A DNA stretch of 64,000 bases from contig CH464491.1 in NCBI GenBank assembly GCA_000002445.1, positions 2,336,001 to 2,400,000 on the forward strand, written 5' to 3'. The translations under genes were made by a program, and so were the position numbers. The DNA comes from Trypanosoma brucei. Lineage: Eukaryota. This document shows positions 1 to 64,000 of this stretch, in pieces. How positions within the stretch are numbered: position 1 is the stretch's first letter; the number at the start of each line of letters is the position of its first letter. The notes beneath the pieces were generated by a model. It searched no databases, was not told the origin of the DNA, and saw nothing but the letters and a program-made list of their open reading frames with translations.

Positions 1-77
1 NNNNNNNNNNNNNNNNNNNNNNNNNNNNNNNNNNNNNNNNNNNNNNNNNNNNNNNNNNNNNNNNNNNNNNNNNNNNN
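1..77. other. Assembly gap (run of N) at the left edge of the window
   Basis: 77 consecutive N characters. They sit directly against a truncated copy of the tandem repeat unit, which suggests a collapsed or unresolved repeat array. Confidence 0.95.
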
Positions 78-78
78 C

Positions 79-762
79 GAACTTTGTTATATCTTTACCG
101 AAAAAACATATCGCTTTTTGCTTGGAGCTTCCATTGGCATTATGCAATGGCCCGATGCGTGTAATATACCGGGTGGCTCTGTCGATGATGGGACAGGTGT
201 GGGAAGGAAGTCAGTTGGTAGTGAACGTACATTCAAAATATTGCAAAGCAAAGAGGAATTACAGGAAATTGTTGATTTTATTTTTAATTCTTCGTATGAT
301 GAACTAAAGAAACATGAGCTGATGTGTAGACAGGTTTCGTTAAGAATAAGGTGGGCAACCTATCGATCCCGGCAGTATACTATGAATTTAGCCCAACATT
401 CAGATGACTCTGCAACCCTTCGCCGCGCAGTGGATGGTTTACTGTTACCGCATGCTGCAAAGTACTCAGATATGTCGTTACTGGGGATGCGTCTGTTAGA
501 CCTTATCTTTGCAAAAGACTTTCATATGAAAAAAAAGGGTGGTAACCAACTGTCTATTTCACAATTTATTCGCCCCAAGAAGCCGGGTGAGGTAACAGCA
601 ACCACCGGTATAAAAAGGGAGAGGACTACTGAACCGAAACAGGTTGTGGAAATAATAATATCATCAGATGACGAGGATGAGAATGATAGTGTTGGCTTGG
701 CATCTAGCTCCACTATACTCGTTTCAACTGGCAAAGGTACTGTGAGAGGGAAGTTACCATAA
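79..762 (+). CDS. POLK: DNA polymerase kappa (Y-family, DinB-like), partial copy: C-terminal ~228 codons only, 5' part lost in the gap
   Basis: The frame opens immediately after the N-run and is colinear with the C-terminal third of the full copies downstream (LLGASIGIMQWPDA ... QYSDDSATLRRAVDGLLLPHAAKYS ... SSDDEDENDSVGLASSS). The supplied ORF 118..762 begins at a TTG. The last codons differ from the other copies (KGTVRGKLP versus KGTVEREVTII). Confidence 0.8.
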   Translation, partial: ELCYIFTEKTYRFLLGASIGIMQWPDACNIPGGSVDDGTGVGRKSVGSERTFKILQSKEELQEIVDFIFNSSYDELKKHELMCRQVSLRIRWATYRSRQYTMNLAQHSDDSATLRRAVDGLLLPHAAKYSDMSLLGMRLLDLIFAKDFHMKKKGGNQLSISQFIRPKKPGEVTATTGIKRERTTEPKQVVEIIISSDDEDENDSVGLASSSTILVSTGKGTVRGKLP

Positions 763-1567
763 TTTAGTGAAGTGAGGACATCAGTCAATGGAAACGCTCA
801 CATTGCCCAATGGCATTCATATACAAATCACCTATACACAAGTACCCATAAACAAAACACATTATACACATGTATTGTTATACAGCTATCATATGTTTTC
901 ATTTTTTGAAGTTATACTTTATATGGTTTATTACTTACATTGTTTTTTCTTAAGCATGCTTGTGCTCATGTACAACCAGTGGAGCAACTGGCTAATAACT
1001 CCTTCATCTTTGTGCGGACACCTTGGTGTATCCTATACTTTCTTTGAGGCCTTCTAATCCAGGTACTTTTTACACACTGTGACGCTAATAAGTGTAGTTC
1101 TTTTGATTAATGTCTACTGCGTGCAGTGATGCGAAAAAGTGTGTACTTTATTTGTATGTTTATCTTCGGGTTTGATTTGTTTGGTTGCTGATGACAGTGG
1201 AAGGCCTCTGCAATTATGAAAACTCATAAGGAGGTCCACTACAATTATACTGTTGTTCCCAGATATACGGGTGTGCGCCTAAAGGGACACGTGACGTTCA
1301 AATTGGATATCCCTCCCATTGTTGACCGTATCTCACATTATTGGATATGTTGTAATCACTGACGGCTTGCTGTGAACTGCCACAGCTGTACACATGCACA
1401 CACATGTGATTCGGTTTTTCTTCTCCCAATATCCTTCCTTTCATATAATATAGGCAACCACACAATATTGGCACAACACCTGCTATCAAACTACCCTAAC
1501 CCAAGTGTCTGTTTGTTTCTTTACGTCACTGGGAGGGTTTTAACAAGAACTAACATTGAGTCTGACC

Positions 1568-3280
1568 ATGTGTGGGGGAGAAGAGAATGGTGGATTGGAT
1601 CAGGCACATGTGTCCTACAGTGGCAGTGCGAGTGAGCAAAACATTGCGGAAATGATTGTAGGCCCATCAGCTTCCATCACCATGGGTTTTCCGTTTTCCA
1701 TCGATTGCAATAAGGCAGGAATGGGAAATGTGGATAAGGAACGTGTGGAAGCTATTATACGTGATGCCAGGGAAGGATCCCCCTTTCTATTGAATGAACA
1801 ACGTTTGGCTGAGGGTCGAGAGAAGCAACTGCAAGAGCTCAAACGGAAATCATCTCTCTTCACTCAGTTGTTGGGTGGTGAACGAAACGCTGCGCAGCGG
1901 AAACAGTGGGAGCTGAAGGTTTCCAAAATGGAGCAGGAGCTTGAGGCTACGCGTCGACTGGGAACTTATATCCATTTAGACATGGACATGTTTTATGCTG
2001 CTGTTGAAATCAAGAAGCATCCGGAGTACGCCACCATTCCGCTTGCCATAGGCACCATGACGAGGCTACAAACAGCAAATTACATTGCGCGTGGACGTGG
2101 TGTCCGTCCCGGTATGCCAGGTTTCCTTGCTCTAAAAATCTGCCCAAATCTACTATTACTCCCTCCCGATGATGATTCTTACTATTTGGAATCCAATATC
2201 GTACGTCGTATTGTTGCTGAATACGACCCTAATTACATAGTTGTTGGTTTGGATGACTTTACTCTCGAAGTAAGTGCCTACATAGAGCGTTTTGAGGGAA
2301 CCAAAACAGCCGAAGATGTGGCTTCTGAACTGCGTGTGCGTGTATTTGGTGAAACAAAGTTGACAGCAAGTGCTGGTATTGGACCCACTGCAGCACTTGC
2401 CAAGATTGCCAGTAATATTAATAAGCCGAATGGACAACATGATCTTAATCTTCACACCCGAGGGGATGTGATGACATACGTCAGGGATTTGGGTCTACGT
2501 TCTGTGCCTGGTGTTGGGAAGGTTACGGAAGCTCTGTTGAAGGGACTGGGTATCACCACTCTCGGCGACATTCACGATAGGCGTGTTGAACTTTGTTACA
2601 TTTTGCACAATAATTTATTTCGCTTTTTGCTTGGAGCTTCCATTGGCATTATGCAATGGCCCGATGCAGCAACGGCAGCCAATACCGAGAATTGTGAGGG
2701 GGCTACTGGAGGGCAACGGAAGGCAATCAGTAGCGAGCGATCTTTTTATGTGTTACATAGCAAAGAGCAGTTGCATGAAATGATTTACAGTATTTTTGAA
2801 GAGGCCTATGAAGAAATGCGACAGAATGAGATGTTGTGTCGTCAGATCTCCTTGCTTGTGCGTTGGTCGTCTTATCGTTATCAACAATACACAAAAAGTT
2901 TGATACAATATTCAGATGACTCTGCAACCCTTCGCCGCGCAGTGGATGGTTTACTGTTACCGCACGCTGCAAAGTATTCAGAGATGTGTTTGTTGGGGGT
3001 ACGTTTTCTTGACCTTATCTCTGCAAAAGACTTTCATATGAAAAGAAAGGGTGGTAACCAACTGTCTATTTCACAATTTATTCGCCCCAAGAAGCCGGGT
3101 GAGGTAACAGCAACCACCGGTATAAAAAGGGAGAGGACTACTGAACCGAAACAGGTTGTGGAAATAATAATATCATCAGACGACGAGGATGAGAATGATA
3201 GTGTTGGCTTGGCATCTAGCTCCACTATACTCGTTTCAACTGACAAAGGTACTGTTGAGAGGGAAGTTACCATAATTTAG
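1568..3280 (+). CDS. POLK: DNA polymerase kappa (Y-family translesion polymerase), array copy 1
   Basis: Y-family motifs are visible: HLDMDMFYAAVE (motif I with catalytic Asp), VGLDDFTLEV (catalytic D/E), LTASAGIGPTAALAKIASNINKPNGQ (motif III/IV), and a helix-hairpin-helix region VPGVGKVTEALLKGLGI. The N-terminus resembles the pol kappa N-clasp (NKAGMGNVDKERVEAII). The first ATG of the frame is at 1568; the track start at 1556 is TTG. Confidence 0.9.
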   Translation: MCGGEENGGLDQAHVSYSGSASEQNIAEMIVGPSASITMGFPFSIDCNKAGMGNVDKERVEAIIRDAREGSPFLLNEQRLAEGREKQLQELKRKSSLFTQLLGGERNAAQRKQWELKVSKMEQELEATRRLGTYIHLDMDMFYAAVEIKKHPEYATIPLAIGTMTRLQTANYIARGRGVRPGMPGFLALKICPNLLLLPPDDDSYYLESNIVRRIVAEYDPNYIVVGLDDFTLEVSAYIERFEGTKTAEDVASELRVRVFGETKLTASAGIGPTAALAKIASNINKPNGQHDLNLHTRGDVMTYVRDLGLRSVPGVGKVTEALLKGLGITTLGDIHDRRVELCYILHNNLFRFLLGASIGIMQWPDAATAANTENCEGATGGQRKAISSERSFYVLHSKEQLHEMIYSIFEEAYEEMRQNEMLCRQISLLVRWSSYRYQQYTKSLIQYSDDSATLRRAVDGLLLPHAAKYSEMCLLGVRFLDLISAKDFHMKRKGGNQLSISQFIRPKKPGEVTATTGIKRERTTEPKQVVEIIISSDDEDENDSVGLASSSTILVSTDKGTVEREVTII

Positions 3281-4085
3281 TGAAATGAGGACATCAGTCA
3301 ATAGAAATTCCCACATTGCCCAATGGCATTCATATACAAATCACCTATACACAAGTACCCATAAACAAAACACATTATACACATGTATTGTTATACACCT
3401 ATCATATGTTTTCATTTTTTGAAGTTATACTTTATATGGTTTATTACTTACATTGTTTTTTTCTTAAGCATGCTTGTGCTCATGTACAACCAGTGGAGCA
3501 ACTGGCTAATAACTCCTTCATCTTTGTGCGGACACCTTGGTGTATCCTATACTTTCTTTGAGGCCTTCTAATCCAGGTACTTTTTACACACTGTGACGCT
3601 AATAAGTGTAGTTCTTTCTTTTGATTAATGTCTACTGCGTGCAGTGATGTGAAAAAGTCTGTACTTTATTTGTATGTTTATCTTCGGGTTTGATTTGTTT
3701 GGTTGCTGATGACAGTGGAAGGTCTCTGCAATTATGAAAACTCATAAGGAGGTCCACTATAATTATACTGTTGTTCCCAGATATACGGGTGTGCGCCTAA
3801 AGGGACAGGTGACGTTCAAATTGGATATCCCTCCCATTGTTGACCGTATCTCACATTATTGGATATGTTGTAATCACTGACGGCTTGCTGTGAACTGCCA
3901 CAGCTGTACACATGCACACACATGTGATTCGGTTTTTCTTCTCCCAATATCCTTCCTTTCATATAATATAGGCAACCACACAATATTGGCACAACACCTG
4001 CTATCAAACTACCCTAACCCAAGTGTCTGTTTGTTTCTTTACGTCACTGGGAGGGTTTTAACAAGAACTAACATTGAGTCTGACT

Positions 4086-5801
4086 ATGTGTGGGGGAGAA
4101 GAGAATGGTGGATTGGATCAGGCACATGTGTCCTACAGTGGCAGTGCGAGTGAGCAAAACATTGCGGAAATGATTGTAGACCCATCAGGTTCCCGTCAGC
4201 CCACAGCATTCCAACTCACACTCGATTGCAATAAGGCAGGAATGGGAAATGTGGATAAGGAACGTGTGGAAGCTATTATACGTGATGCCAGGGAAGGCAC
4301 ACCTTTTTTATTAAATGAACAACGTTTGGCTGAGGGTCGAGAGAAGCAACTGCAAGAGCTGAAGCGGAAATCATCTCTCTTCACTCGGTTGTTGGGTGGT
4401 GAACGAAACGCTGCGCAGCGGAAACAGTGGGAGCTGAAGGTTTCCAAAATAGAACAGGAGCTTGAGGCTACGCGTCGACTGGGAACTTATATCCATTTAG
4501 ACATGGACATGTTTTATGCTGCTGTTGAAATCAAGAAGCATCCGGAGTACGCCACCATTCCGCTTGCCATAGGCACCATGACTATGATAATAACAACAAA
4601 TTATGTTGCGCGTGGACGTGGTATTCGTCAAGGTATGCCAGGTTTCCTTGCTCTAAAAATCTGCCCAAATCTACTATTACTCCCTCCCGATGATGATTCC
4701 TACTATTTGGAATCCAATATCGTACGTCGTATTGTTGCTGAATACGACCCTAATTATATAGTTGTTGGTTTGGATGACTTTACTCTCGAAGTAAGTGCCT
4801 ACATAGAGCGTTTTGAGGGAACCAAAACAGCCGAAGATGTGGCTTCTGAACTGCGTGTGCGTGTATTTGGTGAAACAAAGTTGACAGCAAGTGCTGGTAT
4901 TGGACCCACTGCAGCACTTGCCAAGATTGCCAGTAATATTAATAAGCCGAATGGACAACATGATCTTAATCTTCACACGCGAGGGGATGTGATGACATAC
5001 GTCAGGGATTTGGGTCTACGTTCTGTGCCTGGTGTTGGGAAGGTTACGGAAGCTCTGTTGAAGGGACTGGGTATCACCACTCTCTCAGATATTTACAATA
5101 GGCGTGTTGAACTTTGTTACATTTTGCACAATAATTTATTTCGCTTTTTGCTTGGAGCTTCCATTGGCATTATGCAATGGCCCGATGCAGCAACGGCAGC
5201 CAATACCGAGAATTGTGAGGGGGCTACTGGAGAGCAACGGAAGGCAATCAGTAGCGAGCGATCCATCACTACTCCACGAACCAAAGAAGGTATGCAGGAA
5301 ATGGTTGATACCGTATTCAATGGTGCCTATGAAGAAATGCGGAAGAGTGAGATAATGTGTAGACGGATATCCCTCACAATTAGATGGGCCTCTTATCGTT
5401 ATCAACAATACACAAAAAGTTTGATACAATATTCAGATGACTCTGCAACCCTTCGCCGCGCAGTAGACGAGCTCATGTTACCGCACGCTGCAAAGTATTC
5501 AGAGATGTGTTTGTTGGGGGTACGTCTCTCGGACCTTATCTCTGCAAAAGACTTTCATATGAAAAGAAAGGGTGGTAACCAACTGTCTATTTCACAATTT
5601 ATTCGCCCCAAGAAGCCGGGTGAGGTAACAGCAACCACCGGTATAAAAAGGGAGAGGACTACTGAACCGAAACAGGTTGTGGAAATAATAATATCATCAG
5701 ATGACGAGGATGAGAATGATAGTGTTGGCTTGGCATCTAGCTCCACTATACTCGTTTCAACTGGCAAAGGTACTGTTGAGAGGGAAGTTACCATAATTTA
5801 G
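4086..5801 (+). CDS. POLK: DNA polymerase kappa, array copy 2
   Basis: Same motifs as copy 1; first ATG at 4086. It differs from copy 1 in discrete blocks (DPSGSRQPTAFQLTL, MTMIITTNYVARGRGIRQGMP, and a little-finger segment SITTPRTKEGMQEMVDTVFNGAYEEMRKSEIMCRRISLTIRWASYRY). Confidence 0.9.
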   Translation: MCGGEENGGLDQAHVSYSGSASEQNIAEMIVDPSGSRQPTAFQLTLDCNKAGMGNVDKERVEAIIRDAREGTPFLLNEQRLAEGREKQLQELKRKSSLFTRLLGGERNAAQRKQWELKVSKIEQELEATRRLGTYIHLDMDMFYAAVEIKKHPEYATIPLAIGTMTMIITTNYVARGRGIRQGMPGFLALKICPNLLLLPPDDDSYYLESNIVRRIVAEYDPNYIVVGLDDFTLEVSAYIERFEGTKTAEDVASELRVRVFGETKLTASAGIGPTAALAKIASNINKPNGQHDLNLHTRGDVMTYVRDLGLRSVPGVGKVTEALLKGLGITTLSDIYNRRVELCYILHNNLFRFLLGASIGIMQWPDAATAANTENCEGATGEQRKAISSERSITTPRTKEGMQEMVDTVFNGAYEEMRKSEIMCRRISLTIRWASYRYQQYTKSLIQYSDDSATLRRAVDELMLPHAAKYSEMCLLGVRLSDLISAKDFHMKRKGGNQLSISQFIRPKKPGEVTATTGIKRERTTEPKQVVEIIISSDDEDENDSVGLASSSTILVSTGKGTVEREVTII

Positions 5802-6606
5802 TGAAATGAGGACATCAGTCAATAGAAATTCCCACATTGCCCAATGGCATTCATATACAAATCACCTATACACAAGTACCCATAAACAAAACACATTATA
5901 CACATGTATTGTTATACACCTATCATATGTTTTCATTTTTTGAAGTTATACTTTATATGGTTTATTACTTACATTGTTTTTTTCTTAAGCATGCTTGTGC
6001 TCATGTACAACCAGTGGAGCAACTGGCTAATAACTCCTTCATCTTTGTGCGGACACCTTGGTGTATCCTATACTTTCTTTGAGGCCTTCTAATCCAGGTA
6101 CTTTTTACACACTGTGACGCTAATAAGTGTAGTTCTTTCTTTTGATTAATGTCTACTGCGTGCAGTGATGCGAAAAAGTCTGTACTTTATTTGTATGTTT
6201 ATCTTCGGGTTTGATTTGTTTGGTTGCTGATGACAGTGGAAGGTCTCTGCAATTATGAAAACTCATAAGGAGGTCCACTATAATTATACTGTTGTTCCCA
6301 GATATACGGGTGTGCGCCTAAAGGGACACGTGACGTTCAAATTGGATATCCCTCCCATTGTTGACCGTATCTCACATTATTGGATATGTTGTAATCACTG
6401 ACGGCTTGCTGTGAACTGCCACAGCTGTACACATGCACACACATGTGATTCGGTTTTTCTTCTCCCAATATCCTTCCTTTCATATAATATAGGCAACCAC
6501 ACAATATTGGCACAACACCTGCTATCAAACTACCCTAACCCAAGTGTCTGTTTGTTTCTTTACGTCACTGGGAGGGTTTTAACAAGAACTAACATTGAGT
6601 CTGACT

Positions 6607-8322
6607 ATGTGTGGGGGAGAAGAGAATGGTGGATTGGATCAGGCACATGTGTCCTACAGTGGCAGTGCGAGTGAGCAAAACATTGCGGAAATGATTGTAG
6701 ACCCATCAGGTTCCCGTCAGCCCACAGCATTCCAACTCACACTCGATTGCAATAAGGCAGGAATGGGAAATGTGGATAAGGAACGTGTGGAAGCTATTAT
6801 ACGTAATGTATCTGAGGGTTCTTCCTTTTTGATGAATGAACAACGTTTGGCTGAGGGTCGAGAGAAGCAACTGCAAGAGCTCAAACGGAAATCATCTCTC
6901 TTCACTCAGTTGTTGGGTGGTGAACGAAACGCTGCGCAGCGGAAACAGTGGGAGCTGAAGGTTTCCAAAATAGAACAGGAGCTTGAGGCTACGCGTCGAC
7001 TGGGAACTTATATCCATTTAGACATGGACATGTTTTATGCTGCTGTTGAAATCAAGAAGCATCCGGAGTACGCCGCCATTCCGCTTGCCATAGGCACCAT
7101 GACGAGGCTACAAACAGCAAATTACATTGCGCGTGGACGTGGTGTTCGATGTAGCATGCCAGGTTTCCTTGCTCTAAAAATCTGCCCGAATTTGCTCATT
7201 CTGCCTCCTGATTTCGATGCTTACAACGAGGAATCCAATACTGTGCGCCGTATTGTTGCTGAATACGACCCTAATTATATCAGCTTTGGTTTGGATGAAC
7301 TGACCCTTGAGGTAAGTGCCTACATAGAGCGTTTTGAGGGAACCAAAACAGCCGAAGATGTGGCTTCTGAACTGCGTGTGCGTGTATTTGGTGATACAAA
7401 GTTGACAGCAAGTGCTGGTATTGGACCCACTGCAGCACTTGCCAAGATTGCCAGTAATATTAATAAGCCGAATGGACAACATGATCTTAATCTTCATACC
7501 CGAGAGGATGTGATGACATACGTCAGGGATTTGGGTCTACGTTCTGTGCCTGGTGTTGGGAAGGTTACGGAAGCTCTGTTGAAGGGACTGGGTATCACCA
7601 CTCTCTCAGATATTTACAATAGGCGTGTTGAACTTTGTTACATTTTGCACAATAATTTATTTCGCTTTTTGCTTGGAGCTTCCATTGGCATTGTGCAATG
7701 GCCCGATGCAGCAACGGCAGCCAATACCGAGAATTGTGAGGGGGCTACTGGAGGGCAACGGAAGGCAATCAGTAGCGAGCGATCCATCACTACTCCACGA
7801 ACCAAAGAAGGTATGCAGGAAATGGTTGATACCGTATTCAATGGTGCCTATGAAGAAATGCGGAAGAGTGAGCTGATGTGTAGACGCATTTCGTTAAGAA
7901 TAAGGTGGGCCTCCTATCGTTATCAACAATACACAAAAAGTTTGATACAATATTCAGATGACTCTGCAACCCTTCGCCGCGCAGTGGATGGTTTACTGTT
8001 ACCGCATGCTGCAAAGTATTCAGAGATTTCACTGTTGGGGGTACGTTTTCTTGACCTTATCTTTGCAAAAGACTTTCATATGAAAAGAAAGGGTGGTAAC
8101 CAACTGTCTATTTCACAATTTATTCGCCCCAAGAAGCCGGGTGAGGTAACAGCAACCACCGGTATAAAAAGGGAGAGGACTACTGAACCGAAACAGGTTG
8201 TGGAAATAATAATATCATCAGACGACGAGGATGAGAATGATAGTGTTGGCTTGGCATCTAGCTCCACTATACTCGTTTCAACTGACAAAGGTACTGTTGA
8301 GAGGGAAGTTACCATAATTTAG
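6607..8322 (+). CDS. POLK: DNA polymerase kappa, array copy 3
   Basis: Same motifs; first ATG at 6607. It carries its own variant blocks (RNVSEGSSFLMNE; LILPPDFDAYNEESNTVRR ... NYISFGLDELTLEV). The catalytic D/E residues are retained. Confidence 0.9.
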   Translation: MCGGEENGGLDQAHVSYSGSASEQNIAEMIVDPSGSRQPTAFQLTLDCNKAGMGNVDKERVEAIIRNVSEGSSFLMNEQRLAEGREKQLQELKRKSSLFTQLLGGERNAAQRKQWELKVSKIEQELEATRRLGTYIHLDMDMFYAAVEIKKHPEYAAIPLAIGTMTRLQTANYIARGRGVRCSMPGFLALKICPNLLILPPDFDAYNEESNTVRRIVAEYDPNYISFGLDELTLEVSAYIERFEGTKTAEDVASELRVRVFGDTKLTASAGIGPTAALAKIASNINKPNGQHDLNLHTREDVMTYVRDLGLRSVPGVGKVTEALLKGLGITTLSDIYNRRVELCYILHNNLFRFLLGASIGIVQWPDAATAANTENCEGATGGQRKAISSERSITTPRTKEGMQEMVDTVFNGAYEEMRKSELMCRRISLRIRWASYRYQQYTKSLIQYSDDSATLRRAVDGLLLPHAAKYSEISLLGVRFLDLIFAKDFHMKRKGGNQLSISQFIRPKKPGEVTATTGIKRERTTEPKQVVEIIISSDDEDENDSVGLASSSTILVSTDKGTVEREVTII

Positions 8323-8744
8323 TGAAATGAGGACATCAGTCAATAGAAATTCCCACATTGCCCAATGGCATTCATATACAAATCACCTATACACAAGTAT
8401 TGTTATACAGCTATCATATGTTTTCATTTTTTGAAGTTATACTTTATATGGTTTATTACTTACATTGTTTTTTTCTTAAGCATGCTTGTGCTCATGTACA
8501 ACCAGTGGAGCAACTGGCTAATAACTCCTTCATCTTTGTGCGGACACCTTGGTGTATCCTATACTTTCTTTGAGGCCTTCTAATCCAGGTACTTTTTACA
8601 CACTGTGACGCTAATAAGTGTAGTTCTTTCTTTTGATTAATGTCTACTGCGTGCAGTGATGCGAAAAAGTCTGTACTTTATTTGTATGTTTATCTTCGGG
8701 TTTGATTTGTTTGGTTGCTGATGGCAGTGGAAGGCCTCTGCAAT

Positions 8745-8890
8745 TATGTTTGTGTTTTTGTTTCTCTGTGTTGCTGTTTTTCTATATTTTTGGAGTTTGT
8801 TTTTTTTCTTCCTGTTTTTTTGCACTTCTTTTCTTTGCTTTCCTCTTGCAACATATTTTTTTATGTAATTGTATTTTTTTTGTGTGTGTA
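8745..8890 (+). promoter_or_regulatory. Unusually long (~145 nt) polypyrimidine/T-rich tract; putative trans-splicing and polyadenylation signal region upstream of the divergent polymerase paralog
   Basis: This stretch is almost entirely T/C/G with T-runs (tgtttgtgtttttgtttctctgtgttgctgtttttctatatttttggagtttgttttttttcttcctgttttttt...). Kinetoplastid pre-mRNA processing is directed by poly-Y tracts upstream of the AG splice-acceptor. Confidence 0.55.
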
Positions 8891-8971
8891 ATGGTGGCGG
8901 ATGTTGTTTTTGTTTTAGTAGTTGAAGTTTTTGTTTGTTGTTGGATTGAGAGCGACAACGGTAGTTTGCTG

Positions 8972-10636
8972 ATGGTTTCGTTTATTTACAGCTGCGTCTC
9001 TAGTCGTCTGATGTTTGCTAGTGTGAAGAGGGCTGTTGGGCAATATTCATGTTTTCATGTGATTTGTTCCCCGCGCTTCCACAGTAACTATGTTGTGGGG
9101 GTCAACAAGGCGCCTAGTTGGATCGCGTCCCCGACAGAAAGGCGACGAAAGTTTGGTGAAGAGTGCCTTGCCGAAGGTAAAGAGCGGGATGGCGACATGG
9201 ATGTAGAGCTTGTTCCCGTGGACGTGAAAAAGCTTGCTTTGCCCCTGCACCTCACGGACTCGATCCCGCAGGATATCGTCGATAATATCGTTGCGAGAGA
9301 TAGAACACTTGTTTTCGCGCCAAACATGAAGATACTAGACCTGCACAGGCGGTTGTCCCGGATGAAGTATCGGATAAGCGTCCAGCCGCTTGGGAAGGTG
9401 CTGCACTTCCGATTCTTTCGGCTGTGTAAATTGTCCAGCGGTATGCCCGGAGATGTTACAGTGGAAACCTTCCGCAGCATCCAGCAGAAACTCTCCGAGT
9501 ACACAAGATTTTTGGTGATGGATGAACGTTGGCCACTGGAGTTGTCATTAGAAATTACCCCCATTATTGAGCATCAACGGAAGCAAATGCTTGAATGCCA
9601 AGGGGAATGCCGCGTTTCAACGGCGGAGGATGTAATGGAGTTACTTAGTAGTGTTTTTTCCGCTGAGCTCCGCGTGGGGGCGTGGTGCGGTTTGTCTTGC
9701 ACACCAGTCTTGGCGAAGATGGCGTGCGACGAGTGTCACAGGAAACACAAACTATGCCGACAGGACTATTCTCGCGGTGGGGTAGTAGGTACCGTGCGTT
9801 ACGATATTAGGTCGCACAAGGAGGCAAAGGAGTTTGTGCAGAACCTTTCGTTGGGCGATATTCCTGTTGTTGGGAAGCCACAGGCGAGGCTCCTGGAAGA
9901 TGTTTATGGCATTACCAAATGCGGCGGGATTGCGGATCAGGAGGTAAGACTGGGTTTCAGCCTGTCGCAGTCGACGATGGAGTTCTTCCTCTCTGTAGCG
10001 TATGGCACCGTTCGACTCCCTAGCGAGGCCACCACCACGCTTTTGCGCAAACCGCCGAGATGTAAGGCCGCCCATATACGGCGCGAGTCACAGTTTGGCC
10101 GTGTGGTATCAGACGAACAGTTTATCAACACCGTAATGTCCGTCTTCGACAACGTGTACACAGACCTTGTGGAACATGATTTCGTGACGGGACGGGTCAT
10201 GATCGAGACACGCCGCACACTCCCGCGCACTCATTGGGTGGTTGAAGAGAGCGAAGACATTGCGCCCCGAACGAACGACCGCGATTTGCTGCGGGAGGTA
10301 ACGATCCGCCTCGCAAGACGTTTTGCCCCACGGCGAACCGAAGAGCTGCGAGACATTTACAGCGTTGGTGTTCATTTCGGAGACGTGCGCTCGTGGTCAG
10401 AGAATGAGAGGTTGCAGAAGAAAGCTGTTGCAGTGAGCGAAGGGGGCAGCCCCACGACAGGCGGAAGGAAGGATGGCGTTATCGGTGCGGCGAACGGTGT
10501 CCCGGCGCCTACAGTGCCCAAGGGTAGCTCTTCCGCTGGGGCACGACAGCAGAAAAGAAAGAGAACGGGCACCGGTCCAAAGCCGTTGAGGAAAGGCAAG
10601 ATGGGGGCGGCATCGGGAATTCGCATCGTCACATAA
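8972..10636 (+). CDS. Divergent Y-family polymerase (pol kappa-like) paralog with a degenerate motif set and a basic Gly/Lys/Arg-rich C-terminal tail; start codon uncertain (candidates 8891, 8972, 9011)
   Basis: Colinear but weak similarity to the array copies: DMDVELVPVD versus DMDMFYAAVE; LVMDERWPLELSLEI versus VGLDDFTLEV; SCTPVLAKMACDECHRKHKLCRQ versus GIGPTAALAKIASNINKPNGQ; GDIPVVGKPQARLLEDVYGITKCGGI versus VPGVGKVTEALLKGLGITTLGDI. The track ORF 8702 starts at TTG inside the poly-Y tract, so the true start is a downstream ATG. The C-terminus GGRKDGVIGAANG...QQKRKRTGTGPKPLRKGK looks like a nuclear localisation signal. Confidence 0.6.
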   Translation: MVSFIYSCVSSRLMFASVKRAVGQYSCFHVICSPRFHSNYVVGVNKAPSWIASPTERRRKFGEECLAEGKERDGDMDVELVPVDVKKLALPLHLTDSIPQDIVDNIVARDRTLVFAPNMKILDLHRRLSRMKYRISVQPLGKVLHFRFFRLCKLSSGMPGDVTVETFRSIQQKLSEYTRFLVMDERWPLELSLEITPIIEHQRKQMLECQGECRVSTAEDVMELLSSVFSAELRVGAWCGLSCTPVLAKMACDECHRKHKLCRQDYSRGGVVGTVRYDIRSHKEAKEFVQNLSLGDIPVVGKPQARLLEDVYGITKCGGIADQEVRLGFSLSQSTMEFFLSVAYGTVRLPSEATTTLLRKPPRCKAAHIRRESQFGRVVSDEQFINTVMSVFDNVYTDLVEHDFVTGRVMIETRRTLPRTHWVVEESEDIAPRTNDRDLLREVTIRLARRFAPRRTEELRDIYSVGVHFGDVRSWSENERLQKKAVAVSEGGSPTTGGRKDGVIGAANGVPAPTVPKGSSSAGARQQKRKRTGTGPKPLRKGKMGAASGIRIVT

Positions 10637-10861
10637 GTGGTGTTGATGGTGGCCACTAATTGCAGATTCTTATTTGGTCGTGGGAGCACTGTTGCTTGCA
10701 AGTGGCCGGTGTACTGCGCGGGGGCAACACTTCAACATGCAGCCGGGCTGAACGGGGCGCGAAGGAAACAGCCGTCGAACCAGAGGTTCTACAAACCCGC
10801 GATGCGTTGATGAGCTAAACGCTTCGTCGAGCACGTACGCTACTCAAAGGCTTTGAGTATC

Positions 10862-12394
10862 ATGCAAAGGTCGCTGTACCTGCCATTCTTTTCTCATCCC
10901 TGCTCATTATTCATTTGCGTCCTTTCCAGGACTTCCTTTTCACCCATTTTCTGTATCCTCATCCTTCGCCTGCAGGTAGCGCTCAGATACCGCGGCATGT
11001 GGCGTCACAGCTGTATTCTTCATGGAATACCCCCTGCAGAGGGGCTGATGACAACCCCCGGAACGCTGCCGCCCACTTCATCCTCTCCGCGTTGTACGCA
11101 CACTTGTGTGGTTCGTGACCAACACCGCGGCCGTGACAACCGCGATTTCGCGCTTTTATCCACGTCGGCATCTCCCGGGGGTCGGCTGCTCTCCTTGCAT
11201 ATCGATAGCGAGCGGGCGGAACTGCGCCAGGCGCGGATCGCAGCTGTGAGTGATTCCCTGTTGAAAACAAGGGGGGCCGCCATGCACTTGCGTCTGACTT
11301 CCTCCCGGAGTGGTGGCGTGGCGCGCGGCGCTGGGTTTGACGCTGGCGAACAAACTCGGGGGAAAGTGCCAACGCCCCTTCAAATGACACCGTGGAGCCG
11401 CGTGGATACCACTGTTTTGGTTACAGATGACTATTGTGAACCGGTACGGCGCCTCCGGCTGTACAGTGAGCATGAGGACACCGCGGTCGTAATGGCGCCG
11501 GACGCGTTGTACCAACTGCGGTTGGATCCGCTGATAAGGGAGTGCTTCTTCGATGTGGGTTGCGCGGCTGTGAACGCAACGGCGGTGGACTGCTGGGGGC
11601 CGCATTGCGCGGTCGTCGGATTTTCTTCGGGTGATTTGTCCGTTGTTGACTGGCGTGACCCAGGTGGTGGTCCGCTGCTGCGGACCAGGCCGCCTCAGCC
11701 ACCATTTGTTGCCCTACCGAAGTGCGGACGGCGCCTTGCAACTGCTCCACTATTTACAGGTGTGATGTCGTGTTGCTCGCTGGATGATGGATTCCGAATT
11801 GTGTGCGGGTTTGGAGATTTCGCCGGAACAGTTGTGGTTGCAGACCTGCGGAAAGCCGTGACGAACTCGAGCGATAAAAGGAAGAGTGGTCGCCGTTCTT
11901 TGGGGAAGGAAGGTCAGGATGCCGTTCTTACTGGCTCCTTTTCATCACCCACCTCCTACCCAGTATGCGACATGAGGCACTGTCGTGACAGCTTTGGCAC
12001 AATTGGCATGGTAGACACAGGAGGGACGGCACTCCTAACGTCAATAGGTGCACTGGAGTCGGGCGCTCTAAAGGCCCGTCGAGCACGGTGTGGGGCGGTT
12101 GCCAATGGAACCTTCGTGAGCGAACTCAAGCGTGGTGATGATGTTCCTATTAAGCATACGCGTGCCCTGCGGTGTGACGTTTCACCAAATGGATCTTTTG
12201 TAGCGAGCACGGCTGCGGGGCCTTGGTCAGCTTCACTTACAACCCTTTGTGGTAGGAGTGTTCCTCTTGGTTTCGGCTACTCTGCGGTGGAGGGGCTTGG
12301 AGAAGAGGTGTTCACGTCGATTTCATGTATGGGATCGGTCGTGGGCGCTCAGGCAATAGATGGGAGCGTCGTCCACGCCACCATTGAACCGTAA
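10862..12394 (+). CDS. Hypothetical protein (possible beta-propeller/WD-like repeats); the N-terminal ~45 codons are probably UTR, and ATG 10997 is an alternative start
   Basis: A long ORF in the same orientation as its neighbours. Its upstream part translates a pyrimidine-rich stretch (LYLPFFSHPCSLFICVL), which is typical of UTR. No motif I can name with confidence. Confidence 0.4.
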   Translation: MQRSLYLPFFSHPCSLFICVLSRTSFSPIFCILILRLQVALRYRGMWRHSCILHGIPPAEGLMTTPGTLPPTSSSPRCTHTCVVRDQHRGRDNRDFALLSTSASPGGRLLSLHIDSERAELRQARIAAVSDSLLKTRGAAMHLRLTSSRSGGVARGAGFDAGEQTRGKVPTPLQMTPWSRVDTTVLVTDDYCEPVRRLRLYSEHEDTAVVMAPDALYQLRLDPLIRECFFDVGCAAVNATAVDCWGPHCAVVGFSSGDLSVVDWRDPGGGPLLRTRPPQPPFVALPKCGRRLATAPLFTGVMSCCSLDDGFRIVCGFGDFAGTVVVADLRKAVTNSSDKRKSGRRSLGKEGQDAVLTGSFSSPTSYPVCDMRHCRDSFGTIGMVDTGGTALLTSIGALESGALKARRARCGAVANGTFVSELKRGDDVPIKHTRALRCDVSPNGSFVASTAAGPWSASLTTLCGRSVPLGFGYSAVEGLGEEVFTSISCMGSVVGAQAIDGSVVHATIEP

Positions 12395-12915
12395 TGGGAG
12401 TTATTTGAGTGCCAGAAGATTGATCACCCGGTGGGCAGTTTTTTGTGTGTGCCTTCTCTGTGAATTACTGTGGTGCAGTTGTAAAATATTTCCACCGATG
12501 TCTCTCTTCTCACGGGCGCAATATTGAGAAACTCGGTCGGATCTTTTTTTTCCTCCCTCTTACGGGACCACAATAAAAACTGAAACCAATGAAATGGGTT
12601 GCTTCAAACCCCTGCTGTTAGTTGAATTGTTGTTCGTGCTTTATGACAACTTTTCCCCCTGTGGTGTACTGCACCGCTGATGCTACAGTTTCGCCGTCAC
12701 CCGCCGTTTGTCTTTTGACTGCCGGCTGTAGGCGGCCGTGTTGCAGTTGGCGAATAGCGCTTAAGGTAAGTTTTTCACAAACCCCCATCGCCCAGTGTTT
12801 TTCTTACAACCTGCTATCATTTGCCCTTTGTCTTCGCTTATGTGTTGCGATGCGCTTACGCACGCAAGTAGTGGGAATAGGACAGCTTAGAACATCTTTT
12901 ACTTCACGAATTTGT

Positions 12916-14496
12916 ATGGGTCGTAGGAGCAACTCTGTCTTCTTCCATCTTTGGCTGAGCTTTGCTTCCCTTTGCCTGGGAAACAGCGACAGTTCAGAGG
13001 GGTCACCCCCAGTTTCTAATGGGACATCGCCTGTAGTTTTGAGTGATCAGTCGGTAGCTAATATGGAAGCAAACGACTCTCAATGGAAGCCTATTCGCAT
13101 CGTGGTATCGGCGAAGGACCTTGATGACTCACTGAAGTATTGCGTGGTGGCCGGCGTCCCCCGGCCCGACTTTATGGGCGGGACTTTGCGCTGCAAAACT
13201 GGCGATGTATTGACGAATGAAAAACGACTAATACTTACAGAGCACGCCCTTCCCAGTGCTATCCACTTACATGCCGAGAGACTTCTTGTTGGCATGGAAA
13301 TCGACAACATCGTCGTTCCAGAGTTTGATTCACCTGCGTGTAAAAGTTTCACCGTTCCCATACATCACCGTTCTGTCGGTGTGCCGCAGGCGGATATTAT
13401 TTTGTACGTGGCTTCTGGGCCTGCGCCTCACGATGGTCCCGCTTACGCAACAACATGTGCTTCGCTTCTCTCTGGGCGTCCAATCGCAGGGGCCATAAAT
13501 TTCTCTCCTAGCGCAATCACTGAGTCGTACCTGTACATTCGGACCGTCGCCCACGAAATAGCCCACGTGCTTGGCTTCAATTTCGAAGCCATGAAGCAGC
13601 TCAACATGGTGGGTACAAAAAATATCCGAGGTAAGTCCTCTGTGAAGGTTGTAAAGACACCCAATGTAGTTAAGGTGGCACGTCAATATTACGGTTGCGG
13701 CAAGATCACTGGCATGGAACTGGAAGATAATGGGGATGACAGCGTACGTAACTCGCACTGGAAACGCCGCATTGCAAGAGACGATCTAATGACTGCCATC
13801 ATGGGGGTTAGTCACTACAGTGAGCTAACATTGGCCTTTTTCCTTGATACGGGGTTTTATAGGGTAAATTGGGAGAAAGGGGAACGTATGCGATGGGGCC
13901 ATGGGGCGGGCTGCAGTTTCATAGAGGGAAAATGCATGGAAAACAATGAAACAAACTTCCCAGACATGTTCTGTAACGACTCTGCGGAAACGCTGTCCTG
14001 CACACATGACCGACAAGCACTTGGGCGCTGCACTGTGCATTCATATGCCGTACCCATAGAGGAAAGTGTGCGATACTTCACGATGTCCTGGGTAGGAGGC
14101 AGTGACAATAATCTAATGGACTATTGCCCTGTTGTAGAACCCTATACGGATAGCTACTGCCGAGATGGTCGGCGGGAGCTGTTACCCGGTAGCCGCATAG
14201 GGGAGAGTTCACGTTGCGTTAAGGGTGAAGGACTAGTTGCCTTCACTACTCATGTTGGCGACATATGTGTGGAGATTCATTGTGGAAAGAGGAGGGGAGT
14301 TAGTATACGTTACAGTGGTGATGATAGCTGGCACGTGTGCCCAGAGGGTGGGCATGTGACGCCCGATAAAACCTTTTCAGAAGGCCGCATTGTGTGCCCT
14401 AAGTGGGAAGAAGTTTGCGACGACAATGCCATGACTCTATCATGTCTAGCTGCCGTGTTCGCCATCTTCGTCAGTGCCCTTTCTTTGGTTGTATGA
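12916..14496 (+). CDS. GP63: GP63 / leishmanolysin-family zinc metalloprotease (major surface protease)
   Basis: HExxH zinc-binding motif in leishmanolysin context (VAHEIAHVLGFN). The mature region is Cys-rich. An N-terminal signal peptide follows ATG 12916 (MGRRSNSVFFHLWLSFASLCLG). The hydrophobic C-terminal tail (LSCLAAVFAIFVSALSLVV) is consistent with a GPI-anchor signal. The track ORF 12622 starts at TTG; ATG 12850 is an alternative start. Confidence 0.8.
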   Translation: MGRRSNSVFFHLWLSFASLCLGNSDSSEGSPPVSNGTSPVVLSDQSVANMEANDSQWKPIRIVVSAKDLDDSLKYCVVAGVPRPDFMGGTLRCKTGDVLTNEKRLILTEHALPSAIHLHAERLLVGMEIDNIVVPEFDSPACKSFTVPIHHRSVGVPQADIILYVASGPAPHDGPAYATTCASLLSGRPIAGAINFSPSAITESYLYIRTVAHEIAHVLGFNFEAMKQLNMVGTKNIRGKSSVKVVKTPNVVKVARQYYGCGKITGMELEDNGDDSVRNSHWKRRIARDDLMTAIMGVSHYSELTLAFFLDTGFYRVNWEKGERMRWGHGAGCSFIEGKCMENNETNFPDMFCNDSAETLSCTHDRQALGRCTVHSYAVPIEESVRYFTMSWVGGSDNNLMDYCPVVEPYTDSYCRDGRRELLPGSRIGESSRCVKGEGLVAFTTHVGDICVEIHCGKRRGVSIRYSGDDSWHVCPEGGHVTPDKTFSEGRIVCPKWEEVCDDNAMTLSCLAAVFAIFVSALSLVV

Positions 14497-15822
14497 ATCG
14501 TGTGACGTGTGGGGATCAAATATCAACCCCGTGGCTCCCGCGTCAGTCCCAACGTAGCAAGGAGGGGACGTGTTGTTTAACAAAAAGTATTCTTTTTTTT
14601 TTTGCCTTTCTATCACCCCCTTCCGGAAGGTTACAGGGGTCTTTTAAAACCGTTTATATATTTTATTGCTCCCTATCACGTCGCTGGAAAATATGAACCG
14701 TGGAGTGGGACAAGTTTGTTTTGTTCCGCGGTACTCTCCCTTCCGGGAATGGTTGGGGTTACTGATTGCGCTTGTTGGCTGAAGGATGAGCGAGTGGTCA
14801 TTGGGAAGGGAGGAAGGAACGAAATAGAATTCGACTAATGATAAATAATTTTAAATAGTGTCCCTCTGCAACCGTCCCTTTTCCAGCTTATTCTTTCGGT
14901 TGAGCGTGTAAGGGGGGATTGTGAACGCCCTCATGGTGTTTACAGTTTTTCTCATCCCTATGTTTCGATCTTCTTTTTGGGGGGTTTACCGCTTTCGATG
15001 CGGGGACTGAGTGTGGCAATTGCTTCGTTCCACTTGGCGGTTGGGAAATCACACCAAGTGCTCATTTTTAAACTTCCCGAGTGAGGATCTCTTGTAGCTT
15101 CGATGCCCTTCACCTTTTCATGTTTTTTTTCGCCTTCCTTTAACTGTGGTGAGAAGAAACTCCCAGCATACGGACGTTTAATACAGTGCAACTAAAGGGA
15201 TGAAGAGGACGAGGATGGAGAATTGTACGGGGTGAATGATTTTTTTACAAACACAGCTGAAAGGTGAGAAAAAGAGGGAAGGTAATAAAGAAAATTGAAA
15301 ACAGAACGTGTATGTGTAGCTCTCGTGGCACACGCTTGTGGCGGGGGCCTGCGTTTTTCGCTCATATACGCGCACACTCTTTGTTCTGTATTTCTTTACT
15401 TGAATCAGCAATGTGTTTTTTTTTCTCGTTTTGGCTCTTGTCCCCCCCCCCCCCAGGAGAGGGGGGACGTTGTTGAACGTTAAGGACCGACTGCAAGTCC
15501 TCGGAAGAGTGCACGGGCTCTGTTTCCATTGAGCTTCGGTGAAAAGAATCTGTTCTCAGCAACATGGTTTCACGCGCGAGCGAGCGATGTGTATTTTAAC
15601 GGATAATTGGCCTACCGCTAACGCTCATTGCGTGATCCAAAGGTGGGCTAATGATAACTCTTTCTCCCTCACATCTGTATGCGCTTATGCAATAAATGGC
15701 AGATCTTAGACTTATGTACTTATTTGTTGTTTAAATGGCATCCCTTACACATTTTTTTCTCGTCTTGTCCATGGGAAACAAAAAAACATTCGCTAGCGAG
15801 CACAATAGGGAAGAGGCTTTGC

Positions 15823-17781
15823 ATGCGCAAGGGGGGAAATGATGCATTTAACAACAGTTCTCAGGAGGGTTTGCGAGTGGTGGGGGAGGTGGGGCGAACG
15901 ACCCCACCTTCAGCATTTGAGCATGCACGGGATCTGATATGCGGCATTCTCGCCAACTGGCCGTACCCATCCCAAGCAGTGTCTCTTCTGCTCTGCGGCC
16001 CTTCCGGAAACGGTAAAAGTTATCTTGTACGAGCTGCTGCTGAAAAGGTCCGCACACAAGATTTTCACCGCCATGTCATAGCAGTCATGCCTTCGTTGGC
16101 CCATTCTTTATCAAGGCGTCATGCGGATGGGAGTACGGCTTTTCGAAAAGATATCCGTAGGGCTATCCAGACAGCGGTTATGAACGAGGAACTGTCGCTT
16201 CCCAACAGCAGCGGCGGCTTAGGGGTCAGTGGTGGTACCGAGTTTGCTGTTCTCGTTGTTCTCGATCATATGGAATTGTTCTTATCAGCCGCCAGTGATG
16301 CTGCGACTCCTGCTCAAGGCAGTGGACCAAAATCAGGACTAGTGGTTGATGTGGCACCACTTAACCCCTCCGTGTTGTGTGATCTCTATGATGTGCTACG
16401 CGGAAGGGAGCTATTCGATCGGGGTGAGTTGACTGCTATGAATTTGAAGGTGGTCCTTTTCGTAACGCTCTTCAGTGGTTCGTACGATGACGTAGATCCC
16501 TTTGCCAGAGCAAAGCTATTCTGCTCCCACGTGTCGTTGAACACACCAACGGAGCGGGAACGCCTCACGTTCTTTACAGGACATGCTGACCTTCCCTACA
16601 CCTTGTGCACTGCTTTGGCAGCACGTACAGGCGGCATTATTTACAGAGGACTGGTCGAAATCATTGAGCATGCGAAAAGCATCTTTTGCAATGTTGTTTC
16701 CGAGGAGGGTCGCCTATTGCTTTCCAACGAGGATGCTGAATCAGCTAGAAATGATGGAAGCAGCGACTATTCAAATGCTTCAAACGCTGTAGGGTTAGCT
16801 GTAAATGTATCACTGCATGTGATCCGAGCATTCGCGGCAAGCGATTCCGCGGCTGCAAGGGACTTTCGGCGGAGTGTTGGCTACGTGGACGTTCAGCAAA
16901 CACGGTGGGACGATATCGCTGGTTTGGACAGTGCCAAATCGACGCTTAAGCGCCTCGTATTGCAGCCACTGCAGTCGAACTTGGTGTACCAGCGCTTTGG
17001 GCTTCAACCATCCACGGGGGTTCTCCTTTACGGTCCACCGGGGACGGGGAAAACGATGCTTGCGAGGGCGATAGCAACGGAACTCAATGCTTCCTTCATC
17101 TACCTCGACCTCCCCCAGCTGATCCAAGCGGAGATGGGCGAGTCCGAGCGGCGCCTTCGGGAGTTCTTCGACGCCGCGCGAGATCGAAGCCCATCCGTCA
17201 TGTTTATTGATGAACTCCAGGCAGCATTCGGCGCTCGTAGTCGAACTGCATCTGTTCACGATTCGAGACTTGTCTCGCAATTTCTTAACTTGCTCGATGC
17301 GGCACGTGAGGACAGCTCTTATTTCACCCTCTTTGTAGGTGCAACAAACGTTGTACACACGTTAGATGGTGAGCTTTTACGCGCTGGTCGGCTCGACACG
17401 ATGGTGGAGGTCCCACCCCTGGACGAGGAGGCGAGGCTTGGATTAGTACGCCGCGTGGTGTATGGAGAGTGGGTTGCCTGGGCTGCATATGCAGCAACGG
17501 AAGCCGCTGGCAACCTAAGATGTGGCATGGATGGTATGGAGGCGCTGACACGTCGGCTTGTTGACGGCACGGTAGGGTTCAGTGGGGCTCAGTTGCGTCA
17601 GACGTTGAACGTGTTCGCTCTGCAGTTTCTTCGACTCAGATGTGGTACAACTACTGGCAGCGGTAATGCGGCATCCACTATTACTCTGCAGGACACCGCC
17701 GCAGGCATGGATGCGTCTGAGTCTCACAATCGTATTGAAGAGGCACTAAGGTTTGCGCTGTCGAGCGCAGTGCGTTACTAG
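15823..17781 (+). CDS. AAA-family ATPase, type II architecture (degenerate first nucleotide-binding fold, canonical second AAA domain)
   Basis: The second domain has Walker A LLYGPPGTGKTMLARAIATE, Walker B VMFIDELQA, a second region of homology, and an arginine finger (GATNVVHTLDGELLRAGRLD). The first domain carries a degenerate P-loop LLCGPSGNGKSYLVRAA. The ATG at 15679 precedes a pyrimidine-rich stretch, so the true start is more likely 15823. Confidence 0.75.
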   Translation: MRKGGNDAFNNSSQEGLRVVGEVGRTTPPSAFEHARDLICGILANWPYPSQAVSLLLCGPSGNGKSYLVRAAAEKVRTQDFHRHVIAVMPSLAHSLSRRHADGSTAFRKDIRRAIQTAVMNEELSLPNSSGGLGVSGGTEFAVLVVLDHMELFLSAASDAATPAQGSGPKSGLVVDVAPLNPSVLCDLYDVLRGRELFDRGELTAMNLKVVLFVTLFSGSYDDVDPFARAKLFCSHVSLNTPTERERLTFFTGHADLPYTLCTALAARTGGIIYRGLVEIIEHAKSIFCNVVSEEGRLLLSNEDAESARNDGSSDYSNASNAVGLAVNVSLHVIRAFAASDSAAARDFRRSVGYVDVQQTRWDDIAGLDSAKSTLKRLVLQPLQSNLVYQRFGLQPSTGVLLYGPPGTGKTMLARAIATELNASFIYLDLPQLIQAEMGESERRLREFFDAARDRSPSVMFIDELQAAFGARSRTASVHDSRLVSQFLNLLDAAREDSSYFTLFVGATNVVHTLDGELLRAGRLDTMVEVPPLDEEARLGLVRRVVYGEWVAWAAYAATEAAGNLRCGMDGMEALTRRLVDGTVGFSGAQLRQTLNVFALQFLRLRCGTTTGSGNAASTITLQDTAAGMDASESHNRIEEALRFALSSAVRY

Positions 17782-18177
17782 TGGCATCCTCAGAGCTGTA
17801 ACGAGAGAGCTTTAATATCTTCTTTGCGATGCACGGAAATTCACCTGCGCATCGGATTGTTGAATTCGAAAGTGTTTCGAGGATACTAACTTTTTTTTTT
17901 TTGCGGTGTCTGCCGCTCTCTGCCTCTGCAGGTTGATTGAAGTGACCAGGCCATCAGCTGGCCGCGCCTTCCCACACACGCTGAAACACCACAATAACGA
18001 GTAAATACCGGAAACTGTTCATTGTATTTCATCCGTCCTTGTATAACTCTCCTTACGTTGGGGAGTTGAAATGAATTGTACCTTGTTGTCTTACCCCATT
18101 TGTCTCCAAATCAAAAGCGAAAGGGTATTGAAAAGGGCAAGAACGTAAGTCTACGCGATACATTGGAGATCACAACC

Positions 18178-18567
18178 ATGGGAAGGATAGGGGACACTCC
18201 GATGATCATCATTGGCCTTCTCGGTTTTATGGGTGTCGCAGCTGCGGCGATTGGCGCGCACTGGCTACATCCGAACCTTCCTGAGAAAGACAGACGGGCC
18301 TGGGACTACGCAGTTCAGTTCAACCTTATCCACACTGCAGCAATGATGGCTATCTTTGCCGTTTGCAAGTCAGTTCATCCGGAAGGCAGCGCCGCTAAGT
18401 GGCTCAACCGCAGTTTCGTGTTATTGTTCGCTGGAACAACGATCTTTTGCGGTACCGTCTATGCCATCTGCTTGGGAGTCCCTGGAAAACAAGTGGGTCC
18501 TCTGGCTCCTGTCGGCGCCATCACAATGATGTTGGGGTGGGTGTCTGTTGCAATTGCAGGTTTCTAA
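18178..18567 (+). CDS. TMEM256 / DUF423-family small multi-pass membrane protein
   Basis: About 130 aa with 3-4 hydrophobic helices and the family-typical pattern: IGAHWL (compare YGAHG), AVQFNLIHTAAMMA, LLFAGTTIFCGTVY, LAPVGAITMMLGWVSVAIAGF. The track ORF starts at TTG 18076; the first ATG is 18178. Confidence 0.65.
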   Translation: MGRIGDTPMIIIGLLGFMGVAAAAIGAHWLHPNLPEKDRRAWDYAVQFNLIHTAAMMAIFAVCKSVHPEGSAAKWLNRSFVLLFAGTTIFCGTVYAICLGVPGKQVGPLAPVGAITMMLGWVSVAIAGF

Positions 18568-19017
18568 GGATTAAAAAATACCAACAACGCGGATGGGGGT
18601 TAGGGGAAGTTGTATACATATATGCATGGTCAAAGGACATCGCGTAAAGATGTCCACTGCAAACCAACATAAGCGGGGGTGACCTCAAGAAATCCGTAAA
18701 ACGTTGTGCAGCAAGAATGCTGCGACATTTCCCCGCATGTTTTCTTTTTGCTTGTCTTTTTTTCCTGCTTAGTTGTTTGAATAATGAATTGCTAGCTGTA
18801 TCGCTGCAGCGCTATGTTTAAGGATGTTCCACCATCACATTGGTGAATAAGATTTTGACATCGGTGCTTCGCTGCCGTTCTCAATGCAGGTGGGTGACGG
18901 TCAGGTGCACTCTCTCTATTTCCCTCAGTTTTTTTTCCTTTGCTATCTCTGCCTCGCTGGTGGCCGCGCTGCAATAAGAAGGAACATACAAAGGGTAACA
19001 AAACCCTCGTAAGAGCA

Positions 19018-19416
19018 ATGAGCGCACAAGGGGATCCACTTCTCCAGGGAACCTATATCCAGGATGACGTGGAGGATGTTCGTTCTACTTCGAAAGCAAT
19101 TGAGCAATTTGAAGCATGTTTGGCGAGCGGCCAACCAATTCATAGCACAAAGTTCCCCAAGAGAAATCATAAGCCAGCACCAGGGACGCCGTTATATCGT
19201 GCAGCAGCAAAAGTCGGTCAAAAACTCCACGGGGGACAAGGGCTTCAACACTCCCAGCAGCAACAACAACAATTAGTTCGGCGAAGGACACTGACAAGCG
19301 CCACGCACCGACCATCCGAAAAACAGGGGCTCTCTGAGGAGGCGTTGGAACGCCTAGAAGATATTGAAGCGGTTCACCGGCTGGGAGCTGATTCTAGTGA
19401 TGACAATGACGATTGA
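19018..19416 (+). CDS. Small hypothetical protein (Gln-rich, acidic C-terminus); could be a spurious ORF
   Basis: An ORF of 132 codons from the first ATG (track start TTG 18940), in the same orientation as its neighbours, with a low-complexity QQQQQQ run. No recognisable domain. Confidence 0.3.
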   Translation: MSAQGDPLLQGTYIQDDVEDVRSTSKAIEQFEACLASGQPIHSTKFPKRNHKPAPGTPLYRAAAKVGQKLHGGQGLQHSQQQQQQLVRRRTLTSATHRPSEKQGLSEEALERLEDIEAVHRLGADSSDDNDD

Positions 19417-19968
19417 CAGAACCACGAACTTTTGCGCGGCAACGTTCCTGCAACTCTTGCCTCAAGTCGAGAGAGGAGTTGAAAAAAAGAAAGGTGTGTG
19501 ACACGTGATCTTTGGTCTTTCACGCCATGTGATGTCAGGATCACGCTACCGTGGACAGAGGGAATAGACTTGAATGGTAGAACTCAGTTTTTAGCTTTTC
19601 TCCCATTGTTCTTCGACACTTTTTTACGGCCGTCGGTAACCACTACAGTTTGAGTCGCACCTGCTGTTTCTAACATAAAGGGGAGTTTTGCCCTACTTCT
19701 CAGTGTGTGGTGTTTCAGCAAGTTGAAGAAGAAAGGGAAAGGATATCTCAGTTCTCCGGTTTGTGGGCCCTTCTAAGAATTGATGCGCTGCTGCGGTCAT
19801 TGTGCCACCACACTTCCCGCTAACTGGTGGAACGTACATCATCCCCTCTATATTCCTAAAACCCCCTTTATAACCTACTCCTTCCCTTCTTTTTATTACA
19901 TGCGTTACCTGCGGGAAAGTAACGGCCCCCGCCGGTTACCCACGTCGTAGGTCCTCCATGCAGAATAG

Positions 19969-21831
19969 ATGGAAGAGGTCAGTAACGTGGTGAAGACTTA
20001 CTACGAAGTGATTGGAAAGAAGGATGAGGACATCTTCGAGCTCTACCGTGACAACAGGCGGCTACAAAAACAACTAGATGAAACGTTAACCGGCGAAGAG
20101 GATCGTGAGGCCGAGCGGCGGATTCTAAAGTTGCTTGTTGCGGCGTTACAGACAGAACTGAAAGAAAAGCATCTGTTCATTCAGGAGCAGGAAAGGGAAA
20201 GGAATGCGCTGCAGAGTGCCCTCGTGCGGGCTCGTGAGGCGCTCAACATGAACTCCGAGTTGGATCACCCCGCCAATGACGTTGTAGATTCCCTCATCGC
20301 CCATTATATGATGTGCTACGAGTTGCAGACACAACTACGGGCACTCCTACAGGTCTCCATAAATAATTGTACAGCTGCGCGATTTATGCTAATGGAAAAT
20401 GAGGAACGGGAACGCCGTATCATCGCAGAAACCAGTGAGTTATCGTATACCACTATAGTTTCGTCGGCTCAACACACGCGGGCCGCTATTATACAACGGG
20501 ACCTGCTGCGGTTAGAATACGAGGATGTAGAGCGGGAGCACCGTCAGAAGGAGGAGCTCGTTCGGAAGCAGCACTTGGTGGAGCATCATCGACAGGAAAG
20601 GCTTTTGGAAATGTGGCAGGAGAAGGCAAACACGGCCGTTGACAGTCTCATGTTGCACCAGACTCTGACGGTTCATGAAAGGAAAGAGAAGGAGCTGTTG
20701 ATGGAGGGCGCAAGCGCTCGTCTCGATTTGATGGCGGAACAGAGTGCCGATTTACTTCGAATTTTGGCGTTTATCTTCAGGTCATTTCGGCGTTTTGATG
20801 AGCAGCTGCAGGAGGCCCACGGGAGGGCGGCTGAAGCACAAAAGAAGACTGAGAAGATGCAAATTAGTCTTTCCCAGGCGCGAGCCTGCGTCCGTGTATT
20901 GCAACACCCGGAAAGGACGGAAGTTAATACCCGTGCATTAGATAAAAGTGATTTTAGGGATAGGACGGATGAAGGCAACCCTCATCCGCTGTCACTGCTT
21001 TCGATCGATCGGCAGGGGGAATGTGCCGACCTGCATGCGTTGCGAGAGGAACACGCGGCACTCAAAACAGAATGGCAGAAGTACGTCGAGCGGGAACGTA
21101 TGATGCGACAGCAGTTGGTTTTAGCAACAAACCGCCACAGGGTGGAGAGGGACGACCTGGAGGCCAAAGCTGCAGAAGAACAACGTCGGCATGCAGTCCT
21201 CACCGTGGAGGTGAAGCGCACGAAAAAAGACATGAGGCAACGTACGAAGGAAGTGCGCCAGCTGCAGCAGCAGCTGCAAGATGTGCGAATGGAACTGGAA
21301 CGTAGTGTGGACCGTTGCCGCGATCTGGAGGGCCTTAACGATACCTTAAAAGAGAAGAATACTGTACTTCAAGACCGCGTGGAGACACAGCAAAAAGAAC
21401 ATGCCCTACGTGAAGAGCAGCTACAAGATCAAGTACGCACGAAGGAGACGTGGTGGGATGAAAAGAACCGCACGTATCAGGAGCACATCGCGTCCCTCCA
21501 GCAGCAACTCCGTGATGACAAAGACGGGTTTTTGAAGGAATTGAAAGAATGGACTGTTGTTCTTGACGATGCGCAAAGGAAGATTGCAGCAGCGGAGGGT
21601 GAGCGTGACAAGGAGAGGGCGCTGCGCTGTATGATGGAAGAACAGCACAGGGACGAGATTCGGCTGATTAAAAATGTCACGAACAACGAAAAAATGAAGT
21701 TGACGCGAGCGCTGCAAAAGAAAATTGGCAAACTCGAGATGGCTTGCAGGCGCAGCGCCGACGTCATTGCAGAACTACGTGAGGCGCTGCACCGAAGCAA
21801 AGGCGCTGCCGTAGATGATATAATGTTGTGA
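19969..21831 (+). CDS. Long coiled-coil protein (hypothetical)
   Basis: 620 aa, dominated by heptad-like E/R/K/L/Q-rich sequence (for example LQQQLQDVRMELERSVDRCRDLEGLNDTLKEKNTVLQDRVETQQKEH). ATG start, preceded by a poly-Y tract at ~19840-19900. Confidence 0.55.
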   Translation: MEEVSNVVKTYYEVIGKKDEDIFELYRDNRRLQKQLDETLTGEEDREAERRILKLLVAALQTELKEKHLFIQEQERERNALQSALVRAREALNMNSELDHPANDVVDSLIAHYMMCYELQTQLRALLQVSINNCTAARFMLMENEERERRIIAETSELSYTTIVSSAQHTRAAIIQRDLLRLEYEDVEREHRQKEELVRKQHLVEHHRQERLLEMWQEKANTAVDSLMLHQTLTVHERKEKELLMEGASARLDLMAEQSADLLRILAFIFRSFRRFDEQLQEAHGRAAEAQKKTEKMQISLSQARACVRVLQHPERTEVNTRALDKSDFRDRTDEGNPHPLSLLSIDRQGECADLHALREEHAALKTEWQKYVERERMMRQQLVLATNRHRVERDDLEAKAAEEQRRHAVLTVEVKRTKKDMRQRTKEVRQLQQQLQDVRMELERSVDRCRDLEGLNDTLKEKNTVLQDRVETQQKEHALREEQLQDQVRTKETWWDEKNRTYQEHIASLQQQLRDDKDGFLKELKEWTVVLDDAQRKIAAAEGERDKERALRCMMEEQHRDEIRLIKNVTNNEKMKLTRALQKKIGKLEMACRRSADVIAELREALHRSKGAAVDDIML

Positions 21832-22006
21832 ATGTTGTATAGCTGTCCCAAGCTACCTCTTTTTTTTCTACATATCACTGTACAGTCACATGCTACTCAA
21901 CCCACGCTGTGAAGGGCGATGGGGCCGTCCTTTGTAATGTGTTAATTGTGTATTGCCAGTTTAGCACAGTGTTTGCACATGAGTTACCTTGGACCACCAT
22001 TTTCCT

Positions 22007-22078
22007 TCTTCAATGATCTATTCCTTTTCCACTTTTTCCCCCGCTGTCTTTTCTCCCCGCTCTCCTTCTGCATTGCCT
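22007..22078 (+). promoter_or_regulatory. Polypyrimidine tract upstream of the eIF4A-family gene (putative splice-acceptor signal)
   Basis: ttttccttcttcaatgatctattccttttccactttttcccccgctgtcttttctccccgctctccttctgc, about 120 nt upstream of ATG 22200. Confidence 0.5.
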
Positions 22079-22199
22079 GACACCTGAAAATAAGTGGTAT
22101 TACCCACAGGAAGTTGACAGAGGCCTGCGGACAACAGAGCGCAGCAACTTACGAAAAAAAATAATATATAACACACTAGTCGGGCGGCGCAGGAAAGCA

Positions 22200-23405
22200 A
22201 TGACAGCAACCGCAAGGAGTGACGAGGAGGAGCGGGCGGGTCTTCATGAGGAGACGGATATGCAGGCAAATGTTCCAACCATACCCACTTTCGAAGCTAT
22301 GGGGTTAAAAAAAGATCTGCTTCACGGTATGTATGGCTACGGTTACAAGAAACCTACCGCCATCCAGAAGCGCTTCGTTGCGCCGTTCCTACAGTCGCGG
22401 GATCTGGTAGCACAGGCATCGTCAGGCTCGGGAAAGACTTCAGCATTCTGTATTTGTCTTTTGCAGGCAAGTGAACCCACATTACGTGAGACACAGGGAC
22501 TTGTTCTGAGCCCCACAAGGGAGCTGGCACTACAAACTCAGGACTTGTGCAATAACATAGGCCATTACATGGGCATCTCTGCTTATGCCGCCATTGGGGG
22601 GAAAAGCATAGAAGATGATCTCCGGCGCTTAGAGAGTGGCGTGCAGATCGTGTCTGGTACCCCCGGCCGCGTGTTTGATATGATTAAGCGCCGTCATCTG
22701 CGTGTTAATCATCTCAAAACACTTGTTTTGGATGAGGCGGACGAAATGCTTGGAAAGGGGTTTAAAGCACAGATACATGATATTTACCGTATGATTCCGC
22801 CACTTCAAGTAGTACTTGTATCTGCTACCTTGCCGGTGGATGTGCTGGATATGACTGAGAAGTTCATGACAGAACCAGTGCGCATTCTTGTGAAGCGCGA
22901 CGAGATCACTGTAGATTCCATTATGCAGTACTTCGTTTCCGTGGATGAAGAAAAGAATAAATTTGATACATTATGTGATTTGTACGATACTCTGACCATT
23001 GCTCATGCCGTGATATTCTGCAATACCCGCAAGAAAGTAGAGCAACTCGCGAAGAAAATGACCAAGGAGAAATTCACCGTTAGTTTCATGCATGGAGATA
23101 TGCCCCAGGCGGAGCGGGATGAGATTATGCGAAACTTCCGCGAGGGCAAAAGTCGTGTGTTGATTTCAACGGACTTGTGGTCACGCGGTATTGATGTCGA
23201 GCAGATATCGCTGGTACTCAACTACGACTTGCCCTTCTCCCGTGAACAGTACATCCATCGTATTGGTCGCACGGGGCGAATGGGGCGGAAGGGGCTGGCA
23301 ATTAGTTTTGTGAAGCACGATGAACTGAGGCTGTTGCGTGACATTGAGCAGTTCTACGCCACACAAATTGAAGAACTACCAGCAAACGTCGGTGAACAGT
23401 TCTAA
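22200..23405 (+). CDS. eIF4A-family DEAD-box RNA helicase (401 aa; eIF4AIII-like by my reading, paralog assignment uncertain)
   Basis: Complete DEAD-box motif set: Q-motif region TAIQKR, motif I ASSGSGKT, Ia [37 protein letters not shown]. The size and the N-terminal [28 protein letters not shown] are typical of eIF4A proteins. Confidence 0.88.
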
Positions 23406-24386
23406 CTGTGGGGGAAGCCAGGAAGTGGTCAAATAGCTTAGTGGAAGTGAGGTACTCGTGGATCGTGTGGTTCAGATACTGTGACATGGAGGATGGATGC
23501 ACGACTTTACATAAAAAACTTTTAGGGAGAAAGAAATCTGGGGGCGGACAAAGAACGGTGTCGCTTAAAGGAAATGAAAAAGGAAGAATACGTGATGAGG
23601 AGGAAAGGGGCGAAAAAGCAAATAAGCAACAGTAAAACAATAATGATTGTCGGAATTACAATCGTAGTTGGGGCATCCATACCCTGTGCGAAGGCAGAGA
23701 CTAAGCTCCCGCTCCCCTCTATCTCCTGTTGCCCTTCGCCCTCATTCAGGTGCAGCTCAAAGGCTACGGTGAAAGTGTAGCATGACTATGCTCCCTTGCT
23801 AAAGGGGTTCAACACTTGAGAGGAGGGGGCAAAGTAGTTTGTGCAAAGCATGTTGACAACCACGGCCGCAGTCTTCGATATGGTGATCTTTTACTTTTTT
23901 TTCCTGGGTTTCTCCAAGCGCATGCAGGTTAGCAAGAATCATTTAGGTTATGCGTGAACTGCCATTTTCCATCTCTCGATTTTTGGGCCAACAGCTGTCG
24001 ACAGCGGAGTGGTTACAGTGCAGACGCACATGCACGGAGTACTGTACAGTTTGCGATACGAAACTTTATGACGAGTGAATCAAAGAGCCATGAACAACTT
24101 TGACGAGGAGGAGCCACAACTCAAAAGAGGGGGGAGTATCTGGTGTTGCATTCCCCACAAAATCAAGCGGCGTGGTCTTACTCATTTGATACTACAGTTC
24201 AGGTGTCATGCGTTGGTGCTGATTTGCTGCGGTTGAGTCAAGGAACAGAAGAAGTGGTGAGGAGTGACATGCTCACTTTTCTTTGCCGTCGATTCGTATC
24301 TCTCACTGCAGGCTCCCACACTACGTCTCGCAGTGTACTTTCCTTCGTTCGAATCTCCTTTCACAGCATAGGAAGGTGCATATATC

Positions 24387-26108
24387 ATGGCGCTTTTATC
24401 ACTGGACGTGATTGTGCGACTTCGAAGTCGCCACGAAGAGGGAGGAGACTATGGATCACCAGTCACGCAAGAGAAGTTACGAGCGATTGAATTTGTTGTT
24501 AGAAACATGAAGTCAACGGCACCATGGCCTCCACCAGCTGCAAGCGATGGAAAGCCACTTGCCATGCCGAGCGAAGAAGCGTATGGAGCGTTAGCCCCAT
24601 CCGTGTTCTATTACGCACCCCTAGGTGGCCGTTTTTCAAAGGAGTTTCGGGAGGCGCTTCGGCGCGGAATAACTCGTCTGCTCACCGAATTAGTCTTACG
24701 ACAACTGGTTAACATGAGGCAGGAGAAAATTACTGGGGCCCGCTCCAGCGGCAATACATCCGGCATAGAATCGTTCGTCTCCTTCCGTGGGGGCTGCCAC
24801 AATAGGGAGGTGGCTTATGTGCACTGGTCACCTGGGTTGTTGAGCCTCCTTCTCTCCGCAGTGGATACAAGTGAGTTGCGTTTTGATGCGTCCCTACCAC
24901 TTGGTTCGACACTGGTTCCGTTCACTAGAGAAATGAAAGCGCCAACTGTGCAGCAGTCAACGGGCACGGAACTACTTGGTAGCCACGGTCTCCATGGGAG
25001 TATAAATTACAAGAGCGGTGGCAATGATCACGTTCACAAGTACGAGAACTTAGTCTGTCAATTGCACGCAGAAATGCAGAGAATGGAGGTCATCCAGCAG
25101 AGCTTACACGATGAGCGGACGGCGGACCGTCTTGCGGATTTTCTTTACCATTTCCATTTGAAACCAGCGGAGCAGATGCGAGAGGCTGGTGGTGATGCGC
25201 TGAAGCTGCAGCGGTATCGGGATGCGCTGGATTGCTACTGCAAGGCCCTATCCACTGTGCAAAAGGGATTGCTTGTCCCATACCGCCACGCCTTGCGACC
25301 CCCGCCATCACTGGAAGATCGCGTGGAGGGGACGATGGAGGAGGATATACTCGATGAAGCGACAGCATTTGCACTTGTAGCCAGCTCACCTTCCGCGAAA
25401 AGAGAGAGAACATTTTTGGCACCTGCAAACAGATACTTCAACACCCTTCTTCAACTTGATATCCTCGAGGCCACGGATGGGGAAGGCAAAGAGATCTGCG
25501 GCATGCGTAGTGATTCCTTGCTCTTCGGATGTCGTGCTGTCTTTCCGCGTGCGCGTCCTCTGTTCCATGTGTGGTACATGCTACACCGCCATGCAGTCGT
25601 AGCCGTTGCAAACGCGGCGCACACTCTTCTGTTATTGCAAGCAGCGCAAACCCCATCTTTCAATTCCGTGATGCCTGAGTCCGAGACATGCGTCACTGAA
25701 CTGTCATCTAAGGAACTAAGGCACAGACAGGCGCGAGCGGGGCGATGGTGTGGACGGGCACTAGGTATGCTTCAGTGTATCAATGTGTGGCTGGGTGATT
25801 GCTTTAAAAATCCAGCTGCAGAAGGCGCAGCCCCGACAAGAGAGTGGATATGGGTTCAATCAATGAGGTTCAAAATTTTACTTCGTCGGGCAAGGCTAAT
25901 GCAGCTTGTGGGGACGTTCGAGGAATGGAATCGTGCAGTTGAAGCAACGGATGAGCAACTACGCGTCCTCCAAGCCCAGTCAGATTTGTCATGCTGTGCC
26001 TCCGAAGTTCAAGGAATTTTAGACGATGTTCGTGAGCGTCTTGGGCAAGAGAGGTCTCTTCTGCAACGTAACCACGACAGAGGGAGTGGGTTGGTGTTGC
26101 GGTTATGA
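24387..26108 (+). CDS. Hypothetical protein, 573 aa (possible TPR-like helical repeats in the central region)
   Basis: A long ATG-initiated ORF, co-oriented with its neighbours. The segment GDALKLQRYRDALDCYCKAL resembles a TPR helix pair. No catalytic motif recognised. Confidence 0.5.
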   Translation: MALLSLDVIVRLRSRHEEGGDYGSPVTQEKLRAIEFVVRNMKSTAPWPPPAASDGKPLAMPSEEAYGALAPSVFYYAPLGGRFSKEFREALRRGITRLLTELVLRQLVNMRQEKITGARSSGNTSGIESFVSFRGGCHNREVAYVHWSPGLLSLLLSAVDTSELRFDASLPLGSTLVPFTREMKAPTVQQSTGTELLGSHGLHGSINYKSGGNDHVHKYENLVCQLHAEMQRMEVIQQSLHDERTADRLADFLYHFHLKPAEQMREAGGDALKLQRYRDALDCYCKALSTVQKGLLVPYRHALRPPPSLEDRVEGTMEEDILDEATAFALVASSPSAKRERTFLAPANRYFNTLLQLDILEATDGEGKEICGMRSDSLLFGCRAVFPRARPLFHVWYMLHRHAVVAVANAAHTLLLLQAAQTPSFNSVMPESETCVTELSSKELRHRQARAGRWCGRALGMLQCINVWLGDCFKNPAAEGAAPTREWIWVQSMRFKILLRRARLMQLVGTFEEWNRAVEATDEQLRVLQAQSDLSCCASEVQGILDDVRERLGQERSLLQRNHDRGSGLVLRL

Positions 26109-26483
26109 AAAGGCAGCCCTCAGTCGCATCATCTTTGCCGTATTTGCCTTCCCTACTCCAGAGTGTGTGCCCCCTATCGTTTCTCCCAATTCGGTTTCAA
26201 TATCTTCATTTCGTTTTCGAGAGACGCGATGGCTTTCTCTCTCCCTTGATTTCGTCTTTTGCCTGCCGCCGTAACCAACTCGGATTCGGGCGGTCGAGTG
26301 GGGGTCAGACCGAAGTATAGGCAAACCAGCCTACTGAATGCAGTAACGTAAAACGAAGGTGTTCGAGTAGACGTGGTCCACCAAGCACGCGGTGGGAAAA
26401 CAACCAAGAAGGTAGAAGGGGAGGGAAAAGGGCAGTCGTGCGTCGAACGCATACAAAAGGGCCGTAGCCTGCCTTGGTATGGC

Positions 26484-26501
26484 ACCACACACACACACAC
26501 C
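26484..26501. repeat. (CA)n microsatellite
   Basis: caccacacacacacacacacc, in the intergenic region upstream of the syntaxin gene. Confidence 0.9.
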
Positions 26502-26677
26502 AGTCGTGCAGACGTGTTCCATTACAGTGCTTGAAACCAAATGTGGTTATTCACCACTTGCTCTCCACTTACTTACTAGCACTAGATTGTCACTTCTGTC
26601 ACCCCGCTTCTCTCGTGGAGGGGGACCACACAAATATTTAGCGATAATCAAATAGTCCCTCAGTTCTGCAGCAGGCA

Positions 26678-27634
26678 ATGGACCGCTTGCTTCAGTTCCA
26701 CAGCCAATCCGGAGTGGGTTTCATGAGGGGCTCACCACCGCCAGGTTCATCCGGAGGCCTGTCACGGTTAACTGCCGTGGTGCCCGTCGCTGCACCCGGT
26801 TCGGTGGAGGCGGAAACGGTGACAACTCTAGAGACGTTCTTTGAGGTGGTTGCTACGGTGACTGAGTCTATCGACCGAGTAAATGTGTTAATGTGCGAAA
26901 TGTCTAAGAAGCACGAACAAGCCATGGACACAGTGAACGTGGCAAAGTGTGACGCGATTAGAAAGGAAGTTGGCGATTTGGATGACGAAATTAACAATAC
27001 AATCCAGAAGGCGTGTAAGGGGGTCGAGGATATGGAAAACCTAACGAAGAAACTCAAAGAAACTCCGGAGATGGAGGGACGGTTTGCGGGAGTTATTCGT
27101 TTAGAGGAGAACCAACGGCGGTTCGTGCTCCAGAAACTCTCGGAGACAATGGAAGGCCTGCAAAAGCGCCAGCTGGTGGCGGAGAAAAACTACCTCTCGC
27201 AGACGGAGCGGCGGATAAAAATTGCCTACAGCAATCCAGACGGAGGCGAGATGGACGACGAAACAGCCCACCAACTGGCCATGCAGGTGATGGAAAAGGG
27301 TGCAACAACAGCCATTTTCCAGCAGAGCAAAGAAGTTCTGGCTCAAATGCTTGAAACTAGGAGCGACATCTACCGCATTGAAATGTCTATGCGGTCCCTA
27401 AACCGAGTCTTCAGCGACCTGGCAATCCTTGTAGAGGAGCAGGGAGACCTCATGAATGTGATTATCAGAAACATTGACTCGACAAACTTGTACATGGAGA
27501 AAGCCCACAGGGAGCTACAACAGGCACGTGCTTACCAAAGGGCGAGTCGAAGCAAACTGATGTGTCTTCTGATGATTGGGGTTATAATCATTGCTCTTTT
27601 TGTTGCCGCTGGTTTGCTAGGGTCGTTATTGTAA
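26678..27634 (+). CDS. Syntaxin (Qa-SNARE) with a C-terminal transmembrane anchor
   Basis: An N-terminal helical Habc-like region, then a SNARE motif with the zero-layer Gln (IEMSMRSLNRVFSDLAILVEEQGDLMNVIIRNID), then a single C-terminal transmembrane segment (LMCLLMIGVIIIALFVAAGLLGSLL) two residues from the stop. Confidence 0.8.
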   Translation: MDRLLQFHSQSGVGFMRGSPPPGSSGGLSRLTAVVPVAAPGSVEAETVTTLETFFEVVATVTESIDRVNVLMCEMSKKHEQAMDTVNVAKCDAIRKEVGDLDDEINNTIQKACKGVEDMENLTKKLKETPEMEGRFAGVIRLEENQRRFVLQKLSETMEGLQKRQLVAEKNYLSQTERRIKIAYSNPDGGEMDDETAHQLAMQVMEKGATTAIFQQSKEVLAQMLETRSDIYRIEMSMRSLNRVFSDLAILVEEQGDLMNVIIRNIDSTNLYMEKAHRELQQARAYQRASRSKLMCLLMIGVIIIALFVAAGLLGSLL

Positions 27635-28319
27635 AGTAGCAGCAACCCACATGTACACACGAATATGTATGCACATGTGTGCATCTTCAGCCGTTGTGCG
27701 GTGATTGATTTGATTTCGTTTTGTTTTTTGCTTTTGCTCAATCATTTGCCCTCTACAGGATGCGAACACAAAGCGAGCATCCCCCAGGTGCTCAGAGGGA
27801 CTAGTACACAGTTGACAGTCCTGAGAGTAACTGTGGTTATTTTGGCACGCAGCGGCACTTAATCTACACCGTTACTCTCCTACCGACAGCGTTGTTTCCT
27901 TCCGTCTCGTTTCCATTACATCACATGCAGGCAGCTTGATGCAAAGAAGATGATCTGCACCGCCCATGCACTGGGGACGTGAGTAAGAAAATATATCGTG
28001 GGGTATGAGTAGGTACTTTTATTCCCTGCGTGGCCTTGTTTGCTTGTGAAACGGTTGTGGTGAATAAGGATCATGCCACAACGCTGTGTTATAAACGGTG
28101 TGGTGTAGTGCTAGAGCTTACCTTGCAGTGGTGGGAAAACTGTAGAGTGATTGGGGAGTGATTTATGTGCTGTCAGGTACAATAACGCCGGTCGCGGCGT
28201 CCTTGAAGCCTGAAGCAACGCCGTTCCTGTTGTTGGTACCGGCGGAAGTCGTCACCTCTCAGTTTCTCCACTTTGGTTCTTCATAATCACATCTACGTAT
28301 GCTCAAGTGCTACTAACTC

Positions 28320-29153
28320 ATGATAAATCAAACAGGCTTCGCAAGCGCCTTAGCCTCGCGCACAGCGTTGCGGCACTCCGCGTTACGCATGCTCCCGGTT
28401 CGTCGCGATTGTTTTACCCTTTTCTCCTGCCGCCGCTGCTTCAGTTTTTCGCGGGCACGAGCACCGCGTGTGAACTTAGAGGAGGTTCGCTTCGACAAAC
28501 AATCCGCACGGTACGCCGGTACGGTATTTGGAGTGCCTACCGACGCGGTGGTTTTCTACGCGAAAGTTGGAGCCGCTGTGGTCGGGGTTTTAATAGTGTT
28601 CTGTATTTTTGTCAAAGGCTACGGTATACTTGCTCGTCTCAACCTTGGTACTGTTGCGCGGTTGGGGTTCACGTCTGGGTTTCTTTCCTGTATGGTGCTG
28701 AATGCAGTTTTCATTGGAATAGCTAGACGGTTTCGCATCAGCCCAAACGCTGTGTACAATCAGTCCATCGCCATCGTCATGCAAAATGAGAAGGTCGTTC
28801 AGCATCTCGGCCCCCATCCACGAACAGGAGATTTTAAGGCGTACTGTCAAACCGGTGGCTTCCGATTGCCGCTAATCCGGCGCATTCGTAGCGGCTCGTA
28901 TGAGCTGTCAGACCTCCTTGGATTGAAGCCACAGAAGTTGCAAATGATGTTTGTTCTTCGAAACCAAGCAAATGGCGGTGAGGGTTTTGTTACATGTGAA
29001 GTGCGGCGGGAGACAACGGGCTTTCTAAGCTCAGCGAACACGTTCAGGTCACTCGCAGTGACGTTAACGGACCCGTCGCGCTCATCAGCGCGAACGATCG
29101 TATTAATTGGAAAGCCTGAGGACGTTGTGTATCGTGGGTTAATGAACCTGTAG
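28320..29153 (+). CDS. Hypothetical membrane protein (Arg-rich N-terminus looks like a mitochondrial presequence; 2 predicted transmembrane helices)
   Basis: A 277-codon ATG ORF. The N-terminus MINQTGFASALASRTALRHSALRMLPVRR is basic and amphipathic. Hydrophobic segments are AVVGVLIVFCIFV and FLSCMVLNAVFIGI. Confidence 0.4.
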   Translation: MINQTGFASALASRTALRHSALRMLPVRRDCFTLFSCRRCFSFSRARAPRVNLEEVRFDKQSARYAGTVFGVPTDAVVFYAKVGAAVVGVLIVFCIFVKGYGILARLNLGTVARLGFTSGFLSCMVLNAVFIGIARRFRISPNAVYNQSIAIVMQNEKVVQHLGPHPRTGDFKAYCQTGGFRLPLIRRIRSGSYELSDLLGLKPQKLQMMFVLRNQANGGEGFVTCEVRRETTGFLSSANTFRSLAVTLTDPSRSSARTIVLIGKPEDVVYRGLMNL

Positions 29154-29786
29154 AGGCGGGGAACAGTTCGTTTATGGTGCGTGTGACTGTGCACCGCATT
29201 CGTGTACGTTAAAGGCGGAAGCAATTTTACCGGAGGTGGGAACAGAATCTGCTGTCGAGATGAGATCATCGAACGGGAGAGAGCATCAAAAAAATGTTTG
29301 ACAACTTTATTTCCCAGCTTATGAGAAACACTTGTTTGATTATGAGGTGTGTAACGCTTTTGTTTCCACTTTGCCTGTATTTTCAATCCTGCTGTGCAAC
29401 ATTCGACGTGCACGACCGTAGAGGCACAGAGTAAGGGAGAAAGGATCTAGGGAGGGGAAGATAGGGCGCCCCCTCCCGTGCTTACATCGTGTGCGTTAAA
29501 ACCAGCCACCGAGGTGGCAAAGGACCGCCTAACGGCAATTATTACATGATTCGATTGTTACGGCGGTCACGTTTGGCATTGTCATCTTGAATGTAGTGTG
29601 TTCCATGTAGTTCCTCGTGCGCTACCGCACGGATGCAAACACACGAGTATCCGCATGGATGTGCTCTTCCCTTCATGTGTTGGCATCGCCGTGCAGCATG
29701 CACCGCATGCAGGACACTTTTTCTCTTTCACCTTTGCTTTGCCACTGATAGTTATAGACCCGTTCCCCAGTGCAGGGTCCCACTGC

Positions 29787-31124
29787 ATGATAAAACGAAG
29801 ACAACACACAGATGTGTGCTACTACTCCCATGATCGGACAGGCATGAATAGGCTTCATCCACTGCAGCTTCTGTTGGCTTACGAGGAGACTCGCTGTCCG
29901 TACGACCTGCCGGGGGAAAAGGAAAGAAGACGCCTTGTTGGTTATCCTTCATGGACGGAGGCGGCACTCACTGCCTGGTCGCGCCAATCAGTCAAATACA
30001 GCGTGGCTGGGGAGGTAGAAAAGAGATGTGAGGGGAGCAAATCACCGGTGTTGTTGATGGATGGGGGAACGGGGCAACCGGAGCCTGTGGCCAAAGGTGC
30101 AGTGAATACACCTACGAGCGGGGAAGCTGAAAAGGCAATAAGGATTACTGAAGCGCCCCTATTGGTGAGGCTGGTGGCACGCGAAGTTGTGGCGGCATCC
30201 CGCCTTATTGACGACTCGGCGACAAGTGAGGACGCAATGGGTAGCCAAGTTGATGGTGTGTTTACTTCTCATTGCAAACCGGTACGCTCAACTGAGTCTC
30301 ATGCGCTTGAAAATCGAAGTGCCAACCCTGCACGGGAGTTGCTCAGAGTGAAACAACCGGCGACACGAGACATTGGGGTTGGCAGTGACATATGTGATCC
30401 CGGTAAAGGCCCTGCTGAGGAACGGGAAAGTTCCGGTCAAACGCGGCAAAGTGCCGTAGAGGACATCATGGTGGCACAAGGGAATCAAGTGGGTGATCTT
30501 CTTTCAAACACCGTGGAACGTCTCTACGCAAAGCTACAGGGGACCGCGCTAAAGGTCGTTGCCATTGATGACCTAAATCGACAATTAACCGAGAAGTTTG
30601 AATCCTTAAAACCGAGGGACCATGTGGAGGATAAGACTGAACTCAGCATATATCTGTATTCTCTTCGTCGTCAGGTAGAAAACCTGAAAAGGGAATGGGA
30701 TGTCCATAAAACTGCGCTGGAGGCATCGGAGCAGCGGCTACGAGGAAACAAAACGGATCCTTCAGAGCGGACGGTTCGGGTGCAAATTGTGAAAGACTAC
30801 GAAACGCCCCCGGTTCCTTACAAAAAGGGACCGTTCAGGCCGCTTGTTATACCAGCAGTCGGAAAGGAAGGGGAAAAGAAGAGCTCAGCCTCATATTCAG
30901 ATAACTCTGAGTGGACCAGTGAGTCTTCAAGCTCGGTGCCCGCCTCGTCGCGCAGTGTTGTGTCGTCTTCTTCGTACACATCGACTTCCTCTCAACCAAC
31001 GCCGACGTCTTCGTCTACAGACCACTCTTCCTCGTTTTCCACACTGAATTCGTCACCTTCTCGGCGAACGTCTTCGGTTAGCTTCTCATCGGAAGAAATC
31101 GACTCTGGAAGTACTCTTAGTTAG
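29787..31124 (+). CDS. Hypothetical protein with a Ser/Thr-rich low-complexity C-terminal tail; start uncertain (ATG 29655, 29787 or 29844)
   Basis: The track ORF 29598 starts at GTG and translates a poly-Y stretch. The downstream body is acidic and coiled-coil-like. The C-terminus is SSASYSDNSEWTSESSSSVPASSRSVVSSSSYTSTSSQPTPTSSSTDHSSSFSTLNSSPS. Confidence 0.45.
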   Translation: MIKRRQHTDVCYYSHDRTGMNRLHPLQLLLAYEETRCPYDLPGEKERRRLVGYPSWTEAALTAWSRQSVKYSVAGEVEKRCEGSKSPVLLMDGGTGQPEPVAKGAVNTPTSGEAEKAIRITEAPLLVRLVAREVVAASRLIDDSATSEDAMGSQVDGVFTSHCKPVRSTESHALENRSANPARELLRVKQPATRDIGVGSDICDPGKGPAEERESSGQTRQSAVEDIMVAQGNQVGDLLSNTVERLYAKLQGTALKVVAIDDLNRQLTEKFESLKPRDHVEDKTELSIYLYSLRRQVENLKREWDVHKTALEASEQRLRGNKTDPSERTVRVQIVKDYETPPVPYKKGPFRPLVIPAVGKEGEKKSSASYSDNSEWTSESSSSVPASSRSVVSSSSYTSTSSQPTPTSSSTDHSSSFSTLNSSPSRRTSSVSFSSEEIDSGSTLS

Positions 31125-32764
31125 TTGCCATGAGATTTCCCCGCGATGGAAGCAATATAGACGTATCCGGATAGAATCAAGCATAGAACACTAGAAACAC
31201 CTCAGTTTTGTAGGTGTGCCGCTATTTCCACCGTATTTTTTTTGTTGGTTGTTTGATCATTTAGTTTGGCTAGTACAAGCTGCTACACCCTGCCGCAAAG
31301 GAATGGGGTAAGTGACATGTTCTCTCCCCACAGGTAAATTAACTGTTTCTCATTTATGTCGTTCATAATTCGTCCGTTCGTTTCCCTTTGCGATTTTCTC
31401 GGTACTTAGAAACGAAAGCAACCACACAGTAACACCAGGACGAAACCTGTCATTAATAGGCAACGGAATGTGACATTCGGTGAGGAGTTGTGTGTGTGGG
31501 GGGGACGTCTCTCGTTGGAGAACACTTGGCACGGGAGCATAAAGTTTCAATGGGTGTAGTGGAACTAACTGGTGAAGCGGTTGTTGTGACCGAAGGCGCT
31601 GGGGTGGGGCGGGGTGGCGGCGCTCTGCGAGGCGAGTGGAAGAGAAAAGAAGGAACCCTACACATTTAAGTCATGGGGGGGGTGCGTTTACCAGCGGATG
31701 CACAAAACTTTCATAGGCTTAGGACGTGCGCCTGCCTGGTTCATGTCGCACTGGAGTTATGGTCGATTTGTATGTGCGTGCAATTGGCGGCGGAAACGGG
31801 CGCCTAAACATTTACATCCCCCTTTTTTTTTTTTGAACCCTCACGATTGTTGGCTACTTAGTGCCGTTTCATTGCCATTTGTTGGGGTGACTGTAACGCA
31901 ACTAATCTTAATTCACTGCATGTCTTTTTTGTCGTCAACGCATGGAACCATTGGTTTCTGTATTGTAACAAGACGGCTGCAATTGTGTAAGGGCCTGTTT
32001 ATACCCTCTTCTAACATGTGTCAGCTTTATTGTTCATGCGCATCTTCTTAACCGTTCCCAGTGGATTGGTTTCTTTTCCGAAAACCTTTCTCATCGCTTC
32101 ACTGACGTTTGATACTATGCACATCATCTCTTTCGCACACATACATGAATTTCGTTCCGTGGGTACCCAGTGTTCAGCTAAACACGTAATCGTTCCTCTT
32201 ACCGTCACTGTGGTATCCGTTTATTTTTGGTGTTTGGAGCCCTCTCTTGCATTTTGTTGTGTGTGGGTGGCGGGTGGGATTTCTATCGCTTTTTCCCTTT
32301 GTTGTTTATTTCCCCTGAGGCTGCTTTCTCGCAAAGATATAACGTGAGGGGGGTTTGCCATCGAGTAATAAAAATAAAAGGTAGAAAAGCCGGCAAAGAG
32401 AAAAAGGCGAAAGGTAGGACACGGCTACCAGTTCATCCAAGGCTAAGTTTTCCGGGTTTCGGTTTGTTCTGATACTAAATTGGGTTGACGGCTTCGATAA
32501 ATTCCGTATCTAGAAGTCGGTGGAAAAAAAAAAAAGGAATAATTATCACCTGGCGAGTGAGTGATTTTTACTTGCTTTGTGGGACAAAGCAAAGAAAAAG
32601 GTGGAACTAATACTTGTGGAGTAATTAGAAGTGTTAGTTGAGTGAGCCACAACGATTTAGACGGGTACGTGTGCCAAGGGAAAGGGATAATAGAAGGACT
32701 GAGGGTAAAGCAATAAGAGGAAGAAAGAAGTGTTGTTTTGCTGTTGTTGTTTTTTTTTTTTACA

Positions 32765-33589
32765 ATGGCGAAAGGAAGCGATTATGATGCCGTAGCGTAC
32801 GAGCCAATGCCGAGGGAAGGGTTCGATGCTGGCGATGAGGGACCTTTGGTCGGTAACCATGATCAGGGATTTCTGTTCGATGACCAGGCGGATGGCGCCC
32901 ACAGCACTCAGCTTACCTATATTGCGCCATCAGTCAAGAAGCCGGTATATGCACTGGGTATCACACTACTTTTTCTTCTGGTTGCTGTGGTTTTAACCGT
33001 CATTCTGCAACCCACGTTTCTCTACGGCGAAACCTGCGTTACACCCTTTGGTACCATTATTGGTGTGCACAATGGCGTTTTCGCGTATAGCAACTGCCGA
33101 AGGGATCACATCTCCACCAAAAAAAATAGCATCAAAGGTGAAGGCTCCATGGAGACTGGCATGGAATGGCAGTGCTTTGAGTACGTGAAACGCTATTGGA
33201 TCATGCGTGGAGTTCCTCAGTCTGTTATTTTACCCACTGCAAGAAAGTCCAGTGAACTTTGGTCGTTCACACAAGCAACCTTTAAAAACGGCTCAAAGGT
33301 GCAACTGGAACGGCACGACAATGGGGGGCCCCAACCACTAGTTGGTGACCTTTTGGTATATCGCGAGCAACCCGCCCTGTTGCCGGTTGGTCATGTCGCC
33401 GTTATTGTGCGCGTGGGGAAGACACATGTTTGGGTGGCCGAACAGAACTGGTTTAACAAACAATGGCACCCGCCGTTCCACAACTTTTCACGCACCATCA
33501 AGATGCATCACAATGCAGAAAGCCAAACCTACGAGTTGGAGGACATGGCGGGTACAACTATCAAGGGCTGGATGCGGTACAAGACGTAG
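32765..33589 (+). CDS. CHAP-domain (Cys/His amidase/peptidase fold) protein with an N-terminal signal-anchor; type II membrane topology predicted
   Basis: Transmembrane helix ALGITLLFLLVAVVLTVIL after ~60 cytosolic residues. The C-terminal domain has a conserved Cys in EWQCFEYVKRYW and a His in PVGHVAVIVRVGKTHVWVAEQNW. That spacing and context match CHAP / glutathionylspermidine-amidase-type domains. The track start is TTG 32738; the first ATG is 32765. Confidence 0.5.
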   Translation: MAKGSDYDAVAYEPMPREGFDAGDEGPLVGNHDQGFLFDDQADGAHSTQLTYIAPSVKKPVYALGITLLFLLVAVVLTVILQPTFLYGETCVTPFGTIIGVHNGVFAYSNCRRDHISTKKNSIKGEGSMETGMEWQCFEYVKRYWIMRGVPQSVILPTARKSSELWSFTQATFKNGSKVQLERHDNGGPQPLVGDLLVYREQPALLPVGHVAVIVRVGKTHVWVAEQNWFNKQWHPPFHNFSRTIKMHHNAESQTYELEDMAGTTIKGWMRYKT

Positions 33590-34661
33590 TAGGGTAGTTA
33601 CGGGGCGTTGAAAGTGGCGCCGCGGTAGCGACATTCTCAGATAGGGCATATTTTGTGCTTTTTCCCTCCTGGTTGGACTCCTTTTATTTCCTTCTTGTTC
33701 TCCCTTACACAGCGGCAGAAATGAAGGATGTTGGAAGCAAGAATAAGTTGGAAGGGGAAAGTATGCACCCCATCTCCAACCAGCTGTATCAACTTTGCTT
33801 GAACAACCGTTCAGCTCGGCGCGAAGACGCGCTGGTGCTTCACGGTTAACTTGTCCCTTTTGTCTTCTTCGGAGGGGGGAAGGGACCCTTTTCAGTAGTG
33901 AATCCGAACAAACAACCCCGACGGGAGTAAATCCTTCTTTTTTACACCACTCCTTGCGCGTTTCCTTCTCATCTCGGTTTCGGTTGCGATCTTTTTGTCT
34001 CCTATACTGTGCGTTAAGAGTGTTTGTGGACTATTGGACCATATAGTGGGTTTGCGTCTTCCCCTCTTGCCCCATTCATGCGCATTCACGCTCTTGAATA
34101 CTTTATGGAAGCAGGAAAGGGAAAAGGTGAAATTATGACGGAACAGCGAGTGCCTGCCTGCGGGTGCACGCGCGTGGCGCCACCTCCACCACTGGATTGA
34201 GCCGCGACTTCCATCGATGGATTGCGCTACAGAGTTGATGGAAATGGAGCCATGCAGAGTACTGTAGCGTTGTGTGCCGCACCAAAATTGTGGAGCATGT
34301 CTTTGCTGCTCTACAACCTAAGTCTTGCGGAGCTTACTAGGCCCTTCCATCCATTGGCGTGTGCGTGTTGTGCTACAGTGCGTGTGGGATTGAGACAAGG
34401 TGTGCCGAATGATATGTTTTGCTTCCATTCTTTTGCTGTGCAATCGAGGAGTCATTCATGGCTGCGGACATTAACATCTGATGGTGATGGCGCTGCGATT
34501 ATTTCGGTTCCCCACATTTCGCTGATTTAATGTAAATAGTCGGCAAAGTGCACCCATCCAAATTTCTTTCACTCCAGTACCACTCTTTTTTTGTCGGTTC
34601 TTGTGCCGTTTGGTAGCATTCTTTTTTTAAAAAAAAGAGAGAAGGAAAGTGAGGGCAAGGG

Positions 34662-35711
34662 ATGACCTTACTCTCCCATGTAGTGGTTCTTTGTTCCCTC
34701 CTCTTCGTGCTGTCTGGTTGCGGGAGGGGGGTGCCTTTTTGTTACACGTATGAGCTAGACCGCAAGGTGAAACCGGTAGAAACTTGGACCGGACAAATGC
34801 TAACAATGGCGCAGCAAGCGCACGAGAGGGTGAAGGGAATGCGTCACTCAATTTCTTCCGTCGCCGCGGCTGTACACAAATACGCATGGATCGTCAAGAA
34901 CACAACAGAAGGGGATGCAATTTACGTAGACACCGCGACTCGACAACTGTCCAGAGCCTCGGATGCCCACGACCGGGTTGCAAACCTACAGAAGACAATA
35001 CAGGATCATCACAAAGAGGTGACGTACCTTTCTCGCAAGGCAATGGAAAGCTGTGACGAATGGGTTGTCACGCTGCACCGTCTCCGGAAGACGAGGGAAG
35101 AGAAGGACCGGACAGAACTGATGAAGAAACTTCAAACCCACGAGGCTGTAGCCAAAGAGAACATTGGCATCGCCAAGAAGGTGGCGTTACAGACAAAGCC
35201 ATTCGCGGAGCAGGTTGCGAGGAACGTCTCGACAGCGGAGAGTGCGCTCAGGTTCGCGCTAAATGTCTGGAAGAAGTTCACCTCCGTTCTTGGAGAGACA
35301 ATTGAGAAAAAGAAGGCTGAGGCCGAACGTAGAGCTCGCGAGGCAGCCGAACAAACGAACAGATCTGACAATGCCACTGATGAACCACAAGAGCAGACAG
35401 CAGATGCGGCAAACCGAACGGCCACCCTACCCGAAAAGGAGGGTTCGGCAGAGCAGAACGATGAGGAGGTGGAAGACGTGCAACAGATTCCAAAGATTGT
35501 TGACAGTTTGGATTTCAGGGACAATTTCAGTGAGGAGCGACCCACCACACAAGTGAGCACACCATCGTGGAGTGAGCAAGGGGATGAAACTGCGACGGAT
35601 ACCACACTTAAGACGAGGGCCCAATATTCCGAACTGGCTACACGGGGGTGCAGAGGGCTGTTCCATTTATCGGCTATTCTGTTCACCTATGCTCGCATTA
35701 CCGCTCCTTAA
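34662..35711 (+). CDS. Hypothetical secreted/surface protein with an N-terminal signal peptide and coiled-coil regions
   Basis: An ATG start followed by a hydrophobic signal sequence (MTLLSHVVVLCSLLFVLSGCG). Helical, charged repeats follow. The hydrophobic C-terminal end (GLFHLSAILFTYARITAP) is a possible GPI signal. Confidence 0.5.
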   Translation: MTLLSHVVVLCSLLFVLSGCGRGVPFCYTYELDRKVKPVETWTGQMLTMAQQAHERVKGMRHSISSVAAAVHKYAWIVKNTTEGDAIYVDTATRQLSRASDAHDRVANLQKTIQDHHKEVTYLSRKAMESCDEWVVTLHRLRKTREEKDRTELMKKLQTHEAVAKENIGIAKKVALQTKPFAEQVARNVSTAESALRFALNVWKKFTSVLGETIEKKKAEAERRAREAAEQTNRSDNATDEPQEQTADAANRTATLPEKEGSAEQNDEEVEDVQQIPKIVDSLDFRDNFSEERPTTQVSTPSWSEQGDETATDTTLKTRAQYSELATRGCRGLFHLSAILFTYARITAP

Positions 35712-36943
35712 ATAGGGATCTCCTCCAATCTATCGAACGGCTGCGTCCTTTTTCCAGAAGAGTTGTATCTGTTGATTTGCCCGTGGTGGAGATGGCAAGG
35801 GTGAGTTATATATGTAACTAGCATGTGGGGTTGTACTATCCAAAGCCCATGTAGGTAGTCAATAAATGTGTACAGTTGGTTGTCGAGGTGGGGGTGTTGC
35901 GTGCGTTGGTGAGGAGGGTGTGCTTTTTGTATGCATACAACGTATGCTTACCTCCCATCCACCACAACCACAACCTCCAACCAGTCAGAATGCTCGTTTT
36001 GTTCTTCGCTTTTCACCGTATTCGGTACTGTTGCTTCTACCCAAATTTGAACACTTTGCTTTAAGTATTATCTTTTTTCTTTGTTTGCTCCGCCACGACA
36101 AGTCAACGACTGTGCCGCGACGGCGCCTTAGTGGCGGCCCCTCCGTCGTTGCCCTTTTGCTCTGTAGAAGATATGTCGCTTTCTGCTTATTTGCTGAAAA
36201 GCAAATACGGGCGCCATTCAGCTGATCCGGCGTCACGTACTGTGTGGACGGTCACTGCTAGGTTTCCAGTCTGTTTATTTCCCTCCTTTTTTTGAGCTTA
36301 GTTGGGCACTAGTTTTCTTCCCTATGCCTGAAAATAAAAATCGTGGCGTGCCTTCGCTGGGCCACCGCGGTTTGTGGCGAGACGGGGAGAAGCCCGCGCC
36401 AAACGCAACGGGTTTCAGGAGTACATATGTCGGGGCCCACTTTAATTGTAGGTTTACGCGCCCCGCTACTAAAACATGGTGGTTAGGAAATTTTAGTAAG
36501 ATGATATACCGCTGCGGGCACCAACTTACCCGCCATTGCGGTGTCAAGGTCCAGCGCCGCCCATATCGGTGGACAACAAAACGCCAGCACCTTCGACATG
36601 TCGAGCTGGTTTCGGAGGTGCATTTACAATCACCCGACGGTGCCCCAATGAGGTGCGATGGTCACTTGAGGGGAAGGAAGAAGCGTTAGTTCGCAATTCG
36701 GCATAGCGGGGCAAACCGTATGTTTAGCCTAGTGTGCAGCGAAAAGAAAGGCGTGCGCGAATTTACAATAAACTGCTTCTCGCCGGATTTGCCTTCCGGT
36801 GCACTGCCAAGGTGCTGATCCAGAGGCGACAGGATGCAAGAGCAAAAAAAGGGGAAGGATCATACAAACATACGTAGATGCACACACGTACGCTTATGCA
36901 TTTGTTGTTTGTGAATGTGGCACCGAAGAGGGAACGAATCCCA

Positions 36944-37065
36944 GGGGGGGGGGAGGTTTTGATCGAGTTCTGTGGGGGTGAACTGCGTTAGTAAAGAGTG
37001 TGGGAAAAAACTCCCCCGCGGCAGATGCTTCCACCGCCTCCGGGACAGCCGGGACCCCCCCCCCC
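36944..37065. repeat. Homopolymer pair: G10 (36944-36953) and C11 (37055-37065) about 100 bp apart
   Basis: ccaggggggggggagg ... gggaccccccccccctt. Plus C13 at 15442-15454 and A12 at 32524-32535 elsewhere in intergenic DNA. Confidence 0.85.
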
Positions 37066-37780
37066 TTCCTTTGACAGCGAGCTAGTGATCCGCAAAAGCG
37101 AACAACAACACCCCGCTAGGATATTCGGGATCTGGCGGGGATTGAACCCCCAGGCCGCTTCGTCTCACGGGACCGTGCCGCCGGTAGTGTCTTTAGGGGC
37201 GCCAACGGGCGGAAGCGAATGTGGATGATTCGGCTGCGGTTCTACCCTTCGCATTCGTGCCATCATGCGCAATAGTATCTACGCCACCGACGCTGCAAGA
37301 ACGCGGAGGTGTTACGAGCGGTTTGTGTATGTTGCAGAGGGGGAGAAGGAGAAAGGAAAGTATCCTTTTTTGTTTCCACTGCGGTCGCACGTGTAAGGGA
37401 TTTCGTGAGGCCAAACAGCATTCACTTCAACCTCTCACACTATCACCTTCTTTCCCTCTTTAGCTTCCATATTTTGGAGAGCTGTACAACACCTCTGCAG
37501 CGATTTTTGACACATCCTGCAAAAATCTATTTCTACCACAAACTTCGTCCGGATTGAAAAAACACCAAGAGCACTCGCCTCGAGGGCGATCCCTCATGTG
37601 GCTATAGTTTTCTCCTGGGACTTTCACTTCCAATCTTAACTCATGTTGTCGTCTGCTTTGGTGTAGCTTTCGCACCTCCAAGCTTCGCGTGCACACACAC
37701 CATGGTAGATTCACCGAGCGCAGACTCCGCGGCCATAGCAACTCAACGGTACACGGAACTTCTCTGAACCGCTTATAGCC

Positions 37781-37820
37781 TATATATATACATATATATA
37801 TATATACATTTTTTTTGCAT
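37781..37820. repeat. TA-rich simple repeat ((TATA)/(TATATACA) runs followed by T8)
   Basis: tatatatatacatatatatatatatacatttttttt, inside the long gene-free region. Confidence 0.9.
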
Positions 37821-39384
37821 TAAAGTTCCCAATAGTTCCCCAAACGACCTTCCAACGCCCGCCCAGCCACTCACTCGATCACGCGTGTGTAAATTTTGAC
37901 CCTCGATTCGGTTTCCTCTCATGCCCCCTTTTGGTTGTCGCAATTCACGTATTTTCGTCACGCCGCAATCCATATATACAAACTGTCCCTTGTGGCCCGT
38001 GATCCCCATTCCGCAAATACCGAGAGTGGCTCATGGCTTTCCAACGTTACACGCTCCCCTTTTCCGCAAAAGCATGAGGACCCGTAGACGACACCACCTC
38101 GTAAAGCGACTGCAGCCTGCCGCCGGGCTCGGGTACCCTCGTCCCGGTTGCGCGGGGTTTGGTTGTTTTCGCTTTCAAACCTTCCTGGAGCAAGGGCAAA
38201 TGGGGAGCTTGGTTCAGCCTCTTTTTCGCAGCGTCGACTGTCAGCCGCGGCCCTTTCAACGCCGATTTAGCTATTGCGTGTTTTCCACCGCCTCGACCGT
38301 ATGGCCTGTTCACGCTGGCTCTCCACACCATGGCAGCTCTGTTCCCACTTCTAACTCGATCTTAACTAATACAAAACCGCTACTTTCCTCAACGACAATC
38401 GCTAATGGAGTGCTGGGGTCTCGTGCGCCAAAGCTTATCGGGGAAGGAGGCTAACCCCCACCCGTGATCACGACGCGCAGCCACCTACGCCGCCAAAAGT
38501 CGCAACGCTGTCAAATGCCTTCGCTTGGCCCTCGAAAATGAGGAATTGTGGATTGAAGTTACTGCTGCCGCAGATGCTTGGGGCGGCCGAAGCCGCCATC
38601 GGCGTTGCGCGCGGTCGCCGTTTGCACGATAGCATATGCATACGATGTACATGAACTGCAACCCGCTTCGGATGTTTTACACCCGCGGCGGCGTCGCGAA
38701 ATGGCAACGCCTAAGTATGGGGTCCCCCTGGACACTTGTGTGATCCGCCGCACCCCTTACCGAAACTGGTAAGAGGAAGGGAAGCTAGCTATTGCGAATG
38801 GGCCGCAGCGGCAGCGAGCAGCCGACCTCAGAACCAAAGGAAGTGCGCTTTAGACGGATAATCGGTGCTGTTTCTTACCGAAAGGGTGAACGGATGCGCG
38901 GTGGAGGAAGGGGGAAACTGCCAAAGAGGGCTTGTGCCACCGCAAAAACGAGTGCGTACGCGACGGGAATGGTAGACAGAGATTACGAAAGCGGGGGCAT
39001 GCCCGGCGATTGTCAAATGAGAGCGAAACACCGAGTAGCGGTGAACGGGGGCCCGTCAGCACTGACTTGTTTGCAGCCGTGACCGGTTGCCAAAATTGAG
39101 CGTTACGCAGAACATTTTTTTTTTGGAATTTTCTTCGTGCCTTCGTGGGAGTTTCCCCCAACTGGCGCGGCCATCAGCCATCACCGTAGAGCCCTGAGAT
39201 GCTATCGGTCTGGCGACTGTGGCAGAGTCTCCCTTTTTTATTCAGCCTAACACACCCTCTATAATTTTTGTTGTAGCTCCGCAGTTGAACGGAATACAGC
39301 AGATGGGGCGAGAAGCCCCCACCCCAGACTCTCCAAAAGATGTCAATTAGCAATCCTTTTGTTTTGATTTTTGTTATTCGTTTA

Positions 39385-41565
39385 TTATTCTCTCATCCTT
39401 TTTCTGTTTCTGTTGCTTGTTGACTGCATACCCCCTCTGTCTCTGAGGGTGTCTGGACTATTCCTGCGTCCGGTGCTTTTCCTGCTAGCTCCACACCCGG
39501 CAATAAGGGGGGAAGTTGCAGAAGGGAGAGTGGGTTGTATGACTGTTACCTTAGGTGAGGACTTCACCTGCGGCCGGCTCCGTTCAACCGCAATGAGAAA
39601 TTGCGCCAGCCTTTTGGAGAAGCATATATCCTGCACACACTCACCTTCTACCGCAAACCTGACACGTAACTCCTCCAAACCGGGACAGCTCATCAAGTGC
39701 AACGACGTTTCTTCGCAGTCGCCGCGTTGGCTGGTAACAGCGCGCTCTACCTTCATACCGTGCATCTTCTTTTGATGTAGGGTGAGGCCAGTTTTGCTAG
39801 CACACTGCCTTCCGCATGTCGGGCACACCAACATGGATGTGTTTGTATGCGGGGAATCAGTGGCACACAATTTTGTGCTTTTGCTGCATTTAAGCTCGAC
39901 TCCCTCACCTTTGTGGAAAGCCTTACAGTGTCGGATGAGGGAGTCCCTGCAACTGAGCACTTTTTGGCACACACCACACTGCACCTCACCTTTCCCCGGG
40001 ACGTCAACGTTTCCCTCACGGGCACGCTTACGAGGGAATTGCACCACCACCACGGTACCGTCCTCCGTCACTATGCTTTTATGTTTGAATTTCTTGTGTA
40101 GTGACAGGGAAGAACGTGTACCGAAGCTCGCCTCGCGCAGGTCACATTGAAACGGCAGCTTCCGTGTATCCTTAGGGGCTGGCACTGCTGGGGCTCTACC
40201 ATCTCCTTGCAATGAGTCTTCGTTCTCTCGCCCCCTTTTCACGCGGCAACTACCGCTGCCTATGCCATGTATTGTTCTAAGGTGGTGTAATAGTCGGCCT
40301 GGCACTGCGAATTTGGAGGCACAGATGGTACAATGAAGAACCTGTGGTCTCATTGGGACTCGTGTGCTCGATGGTAAAGGAACGATCGCCACCACTGGAG
40401 GGGGCTCCGGGGGGATGTCCACTGCAGGTGTTGCATCGCCGTATTTGATCCTCCGGAGGGCATCAGCTCGCACAAAGCCGTGTTTGTTTACCATGTGCGT
40501 TACAGCACTCGAGCGGCATTGGTATGTGGCATCACATTCCGTACATTTGGTCGGTTCGAAGGTTCTCTGAAGAGTGCGTGTCGCAACAGGTGTGGTTGTT
40601 TGTGTTTGTATTGTTGGCCCTATTGCTGCATGTTGCGGGTTGCACCATCGGAACTGTGGAGGCACACTCGGGTTGATTTTTCGCAACATCCATCCATAGT
40701 ATCTTGAAGACCCAACACGAAAGCGTGCCAGTGCCGTTTCTTCTTTCCTCGTCAGTTCTTCTTTATGTTTTGTTGGAAAGTGGTTGCCCGTGATACCAAA
40801 CCTATGAGTGTTCTCATGGACTTCTTCCGANNNNNNNNNNNNNNNNNNNNNNNNNNNNNNNNNNNNNNNNNNNNNNNNNNNNNNNNNNNNNNNNNNNNNN
40901 NNNNNNNNNNNNNNNNNNNNNNNNNNNNNNAACATGATTGGGCCAAGGACAGTTCCTTGTGGCACTCCTCGCTCAAATGTTCTGCTTCTGGAGAGCTTCT
41001 CCTTGAATCTCACTCTGCCAGTTCGGTTACTCAGAAATGATACGCACCACTTCACAATGTGGGGTGATACCTTCATTCTGTGCATTTCCCTCGCAATTTT
41101 GTCGTGGTCTACTGTATCAAATGCCTTCTCGTAGTCAACGAATACAGCACCCGTACGATATTGGTGCGTGGGACGGCAGAGGGCAGCGCGGACGTGCAGG
41201 AGTTGTTCGAGCGTTGAGCATCCGGGGCGAAAGCCTGATTGCTGCGGCGTCAGCTGGGACTCAACAGTGTCTCTAAGTCTCGCGGCAATTATGCGCTCCA
41301 TGACTTTGCAGAGACAGCTCGTGAGCGTCACAGGCCTGTAAGAATCGAGGTCCTCCGCCTTTTTTCCGGCCTTCAGGATGGGGATGATAACACCAGTCTT
41401 CCATGCAGGCGGCACGACTCCCGTTCGTAGGCTCTCATTGAATAGCCTCAGCACAACATTCAGCGCTGTTCTGCCGAGATGTTGCAGTGCCTCGTTGTAT
41501 AAGCAATCAGGTCCGGCTGCGGATCCACTCGGTAGCAGTTTGATCGATCTCCGTAGTTCAGCCAT
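39385..41565 (-). pseudogene. Retroelement ORF, C-terminal part: reverse transcriptase, RNase H-like region and C2H2 zinc fingers; interrupted by a 100-N gap
   Basis: RT motifs: AAGPDCLYNE, GVIIPILKAGKK, and a YxDD-region lost in the gap. C-terminal C2H2 fingers: CTECDATYQCRSSAVTHMVNKHG, CTICASKFAVPGRLLHHLRTIHG, CGVCQKVLSCRDSLIRHCKAFH, CPTCGRQCASKTGLTLHQKKMHG. The ORF translation contains the X run that comes from the N gap. Confidence 0.8.
40831..40930. other. Assembly gap (100 N) inside the retroelement RT region
   Basis: Exactly 100 N, a conventional placeholder size. The element as shown is ~3.9 kb, whereas full-length ingi/L1Tc is ~5 kb, so roughly 1 kb of RT sequence is probably missing here. 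Confidence 0.9.
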
Positions 41566-41643
41566 CGTGATGGGACTGAACTCACTCGCTATCGTCTTTA
41601 TGGGTGCCGGTGGGTGTGAGTCGGGGTGCCTTCTTGCGCGGGA

Positions 41644-42828
41644 CTAGTACAGTTTAATGAACCTCTCAGCTTGACGGTAGTCCGTGATGGCCGCGTTATC
41701 AACAAGTACAGCCTGTGTGGTTAGTGGTCGTGGCGCATATACCTTCTTGACAATGTGCCAACTGCAGCGGTCTGACACCGCAAGTCTGGAGCATAGCGTG
41801 CTCCATCTCTTCTTTGTGGTATGGTCCAGGATCTGCTTACGCGTGGCTACCAACTTTTCCCTTCGGTGGGAGGGTCCGCATCCAGCGATCTCTTCATCGA
41901 GTTTCGCGAGCTCAGGTGTCCAATGTGGTGGCGTTGCTCTGCAGCCACGGGGGACGGAGACCTTCGTCGCAATGCGGATGGCGGAGCTCAATTTCTGTTC
42001 CATGGTGTTGACGTTCTTCTCTCTAACAATTTTCCTGCAGAGCTCGTCAACCTTGAGACGGAAATTCCTCCAGTCAGCTTTTAGCCATGCGTACATGGGC
42101 TTTCGAAGCCGCGGGCAACTCAGTGCATCTGTGCCGTCTCCAACGATAACGTCGAAAAATATGTGATGGTGATCGCTATCGGGAGAATACAGCGATGTCC
42201 ACGTGTACACTGTGCAATTCCTTGACAGTGTCACATCAGGGGTGGACTCCCCGTGGTGGCGCGCGTACCTGGTGCACTCACCAGTGTTGCAGACCAGAAA
42301 CTGGTTGTCAATGCACCACTGTGTGAGGGTTTCACCCTTGGTATTTGGTGGGCTCGCGCGATCCCATGCCAACGCGTGTGCGTTAGCGTCTGCACCGATG
42401 AGCTGGGCACCGTCAGTCATCAGAAGCGTATCTAGGTCAGTTGCCGTGAAGGTGTGTTTTGGTGGGATGTATGCCGACGTGACAGTCAGCGCTGTTCCAC
42501 GTGCAAGGTGAATTGTTGCATGCACTTGTTCAATGCGACCAACAACGGTCATACCGGTCTCGACTGGCAGGTCCTCCCTCACTAGTATTGATACACCACC
42601 TCCTTTGCAGTTACGAGCTATTCCGTGATGTTGGTAGCCAGCAACGCTAAAGCAAGCCGCCTCTCCAGGCGTCATCCTTGTCTCGCTCAACAGACAAAAG
42701 GCGATCCGCTCATCAACAAGGGTTTTGTGGAGTGCTAATCTCTTTCCTTGAGATAGCCCGGCGCAGTTCCACTGCATCCCGCGCAACGACGGGCCGGGAT
42801 TCTCTTCCACATCACCGGACAGCAGCAT
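41644..42828 (-). pseudogene. Retroelement ORF, N-terminal part: 2A self-cleaving peptide (DVEENPGP) followed by an apurinic/apyrimidinic-type endonuclease domain; ends at an in-frame TAG
   Basis: MLLSGDVEENPGP matches the D(V/I)ExNPGP 2A consensus. The following sequence MQWNCAGLSQGKR...LLSETRM is typical of the N-terminus of LINE endonucleases. The stop TAG at 41646-41644 is in the same reading frame as the downstream RT ORF (42828-41565 = 1263 = 3 x 421). Confidence 0.8.
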
Positions 42829-44321
42829 CTTAGTGCGGGTGATACTGCTGATGGCACGCTAGCCACGTGCCCAGGGACCGACAAATGAAAAACGGTGTCA
42901 CAGCAAGACGCTGCTGATCCCTGTGCTGTATGATGCCGTAGCCGGAGCACAGCAGTGTTCCCCATGAAAGGAACGCTGCTGGCTCTTGGCTTCCCCCGAT
43001 GATACGGGGTACTGGACCCTGACACCACGTTGATGTGGCCGGCATCGCCAGGGTTCAAAACATTTTTTCCCAACCTAATGAAGGCTAGTCTTTTCGCTAG
43101 GCTCCTGCGTTGATTTGCCTTACTTTCACGGACTCTCTGTTCCGGCACCCATTGTTGTGGCAGCATGTCGCCCCTATTAGGGATTGTATTTGATGTCAAC
43201 GGGCGAACAACAGATGTAATGCCCTCGTTGGAGTCTTCAAGTGCCGTCCACTCCACCTTTCCCCTATTTACGGGGCTTAATTGCGCGTTCCTTTCAGTAA
43301 TTTGGGCCAACCAGCCCCCTTTTCTGAGGAAGTAAAAGGTTGTGGAGTTTTGAAGTACATTATCCTTTTCATATCGCGCCCCACTGCTACATTGGAGGTG
43401 ATCCAACTGTGGTAGCTGTTACGGTTCCGCACCACATTCTGAACGATCACCTCACAACGCCAGAAATAGGTAACGTTTGTGTGAAACAGCCTGTCTCCCA
43501 GTGTTGTGTGTCACATTAGGTCTTCACTGCCGGTGACCATTAAACTCTTCTCCAGTTGCCAAATTTAATATCAGCTTCTCTCACTCTCTTCCTTTGGGGC
43601 GCGCGAGTTCCGGCAGCAGGGCGACAATTCGAATCCGCTCAAAATAGCCGTGGACCTTTATTTCTCCCAGTAACTCCGACCTTCCCGTGCTCACGTTAGA
43701 GTTGTCGGGGAAAGGGAAATATGTCACAGCATGCTGTTCACTACTTTCAGGCACCATTGCAACAGTGACGCTTCCCAAATCTGTGTTTGTTCTCAGACTC
43801 GTAGCTACACCACTCCAAAACGAACGTGTGTTGACGCCCTGGTGCTTTTCTCTCTAAAATGGGCAAGCCCCGTGTGTTTGCAACCATAGGAGGTGAATGG
43901 CGCGGTTCCCATAATCTTTGCGATCACCTCCTGCGTGACGGAAAGGTCCAGCGCGCCCTCGCAGAGCATTGCCGGGAGGGTCACACGTTTCCGCCTGAGA
44001 GGTGTCCCTCCGTTTCGTTAAGCTCCGATGATGGGAGCGGGAACTGGGTTCTGCTTGGTATCCCCGCTGAGGGACAAGATAACCCCGTCAACAGAGCATA
44101 AAAGTGTGCACTTTCGCCGGCATTAGGCAGTGCTTAAAGTGGGCACCTTCCCGTGGTGCTCGACTGTTGCCGCACCTAGTTGCTCTGGTTGGCTGATGTC
44201 AGGTGCCACCGCTGTGCCAATGCTCGAAGGGGGGCCTTGTTCCTTACCTTGGAGGCCGACAGCCCCTGATACCACGATGGGACGACCGGTGTTCCCACGG
44301 TTGGTGTTGATGTTCTGCGTA

Positions 44322-44565
44322 CCCTAGCAATGCCGGCCACATCAACGTGGTGTCAGAGTCCGGTACCCCGTATCATCGGGGGAAGCCAAGAGCCAGCAGC
44401 GTTCCTTTCATGGGGAACACTGCTGTGCTCCGGCTACGGCATCAAAAAGCACAGGGATCAGCAGCGTCTTGCTGTGACACCGTTTTTCATTTGTCGGTCC
44501 CTGGGCACGTGGCAGCGTGCCATCAGCAGTATCACCCGCACTAAGATGCTGCTGTCCGGTGATGA
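44322..44565 (+). mobile_element. Truncated RIME/ingi 5'-end fragment (~245 bp) in the opposite orientation to the ingi copy (head-to-head)
   Basis: It begins with the same retroposon signature in + orientation (ccctagcaatgccggccacatcaacgtggtgtcagagtccggtaccccgtatcatcgggggaagccaagagccagcagcg). It is colinear with the ingi 5' UTR through the ATG (MLLSGD). Homology stops after ~245 bp. The next ~250 bp do not match this ingi's 3' end, so it is not a canonical complete RIME. Confidence 0.7.
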
Positions 44566-46526
44566 TGTTTCGAATGATGTATTTTTAGGGTGTCGAGGGG
44601 GAATGCTGCCAAATCATCCGTCACTGAAGGGCGAAACTGGATTTGACCGAGGGTGAGTCCACCGCCTGCTCGTCATCTATCATTGCTCAGGCAAGAAGTG
44701 AGTGCACGGTGACGAAAAAATGATAGACACAAGTTGTTTGTAGATACGTATACGTAGCATTCTACAAAGAATCCAACAATTCCACCAACGAATGTTGCCA
44801 TCACTGAATACTGTCCGTTTAAGCCCATTTTCAACGCGGTTACAATAAAGAGTCCCTCGGAGAGGCTTTTGTTGTACTAGAGAAAGGGGGGAGAACGAAA
44901 TTTAATTCGTGTAGTTGCAGCAGTGGCGGAGGTTGGTAAGGGTTTCTCGTCTCGATTTTGAACCGCTGCTGCCGTAAGTAGGGATTTCCTGACTAGCGGC
45001 AATCAGGATAGTCATTCCGGTCTTCTGGTGGAAAAACTTTATTAAGGATTATGGCGCTTTTTGCTCTTCAGGGTGCCGTCTGCTCTAAGAGCCACAAGGA
45101 AGAGGGAGAAAACGCGTGGCGGAGGAAGAGGCACGGGGTTTACGAGGCTTTGGGGAGACTTCGACCCCTAGTGAGCGGCAACGCGGTACACCCTTGGCCC
45201 TCCCCGTCCTACGTCCATCACCCACAGTGACCCGGCTCCTAGGGCGTGTCACCGCTGCCTGATAGCTCGAGTAGTGGCTGCTAAACGCTTGCGGTGCCGG
45301 GAAGTGCGGTCTTTGATGTGACGCCTGCCGGAGGCAGGGCTTTTTACACAGCTTGCCTAACGAAGGTCGTGATTTGGTGGTCGCTGTAAATCGTCGATTG
45401 ACGTGGTCGTTTTGTGGCAATTCAGTCTGCCGGGGGCGGTTGGTGCTACCGCCGCAGATGTAGGAGGTGCCCTACCTGGTGCTCTCGGTAGTGCCTTCGC
45501 TTCTCCTCAGTCGTTTTTTTTTGGACTGTGGTCCGACGGAGGAGAGATATGGGGCTCGTATGTGCCAAACCAAGGGTGGGGATTGGATCCAAACCGACTG
45601 CCAGCGCTTCACTCACGGGGAGTTGGTTGGGCTCTCCGGGGTGGTCCCGCACCACCCACATGGGAAATGAGACGAGGGAGATATGACAGCAACTTGCTCA
45701 CCTGGCGTTCACGGCGCGGTGCCCGCTGCGATCTACGTTCTTTTATTTTTTGTTGGGGAGGAGTTCAGTGTCTCGTTCCTTTCCTCAGCTGCTATGGCAA
45801 AAATTGTGGTTCGTGTGTGGAGTACCAAGGGTGCCGCAAACAACAAGCAACTGCGCTCCCGTAGCAACTGTCCGTGATTTTTGTCTTCCATCAGGGGATG
45901 TTGTGGAGTTCTCTAATACCGCGTTGTTCTGGCACAGCTTACCCGCTTGTCTTTGGCTATGTCCGGCACCACCGAGTTTCTGCTGCTTCCACTCATATCT
46001 AATACTAGTTTTGTATATTTGTTATAGAGAGGGGGGGGGCGCCGTGATGTTAAGGCATGGCATCTGCCCTCGGTTTTACGGGCCTTCATCCAAAATTTGC
46101 GCCGTTATTTCATCTGCTTTCTGAGCTAACCCGACCTAAGTGTCATTTCTATGTCTTATGAAGGTGGGTAAGCCGCGTATACACTAAACTTCTGTGGTCT
46201 GTGGAGCGCCACGTTCGTGGCGTTATATGATAAAGGCGTGGTTAAAGAATCTAAAGTTGTCAGTGCATCCCGTTGTTGGTCTGTTCTGTGCAAGTCGTGG
46301 TGAATACGATTAATTTCTGTCTGTGAAGGGTTCATTATATTTGTGCCGCTTTGATGGTTACTTTATCCTTTATGGTATTTGCATTCTGATGATAAACCCT
46401 ATTTTGTTGTTGGGAGGAATCATTAGCTTTGTGTAACGCTAAATCTGTTAGCATATAAACGATTTTTCGTTGTCTGCGGCAGATAAGGCCTCACACAAAG
46501 AAAGTGTGCAAGGTTAGTGAAATTCA

Positions 46527-47573
46527 ATGGCCTTTTCTGCACTAGCCGCTGTTTTTTTCACCGGTTTCTGTGTTCTGTTCGCCACTATATTAGCTTTTTC
46601 TCCGCGACAGACCCATGATAGGAAGAAGGTGCTGGCGCGGTTGAGAGCTAAATTCCCCTACTCTGTCAGTAAGATCGCTCACAGAGGGGGGAGTATATTG
46701 GGACCGGAAAATACTTTGTATGCTTTCCACAGGGCAGTGAAGGAGGGCGCGGCGGACATGCTGGAGTTAGATGTTCGCGAAACCATGGACTATCGTATTG
46801 TGGTTTGCCATGACGAGTGGCTGGAAAGACTTTGTGGGAGTGCGTACAAGCACGTGACTGTAAAAGACATCACGGTTGGCGACGATCCCAACACCAATCT
46901 CCCCCAACTGCAAAGGAATATACCTCTCCATTTTGTGTCTAGTGAGAAAACCATGTACTGTGCCACAGATTCCGTACCAGTGGACGGCACCACTCGCTTG
47001 TGCTTGCTGGAAGAAGTATTCGAAGCATTTCCTACTATCCCAATTCACATTGATATTAAATATGCGAGTTCAGATTTCACTGATCGGATATTCGATTTGA
47101 TTAAGAAATATGGACGCGAACCGGTTACATTCGTTGGCAGTAGCAACTGGAGGAATGAAATATATATTACAAGGCATATGAAAAGACTTTCTTCACAGAA
47201 GGACAAGTGTAAATTTCACACCTTCGCCGGTCCCATAGACTACGTGCTTGTGCACGTTGCTCACTATATTGGCGTGCTGCCGCTGATCCCCTTGAACTTT
47301 GATATTTTTTCTGTTCCCTTATTTACGAAACGAAAGAAACAAGAAATTCCATTTTTCTTGCGGCCGATAGCACAGCTTTTAAATTCCCCGTCCCTGTGGA
47401 TGCACTTGCAGCAGCGGGGTATTCTTGTTGTCGGTTGGGTGCTAAACGACGTCGATGAGTTCGAGGAGGCTTCTAGATGGCCAATAAATGGTGTAATGAC
47501 CGATGATCCAATATCATTCAACGGTTTCCTAATATCACACGACGTTTCTAATACGATGAATTTGCTGAACTGA
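46527..47573 (+). CDS. Glycerophosphodiester phosphodiesterase (GDPD/GP-PDE family)
   Basis: N-terminal transmembrane/signal segment. The GDPD signature is HRGGSILGPENTLYAFHRAVKEGAADMLELDVRETMDYRIVVCHDEWLERL, with the two catalytic His (HRG, CHD) and metal-binding E/D. Later IHIDIK and VVGWVLND (compare W.VN) are typical of the family's C-terminal TIM-barrel strands. Confidence 0.8.
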   Translation: MAFSALAAVFFTGFCVLFATILAFSPRQTHDRKKVLARLRAKFPYSVSKIAHRGGSILGPENTLYAFHRAVKEGAADMLELDVRETMDYRIVVCHDEWLERLCGSAYKHVTVKDITVGDDPNTNLPQLQRNIPLHFVSSEKTMYCATDSVPVDGTTRLCLLEEVFEAFPTIPIHIDIKYASSDFTDRIFDLIKKYGREPVTFVGSSNWRNEIYITRHMKRLSSQKDKCKFHTFAGPIDYVLVHVAHYIGVLPLIPLNFDIFSVPLFTKRKKQEIPFFLRPIAQLLNSPSLWMHLQQRGILVVGWVLNDVDEFEEASRWPINGVMTDDPISFNGFLISHDVSNTMNLLN

Positions 47574-47850
47574 AATAATGCGGAAGATGCTGTCTTTCCC
47601 TCCACCACTTAACGTGTCGTTCTGTGGGAGCACGGTTTTTTACAATTATGCCGTCTTGGAACATCATTAATTGAAGGGAAAGTACTTTCCCCTCCCGTTT
47701 TAACTTGGGAAACTATATATCTTCGTTAACAGTCAGTCTTTATATATTATTTTTCACTGAATATACTATACCACCGATTCACATTTTTTTTCCATAAAGA
47801 AGGTGTGTTACAACCGTCGTTGGATCTTTTGGAGGGTGTCAGCTAGGGTC

Positions 47851-48270
47851 ATGCGGGCACTATACCAGTTCGTTGCGGGTGCCCTTTTTTCCGCCTCTTT
47901 GTTTGTCTTTGCAGACGGACTGATAGTGGCGACGCAAAATGCTCTTCCGTATAATTTTTTGATGTGGCTGCCATCGTTGTTGATGTTTTGCGGGATGTTC
48001 GTTCTTTGCTATGTCGATGCCGGAGCAATTAGCAATCGATATGATCTAATGGGTGATGGCGATTCATCACGTGACCGTGTCTTCTTCTTTGCGTCGGTCC
48101 TGTTTATGGTTAGCGGATTTGCCGTTTCTCTTTGGAAGGCAATTGATCCCTACACCAATGCTGGTGTTCCGTGGCCCGGTGCCTCTCTCGTTATTCAAAG
48201 CGCATTACTTATTGCTTCCTTTGCGCTGTTGTTTTGGCAGAAAACACAAGATAGCAATTCATTCTTGTGA
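47851..48270 (+). CDS. Small 4-pass membrane protein, possibly TMEM50 / UPF0220 family
   Basis: 139 aa from the first ATG (track start GTG 47803). Four hydrophobic helices, with helix 1 reading FVAGALFSASLFVFADGLIVA; family assignment is by architecture. Confidence 0.4.
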   Translation: MRALYQFVAGALFSASLFVFADGLIVATQNALPYNFLMWLPSLLMFCGMFVLCYVDAGAISNRYDLMGDGDSSRDRVFFFASVLFMVSGFAVSLWKAIDPYTNAGVPWPGASLVIQSALLIASFALLFWQKTQDSNSFL

Positions 48271-48503
48271 GTGAATTTCGAAGCAATACTTGTCGTCATA
48301 TTTGTTTCAATTTCCCCCATCCACCTCATTTTCCTTGTGTTTTGTGTCAGCGCGACTTGCGGGCATGCCGTGTGGCTCGTTTTGCGGACGTTAGGACACC
48401 TTTGTCTTATGTTATGCGTTGACTGTTGCGGTCTTGACTATTATTTTATTGCTGTTTTTTTATGTGTAATATGGATTACAAGCAACGCCATAGTTACTAG
48501 CGG

Positions 48504-50402
48504 ATGTCTGGACCGGTTTCCCAGCTCAGTAATGAGCGTTTGAGGGAGTTACGTGCTGCCGTCCATTCGTTTCTTCAGGATTCTAGCGTCTACTCCAGTA
48601 TTCGTGACATTATAGATACCTATGTCACTGAAAATCCCGAGGGTTCGGTGACAGCATCATCTTCGGCTGACGTGATGAAAATTATACGTGAAAGAGGTCT
48701 AGTGCAGGAACTACTGAACAAGCTGCAGGATGAGAAGCGTGCGGACGCCAAGAACACAATAACTCCTTGTCATTTATGGAAGCTTCTTCCTGGTGAATAT
48801 TATTTGCATGTCCGGCTTGCAGGGGGTAAGGCATTTGTGGACAACCTTGACATAGCTCCCAGTGTAGCCCAAGACTATCATATGTACGTGGCCTTGCAAT
48901 TTGGACCCCATCGCTATCGATCCGTTTCTCAAGATGTTTCTGTGGATCCGCCCTTTCGTGATGAGTTTCTGATTCATCTTGACTACAAAGCATTTGGTAC
49001 ATCAGCCCTCGACTTGATTGAAATTTCCACCCCTTTCAATTTGGCTGTCATACGGGAGGACCGTTTTTTATCAACAGCGACAATGGTTGGTGAGAACGTT
49101 GTTGACTGGAGGAAAGTTTTACGAACTGGCTATCTTGGGTTAACCGTAGAATTGTGTGGTGAAAATCCAGGAATCCCCGCGGGTATTATAGAACTACAAA
49201 TAGAAATACTTCCCAATAAAGCGCCTCGTTTTACCGATGAAGAAATTGTCAGGAGAATTGAGTTGCAAAGGTCAGGAATAACATCAGCCGATCGCGAATT
49301 TCTTCTTTACGCACGACGTTGGTGGAAAGAATTCCAAGACATTCGACCGGGTCACAAACAGAGGAGAGTGAAAGTGTTTGCTTCTACTCCAAGTGGGAGA
49401 ATGGTTCCCACGGCCCACTTCGTCTCCGTTATTCGCTCCGAAAGGGGGATTGAAACCCCTTTCGACGCAGCAAGGTTTGTTTCGCTGTTTGCAGTGACAA
49501 CAGAAGAGCATCTTACTCAGGAAGTCCTTAGTGGTTCTGGGGGTAACAGCTCTGGGGCGACGTGGGTTTCCTTGCTTACTTTCCTCTCCCAGAGGCGTGG
49601 TGATGTCTGCAATCATTCTACACTCCTTTGTTCGCTTCTGTTGGGGTTCGGTCTCGACGCGTACTGTGCCGTGGGAAGCGATAGAAAGGGGAAGACGACA
49701 ATGTTTGTCGTGACGCGCAGGAGGGTTGTGGCCGGCACCTTTGAAGTCACTCTGTGGGAGCCCACCTCCGGGAGTCGCTTTTTACTAACAGAGCCTCACC
49801 CGTTTGAAACCATCGGCTGTATGTTTACTCACCGATCGTTTTATGCAAACATTCAGCAGTCCGATTTTGTAGTAACTACTTCATTCGATGTCGACAACGA
49901 GGAACTGTGGAAGCCCATGAATCCTCTGAAACTTCGCATGGTTCCCAAGTCACCCAACCCATCGCTCTTATGGGTTTCTCGTGATGTCAAAAAGCTAGAA
50001 AATGAGCTACAGGGATCACTCGTGCGGGAAATAACGAATTACCGTGATGCACGCGGAATCGTTTCGAACATCGATGAGCGACTTTCGTACGTTCTTTCCC
50101 AGGCTCTTTGTGCCTACGAAAACCACCGAAGGAGGGGCACACCAGAGGATTTGTCACTCTTCGAGTCTTGCGTGAAGGGAACCATTGGTGATGGCAAAAC
50201 CTTCAGAGGCGTTCCAGTTAACGTTACGCATTTGAACTCTCACAAGATACTTGCTGCATTCGGGGAGAGTACCTCGGGAAGAGAGATATTAGAGTTGAGT
50301 GCAGATGGCCTAACGCTTGGTATCCAAGTTAAGGTTTTCCCCTTCCCTGAAGAGGTGCTCTCAGTTTGGGTAATGCTGGCGGCAGCCTACAGGTCTCCAT
50401 GA
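48504..50402 (+). CDS. CEP76-like protein (centriolar/centrosomal protein with C2-like and transglutaminase-like regions)
   Basis: Several blocks match CEP76 as I recall it: VRLAGGKAFVDNL; LYARRWWKEFQDIRPGHKQRRVKVFASTPSG; CNHSTLLCSLLLGFGLDAYCAVG (transglutaminase-like Cys); ETIGCMFTHRSFYANIQQSD; DNEELWKPM; the C-terminal VWVMLAAAYRSP. This is from memory and is not database-verified. Confidence 0.55.
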   Translation: MSGPVSQLSNERLRELRAAVHSFLQDSSVYSSIRDIIDTYVTENPEGSVTASSSADVMKIIRERGLVQELLNKLQDEKRADAKNTITPCHLWKLLPGEYYLHVRLAGGKAFVDNLDIAPSVAQDYHMYVALQFGPHRYRSVSQDVSVDPPFRDEFLIHLDYKAFGTSALDLIEISTPFNLAVIREDRFLSTATMVGENVVDWRKVLRTGYLGLTVELCGENPGIPAGIIELQIEILPNKAPRFTDEEIVRRIELQRSGITSADREFLLYARRWWKEFQDIRPGHKQRRVKVFASTPSGRMVPTAHFVSVIRSERGIETPFDAARFVSLFAVTTEEHLTQEVLSGSGGNSSGATWVSLLTFLSQRRGDVCNHSTLLCSLLLGFGLDAYCAVGSDRKGKTTMFVVTRRRVVAGTFEVTLWEPTSGSRFLLTEPHPFETIGCMFTHRSFYANIQQSDFVVTTSFDVDNEELWKPMNPLKLRMVPKSPNPSLLWVSRDVKKLENELQGSLVREITNYRDARGIVSNIDERLSYVLSQALCAYENHRRRGTPEDLSLFESCVKGTIGDGKTFRGVPVNVTHLNSHKILAAFGESTSGREILELSADGLTLGIQVKVFPFPEEVLSVWVMLAAAYRSP

Positions 50403-50680
50403 GCCCCAAAGGTAATCCCTAGTAGGATTTTGTGAGTGCTTTCCACTAAACGGTGATGGATGGATTCCCTTTGACTGACTTAGACCCACTGCACACCACG
50501 TTCAACCGTGTGCCTGAGGATGTGTTGGGGGTGGATTGCGCCAGTTACCAGTGGTTCCATTGTTGCTCATTCATTTAGTGAATCGTCTTGATTCATCAGA
50601 TGTATCGTTTTTAGCCCTGTTTATACACTTTATTTTTAACTTTCTTTTAGTTTTCTCTAGCTAGCATACGGCACATAAGC

Positions 50681-52321
50681 ATGAGGGCCCTGCGTTGTGT
50701 TAGGAGGGGTGTTTATCGCCAGTCAGTACGACTCTGTTATTTTATGTCGCTGGAGTGTTCACTACGTCCAATCACAGGTGCCTCCGCACGATTACTGTGC
50801 CGATTTACTGCTCCGACTTGGCCCAGAAAAAATGAGGTGGAGGAAGGGGATGTGGGGACGACAGAGTCCACTTCGCAAGATGTGCGGTCAATATTTCGTA
50901 GTAACATCGAAACACACTCCGAAGTATCGCTCGAATCCTCAGCAAGTCCAGCTTTGCCACCCAAAACTGCGGCGTTGGATGTGTCTGTTCTCGACAGTAA
51001 GGGTAACGCGGTCCCAGTGAATCCTGTTAAGCTCTTTTCTGATCTCGACAATCTACCTGATTGGCTGTCGAAGGGACTCCAGTCGTCCGGATTTTCATGT
51101 ACCACCCCCATTCAAAGCTATACTATTCCAGTCCTTGACGAGGGTCACGATATGATCGGCCTGGCTCCTACAGGTTCGGGGAAAACTGTAGCCTTCGCCG
51201 TTCCCGCCCTAAAAAAGTTTCAGTGGAGTCCGAACGGTTCACCAAGGATAGTGGTTCTCGCACCAACAAGGGAGCTAGTTCAACAAACTGCGAAAGTGTT
51301 CCATCAGTTGAGTTCGGGGAAAGTTCGTGTGTGCGAAGCGTACGGTGGTGCCCCACGTGAAGCGCAGGCCCGTCGGTTGCACAATGGTTGCGATGTTCTC
51401 GTGGCGTGCCCAGGTCGGTTGAAGGACTTCTTGCAGAACGGCGACGTGATCTTTGATGAAGTGTCGTTTTTGGTCTTCGATGAGGCTGATCGTCTACTGG
51501 ACATGGGGTTCAAGGTCCAATTAGACGACATTCTGGGTTACTTTTCGAGCCACCGCCCTGCTCAAACGATGATGTGGTCCGCTACCTGGCCCCCAGTTGT
51601 GGAGCAACTGGCCCAAGAGTATCTCTCACAGAATCGCTACGTAATCCGGTCTGGAACTGCCGGAACGGGACTTCAGGTCAACGAGAATATTAAGCAGCAC
51701 ATTTTCTTTGCTGATGCCCCCGAAGAGCGCGTGAAAACACTTGTTTCTCTCATTAAGGAGGGGAAAATTGACGAGAATACCGCTAAGATGATGATATTTG
51801 TCGAGCGTCAAACTGACACAGAGAATGCAGCCTACGCGCTGGCCCGTATGTTGGGGATTCATAGCAGATGCATTGGAGTGGTGCACGGCGGGATGCAACA
51901 GCGGCAGAGGGATCATATAATGGGCATATTCAAGGAAGGACGGATTCGGATACTTGTAGCCACTGACGTGGCCTCTCGTGGACTTGACTTCCCGGATGTA
52001 ACTTGCGTTGTTAACCTCATAGCCCCCAAGAACATTGACAGCTACTGCCACCGCATTGGTCGGACCGGAAGGGCTGGTCGCACCGGTGAGTCCTTTACCT
52101 TTATTGGGCGTTCGGATGGATCTCTGGCGAAGGACTTGATAAATTACCTGGAAAAATGTGGTATGGACGTCCCTCAGCGGTTAGTGGAGTTTGCTGAAGA
52201 GCACGCCCAAGGGGAGGAGATAAAGCGTATGAAACGACCGTGGCGCGGTAGGCAGCAGCGTGAGGGGAGGAGCCAGTCGCGGGGTGGTCGTGAGCCGGCA
52301 CCTCGTGACAGTGGTTGGTAG
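50681..52321 (+). CDS. DEAD-box ATP-dependent RNA helicase with an N-terminal presequence-like region and an Arg/Gly-rich C-terminal tail
   Basis: Motif I GLAPTGSGKT, Ia [45 protein letters not shown]. The N-terminus MRALRCVRRGVYRQSVRLCYF is basic and amphipathic, which may indicate mitochondrial targeting. The C-terminus is RGRQQREGRSQSRGGREPAPRDSGW. Confidence 0.85.
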   Translation: MRALRCVRRGVYRQSVRLCYFMSLECSLRPITGASARLLCRFTAPTWPRKNEVEEGDVGTTESTSQDVRSIFRSNIETHSEVSLESSASPALPPKTAALDVSVLDSKGNAVPVNPVKLFSDLDNLPDWLSKGLQSSGFSCTTPIQSYTIPVLDEGHDMIGLAPTGSGKTVAFAVPALKKFQWSPNGSPRIVVLAPTRELVQQTAKVFHQLSSGKVRVCEAYGGAPREAQARRLHNGCDVLVACPGRLKDFLQNGDVIFDEVSFLVFDEADRLLDMGFKVQLDDILGYFSSHRPAQTMMWSATWPPVVEQLAQEYLSQNRYVIRSGTAGTGLQVNENIKQHIFFADAPEERVKTLVSLIKEGKIDENTAKMMIFVERQTDTENAAYALARMLGIHSRCIGVVHGGMQQRQRDHIMGIFKEGRIRILVATDVASRGLDFPDVTCVVNLIAPKNIDSYCHRIGRTGRAGRTGESFTFIGRSDGSLAKDLINYLEKCGMDVPQRLVEFAEEHAQGEEIKRMKRPWRGRQQREGRSQSRGGREPAPRDSGW

Positions 52322-52792
52322 TTGCTGCGCAGTTTTGTTGCTGTCAGGACTTGTGGTGACTGACATGTTTCTGTCATTTCTACTTTAGCACATTAGTTTC
52401 ACATAGTGATCCTGGCATATGATGGACCTTCTTTCCTCGTCACTGGTGCGTGAACCCCTTTTCGGTGTGAGCGTACCTTTTGTTCGTTTTTTCACGTGTG
52501 TTATTTCCTAGAGCTTCACATCTGGTGATAGGCTCACGTGGCGTTGTAGTTAAATTCTTTAAGAAACCTGCGAGAGGTATTTCTAAAATAGTACAACACG
52601 ATGGAAAAATGTTGAAATAAATCTTAAATGAAACGGCACGTTCAAATAAGGAGAAAGGAACTATCAATGACATGTTTATTCGTTAAGCACTAACTTGTCA
52701 CCGCTTTGTCCACAATGTTTTTCCATCCGAACCAATTTACCACGCGAGGAACTTAGTCAATAAATTTCTAGGCATTGGGGTTTGATTGTGTC

Positions 52793-53932
52793 ATGGCGAG
52801 GATAATTGACGTATCCGAGCTGGATTACGCAGCGCACTCCCTTACTCGTGGAGGACTAGTGGCACTTCCCACCGAGACAGTGTACGGCCTGGGTGGCAAT
52901 GCGCTCGACGAAAGGGCCGTCCAACAGATCTTTGAGGTTAAGGGGAGACCCTCCACTGACCCATTGATTTGCCATGTTCCCGATATCCAGAGAGCGGTGG
53001 GACTGTGGGATTCTAATGCTGACCCTGCAGCCCTGGAGGTAGCTAAGTGGATAGGGGATGCAATCTGGCCTGGGCCTTTGACTATCGTGTTTAGGGCGAA
53101 TTCTGTGCTACCTCCCTCGGTAACAGGGAATTCAGGGTATGTGGGCGTGCGGATACCAAATCACCCCATCGCGCTCCAGCTTCTGCAACTTGTTAACTTC
53201 CCCGTGGCTGCACCAAGCGCCAATACTTTTGGTCATGTTAGTCCTACTACAGCGGAGCATGTCCTTCGCGATTTGGGGGAAAGGTGTCCTTCGCTACTGG
53301 TCATTGACGGGGGGCACTCTAACATTGGTATCGAATCAACAGTATTGAAAGTGGCCAGTGCTACAAAGGTTGAAATTTTACGCCGTGGGAAGGTCTCGCT
53401 TGCGGATTTACAACAAGTAATATGGAAAAAGTTTGCGTGCCACATCACCGTTAGGGACACCCGGTCATGCCCAGGTACCGTCGATATGGCGATGGACGGA
53501 CCCGGTCAACTGTTGACCCACTATTCTCCCAGCGTTTTATCGGGTATGTTAACACCTAAGAGTACGAATTGCGAAGTGCATCAGAATGAACTGGACAAGG
53601 CTGTTGTAGAACTTCCCTCCACTCCCCCCTTGACAGGGGGAGTTCCGCTAAATCAAACCGTGATAATTGACTTTGGGGGGCTTTTGCAACGTTTTCAGAG
53701 GGTTTGCTTGGCATATCGTGATCTCAGCGCTGAGGGTGAGGTACAGCAGGCTTGCTTTGCTGTCTTTGAGGCGTTGCGGTGGAGTGAGACGGTTTCAGGG
53801 GCGGGTGTGGTTTTGTTTCCACTAATATCGGAGTGGCCGTGCAAAACGGGTGATGAAGAACTTTTAGCGGCCGTGGAGGATCGCCTCTTCAGGGCTGCCT
53901 CCGGTAAGATAGCTAACATTCGCTTCGGATGA
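52793..53932 (+). CDS. SUA5: Sua5/YrdC threonylcarbamoyl-AMP synthase (tRNA t6A biosynthesis), long form with a C-terminal SUA5 domain
   Basis: The YrdC signature LVALPTETVYGLGGNALDERAVQQIFEVKGRPSTDPLICHV is present. ~380 aa with a C-terminal extension. The track start is TTG 52775; the first ATG is 52793. Confidence 0.85.
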   Translation: MARIIDVSELDYAAHSLTRGGLVALPTETVYGLGGNALDERAVQQIFEVKGRPSTDPLICHVPDIQRAVGLWDSNADPAALEVAKWIGDAIWPGPLTIVFRANSVLPPSVTGNSGYVGVRIPNHPIALQLLQLVNFPVAAPSANTFGHVSPTTAEHVLRDLGERCPSLLVIDGGHSNIGIESTVLKVASATKVEILRRGKVSLADLQQVIWKKFACHITVRDTRSCPGTVDMAMDGPGQLLTHYSPSVLSGMLTPKSTNCEVHQNELDKAVVELPSTPPLTGGVPLNQTVIIDFGGLLQRFQRVCLAYRDLSAEGEVQQACFAVFEALRWSETVSGAGVVLFPLISEWPCKTGDEELLAAVEDRLFRAASGKIANIRFG

Positions 53933-54274
53933 ACAGTGCCATCATCAAATGACTGCTCTTTTCACTGCACTGTGAGACTTCGGGGGAAAATAGTGGTATT
54001 TTTTTTTTGAGCCAAAAGGAAAGGGGGGAAAGCATTAGGGCACTGCGTCTGATAGCTTTGAAGAAAAAGCAACTATAATTGTGGCAAGTAGGCATGGACG
54101 CTTGGTATAAAGATAAAACAAGTATCCTGTTTCTCCCCAAAGTCTTGCTCGTCATTTGTTAACATTCGTTTAAAAGTTCCCTTTTTTATATCTTTTCACC
54201 TCTCTTAAGCGTTTGTTGGGTCGGTGTCACTTGGTTGAAGGGAGAATAAAGACGCTCGTGACTTCCACCTCGCA

Positions 54275-54679
54275 ATGAGTTTTCACCCTCGGGATGCTTT
54301 CATCCTCCACCAAGAATACATACAACGTCTCAACGAAGGAGACGAAGTCGACACATCCGCCGAACAAAAAGTTGAACTGAACCTTCAGAGGCATGCGGAT
54401 TCCGAGTCTGCAGCGACTGTCACATTTTCTCACGAGGATCATACGCTAGGAAATCCTTTGCGTCACGTGATTATGGAAGACCCGAGTGTGACGAGTGCCG
54501 GGTACGCCATTCCGCATCCACTAGAAGCAAAAATGCAACTTCATGTTCAGTCAAGTGAGTATGCCGTCGAAACGGTAGCCAAGGGTCTGGAGCGTTTGGC
54601 CGCTATTTGCGACGAGACGTTGAAAAGTTTCAACGCTTGCGTGGAGGCCATTTCCGCAGAGGACCCTGAGGGGCACTAG
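54275..54679 (+). CDS. RPC19: RNA polymerase I/III shared subunit AC19 (RPAC2 / POLR1D-like; RpoL/Rpb11 fold)
   Basis: Rpb11/AC19 signature FSHEDHTLGNPLRHVIMEDPSVTSAGYAIPHPLE ... AVETVAKGLERLAAICDETLKSFNACVEAI. The acidic N-terminal extension and the HV/YVIM and GY.IPHP spacing resemble AC19 more than Rpb11. Confidence 0.7.
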   Translation: MSFHPRDAFILHQEYIQRLNEGDEVDTSAEQKVELNLQRHADSESAATVTFSHEDHTLGNPLRHVIMEDPSVTSAGYAIPHPLEAKMQLHVQSSEYAVETVAKGLERLAAICDETLKSFNACVEAISAEDPEGH

Positions 54680-55161
54680 ACCGATGTAGCGGTGTTGCTG
54701 CTCTGTGCTGAGGGTGATGCTTCCACCCAAGGTGTTTTCACTTTTAGCGGTAGCAGTGCTGGTGTCCGCATCATCGAAAAATATTTCCGGATTATGTCGG
54801 TGGGCTTTGTTTTTCATGCATCCGGTTATATAATATTTGGATACGCACTCGGTGTAGAAGCCCCAGTTGTGGTTTTCAAATAAATAAAGGAGTTTTGAAT
54901 TCAATATCAAGATATGTTCGCTACCGCAATGTGAGCTGGATCCTTTGAATAATCTAAAACCCCCCAGAGAAGCGGCAAACTGCACGATGCTCTACCGCCT
55001 TTTAGTGTTGAGTCGAGAAACTCGTGTGTAACCCAACAAACCTCAATTTCCTCTTCCCCATTTTTGTTCAATCTCCTTACACGTCTGCGTGATGCATCAA
55101 CGTAGCTGCCAGCGTTTTTGCGCTACTCCATATTTTGAGAGCGAGTCCGGCTGGTGAAAAG

Positions 55162-55773
55162 ATGAGTGTAACCCTTTCAGAGCCTAAGTCATCTGTCATT
55201 GTCAACGGACGTCGTCGCATAACATCAAAGTTTGTCGATGGCGGTGAGATGATTGAGGAATATGACGTCATTACTGATGACCTTCTACTTCGCAAGTACC
55301 GCTCAAGGACCACACTTGGAGGGTTTAGCGCTTGGGAAGTTGAGGTGGGAAATGAAGCCTCAACGCGTAACTTGGACAAAGAATTAGTTGTGGAGACAAG
55401 TGGCAGCCCAGAAGTGGTAAAACAGGATGCGTTGGAGTTTTATGTGTTCCGCATACGCAATCTTCCATACGCAAAGGAGGTGTTTAGTGTTGCCGTAGAG
55501 CATAGCAAACCAACCGATATGGGGGAAATTGTGGTGCGTACGAGCAACAAAAAATACTTCAAGAGGCTCTCCATACCTGATATGAACCGACGTAACCTTA
55601 AGTTGGATCCTGCTCAACTCTCCTTTGATGTACAGCACAACACGCTGATTATTCGGTACAAGAAGCCCCTAGTGGTTCTTGCCGCAGAAAGTGCGGCAAA
55701 GAAGGAACGAGCCTCGCTCCCAGCGAAACGCATCGATGATGCCGACTCTAGGACCAGTTGCAATCAGCAATAG
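55162..55773 (+). CDS. DPCD: DPCD-family protein (homolog of the deleted-in-primary-ciliary-dyskinesia protein)
   Basis: 203 aa from the first ATG, matching the usual DPCD length. The N-terminal block SVIVNGRRRITSKFVDGGEMIEEYDVITDDLLLRKYRSRTTLGGFSAWEVEVG resembles the DPCD consensus ([31 protein letters not shown]..LG....W..EVG) as I recall it. The track start is TTG 55135. Confidence 0.6.
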   Translation: MSVTLSEPKSSVIVNGRRRITSKFVDGGEMIEEYDVITDDLLLRKYRSRTTLGGFSAWEVEVGNEASTRNLDKELVVETSGSPEVVKQDALEFYVFRIRNLPYAKEVFSVAVEHSKPTDMGEIVVRTSNKKYFKRLSIPDMNRRNLKLDPAQLSFDVQHNTLIIRYKKPLVVLAAESAAKKERASLPAKRIDDADSRTSCNQQ

Positions 55774-56226
55774 GGGTGAACCAGCAGCCGATTCCGGGGT
55801 GTCGTACATGGCACTTTTCAAACTGTTGTGCGTTTGCTTCGGTGTGCGGTTGCGCATGTCTTAGATTCGCGGCTGGTCACGGAACTCCTACTTTTCCCCT
55901 CTTTGCATTCGGCATCACCAACTGGACATCCCGGAGAGTTCCTCCCTCTGCGAGGCCGGGATTTATTTTTAACATACGACGTTGTAGCGTCACCTGCCTT
56001 TGCCTTTGCATTTCTGTGCTATCTTATTCTTATGTGGGATTCGCTGCTCAGGAGGGATCTACGCCACTAGGTCATAGACAGTAAGGCGTGAGGAGCCGTA
56101 GGTAACTAGGAAACGCAGAAGTGGCAAGGTAGCATAGCGACGTTAGTTGGTAGTAGGTAAAAATTCGTTCGCATTAGTTGGGGGCGTTACGTTTGGGATA
56201 CAAGTGTGGTTTAATAACAAGGCAGA

Positions 56227-56748
56227 ATGATTCGCAAGACTCCACCACGCCTTGTACGCGACCCGGTGCCGACTGACACCAAAGCTTTTTACTCGTGGTT
56301 TAGCGGTCAGGCGTATCGGCAGGAACGTGTTATTCCCGGTGGGTACCCCGCCGTCCGCGTGTATCCGGTATATGGTAAGAGATGGTTTACGGGTCGTACT
56401 GTAATGGCGATGATTGCTGGGTTTTCGCTTTTCGGTGCTTGGCATCGACCCGAGAAGGAGCGTTACAACATGGAAATGATGATTGAGTGGTCTGAGAGGC
56501 AAGCGGCCCACCTTCCATATCAAAAAGCCGAGGTGAACCTACGCTGCCTTATTACTAGCTACAAGCGGCATCGCTACGAACAGGAAAACCTCATCGATAA
56601 AGGTTTCGTAGGTCTAACATCGGAATTCCGCAAGTTCTTCTACCACGACGATGTGTGGCGCCCCCCACTGCACGATGTTCTCATGCACCCGTACGCAAAG
56701 TATGGCGGACCGTTGTTCAGCTACAATTGGACCATAGGATACTTTTGA
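56227..56748 (+). CDS. Hypothetical small protein with one transmembrane helix (possibly a mitochondrial inner-membrane complex accessory subunit)
   Basis: A 173-codon ATG ORF. It has a single hydrophobic segment, RTVMAMIAGFSLFGAW, and conserved-looking aromatic-rich flanks. No named motif. Confidence 0.4.
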   Translation: MIRKTPPRLVRDPVPTDTKAFYSWFSGQAYRQERVIPGGYPAVRVYPVYGKRWFTGRTVMAMIAGFSLFGAWHRPEKERYNMEMMIEWSERQAAHLPYQKAEVNLRCLITSYKRHRYEQENLIDKGFVGLTSEFRKFFYHDDVWRPPLHDVLMHPYAKYGGPLFSYNWTIGYF

Positions 56749-57470
56749 GGTGGAATGCGGGGGGGGCCACCGGTTTGCATTTAATGAGCGTAGGTTATGC
56801 TTCTTCTTCGTTGATTCGATAGATTTTTCGTTATCTGGCGAGTGCGACGCCCGTGGGCGGTTTCTTCTTTTCTTTATTTTTTCGTCTTTCGCCGCGGTCG
56901 TCGCAGCATCGTGAGGGGAAGGCCGCAGAGGTTTGTGGAGGGTAGTGCAGGGCCCCCTCCTTTTTTTTCGAGTGTTACGCAATAAGCACACATAACCGCT
57001 GGGGGATGTAACGTTTTCACATAGGTGACCATATTCCTTTGAAGCGGGGGCTCTGTAGCAGGGGGCCGTGTTTTATGTCGTTCGTTTTGTGGGAGTATTG
57101 AACGAACGAACTGGAGAAGCGCATGGGTACACTACTGTATTCGGTTGTGCTGCGCCGCTTCTGGGAATTATCACTTACCTTCCTCGTTATGGTGAGAAGT
57201 GTAAGAAGTACATTTTGTGTCGCGATGCTGTTCCCACCACTCTCCTTGAGGCGCATTCCCTTTCCTTACCTTTGTTGTGTGAACAGCGTATCCACGCGTA
57301 CTTGTGCGTGTTTTAGGCGCGTGTTATTGCACGTATTTCATTTTTCAAAGGATTTTCACAACGCTGCTTTGCCGTGGGCAAAGGTGTCTGTTAAATCAAC
57401 CACAAAACTAGTGGGTGAGGTGGTGGCGCGGGAACTGCCGCTTTTTCACTTACTTTGATTCGTATCGTCG

Positions 57471-59147
57471 ATGGATGAGGACATGTGTGTTGCCGCTGCG
57501 GCCTTCCGTGGCACAGAAGAGTACGCAGCCGTTTTTGACCTTGAAGTATGGAAGGCTCAACAGCAAGCGCGCTTACGTAGCGAAATTAATGAGGAAAAGG
57601 CGCGACTCCAAAAGGCAGTCGCGGAAGAAGTGCGAAAAAAAGAAGCACAACGCATAAGCGAGTTGGATGCCCTACAACAGGAGCTTCAGCAGTTGGCTCG
57701 TCGCCTACAGGTGCGTGAGGAAGCGCTTCATAGGCGAATTTCGCAGTTTGAAGTTCGCGAGGCTGCATTTGAGGACCGCCGTGTGAAAGTTGCAGAACAG
57801 CACGAGCAGCACCTTCTTTCGTTAGAAACTCGAACTAGGCGGCAACGCGAGGAAGCGGCTACGCAGGTCGATGTGCTCAAGGCTCAGCTAGCGGAGCGCG
57901 ACCGATCAGTTGCTCTACTGGAAGAACGACTTTCTGCAGCAGAAAGTGAGTACGACAAGCTGCAGCGATATGTGTCCAGGGTATCGACTAGTGATGAGGA
58001 CACAACACGCACCGACGCTCTTGAGGAGCAGCTGTGCGCTGCCAACTCAGCGATGGCCAAACTTCAACTGCGGTTGAAGGAGCGTGATTCAGAGCTAGCG
58101 TTGGCATCCAGAGAACGTGATCAACTGAAGCGTACGTGTGAAGTGTACAAGGACCAACTGTATCAGCTTACCAAGCGTTACAACCACTTACAAGAACAGT
58201 GCTGTCGTCGGGAACGGATGAGATTGGATGAAGAACGAAGGCGTATTGATGATTCGAAGCGACGGTATGGGATTGTAGAGCCGCGGATGGGTATGGAGAC
58301 ACGAAGTCCGCGCTGCTACGATTTGCTTGGTACTTTAGTTGCCGGTGGAACATCAACGAGGCGGCCAGGTGATGCACTTGCGCATGATGATTGTACGTTA
58401 TTACTGCATGAATTAAAGAGCGACGTGGAGAAAGGAATGCAGAAATTTGGGCGTAGGGGAAAAGGTGTCACGCAAACAAAGAGGCGGCAGGACTTGGTGT
58501 TCGCGGAGGTCGTGGTCCGTCAAGATGAGGAAGAGCCTTTACATGTTGAAGGCGGTAGTGATAGAGTTTGCCCAGTCGCGCATGGGGGACCCGCGGTTCC
58601 TGATACGGAGCTAGACACAGGATACGCTGATGACTTCGCTAATACAACGATTTCCTCTTTGTCGCACCGTGAAGGTGAGAACCACGGAGTGGCCGTGTCA
58701 ACCTTTCCGGGGATGCCTATTGAGGAGGGCTTGGGACAGACGGATGTGGGCGACATTTCATCAACTTATTGCTACGCTGACATCGAGTCGTGGGGGTCTG
58801 GTGACGAAGAAACGCGCTGCAGACCAATTGAAAGGAAACTGAGAGGCGATGCCGCGGCTGACTTACCGCCGCTTGCGCCCGCACCTGCAATCAGTGACAG
58901 TTTCACCGACAGGTCTGCCGCACAACATGTGTCCCCGCCGAGGGAACCCATGGAAGGTCCGGGAGCGACCTCAATGGTGTCCACACGGGACTCGACGAGG
59001 GGAGAAATGATAGCATTCGTTGAAAAGCTACAAGAAAACAGGCGAAAACTACTCGACTCGGGTGTGTACAGGGAAGACGATAGTATTGTGAAGGAAATGA
59101 GTGATAAGATTGCTCTTTATGAAAATTTCCTGTCACAGAATTTTTAA
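57471..59147 (+). CDS. Coiled-coil protein (hypothetical), 558 aa
   Basis: The N-terminal 300 aa are a heptad-rich E/R/Q/L coiled coil (for example LQQELQQLARRLQVREEALHRRISQFEVREAAFEDRRVKVAEQHEQH). The C-terminal half is acidic and low in complexity. Confidence 0.5.
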   Translation: MDEDMCVAAAAFRGTEEYAAVFDLEVWKAQQQARLRSEINEEKARLQKAVAEEVRKKEAQRISELDALQQELQQLARRLQVREEALHRRISQFEVREAAFEDRRVKVAEQHEQHLLSLETRTRRQREEAATQVDVLKAQLAERDRSVALLEERLSAAESEYDKLQRYVSRVSTSDEDTTRTDALEEQLCAANSAMAKLQLRLKERDSELALASRERDQLKRTCEVYKDQLYQLTKRYNHLQEQCCRRERMRLDEERRRIDDSKRRYGIVEPRMGMETRSPRCYDLLGTLVAGGTSTRRPGDALAHDDCTLLLHELKSDVEKGMQKFGRRGKGVTQTKRRQDLVFAEVVVRQDEEEPLHVEGGSDRVCPVAHGGPAVPDTELDTGYADDFANTTISSLSHREGENHGVAVSTFPGMPIEEGLGQTDVGDISSTYCYADIESWGSGDEETRCRPIERKLRGDAAADLPPLAPAPAISDSFTDRSAAQHVSPPREPMEGPGATSMVSTRDSTRGEMIAFVEKLQENRRKLLDSGVYREDDSIVKEMSDKIALYENFLSQNF

Positions 59148-59514
59148 GATGCTCATACTCTTTTGCTTATTAGCTACCCTACTGTCCGTGGTGACTTGGT
59201 GCCATGGCAGCTCCCCTACCTTCCCATCTTCGCGAGTTTGTTGCAGGGAAACGGCGATCCAACTATAGATCATATTCTACCATACACACATCCGTGAGTG
59301 CGGATACGCGACGCACACGCCTTTTTGGCGTATATGTTTTTTCCCCTCCCTTTGGCAATGCTGCTTTGTGGAATGTTAGGAGACATTGAGATGGTGTTTC
59401 CACGCTGTCACCTTGATTTTCCTATATTATCCTGTTGTTTGGGTTAGTGCGGCGCTGATACTTCCATATTTTTCTCCGCAGGCATCACTTTTTGTTCCCC
59501 CATCTTAGCCTCCA

Positions 59515-60951
59515 ATGGATTTCCGCCTCCCCCTCTGCAGCGTCCTTAATTCAGAAGTGGGCCGTCGACACAAGATTCCGCACCGCACGCTTTCATTACC
59601 CAAAACTAGTCTTTTTGTTCGGTACCTTGATTCTGACGACACGCGGCTGCCTGTGCACTCGTTGTTAAATATTGTGCCGCAGCCCGCTGAAGATTATGAA
59701 ACATACACTGGTGAGGACGATTGGGAAAAGAAAGTAGATGATGCTGCAGGAGTAGTGGGGGACTGTGGTGGTATAGACGGTAATCCACCCCGTTTTGACG
59801 AGATGGTGCAGTGGGTTATCGATGCCTTAAAAGATATCGAAGGATGTGGAGGTGCCGCTTCGGACGGTGTTGTGCTCTGCGGGAGATGGGTAGTAGCAGA
59901 CGACTGCAGTTGGGTGGTGCCTTCCCGAACCCCAATACTTCACTCTCCGCGCGATGTTTTCCTCGCGATGCGCAATTCACCAAAATTTTTGCGTGATGTC
60001 CACCATCAGATACTGAGTGGGGACACGTCCTCGGCGGGAATGGGATCGACGGTAGAGTTGACACTAGCAAAAGCCGTTGGTAAAAATCCGGCAAATGACT
60101 TTCGTGTGTTTGTTCCTTATCGACTTGTCAGGGCGGAGGACACATTCCGTGTCACAATATGGGAGGGGCGTGTTTTTGCTGGCGTTTGCCAACGTTCGAC
60201 TGACGTGTGCTTCCCATCGTTAATGTCGTGGGATTTGAGAACGCATTCTGAGAACTATGATCACGTATTGCGCCATATTGAAGGAGCGAGGCTACTTGAA
60301 CGAAGCATTGAGGCTGATCCCTACCTGCGCACATTCCTTTTGCGAAAAGTGGAGGCCAATGAGGTCGAGGGTGCAGCCAGCCCTTGTTCGGTTCTCCTGC
60401 TATCCGTGGATGTGGTGTTTGAGGGTGTGTCGCTTCCCCTTTACATCGTCAGCGCCAAGGTGCGATGTTTTAAGCACGACAGGCTTCGGGACCCGCTCTG
60501 TGTTTCACCATTTATTAAGGAGGAGGACAACAACGGTTCTGAGGAAGGGGTAAACGCCGTTGGAGGTGGGGTTGATGGTGACAGGAGCGATGGCATTGAC
60601 ACGAAAGAAATGCTCGACGATTCCGTTATTTTCTTTCGACTTTTTCGCGATGTCAATAATTGGAATTTTCACGTGACGCTTTGCCTCCACCCTGACGGAG
60701 GCGAAGTTTCCGGTGACGTTGACAAAGGCGTCAATATTGTGCCCTCCCCTCAGCGAGATCGGCGCTTCTTCGTTATTGCCTCCGAGCGGAGCGACTTGGT
60801 ATTGACTAAGGAGCCGATATTGAAGCGGGGGATGCCGCTGGAGTTCCTGAGGCCGGAGCTGTTAGGAGACATTGGTGAGGGACTCCCGCAGGTATGGAAA
60901 GACCGGCTACTCCGTTGTCTATCTCTCGTACAGCGGTCACAGGAGCTTTAA
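59515..60951 (+). CDS. Hypothetical protein; weak resemblance to the CDC123/D123 ATP-grasp-like family
   Basis: A 478-codon ATG ORF. Blocks such as FRVFVPYRLVRAEDTFRVTIWEGRVFAGVCQRS and VDVVFEGVSLPLYIVSAKVRCF resemble the D123-family FRCFV...L.GISQR and FD.Y....G.VWLID segments. Similarity is low and unverified. Confidence 0.35.
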   Translation: MDFRLPLCSVLNSEVGRRHKIPHRTLSLPKTSLFVRYLDSDDTRLPVHSLLNIVPQPAEDYETYTGEDDWEKKVDDAAGVVGDCGGIDGNPPRFDEMVQWVIDALKDIEGCGGAASDGVVLCGRWVVADDCSWVVPSRTPILHSPRDVFLAMRNSPKFLRDVHHQILSGDTSSAGMGSTVELTLAKAVGKNPANDFRVFVPYRLVRAEDTFRVTIWEGRVFAGVCQRSTDVCFPSLMSWDLRTHSENYDHVLRHIEGARLLERSIEADPYLRTFLLRKVEANEVEGAASPCSVLLLSVDVVFEGVSLPLYIVSAKVRCFKHDRLRDPLCVSPFIKEEDNNGSEEGVNAVGGGVDGDRSDGIDTKEMLDDSVIFFRLFRDVNNWNFHVTLCLHPDGGEVSGDVDKGVNIVPSPQRDRRFFVIASERSDLVLTKEPILKRGMPLEFLRPELLGDIGEGLPQVWKDRLLRCLSLVQRSQEL

Positions 60952-61471
60952 GTGACAAATTGCACTGTAGTGCCTTCATGGTGGAAGTGGGCGTAGCATC
61001 CAGGTCCTTTGGCTATATGTTGCGCTGTGCTACGTTTTGTCGGGTGGTGCACTTTTAAGTAAGGCCTTCTGGCACTAATTTTATCTGTTGCTCTGCGCAA
61101 CGTCTTTCTTTTCCGATTGCCTGCTTTTCTCGTGCTACTTACCACGATTTTCGCCATTACCTCTTTTTTCTTTGCTATTTTTTTTACTTTTTACAGGACG
61201 TAGCATGGTTGTGGGCTTCCGCATTTAAATTACATCTGTTGGTCGCCTTCCCTCCGTCTCTACTGTTACCGGAAGAGGGCCTTCTGCGGGTGTTGTAACT
61301 GGAACTCCGACGTCATAGGACCTAACTTTGGGATAGCGTTGCGCTGAGGAGTTGAGGCCACTCACGAACTAGACGGGAAGTTCTAAATAAGCCGATCCAC
61401 TTTATTTATTGAGCAAGAGAAGACTTACGAGGGGAGAAGGTACTATACGTTTAAACCTATCCCTTGACGGA

Positions 61472-63136
61472 ATGTCTACGGGAAAGATAATTGGTGATCA
61501 CAGATACTTGATTGAGGGCCTTATTGCAAAGGGAACCTTTAGTAATGTACATCGCTGCGTGGACTTGACAACAGACAAGGTCTACGCGGTAAAGGTTATA
61601 AGTAAATCGGTAATTGAATCGCAGAACATGAGTGTGACCGTGGTTAGAGAGGTGAGTGCTATGGAGGCTGCACCTCCTTCGCCATATTTGGTGAGGCTCG
61701 TTGACAAACTTGTTTCGTCTCGTAACTATTATCTTGTTATGAATGTGGTGGAGGGTTGCACACTTCTAGACGTCATTGAAAAAAAATATCGACCCAGACC
61801 GCCACTGCGGTGGGTACGATCTATATTTCGACAGTTGCTAAATGGCCTCTACACACTTCATGGGGCAAATGTAGTACATCGTGACATTAAGCCGGAAAAC
61901 TTGCTGCTGAATAGGAGTTACACCCGACTTGTTATATCGGATTTCGGTTTTGCCTGCTGTGCCCCACCCGGCCGATCGCTTCACCATTCGTGCGGCACGA
62001 TGAATTACTGTGCCCCTGAGTTATTAGTACCCAAACCGGCTTACGATGGCCGAAAGGTTGACGTGTGGGCTGCGGGGGTCACACTGTATGTTATGATCTT
62101 CGGCGTTCACCCTTTTCAGGCTCGTAAAGAAGGTTGTGCGGATAGCCTTGCTGAGGTAATCACCTCCGGTGCGTACACTCTTCCGCACAGTCTTCAACCT
62201 GAACTCGAGCACCTTCTTTCAGTTATGCTCGAGCCAGACCCTGCGTTGCGATGGTCTGTCAGGAAGCTGCTGAGACATGTATGGGTGCTGGGCGGTATGG
62301 TGGGCGGAGTCACGGGCCGATCATCGTTGAGGCTCACCACACCCACCCCTGGATCCACAGGAGTAGCGAATCGAGATGCAAACACGCCGGAAGACTATGT
62401 CGTGCGTTCTCGGTTCGCCCGGGCACTGCGTGCGGATGATACTGATCCTTCAGCGAGGCAGTTTCGCTCTTGCCCCGATTTGCGCCGCGAAATGAATAAT
62501 TTCCTTGATGCCTGCGATAGTGATGGGGAGGACGCCGAGTGGGATGGTGATTTTAGCAATGGCAACAGCACTCACGATGGTTACACTAAGTTTAGTAGTT
62601 TGAACGTTAGTTTAACCGATATTGAAAGGGGGAGGCAACCTTCGGACCTAGACGGCTTCTCTGAGTCTACTGCTTTCGCAACCAATGGGAGCTACAGCTC
62701 CTTGTTTTCGGCAGACCAACTGTTATTGGACCCAGACGAAACTCCAGATACACCTAAAGGTGATTTTCTGCTTACGGTGAGGGTCATCGTCAACTTTGCA
62801 CTTTTTTGTACCACCCTGGTAATTGTGGCTGCACTTCGGTTTTTGTTTGACGTCCCTGTAAGAGACCTGCCTTTGCCTCCATTTGTCATTAGTATAATGG
62901 AGTATCTGCTGGTGCCACCGCATGAAAGGCTTGCTCAGAGTTTTGAGGTGCGTCGCATGCGTCACCGCTTTCCCTGTGCTGCGCTGAGGCGGCTGGTGGC
63001 CTCTGCGGAGCGCGCCATTCAGCGATCAAGTTGGTGTCGCCGGATTATGCCGGTTCGTGGAGTTGACGAAGGGACGGATGTGCCGCTTGGGACTGGAAGA
63101 CGTGGCATTGTGCTCCGTTGGCTGGAGAAGAACTAG
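61472..63136 (+). CDS. Serine/threonine protein kinase (CAMK/AMPK-related-like catalytic domain) with a long C-terminal extension that contains a hydrophobic transmembrane-like segment
   Basis: Gly-loop IAKGTFSNV, VAIK-like YAVKVISK, catalytic loop HRDIKPENLLL, DFGFA, APE-like GTMNYCAPE, DVWAAGVTLYVM. The C-terminal LLTVRVIVNFALFCTTLVIVAALRFLF is strongly hydrophobic. The track start is TTG 61409; the first ATG is 61472. Confidence 0.85.
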   Translation: MSTGKIIGDHRYLIEGLIAKGTFSNVHRCVDLTTDKVYAVKVISKSVIESQNMSVTVVREVSAMEAAPPSPYLVRLVDKLVSSRNYYLVMNVVEGCTLLDVIEKKYRPRPPLRWVRSIFRQLLNGLYTLHGANVVHRDIKPENLLLNRSYTRLVISDFGFACCAPPGRSLHHSCGTMNYCAPELLVPKPAYDGRKVDVWAAGVTLYVMIFGVHPFQARKEGCADSLAEVITSGAYTLPHSLQPELEHLLSVMLEPDPALRWSVRKLLRHVWVLGGMVGGVTGRSSLRLTTPTPGSTGVANRDANTPEDYVVRSRFARALRADDTDPSARQFRSCPDLRREMNNFLDACDSDGEDAEWDGDFSNGNSTHDGYTKFSSLNVSLTDIERGRQPSDLDGFSESTAFATNGSYSSLFSADQLLLDPDETPDTPKGDFLLTVRVIVNFALFCTTLVIVAALRFLFDVPVRDLPLPPFVISIMEYLLVPPHERLAQSFEVRRMRHRFPCAALRRLVASAERAIQRSSWCRRIMPVRGVDEGTDVPLGTGRRGIVLRWLEKN

Positions 63137-64000
63137 CCGGATTCCAGGTTTCCACTATACGCTTTTTTATCTTATTTGTTCTTGGGCATCGTCCAAAGGT
63201 ATAACGTCCTGGGTCTTCGCCATTTAGCCTTTTCCTTCTGATATATTTGCTATTTTGGCAATTGGAAGCCAAAACTCATTGTGTTCTGACTTGACCACAC
63301 CTTAGCCCTACGGTGAACCTGCAAAACGCAATGCAGTCTGCACGTTCGGGGTGCTTGTATGTGAATATATATCTTTCCGCTCACCGACAGCGCTTTGGGT
63401 CTGCGTGAATAATTGTGGTTCTGCACAGATGCGCTCACTCGATACGTCACTACCCTATGCATTGCCTTTTCCAGTTTCCCCCGTGCTGAAACGCTATAAT
63501 GTTTTTCCAGTTTTGTTTTTGAAAGCTTCGTGTTCCGCCCATGAATCATATATAACGCTGGCTGAGTACAGTTCTACGCGGTGGGAACGGACTCTCCTGG
63601 ATGAGGGTGACTGTGTCATTTTGAGGTGTGAGCCATGTTACGGGGTGCGTAATTAGGTGAAGAATCCGAATCAACGGGCTCCACGGTTCTTCAAAAATTT
63701 CCAGCATGCCGTGCAGCAAAGGTTATGCCTATCACTGACGGGTGCGGTGAGACGGTCTTCAGTGCCTACGGGCAGGTTGGGAAAGAGCCGCTCGTTCTGC
63801 CGGAGCAACCAGGTTCCTGGTGCGCTGTACGGCATATCTCTTTGGCTGAGGTATTGTGGTTCGTGGGAAAGGGAGAATGTCCTGTTGTGTTCTCGTACGC
63901 GGTAGCTGTTGTCGTCAATGTGGCTCCGCGAAACGCCATCTAAGGTTCGAAACTCCGGGTGCTGATTAGCAGGCAGATAGCGAAATGATGTGGGTGGGTG

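Follow-up and report, generated by a model that had tools for sequence, protein, structure and literature searches.

Inverted ingi/RIME 5' ends, a split target-site duplication and a candidate inversion on chromosome 11 of the Trypanosoma brucei TREU927 reference

Two retroposon 5' ends that lie in inverted orientation on either side of a short spacer in the Trypanosoma brucei TREU927 reference pose the question of how the arrangement arose and whether the DNA between them has been turned round. We looked at this pair within a 64-kb window of chromosome 11 (NT_165288:2,336,001-2,400,000; positions given without an accession are those of the window). Of the 13 conventional gene ORFs compared, 12 correspond exactly to TREU927 proteins, several of which no other strain shares, and the coordinates of a published catalogue of this reference also agree with the window. 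The left arm (42810-43053, minus strand) corresponds to positions 1-244 of an ingi element including the 5' signature and the ATG-MLLSGD start, and the right arm (44322-44564, plus strand) is a solo ingi/RIME 5' fragment corresponding to positions 1-243/245. The arms are identical at 237 of 244 alignment columns (97.1%, with one chance-matching flanking A excluded), which bears out a sequence-only reading of the locus that had proposed near-identical inverted ingi/RIME-type 5' ends and had set its line for failure at ~80% identity. Comparison of arm with arm by blastn returned a single 245-column alignment (97.14%, E = 2e-114) and a repeat search described the pairing as 193 nt at 97% and 51 nt at 100% complementarity, with identical runs of 4, 2, 27, 4, 82, 1, 66 and 51 nt along the alignment. 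The perfect 51-nt stretch (42810-42860, partner 44514-44564) is where an exchange between the arms would have taken place. The inner ends of the arms at 43053 and 44322 and the 1,268 bp spacer (43054-44321) had been placed exactly by the earlier reading, whereas its left start of 42830 should be 42810. The MLLSGD start claimed for both arms is found in both and is followed in the ingi by VEENPGP, the point at which the solo fragment diverges. Within the 64-kb window the arm pair is the sole repeat of that region by blastn, a 34-nt piece of the 5' signature has only two occurrences, in the two arms, with none expected from shuffles, and there are no tandem repeats within 36000-47000. A permissive Rfam scan of 38800-46600 produced no hit to arms or spacer and none to an HDV-like ribozyme family; a chance match to mir-1788 (E = 0.44) lay outside the feature.

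The left arm belongs to a degenerate ingi non-LTR retrotransposon on the minus strand (39115-43053) with a 10-A tail at 39115-39124. An independent published catalogue of the TREU927 reference lists it as 'Complete INGI' (NT_165288:2375115-2379053, minus strand) with element positions 1-5256 (PMC4660242 supplement). In the window it spans only 3,939 bp because of an assembly gap of 100 N within it (40831-40930), which is included in that length and conceals about 1.3-1.4 kb; the orthologous copies are 5,256 bp in DAL972 and 5,248 bp in T. b. equiperdum, and the flanking genes lie 1,277 bp further apart in DAL972 than in the window. Pfam matches in the ORFs at 41644-42828 and 39385-41565 were to Exo_endo_phos_2 (8.8e-13) and RVT_1 (1.9e-28), together with a zf-C2H2_4 match (2.7e-5) whose 24.9 bits fall under Pfam's 27-bit cut-off. 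The reading frame is broken in the window, DAL972 and T. b. equiperdum copies and the copy is therefore non-autonomous. The element resembles Tbingi, of the ingi4 subclade in T. brucei, in its 5' signature, its N-terminal MLLSGDVEENPGP 2A-like motif, its poly(A) followed by a 12-bp target-site duplication and its endonuclease, reverse transcriptase and (below the cut-off) zinc-finger regions, and the orthologous copies have the Tbingi length of ~5.2 kb (here ~5.25 kb) with RIME halves at both ends. It differs in that the window copy is degenerate, interrupted by the gap and no longer flanked by its own duplication copies. Tbingi and TbRIME sites have a conserved motif of ~11 bp ahead of the duplication, the recognition pattern of the endonuclease; a rough profile built from 28 catalogued upstream flanks carries a signal too weak to be of use, which both insertion sites match in part.

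The right arm appears in the same catalogue as 'RIME A 9-243, 3' truncated' (NT_165288:2380330-2380564, plus strand; PMC4660242 supplement) and begins with the canonical 5'-terminal CCCT. Downstream of 44564 neither the ingi 3' end (local alignment score 19, shuffle mean 17.9) nor any segment of a full-length ingi (best E = 1.9) has a counterpart, and these alignments rule out a degenerate RIME 3' half or an internal ingi piece at that place. There is no A-run at 44565, so the solo fragment ends without a poly(A). The earlier view that it is not a canonical RIME therefore stands, as it has neither the ingi 3' half nor a poly(A). TbRIME is a non-autonomous element of ~0.5 kb that combines the two ends of ingi, the 5' half being joined to the ~250 bp of the ingi 3' end and followed by a poly(A) and then a 12-bp duplication. 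The solo fragment is like the 5' 'RIME A' half of such an element, and its site has a short flanking direct repeat, but the 5' half stands alone without the 'RIME B' 3' half or poly(A), and the repeat is of 10 nt with one mismatch in place of a clean 12 nt. Its two flanks ATGTTTTGAA and ATGTTTCGAA agree at 9/10 positions as a direct repeat and both are present in DAL972 and T. b. equiperdum. In the other genomes ATGTTTTGAA lies immediately upstream of the solo arm, while in the window (43054-43063, minus strand) it adjoins the ingi 5' end; ATGTTTCGAA (44565-44574, plus strand) repeats that ancestral upstream flank at nine of ten positions. From this comparison the pair is likely a vestigial target-site duplication of the solo arm. 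Since target-primed reverse transcription normally truncates the 5' end, a fragment truncated at its 3' end is unusual.

The target-site duplication of the ingi itself has also been separated. The 12-mer ATGTTCTGCGTA has two occurrences in the 64-kb window, on opposite strands, with none expected from shuffles. The 3' copy (39104-39115, minus strand) lies directly after the poly(A), its first A being common to the tail, and the 5' copy (44310-44321, plus strand) is displaced and adjoins the solo arm and not the ingi 5' end. In DAL972 and T. b. equiperdum these two flanks lie on either side of the ingi as an ordinary direct duplication that has a single mismatch (3' copy ATGTTCTGCATA), and a 12-bp duplication is the rule for Tbingi and TbRIME (PMC3820030). 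Inversion of the spacer together with most of the arms places one ATGTTCTGCGTA copy beside the solo arm.

In order to compare the orientation of the spacer between genomes we aligned the window with other Trypanozoon assemblies by megablast. The stretch 42810-44564 aligns in reverse to DAL972 and to T. b. equiperdum (GCA_003543875.1), both of which are free of gaps here, with colinear DNA on both flanks. The closest relative, T. equiperdum OVI (99.9% identity), also has the spacer opposite to the window when traced through a gap, and so appears un-inverted. The junctions in the window are ingi body-arm-TTCAAAACAT and ATGTTCTGCGTA-arm-ATGTTTCGAA, and those of the DAL972 type are ingi body-arm-TACGCAGAACAT and TGTTTTGAA-arm-ATGTTTCGAA. 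When the window is compared with DAL972 and T. b. equiperdum, three arm variants, at positions 6, 9 and 194, have switched along with the spacer, which places the switch point beyond position 194. The other diagnostic sites have the same state in both TREU927 arms, a pattern that would be expected from arm-to-arm gene conversion. The spacer is thus present in both orientations across assemblies of different strains, with colinear flanks and with breakpoints within the arms. As these assemblies show, the spacer and most of both arms stand reversed in the TREU927 reference relative to the arrangement in which the ingi must have inserted, the exchange point lying within the arms, and DAL972, T. 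b. equiperdum and (through the gap) OVI retain that original arrangement. The suggestion that arms of this kind can drive inversions fits a spacer that is reversed in three related genomes and with the splitting of the target-site duplication. Short-read Logan contigs are shorter than needed to span an arm and are uninformative on orientation.

Homologous recombination between inverted dispersed repeats is a general mechanism, and the locus resembles its products in having homologous arms with breakpoints inside them, an inverted segment between colinear flanks and mosaic arms. It differs in that the event would be a very small one (1.27 kb between 244-bp arms) and in that it is known here from assemblies and may be an assembly flip. 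Recombination and rearrangements involving ingi and RIME have been reported in T. brucei, between TREU927 and DAL972 (PMC2854126).

The spacer holds no recognisable gene, protein domain (Pfam) or conserved RNA family (Rfam), so the domain search agrees with the earlier impression that it lacks a convincing gene. It diverges by ~1.5% between strains with no sign of constraint. It is not anonymous unique DNA, as a core of ~1.1 kb (43128-44244) has a second copy on chromosome 11. This second copy, locus B, lies beside the KPAP1 gene and a 318-aa gene (EAN79759), at an upstream distance of ~191 kb in TREU927 and ~213 kb in DAL972. The DAL972 copy of locus B is 97.7% identical to the window and has 24 differences from the DAL972 copy at the ingi locus. 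In DAL972 the paralogue adjoins minus-strand genes followed by ~8 kb without gene calls. The TREU927 reference also carries the un-inverted junction TGTTTTGAA-arm-ATGTTTCGAA at NT_165288:2,189,400, annotated as the CDS Tb11.01.0560; this hypothetical protein is merely intergenic DNA and RIME sequence, and a literature search with the old gene identifiers gave no matches. The P0008 arm at locus B differs at 4 codons from both arms of the window. The arm that adjoins the right-hand flank (from 44565) has two forms in TREU927, the window version and the P0008 version, and a simple chimera from one read set would not give two distinct forms. In OVI a contig runs from the left flank of locus B through the 1.1-kb repeat and the arm into the right flank of the ingi locus (locus A), and its variants change from the locus B type to the locus A type ~130 nt into the repeat.

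On balance we lean towards the window arrangement being a genuine recombination product rather than a flipped contig. Two independent and old retroposon insertions would have entered, in opposite orientation, the same intergenic region within a plus-strand transcription unit of chromosome 11, one being a full-length ingi on the minus strand, since degenerate, and the other a 5'-only ingi/RIME fragment of 243-245 nt on the plus strand. Intrachromosomal homologous recombination between the inverted arms, by a reciprocal crossover within their last ~51 perfectly identical nt, would then have reversed the spacer, and added gene conversion would have left the TREU927 arms mosaic. TREU927 may be heterozygous for the inversion, which is probably neutral. 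The competing possibility, that TREU927 is truly of the DAL972 type and that a contig of the spacer with partial arms was joined backwards through the near-identical arm ends, the reads of the true junction ending up in a chimeric locus B contig, is one that we hold to be less probable but of real weight, and the earlier caution about misassembly was a serious one. The 100-N gap lies in the adjoining ingi 2 kb from the arm and shows that the region was never finished, and the arms come from a high-copy family, which makes both the arm consensus and the contig joins unreliable. The exchange point falls in the longest identical stretch, the 51 nt at the outer arm ends, where a contig could be inserted either way; the un-inverted junction at Tb11.01.0560 in the same assembly may represent leftover reads of an un-inverted locus; and the un-inverted appearance of OVI, the closest relative, also counts against a real inversion. 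The independent OVI assembly has a contig on the same path from locus B to locus A, and its change of variants within the 1.1-kb repeat indicates that assemblers are indeed led astray there; the DAL972 genome paper cautions that regions of this kind are difficult to resolve (PMC2854126). A backward join would however require both window junctions to be chimeric at the same time, and Sanger reads exceed the 244-nt arm and should have settled its orientation. The 4-codon difference of the P0008 arm also means that locus B does not just hold the reads missing from the ingi locus, and the mosaic arms suggest a real exchange between arms in this lineage.

There are two further explanations. Twin priming, or 5' inversion, is described for L1 and inverts internal segments within one pair of target-site duplications. 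An origin of this kind, by one insertion and not by two elements and a later inversion, would account only for the head-to-head geometry of two copies of the same 5' region, and we regard it as highly improbable: between the arms lie 1,268 bp that are not retroposon sequence, 1.1 kb of which has a paralogue elsewhere, and in the other genomes the two elements are flanked by separate direct repeats, in place of the single duplication pair and abutting inverted parts of the L1 type. Scarcely more probable is a selected and recurrently flipping switch in which inversion would toggle a functional element of the spacer, for example promoter-like DNA akin to the paralogue near a possible strand-switch region, with regulatory consequences. 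Both orientations do occur among closely related genomes, gene conversion keeps the arms alike, and the paralogue of the spacer core has the setting in DAL972 described above; against this no recombinase, conserved RNA family or protein domain was found in the spacer, its divergence between strains shows no constraint and the arms are ordinary copies of a dispersed repeat. We also consider it unlikely, if a little less so, that the arms form an active, recurrent flip that is heterozygous or mixed in TREU927 and alters antisense transcription or small-RNA output within the polycistronic unit. Mixed orientations of this sort would explain both kinds of junction in the reference, and the flip, if true, would turn round a 1.27-kb segment that has its paralogue next to a possible strand-switch region.

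Under the inversion by arm-to-arm recombination that we favour, the event is of a known kind and of modest interest, as retroposon-mediated rearrangement is already accepted in T. brucei. What the sequence comparison adds to the earlier reading is the split 12-bp target-site duplication of the ingi and the inversion of the spacer in the TREU927 reference. If the inversion is real, the displaced duplication proves an inversion mediated by a 244-bp retroposon repeat in T. brucei and would set a lower bound for the length and identity of repeats that suffice for such events. Apart from this small mechanistic point the value lies mainly in curation: at 2.379-2.381 Mb of chromosome 11 the TREU927 reference is at odds with three other Trypanozoon assemblies, and at 2.189 Mb it holds the un-inverted junction in a second copy that looks suspicious (Tb11.01.0560).

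The geometry of the arms also bears on transcription. They had been described as facing each other and as a source of convergent transcription, but their 5' ends adjoin the spacer and the elements point apart, so any promoter activity of the Pr77 type would be divergent and directed outward, away from the spacer. The double-stranded RNA predicted for the locus would accordingly not come from convergent transcription and would come instead from the fold-back of a read-through transcript: a plus-strand transcript holding both arms could fold into a stem of ~237 bp and might serve as a Dicer substrate. The long inverted repeats that yield siRNAs in T. brucei, IR1-IR7, range from 422 bp to 10 kb with identities of at least 99%, and their published table does not list this locus; its sole chromosome 11 entry lies at 4.22 Mb as against 2.38 Mb here (Tschudi et al. 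2012, PMC3447711). With arms of 244 bp and 97% identity the pair falls below that range; it resembles IR1-IR7 as an inverted repeat that lies in transcribed DNA and whose RNA could fold back on itself, and its arms consist of ingi sequence, which is already the main source of siRNA.

The two inverted ingi/RIME 5' ends lie at 42810-43053 on the minus strand (left arm, part of an ingi) and at 44322-44564 on the plus strand (right arm, a solo fragment), as delimited by a repeat search, blastn and a trimmed alignment. They enclose a spacer of 1,268 bp (43054-44321), exactly the length given by an earlier sequence-only reading. The repeat search paired the arms over 193 nt (97%) and 51 nt (100%) with a one-base indel between, and blastn returned one 245-column alignment with 97.14% identity (E = 2e-114), the only repeat it found of the 37-48.5 kb region with the rest of the window. 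After trimming one base from each inner arm end, where a flanking A matches by chance, 237 of 244 columns are identical in runs of 4, 2, 27, 4, 82, 1, 66 and 51 nt, which confirms the reading's description of near-identical inverted retroposon 5' ends. Its spacer-side limits were also correct, with the outer end of the left arm placed 20 nt short.

Of 13 conventional gene ORFs compared with protein records, 12 were identical to T. b. brucei TREU927 entries, numbered EAN79825 to EAN79846 in the order of their positions, and several of these sequences were found in this strain only. Two matching chromosome 11 entries stand in a published ingi/RIME catalogue based on the NCBI TREU927 genome, 'Complete INGI' (NT_165288:2375115-2379053, minus strand, upstream flank ending ...GGGAAAAAATGTTTTGAA) and 'RIME A 9-243, 3' truncated' (NT_165288:2380330-2380564, plus strand, upstream flank ending ...GGTGTTGATGTTCTGCGTA) (PMC4660242 supplement). 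Both match the window at an offset of 2,336,000 and, together with the protein matches, identify the arrangement studied as that of the public reference itself. Many rows in supplementary file 1 of that paper are doubled, with chunk-relative and chromosome coordinates (e.g. 89470 and 2189400), and copy counts taken from the table would be inflated as a result.

We reached the orthologous loci via flanking genes in T. b. gambiense DAL972 chromosome 11 (FN554974.1), T. brucei equiperdum GCA_003543875.1 (CM010682.1, here T. b. equiperdum) and contigs of T. equiperdum OVI, the compared stretches of the first two containing zero N. DAL972 and T. b. equiperdum have both elements at the corresponding sites, and both insertions are therefore older than the lineage split. 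The window is colinear with these genomes left of 43054 and right of 44321, and 42810-44564 aligns to them in reverse. A 12-bp target-site duplication, the rule for Tbingi and TbRIME (PMC3820030), is present as ATGTTCTGCGTA exactly twice in the window where shuffles expect 0, directly after the ingi poly(A) (39104-39115, minus) and directly before the solo arm (44310-44321, plus). The ingi 5' end in DAL972 and T. b. equiperdum adjoins the flank ...GTTGATGTTCTGCGTA, and the 3' copy is ATGTTCTGCATA; the ingi is bracketed normally there and the window arrangement is therefore derived. Relative to the ancestral state, the window shows an inversion with its end points within the arms. DAL972 and T. 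b. equiperdum have ATGTTCTGCATA as the 3' duplication copy and TREU927 and OVI have ATGTTCTGCGTA, a single substitution that pairs the strains two and two.

In DAL972 and T. b. equiperdum the ingi arm can be told from the solo arm by the states at positions 6, 9 and 194. In the window these states have changed places along with the spacer, which puts the exchange point in the final, perfectly identical stretch of ~51 nt. Positions 91, 110, 117, 192 and 216 have the same state in both TREU927 arms, and the arms differ from each other at 7 positions in TREU927 versus 12 in T. b. equiperdum. The TREU927 arms are thus mosaics, as would be expected if gene conversion had accompanied recombination.

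A protein search with a 223-aa ORF that extends from the spacer across the left arm led to the TREU927 CDS Tb11.01.0560 (EAN79760.1, 126 aa, 'hypothetical protein'). The TGTTTTGAA end of the spacer encodes residues 1-39, an arm that differs from both window arms at 4 codons encodes the middle, and 44562-44588 encode the end (MMFRMMYF-stop). Contiguous coding from the window is impossible, and the protein represents the un-inverted junction; when the window segment is turned round in silico, an ORF appears whose length is exactly 126 aa. The CDS lies outside the window at NT_165288:2,189,400-2,189,643, 77 genes and 191 kb upstream (locus B; the window site is locus A), where 'RIME A 1-243' is catalogued at 2,189,400 with the same 100-nt upstream flank (PMC4660242 supplement). 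Almost certainly this is no genuine gene: the CDS consists of spacer-type DNA, a RIME 5' fragment and the first 27 nt of the flank right of the solo arm (R flank, from 44565), and marks another copy of the un-inverted junction.

On OVI contig CZPT02001628.1 (1-6714) spacer sequence is preceded by the two genes next to this CDS, EAN79758 (KPAP1) and EAN79759 (318 aa). They belong to the locus B left flank, which the contig connects with the locus A right flank (from GDPD on) by way of the 1.1-kb repeat and a gap of 47 N. Only ~130 nt at the start of the repeat are locus B-type, and beyond them the contig is near-identical to the TREU927 locus A copy (2 differences in about 950 nt). This contig is probably a repeat collapse, which would skip about 190 kb. 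Locus B of DAL972 carries a ~1.1 kb spacer copy (window 44244 to about 43128) with 97.7% identity to the window and 24 differences from the DAL972 locus A copy, followed by unrelated DNA with no arm. Some 8 kb without gene calls follow locus B in DAL972, and this locus may be a strand-switch region. Divergence of the spacer between strains is ~1.5%. The spacer matched no Pfam protein domain or Rfam family and holds no tandem repeat, in agreement with the sequence-only view that it contains no convincing gene. It is not anonymous DNA, being in part duplicated at locus B.

A real inversion in TREU927 is in our judgement slightly better than an even bet. TREU927 could be heterozygous or mixed for it, with reads of the un-inverted haplotype merged into locus B, or locus B of the TREU927/OVI lineage could continue across an arm and into a duplicate of the R-flank start, with the assembly correct at both loci; if either holds, the inversion is real. 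Alternatively, TREU927 has the un-inverted arrangement and the window results from a flipped contig, an artefact we regard as possible without being probable. It would have needed two chimeric junctions simultaneously, capillary reads are longer than the arm, TREU927 has two distinct arm versions joined to the R-flank start and the mosaic arms suggest a real exchange in its lineage. In favour of a flip, the arms belong to a high-copy family, the exchange point falls in the perfectly identical outer 51 nt, a 100-N gap lies inside the ingi and OVI is apparently un-inverted.

The minus-strand element is a standard Tbingi whose ORFs encode endonuclease and reverse transcriptase domains (Pfam), with a weak C2H2 zinc-finger match under the Pfam cut-off, a protein start of MLLSGDVEENPGP and a 10-A tail at the 3' end. 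The MLLSGDVEENPGP start (42790-42828, minus) is a 2A-like self-cleaving motif of the kind described for L1Tc and related elements. The span of 3,939 bp is short because a 100-N scaffold gap (40831-40930) hides about 1.3-1.4 kb; orthologous copies measure 5,256 bp (DAL972) and 5,248 bp (T. b. equiperdum), and reading frames are broken in all three.

Compared with TbRIME the solo fragment is a non-canonical, 5'-only ingi/RIME piece ending at about element position 245. The DNA past it resembles neither the terminal 300 nt of ingi (local alignment score 19; shuffle mean 17.9) nor the rest of a full-length ingi, and no A-run follows, so the reading was right that this copy is not a canonical RIME. 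The arm retains MLLSGD and the 2A-like motif is lost exactly at the truncation point. In un-inverted genomes its flanks (upstream ...GGGAAAAA-ATGTTTTGAA, downstream ATGTTTCGAA-TGATG) form a 9/10 direct repeat placed exactly at both arm ends, found in the window at 43054-43063 and 44565-44574, which looks like a vestigial target-site duplication round a 3'-truncated copy. Reverse transcription begun internally or on truncated RNA is one possible origin and a later deletion another; the junction has no overlapping microhomology. Other 'RIME A' fragments on chromosome 11 end at positions 242-248 (PMC4660242 supplement) and fragments with such ends may thus be a recurring class.

The inversion is most likely neutral. 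All identified window genes are on the plus strand and therefore form one transcription unit, to which the ingi is antisense and the solo fragment sense. The convergent transcription from the arms proposed earlier does not fit, since both 5' ends adjoin the spacer and any promoter-driven transcription would run outward. A plus-strand read-through transcript would carry the left arm in antisense and the right arm in sense, and its fold-back could be a realistic source of dsRNA, with a 237-bp arm duplex of predicted energy -528 kcal/mol (-543 with a surrogate loop vs -214 ± 5 for shuffled-arm controls). In T. brucei, siRNA is known to come from long inverted repeats and from ingi, and the window locus is absent from the seven catalogued siRNA-producing inverted repeats (PMC3447711). 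Recombination between inverted dispersed repeats is a familiar kind of event. Rearrangements between TREU927 and DAL972 mediated by ingi/RIME have been noted in general terms, with assemblies resolving them poorly, and the two large inversions named, both on chromosome 10, do not include this one (PMC2854126). We found no description of this locus in the literature and consider it a new instance of an event type already known.

Elsewhere in the window, bases 1-77 are N. Y-family DNA polymerase genes (impB/IMS domains) are repeated in tandem every ~2.5 kb over 1556-8322, and a copy that has diverged further comes next at 8702-10636. A short intergenic (TA)n/ATATAC microsatellite palindrome lies left of the ingi at 37781-37809.
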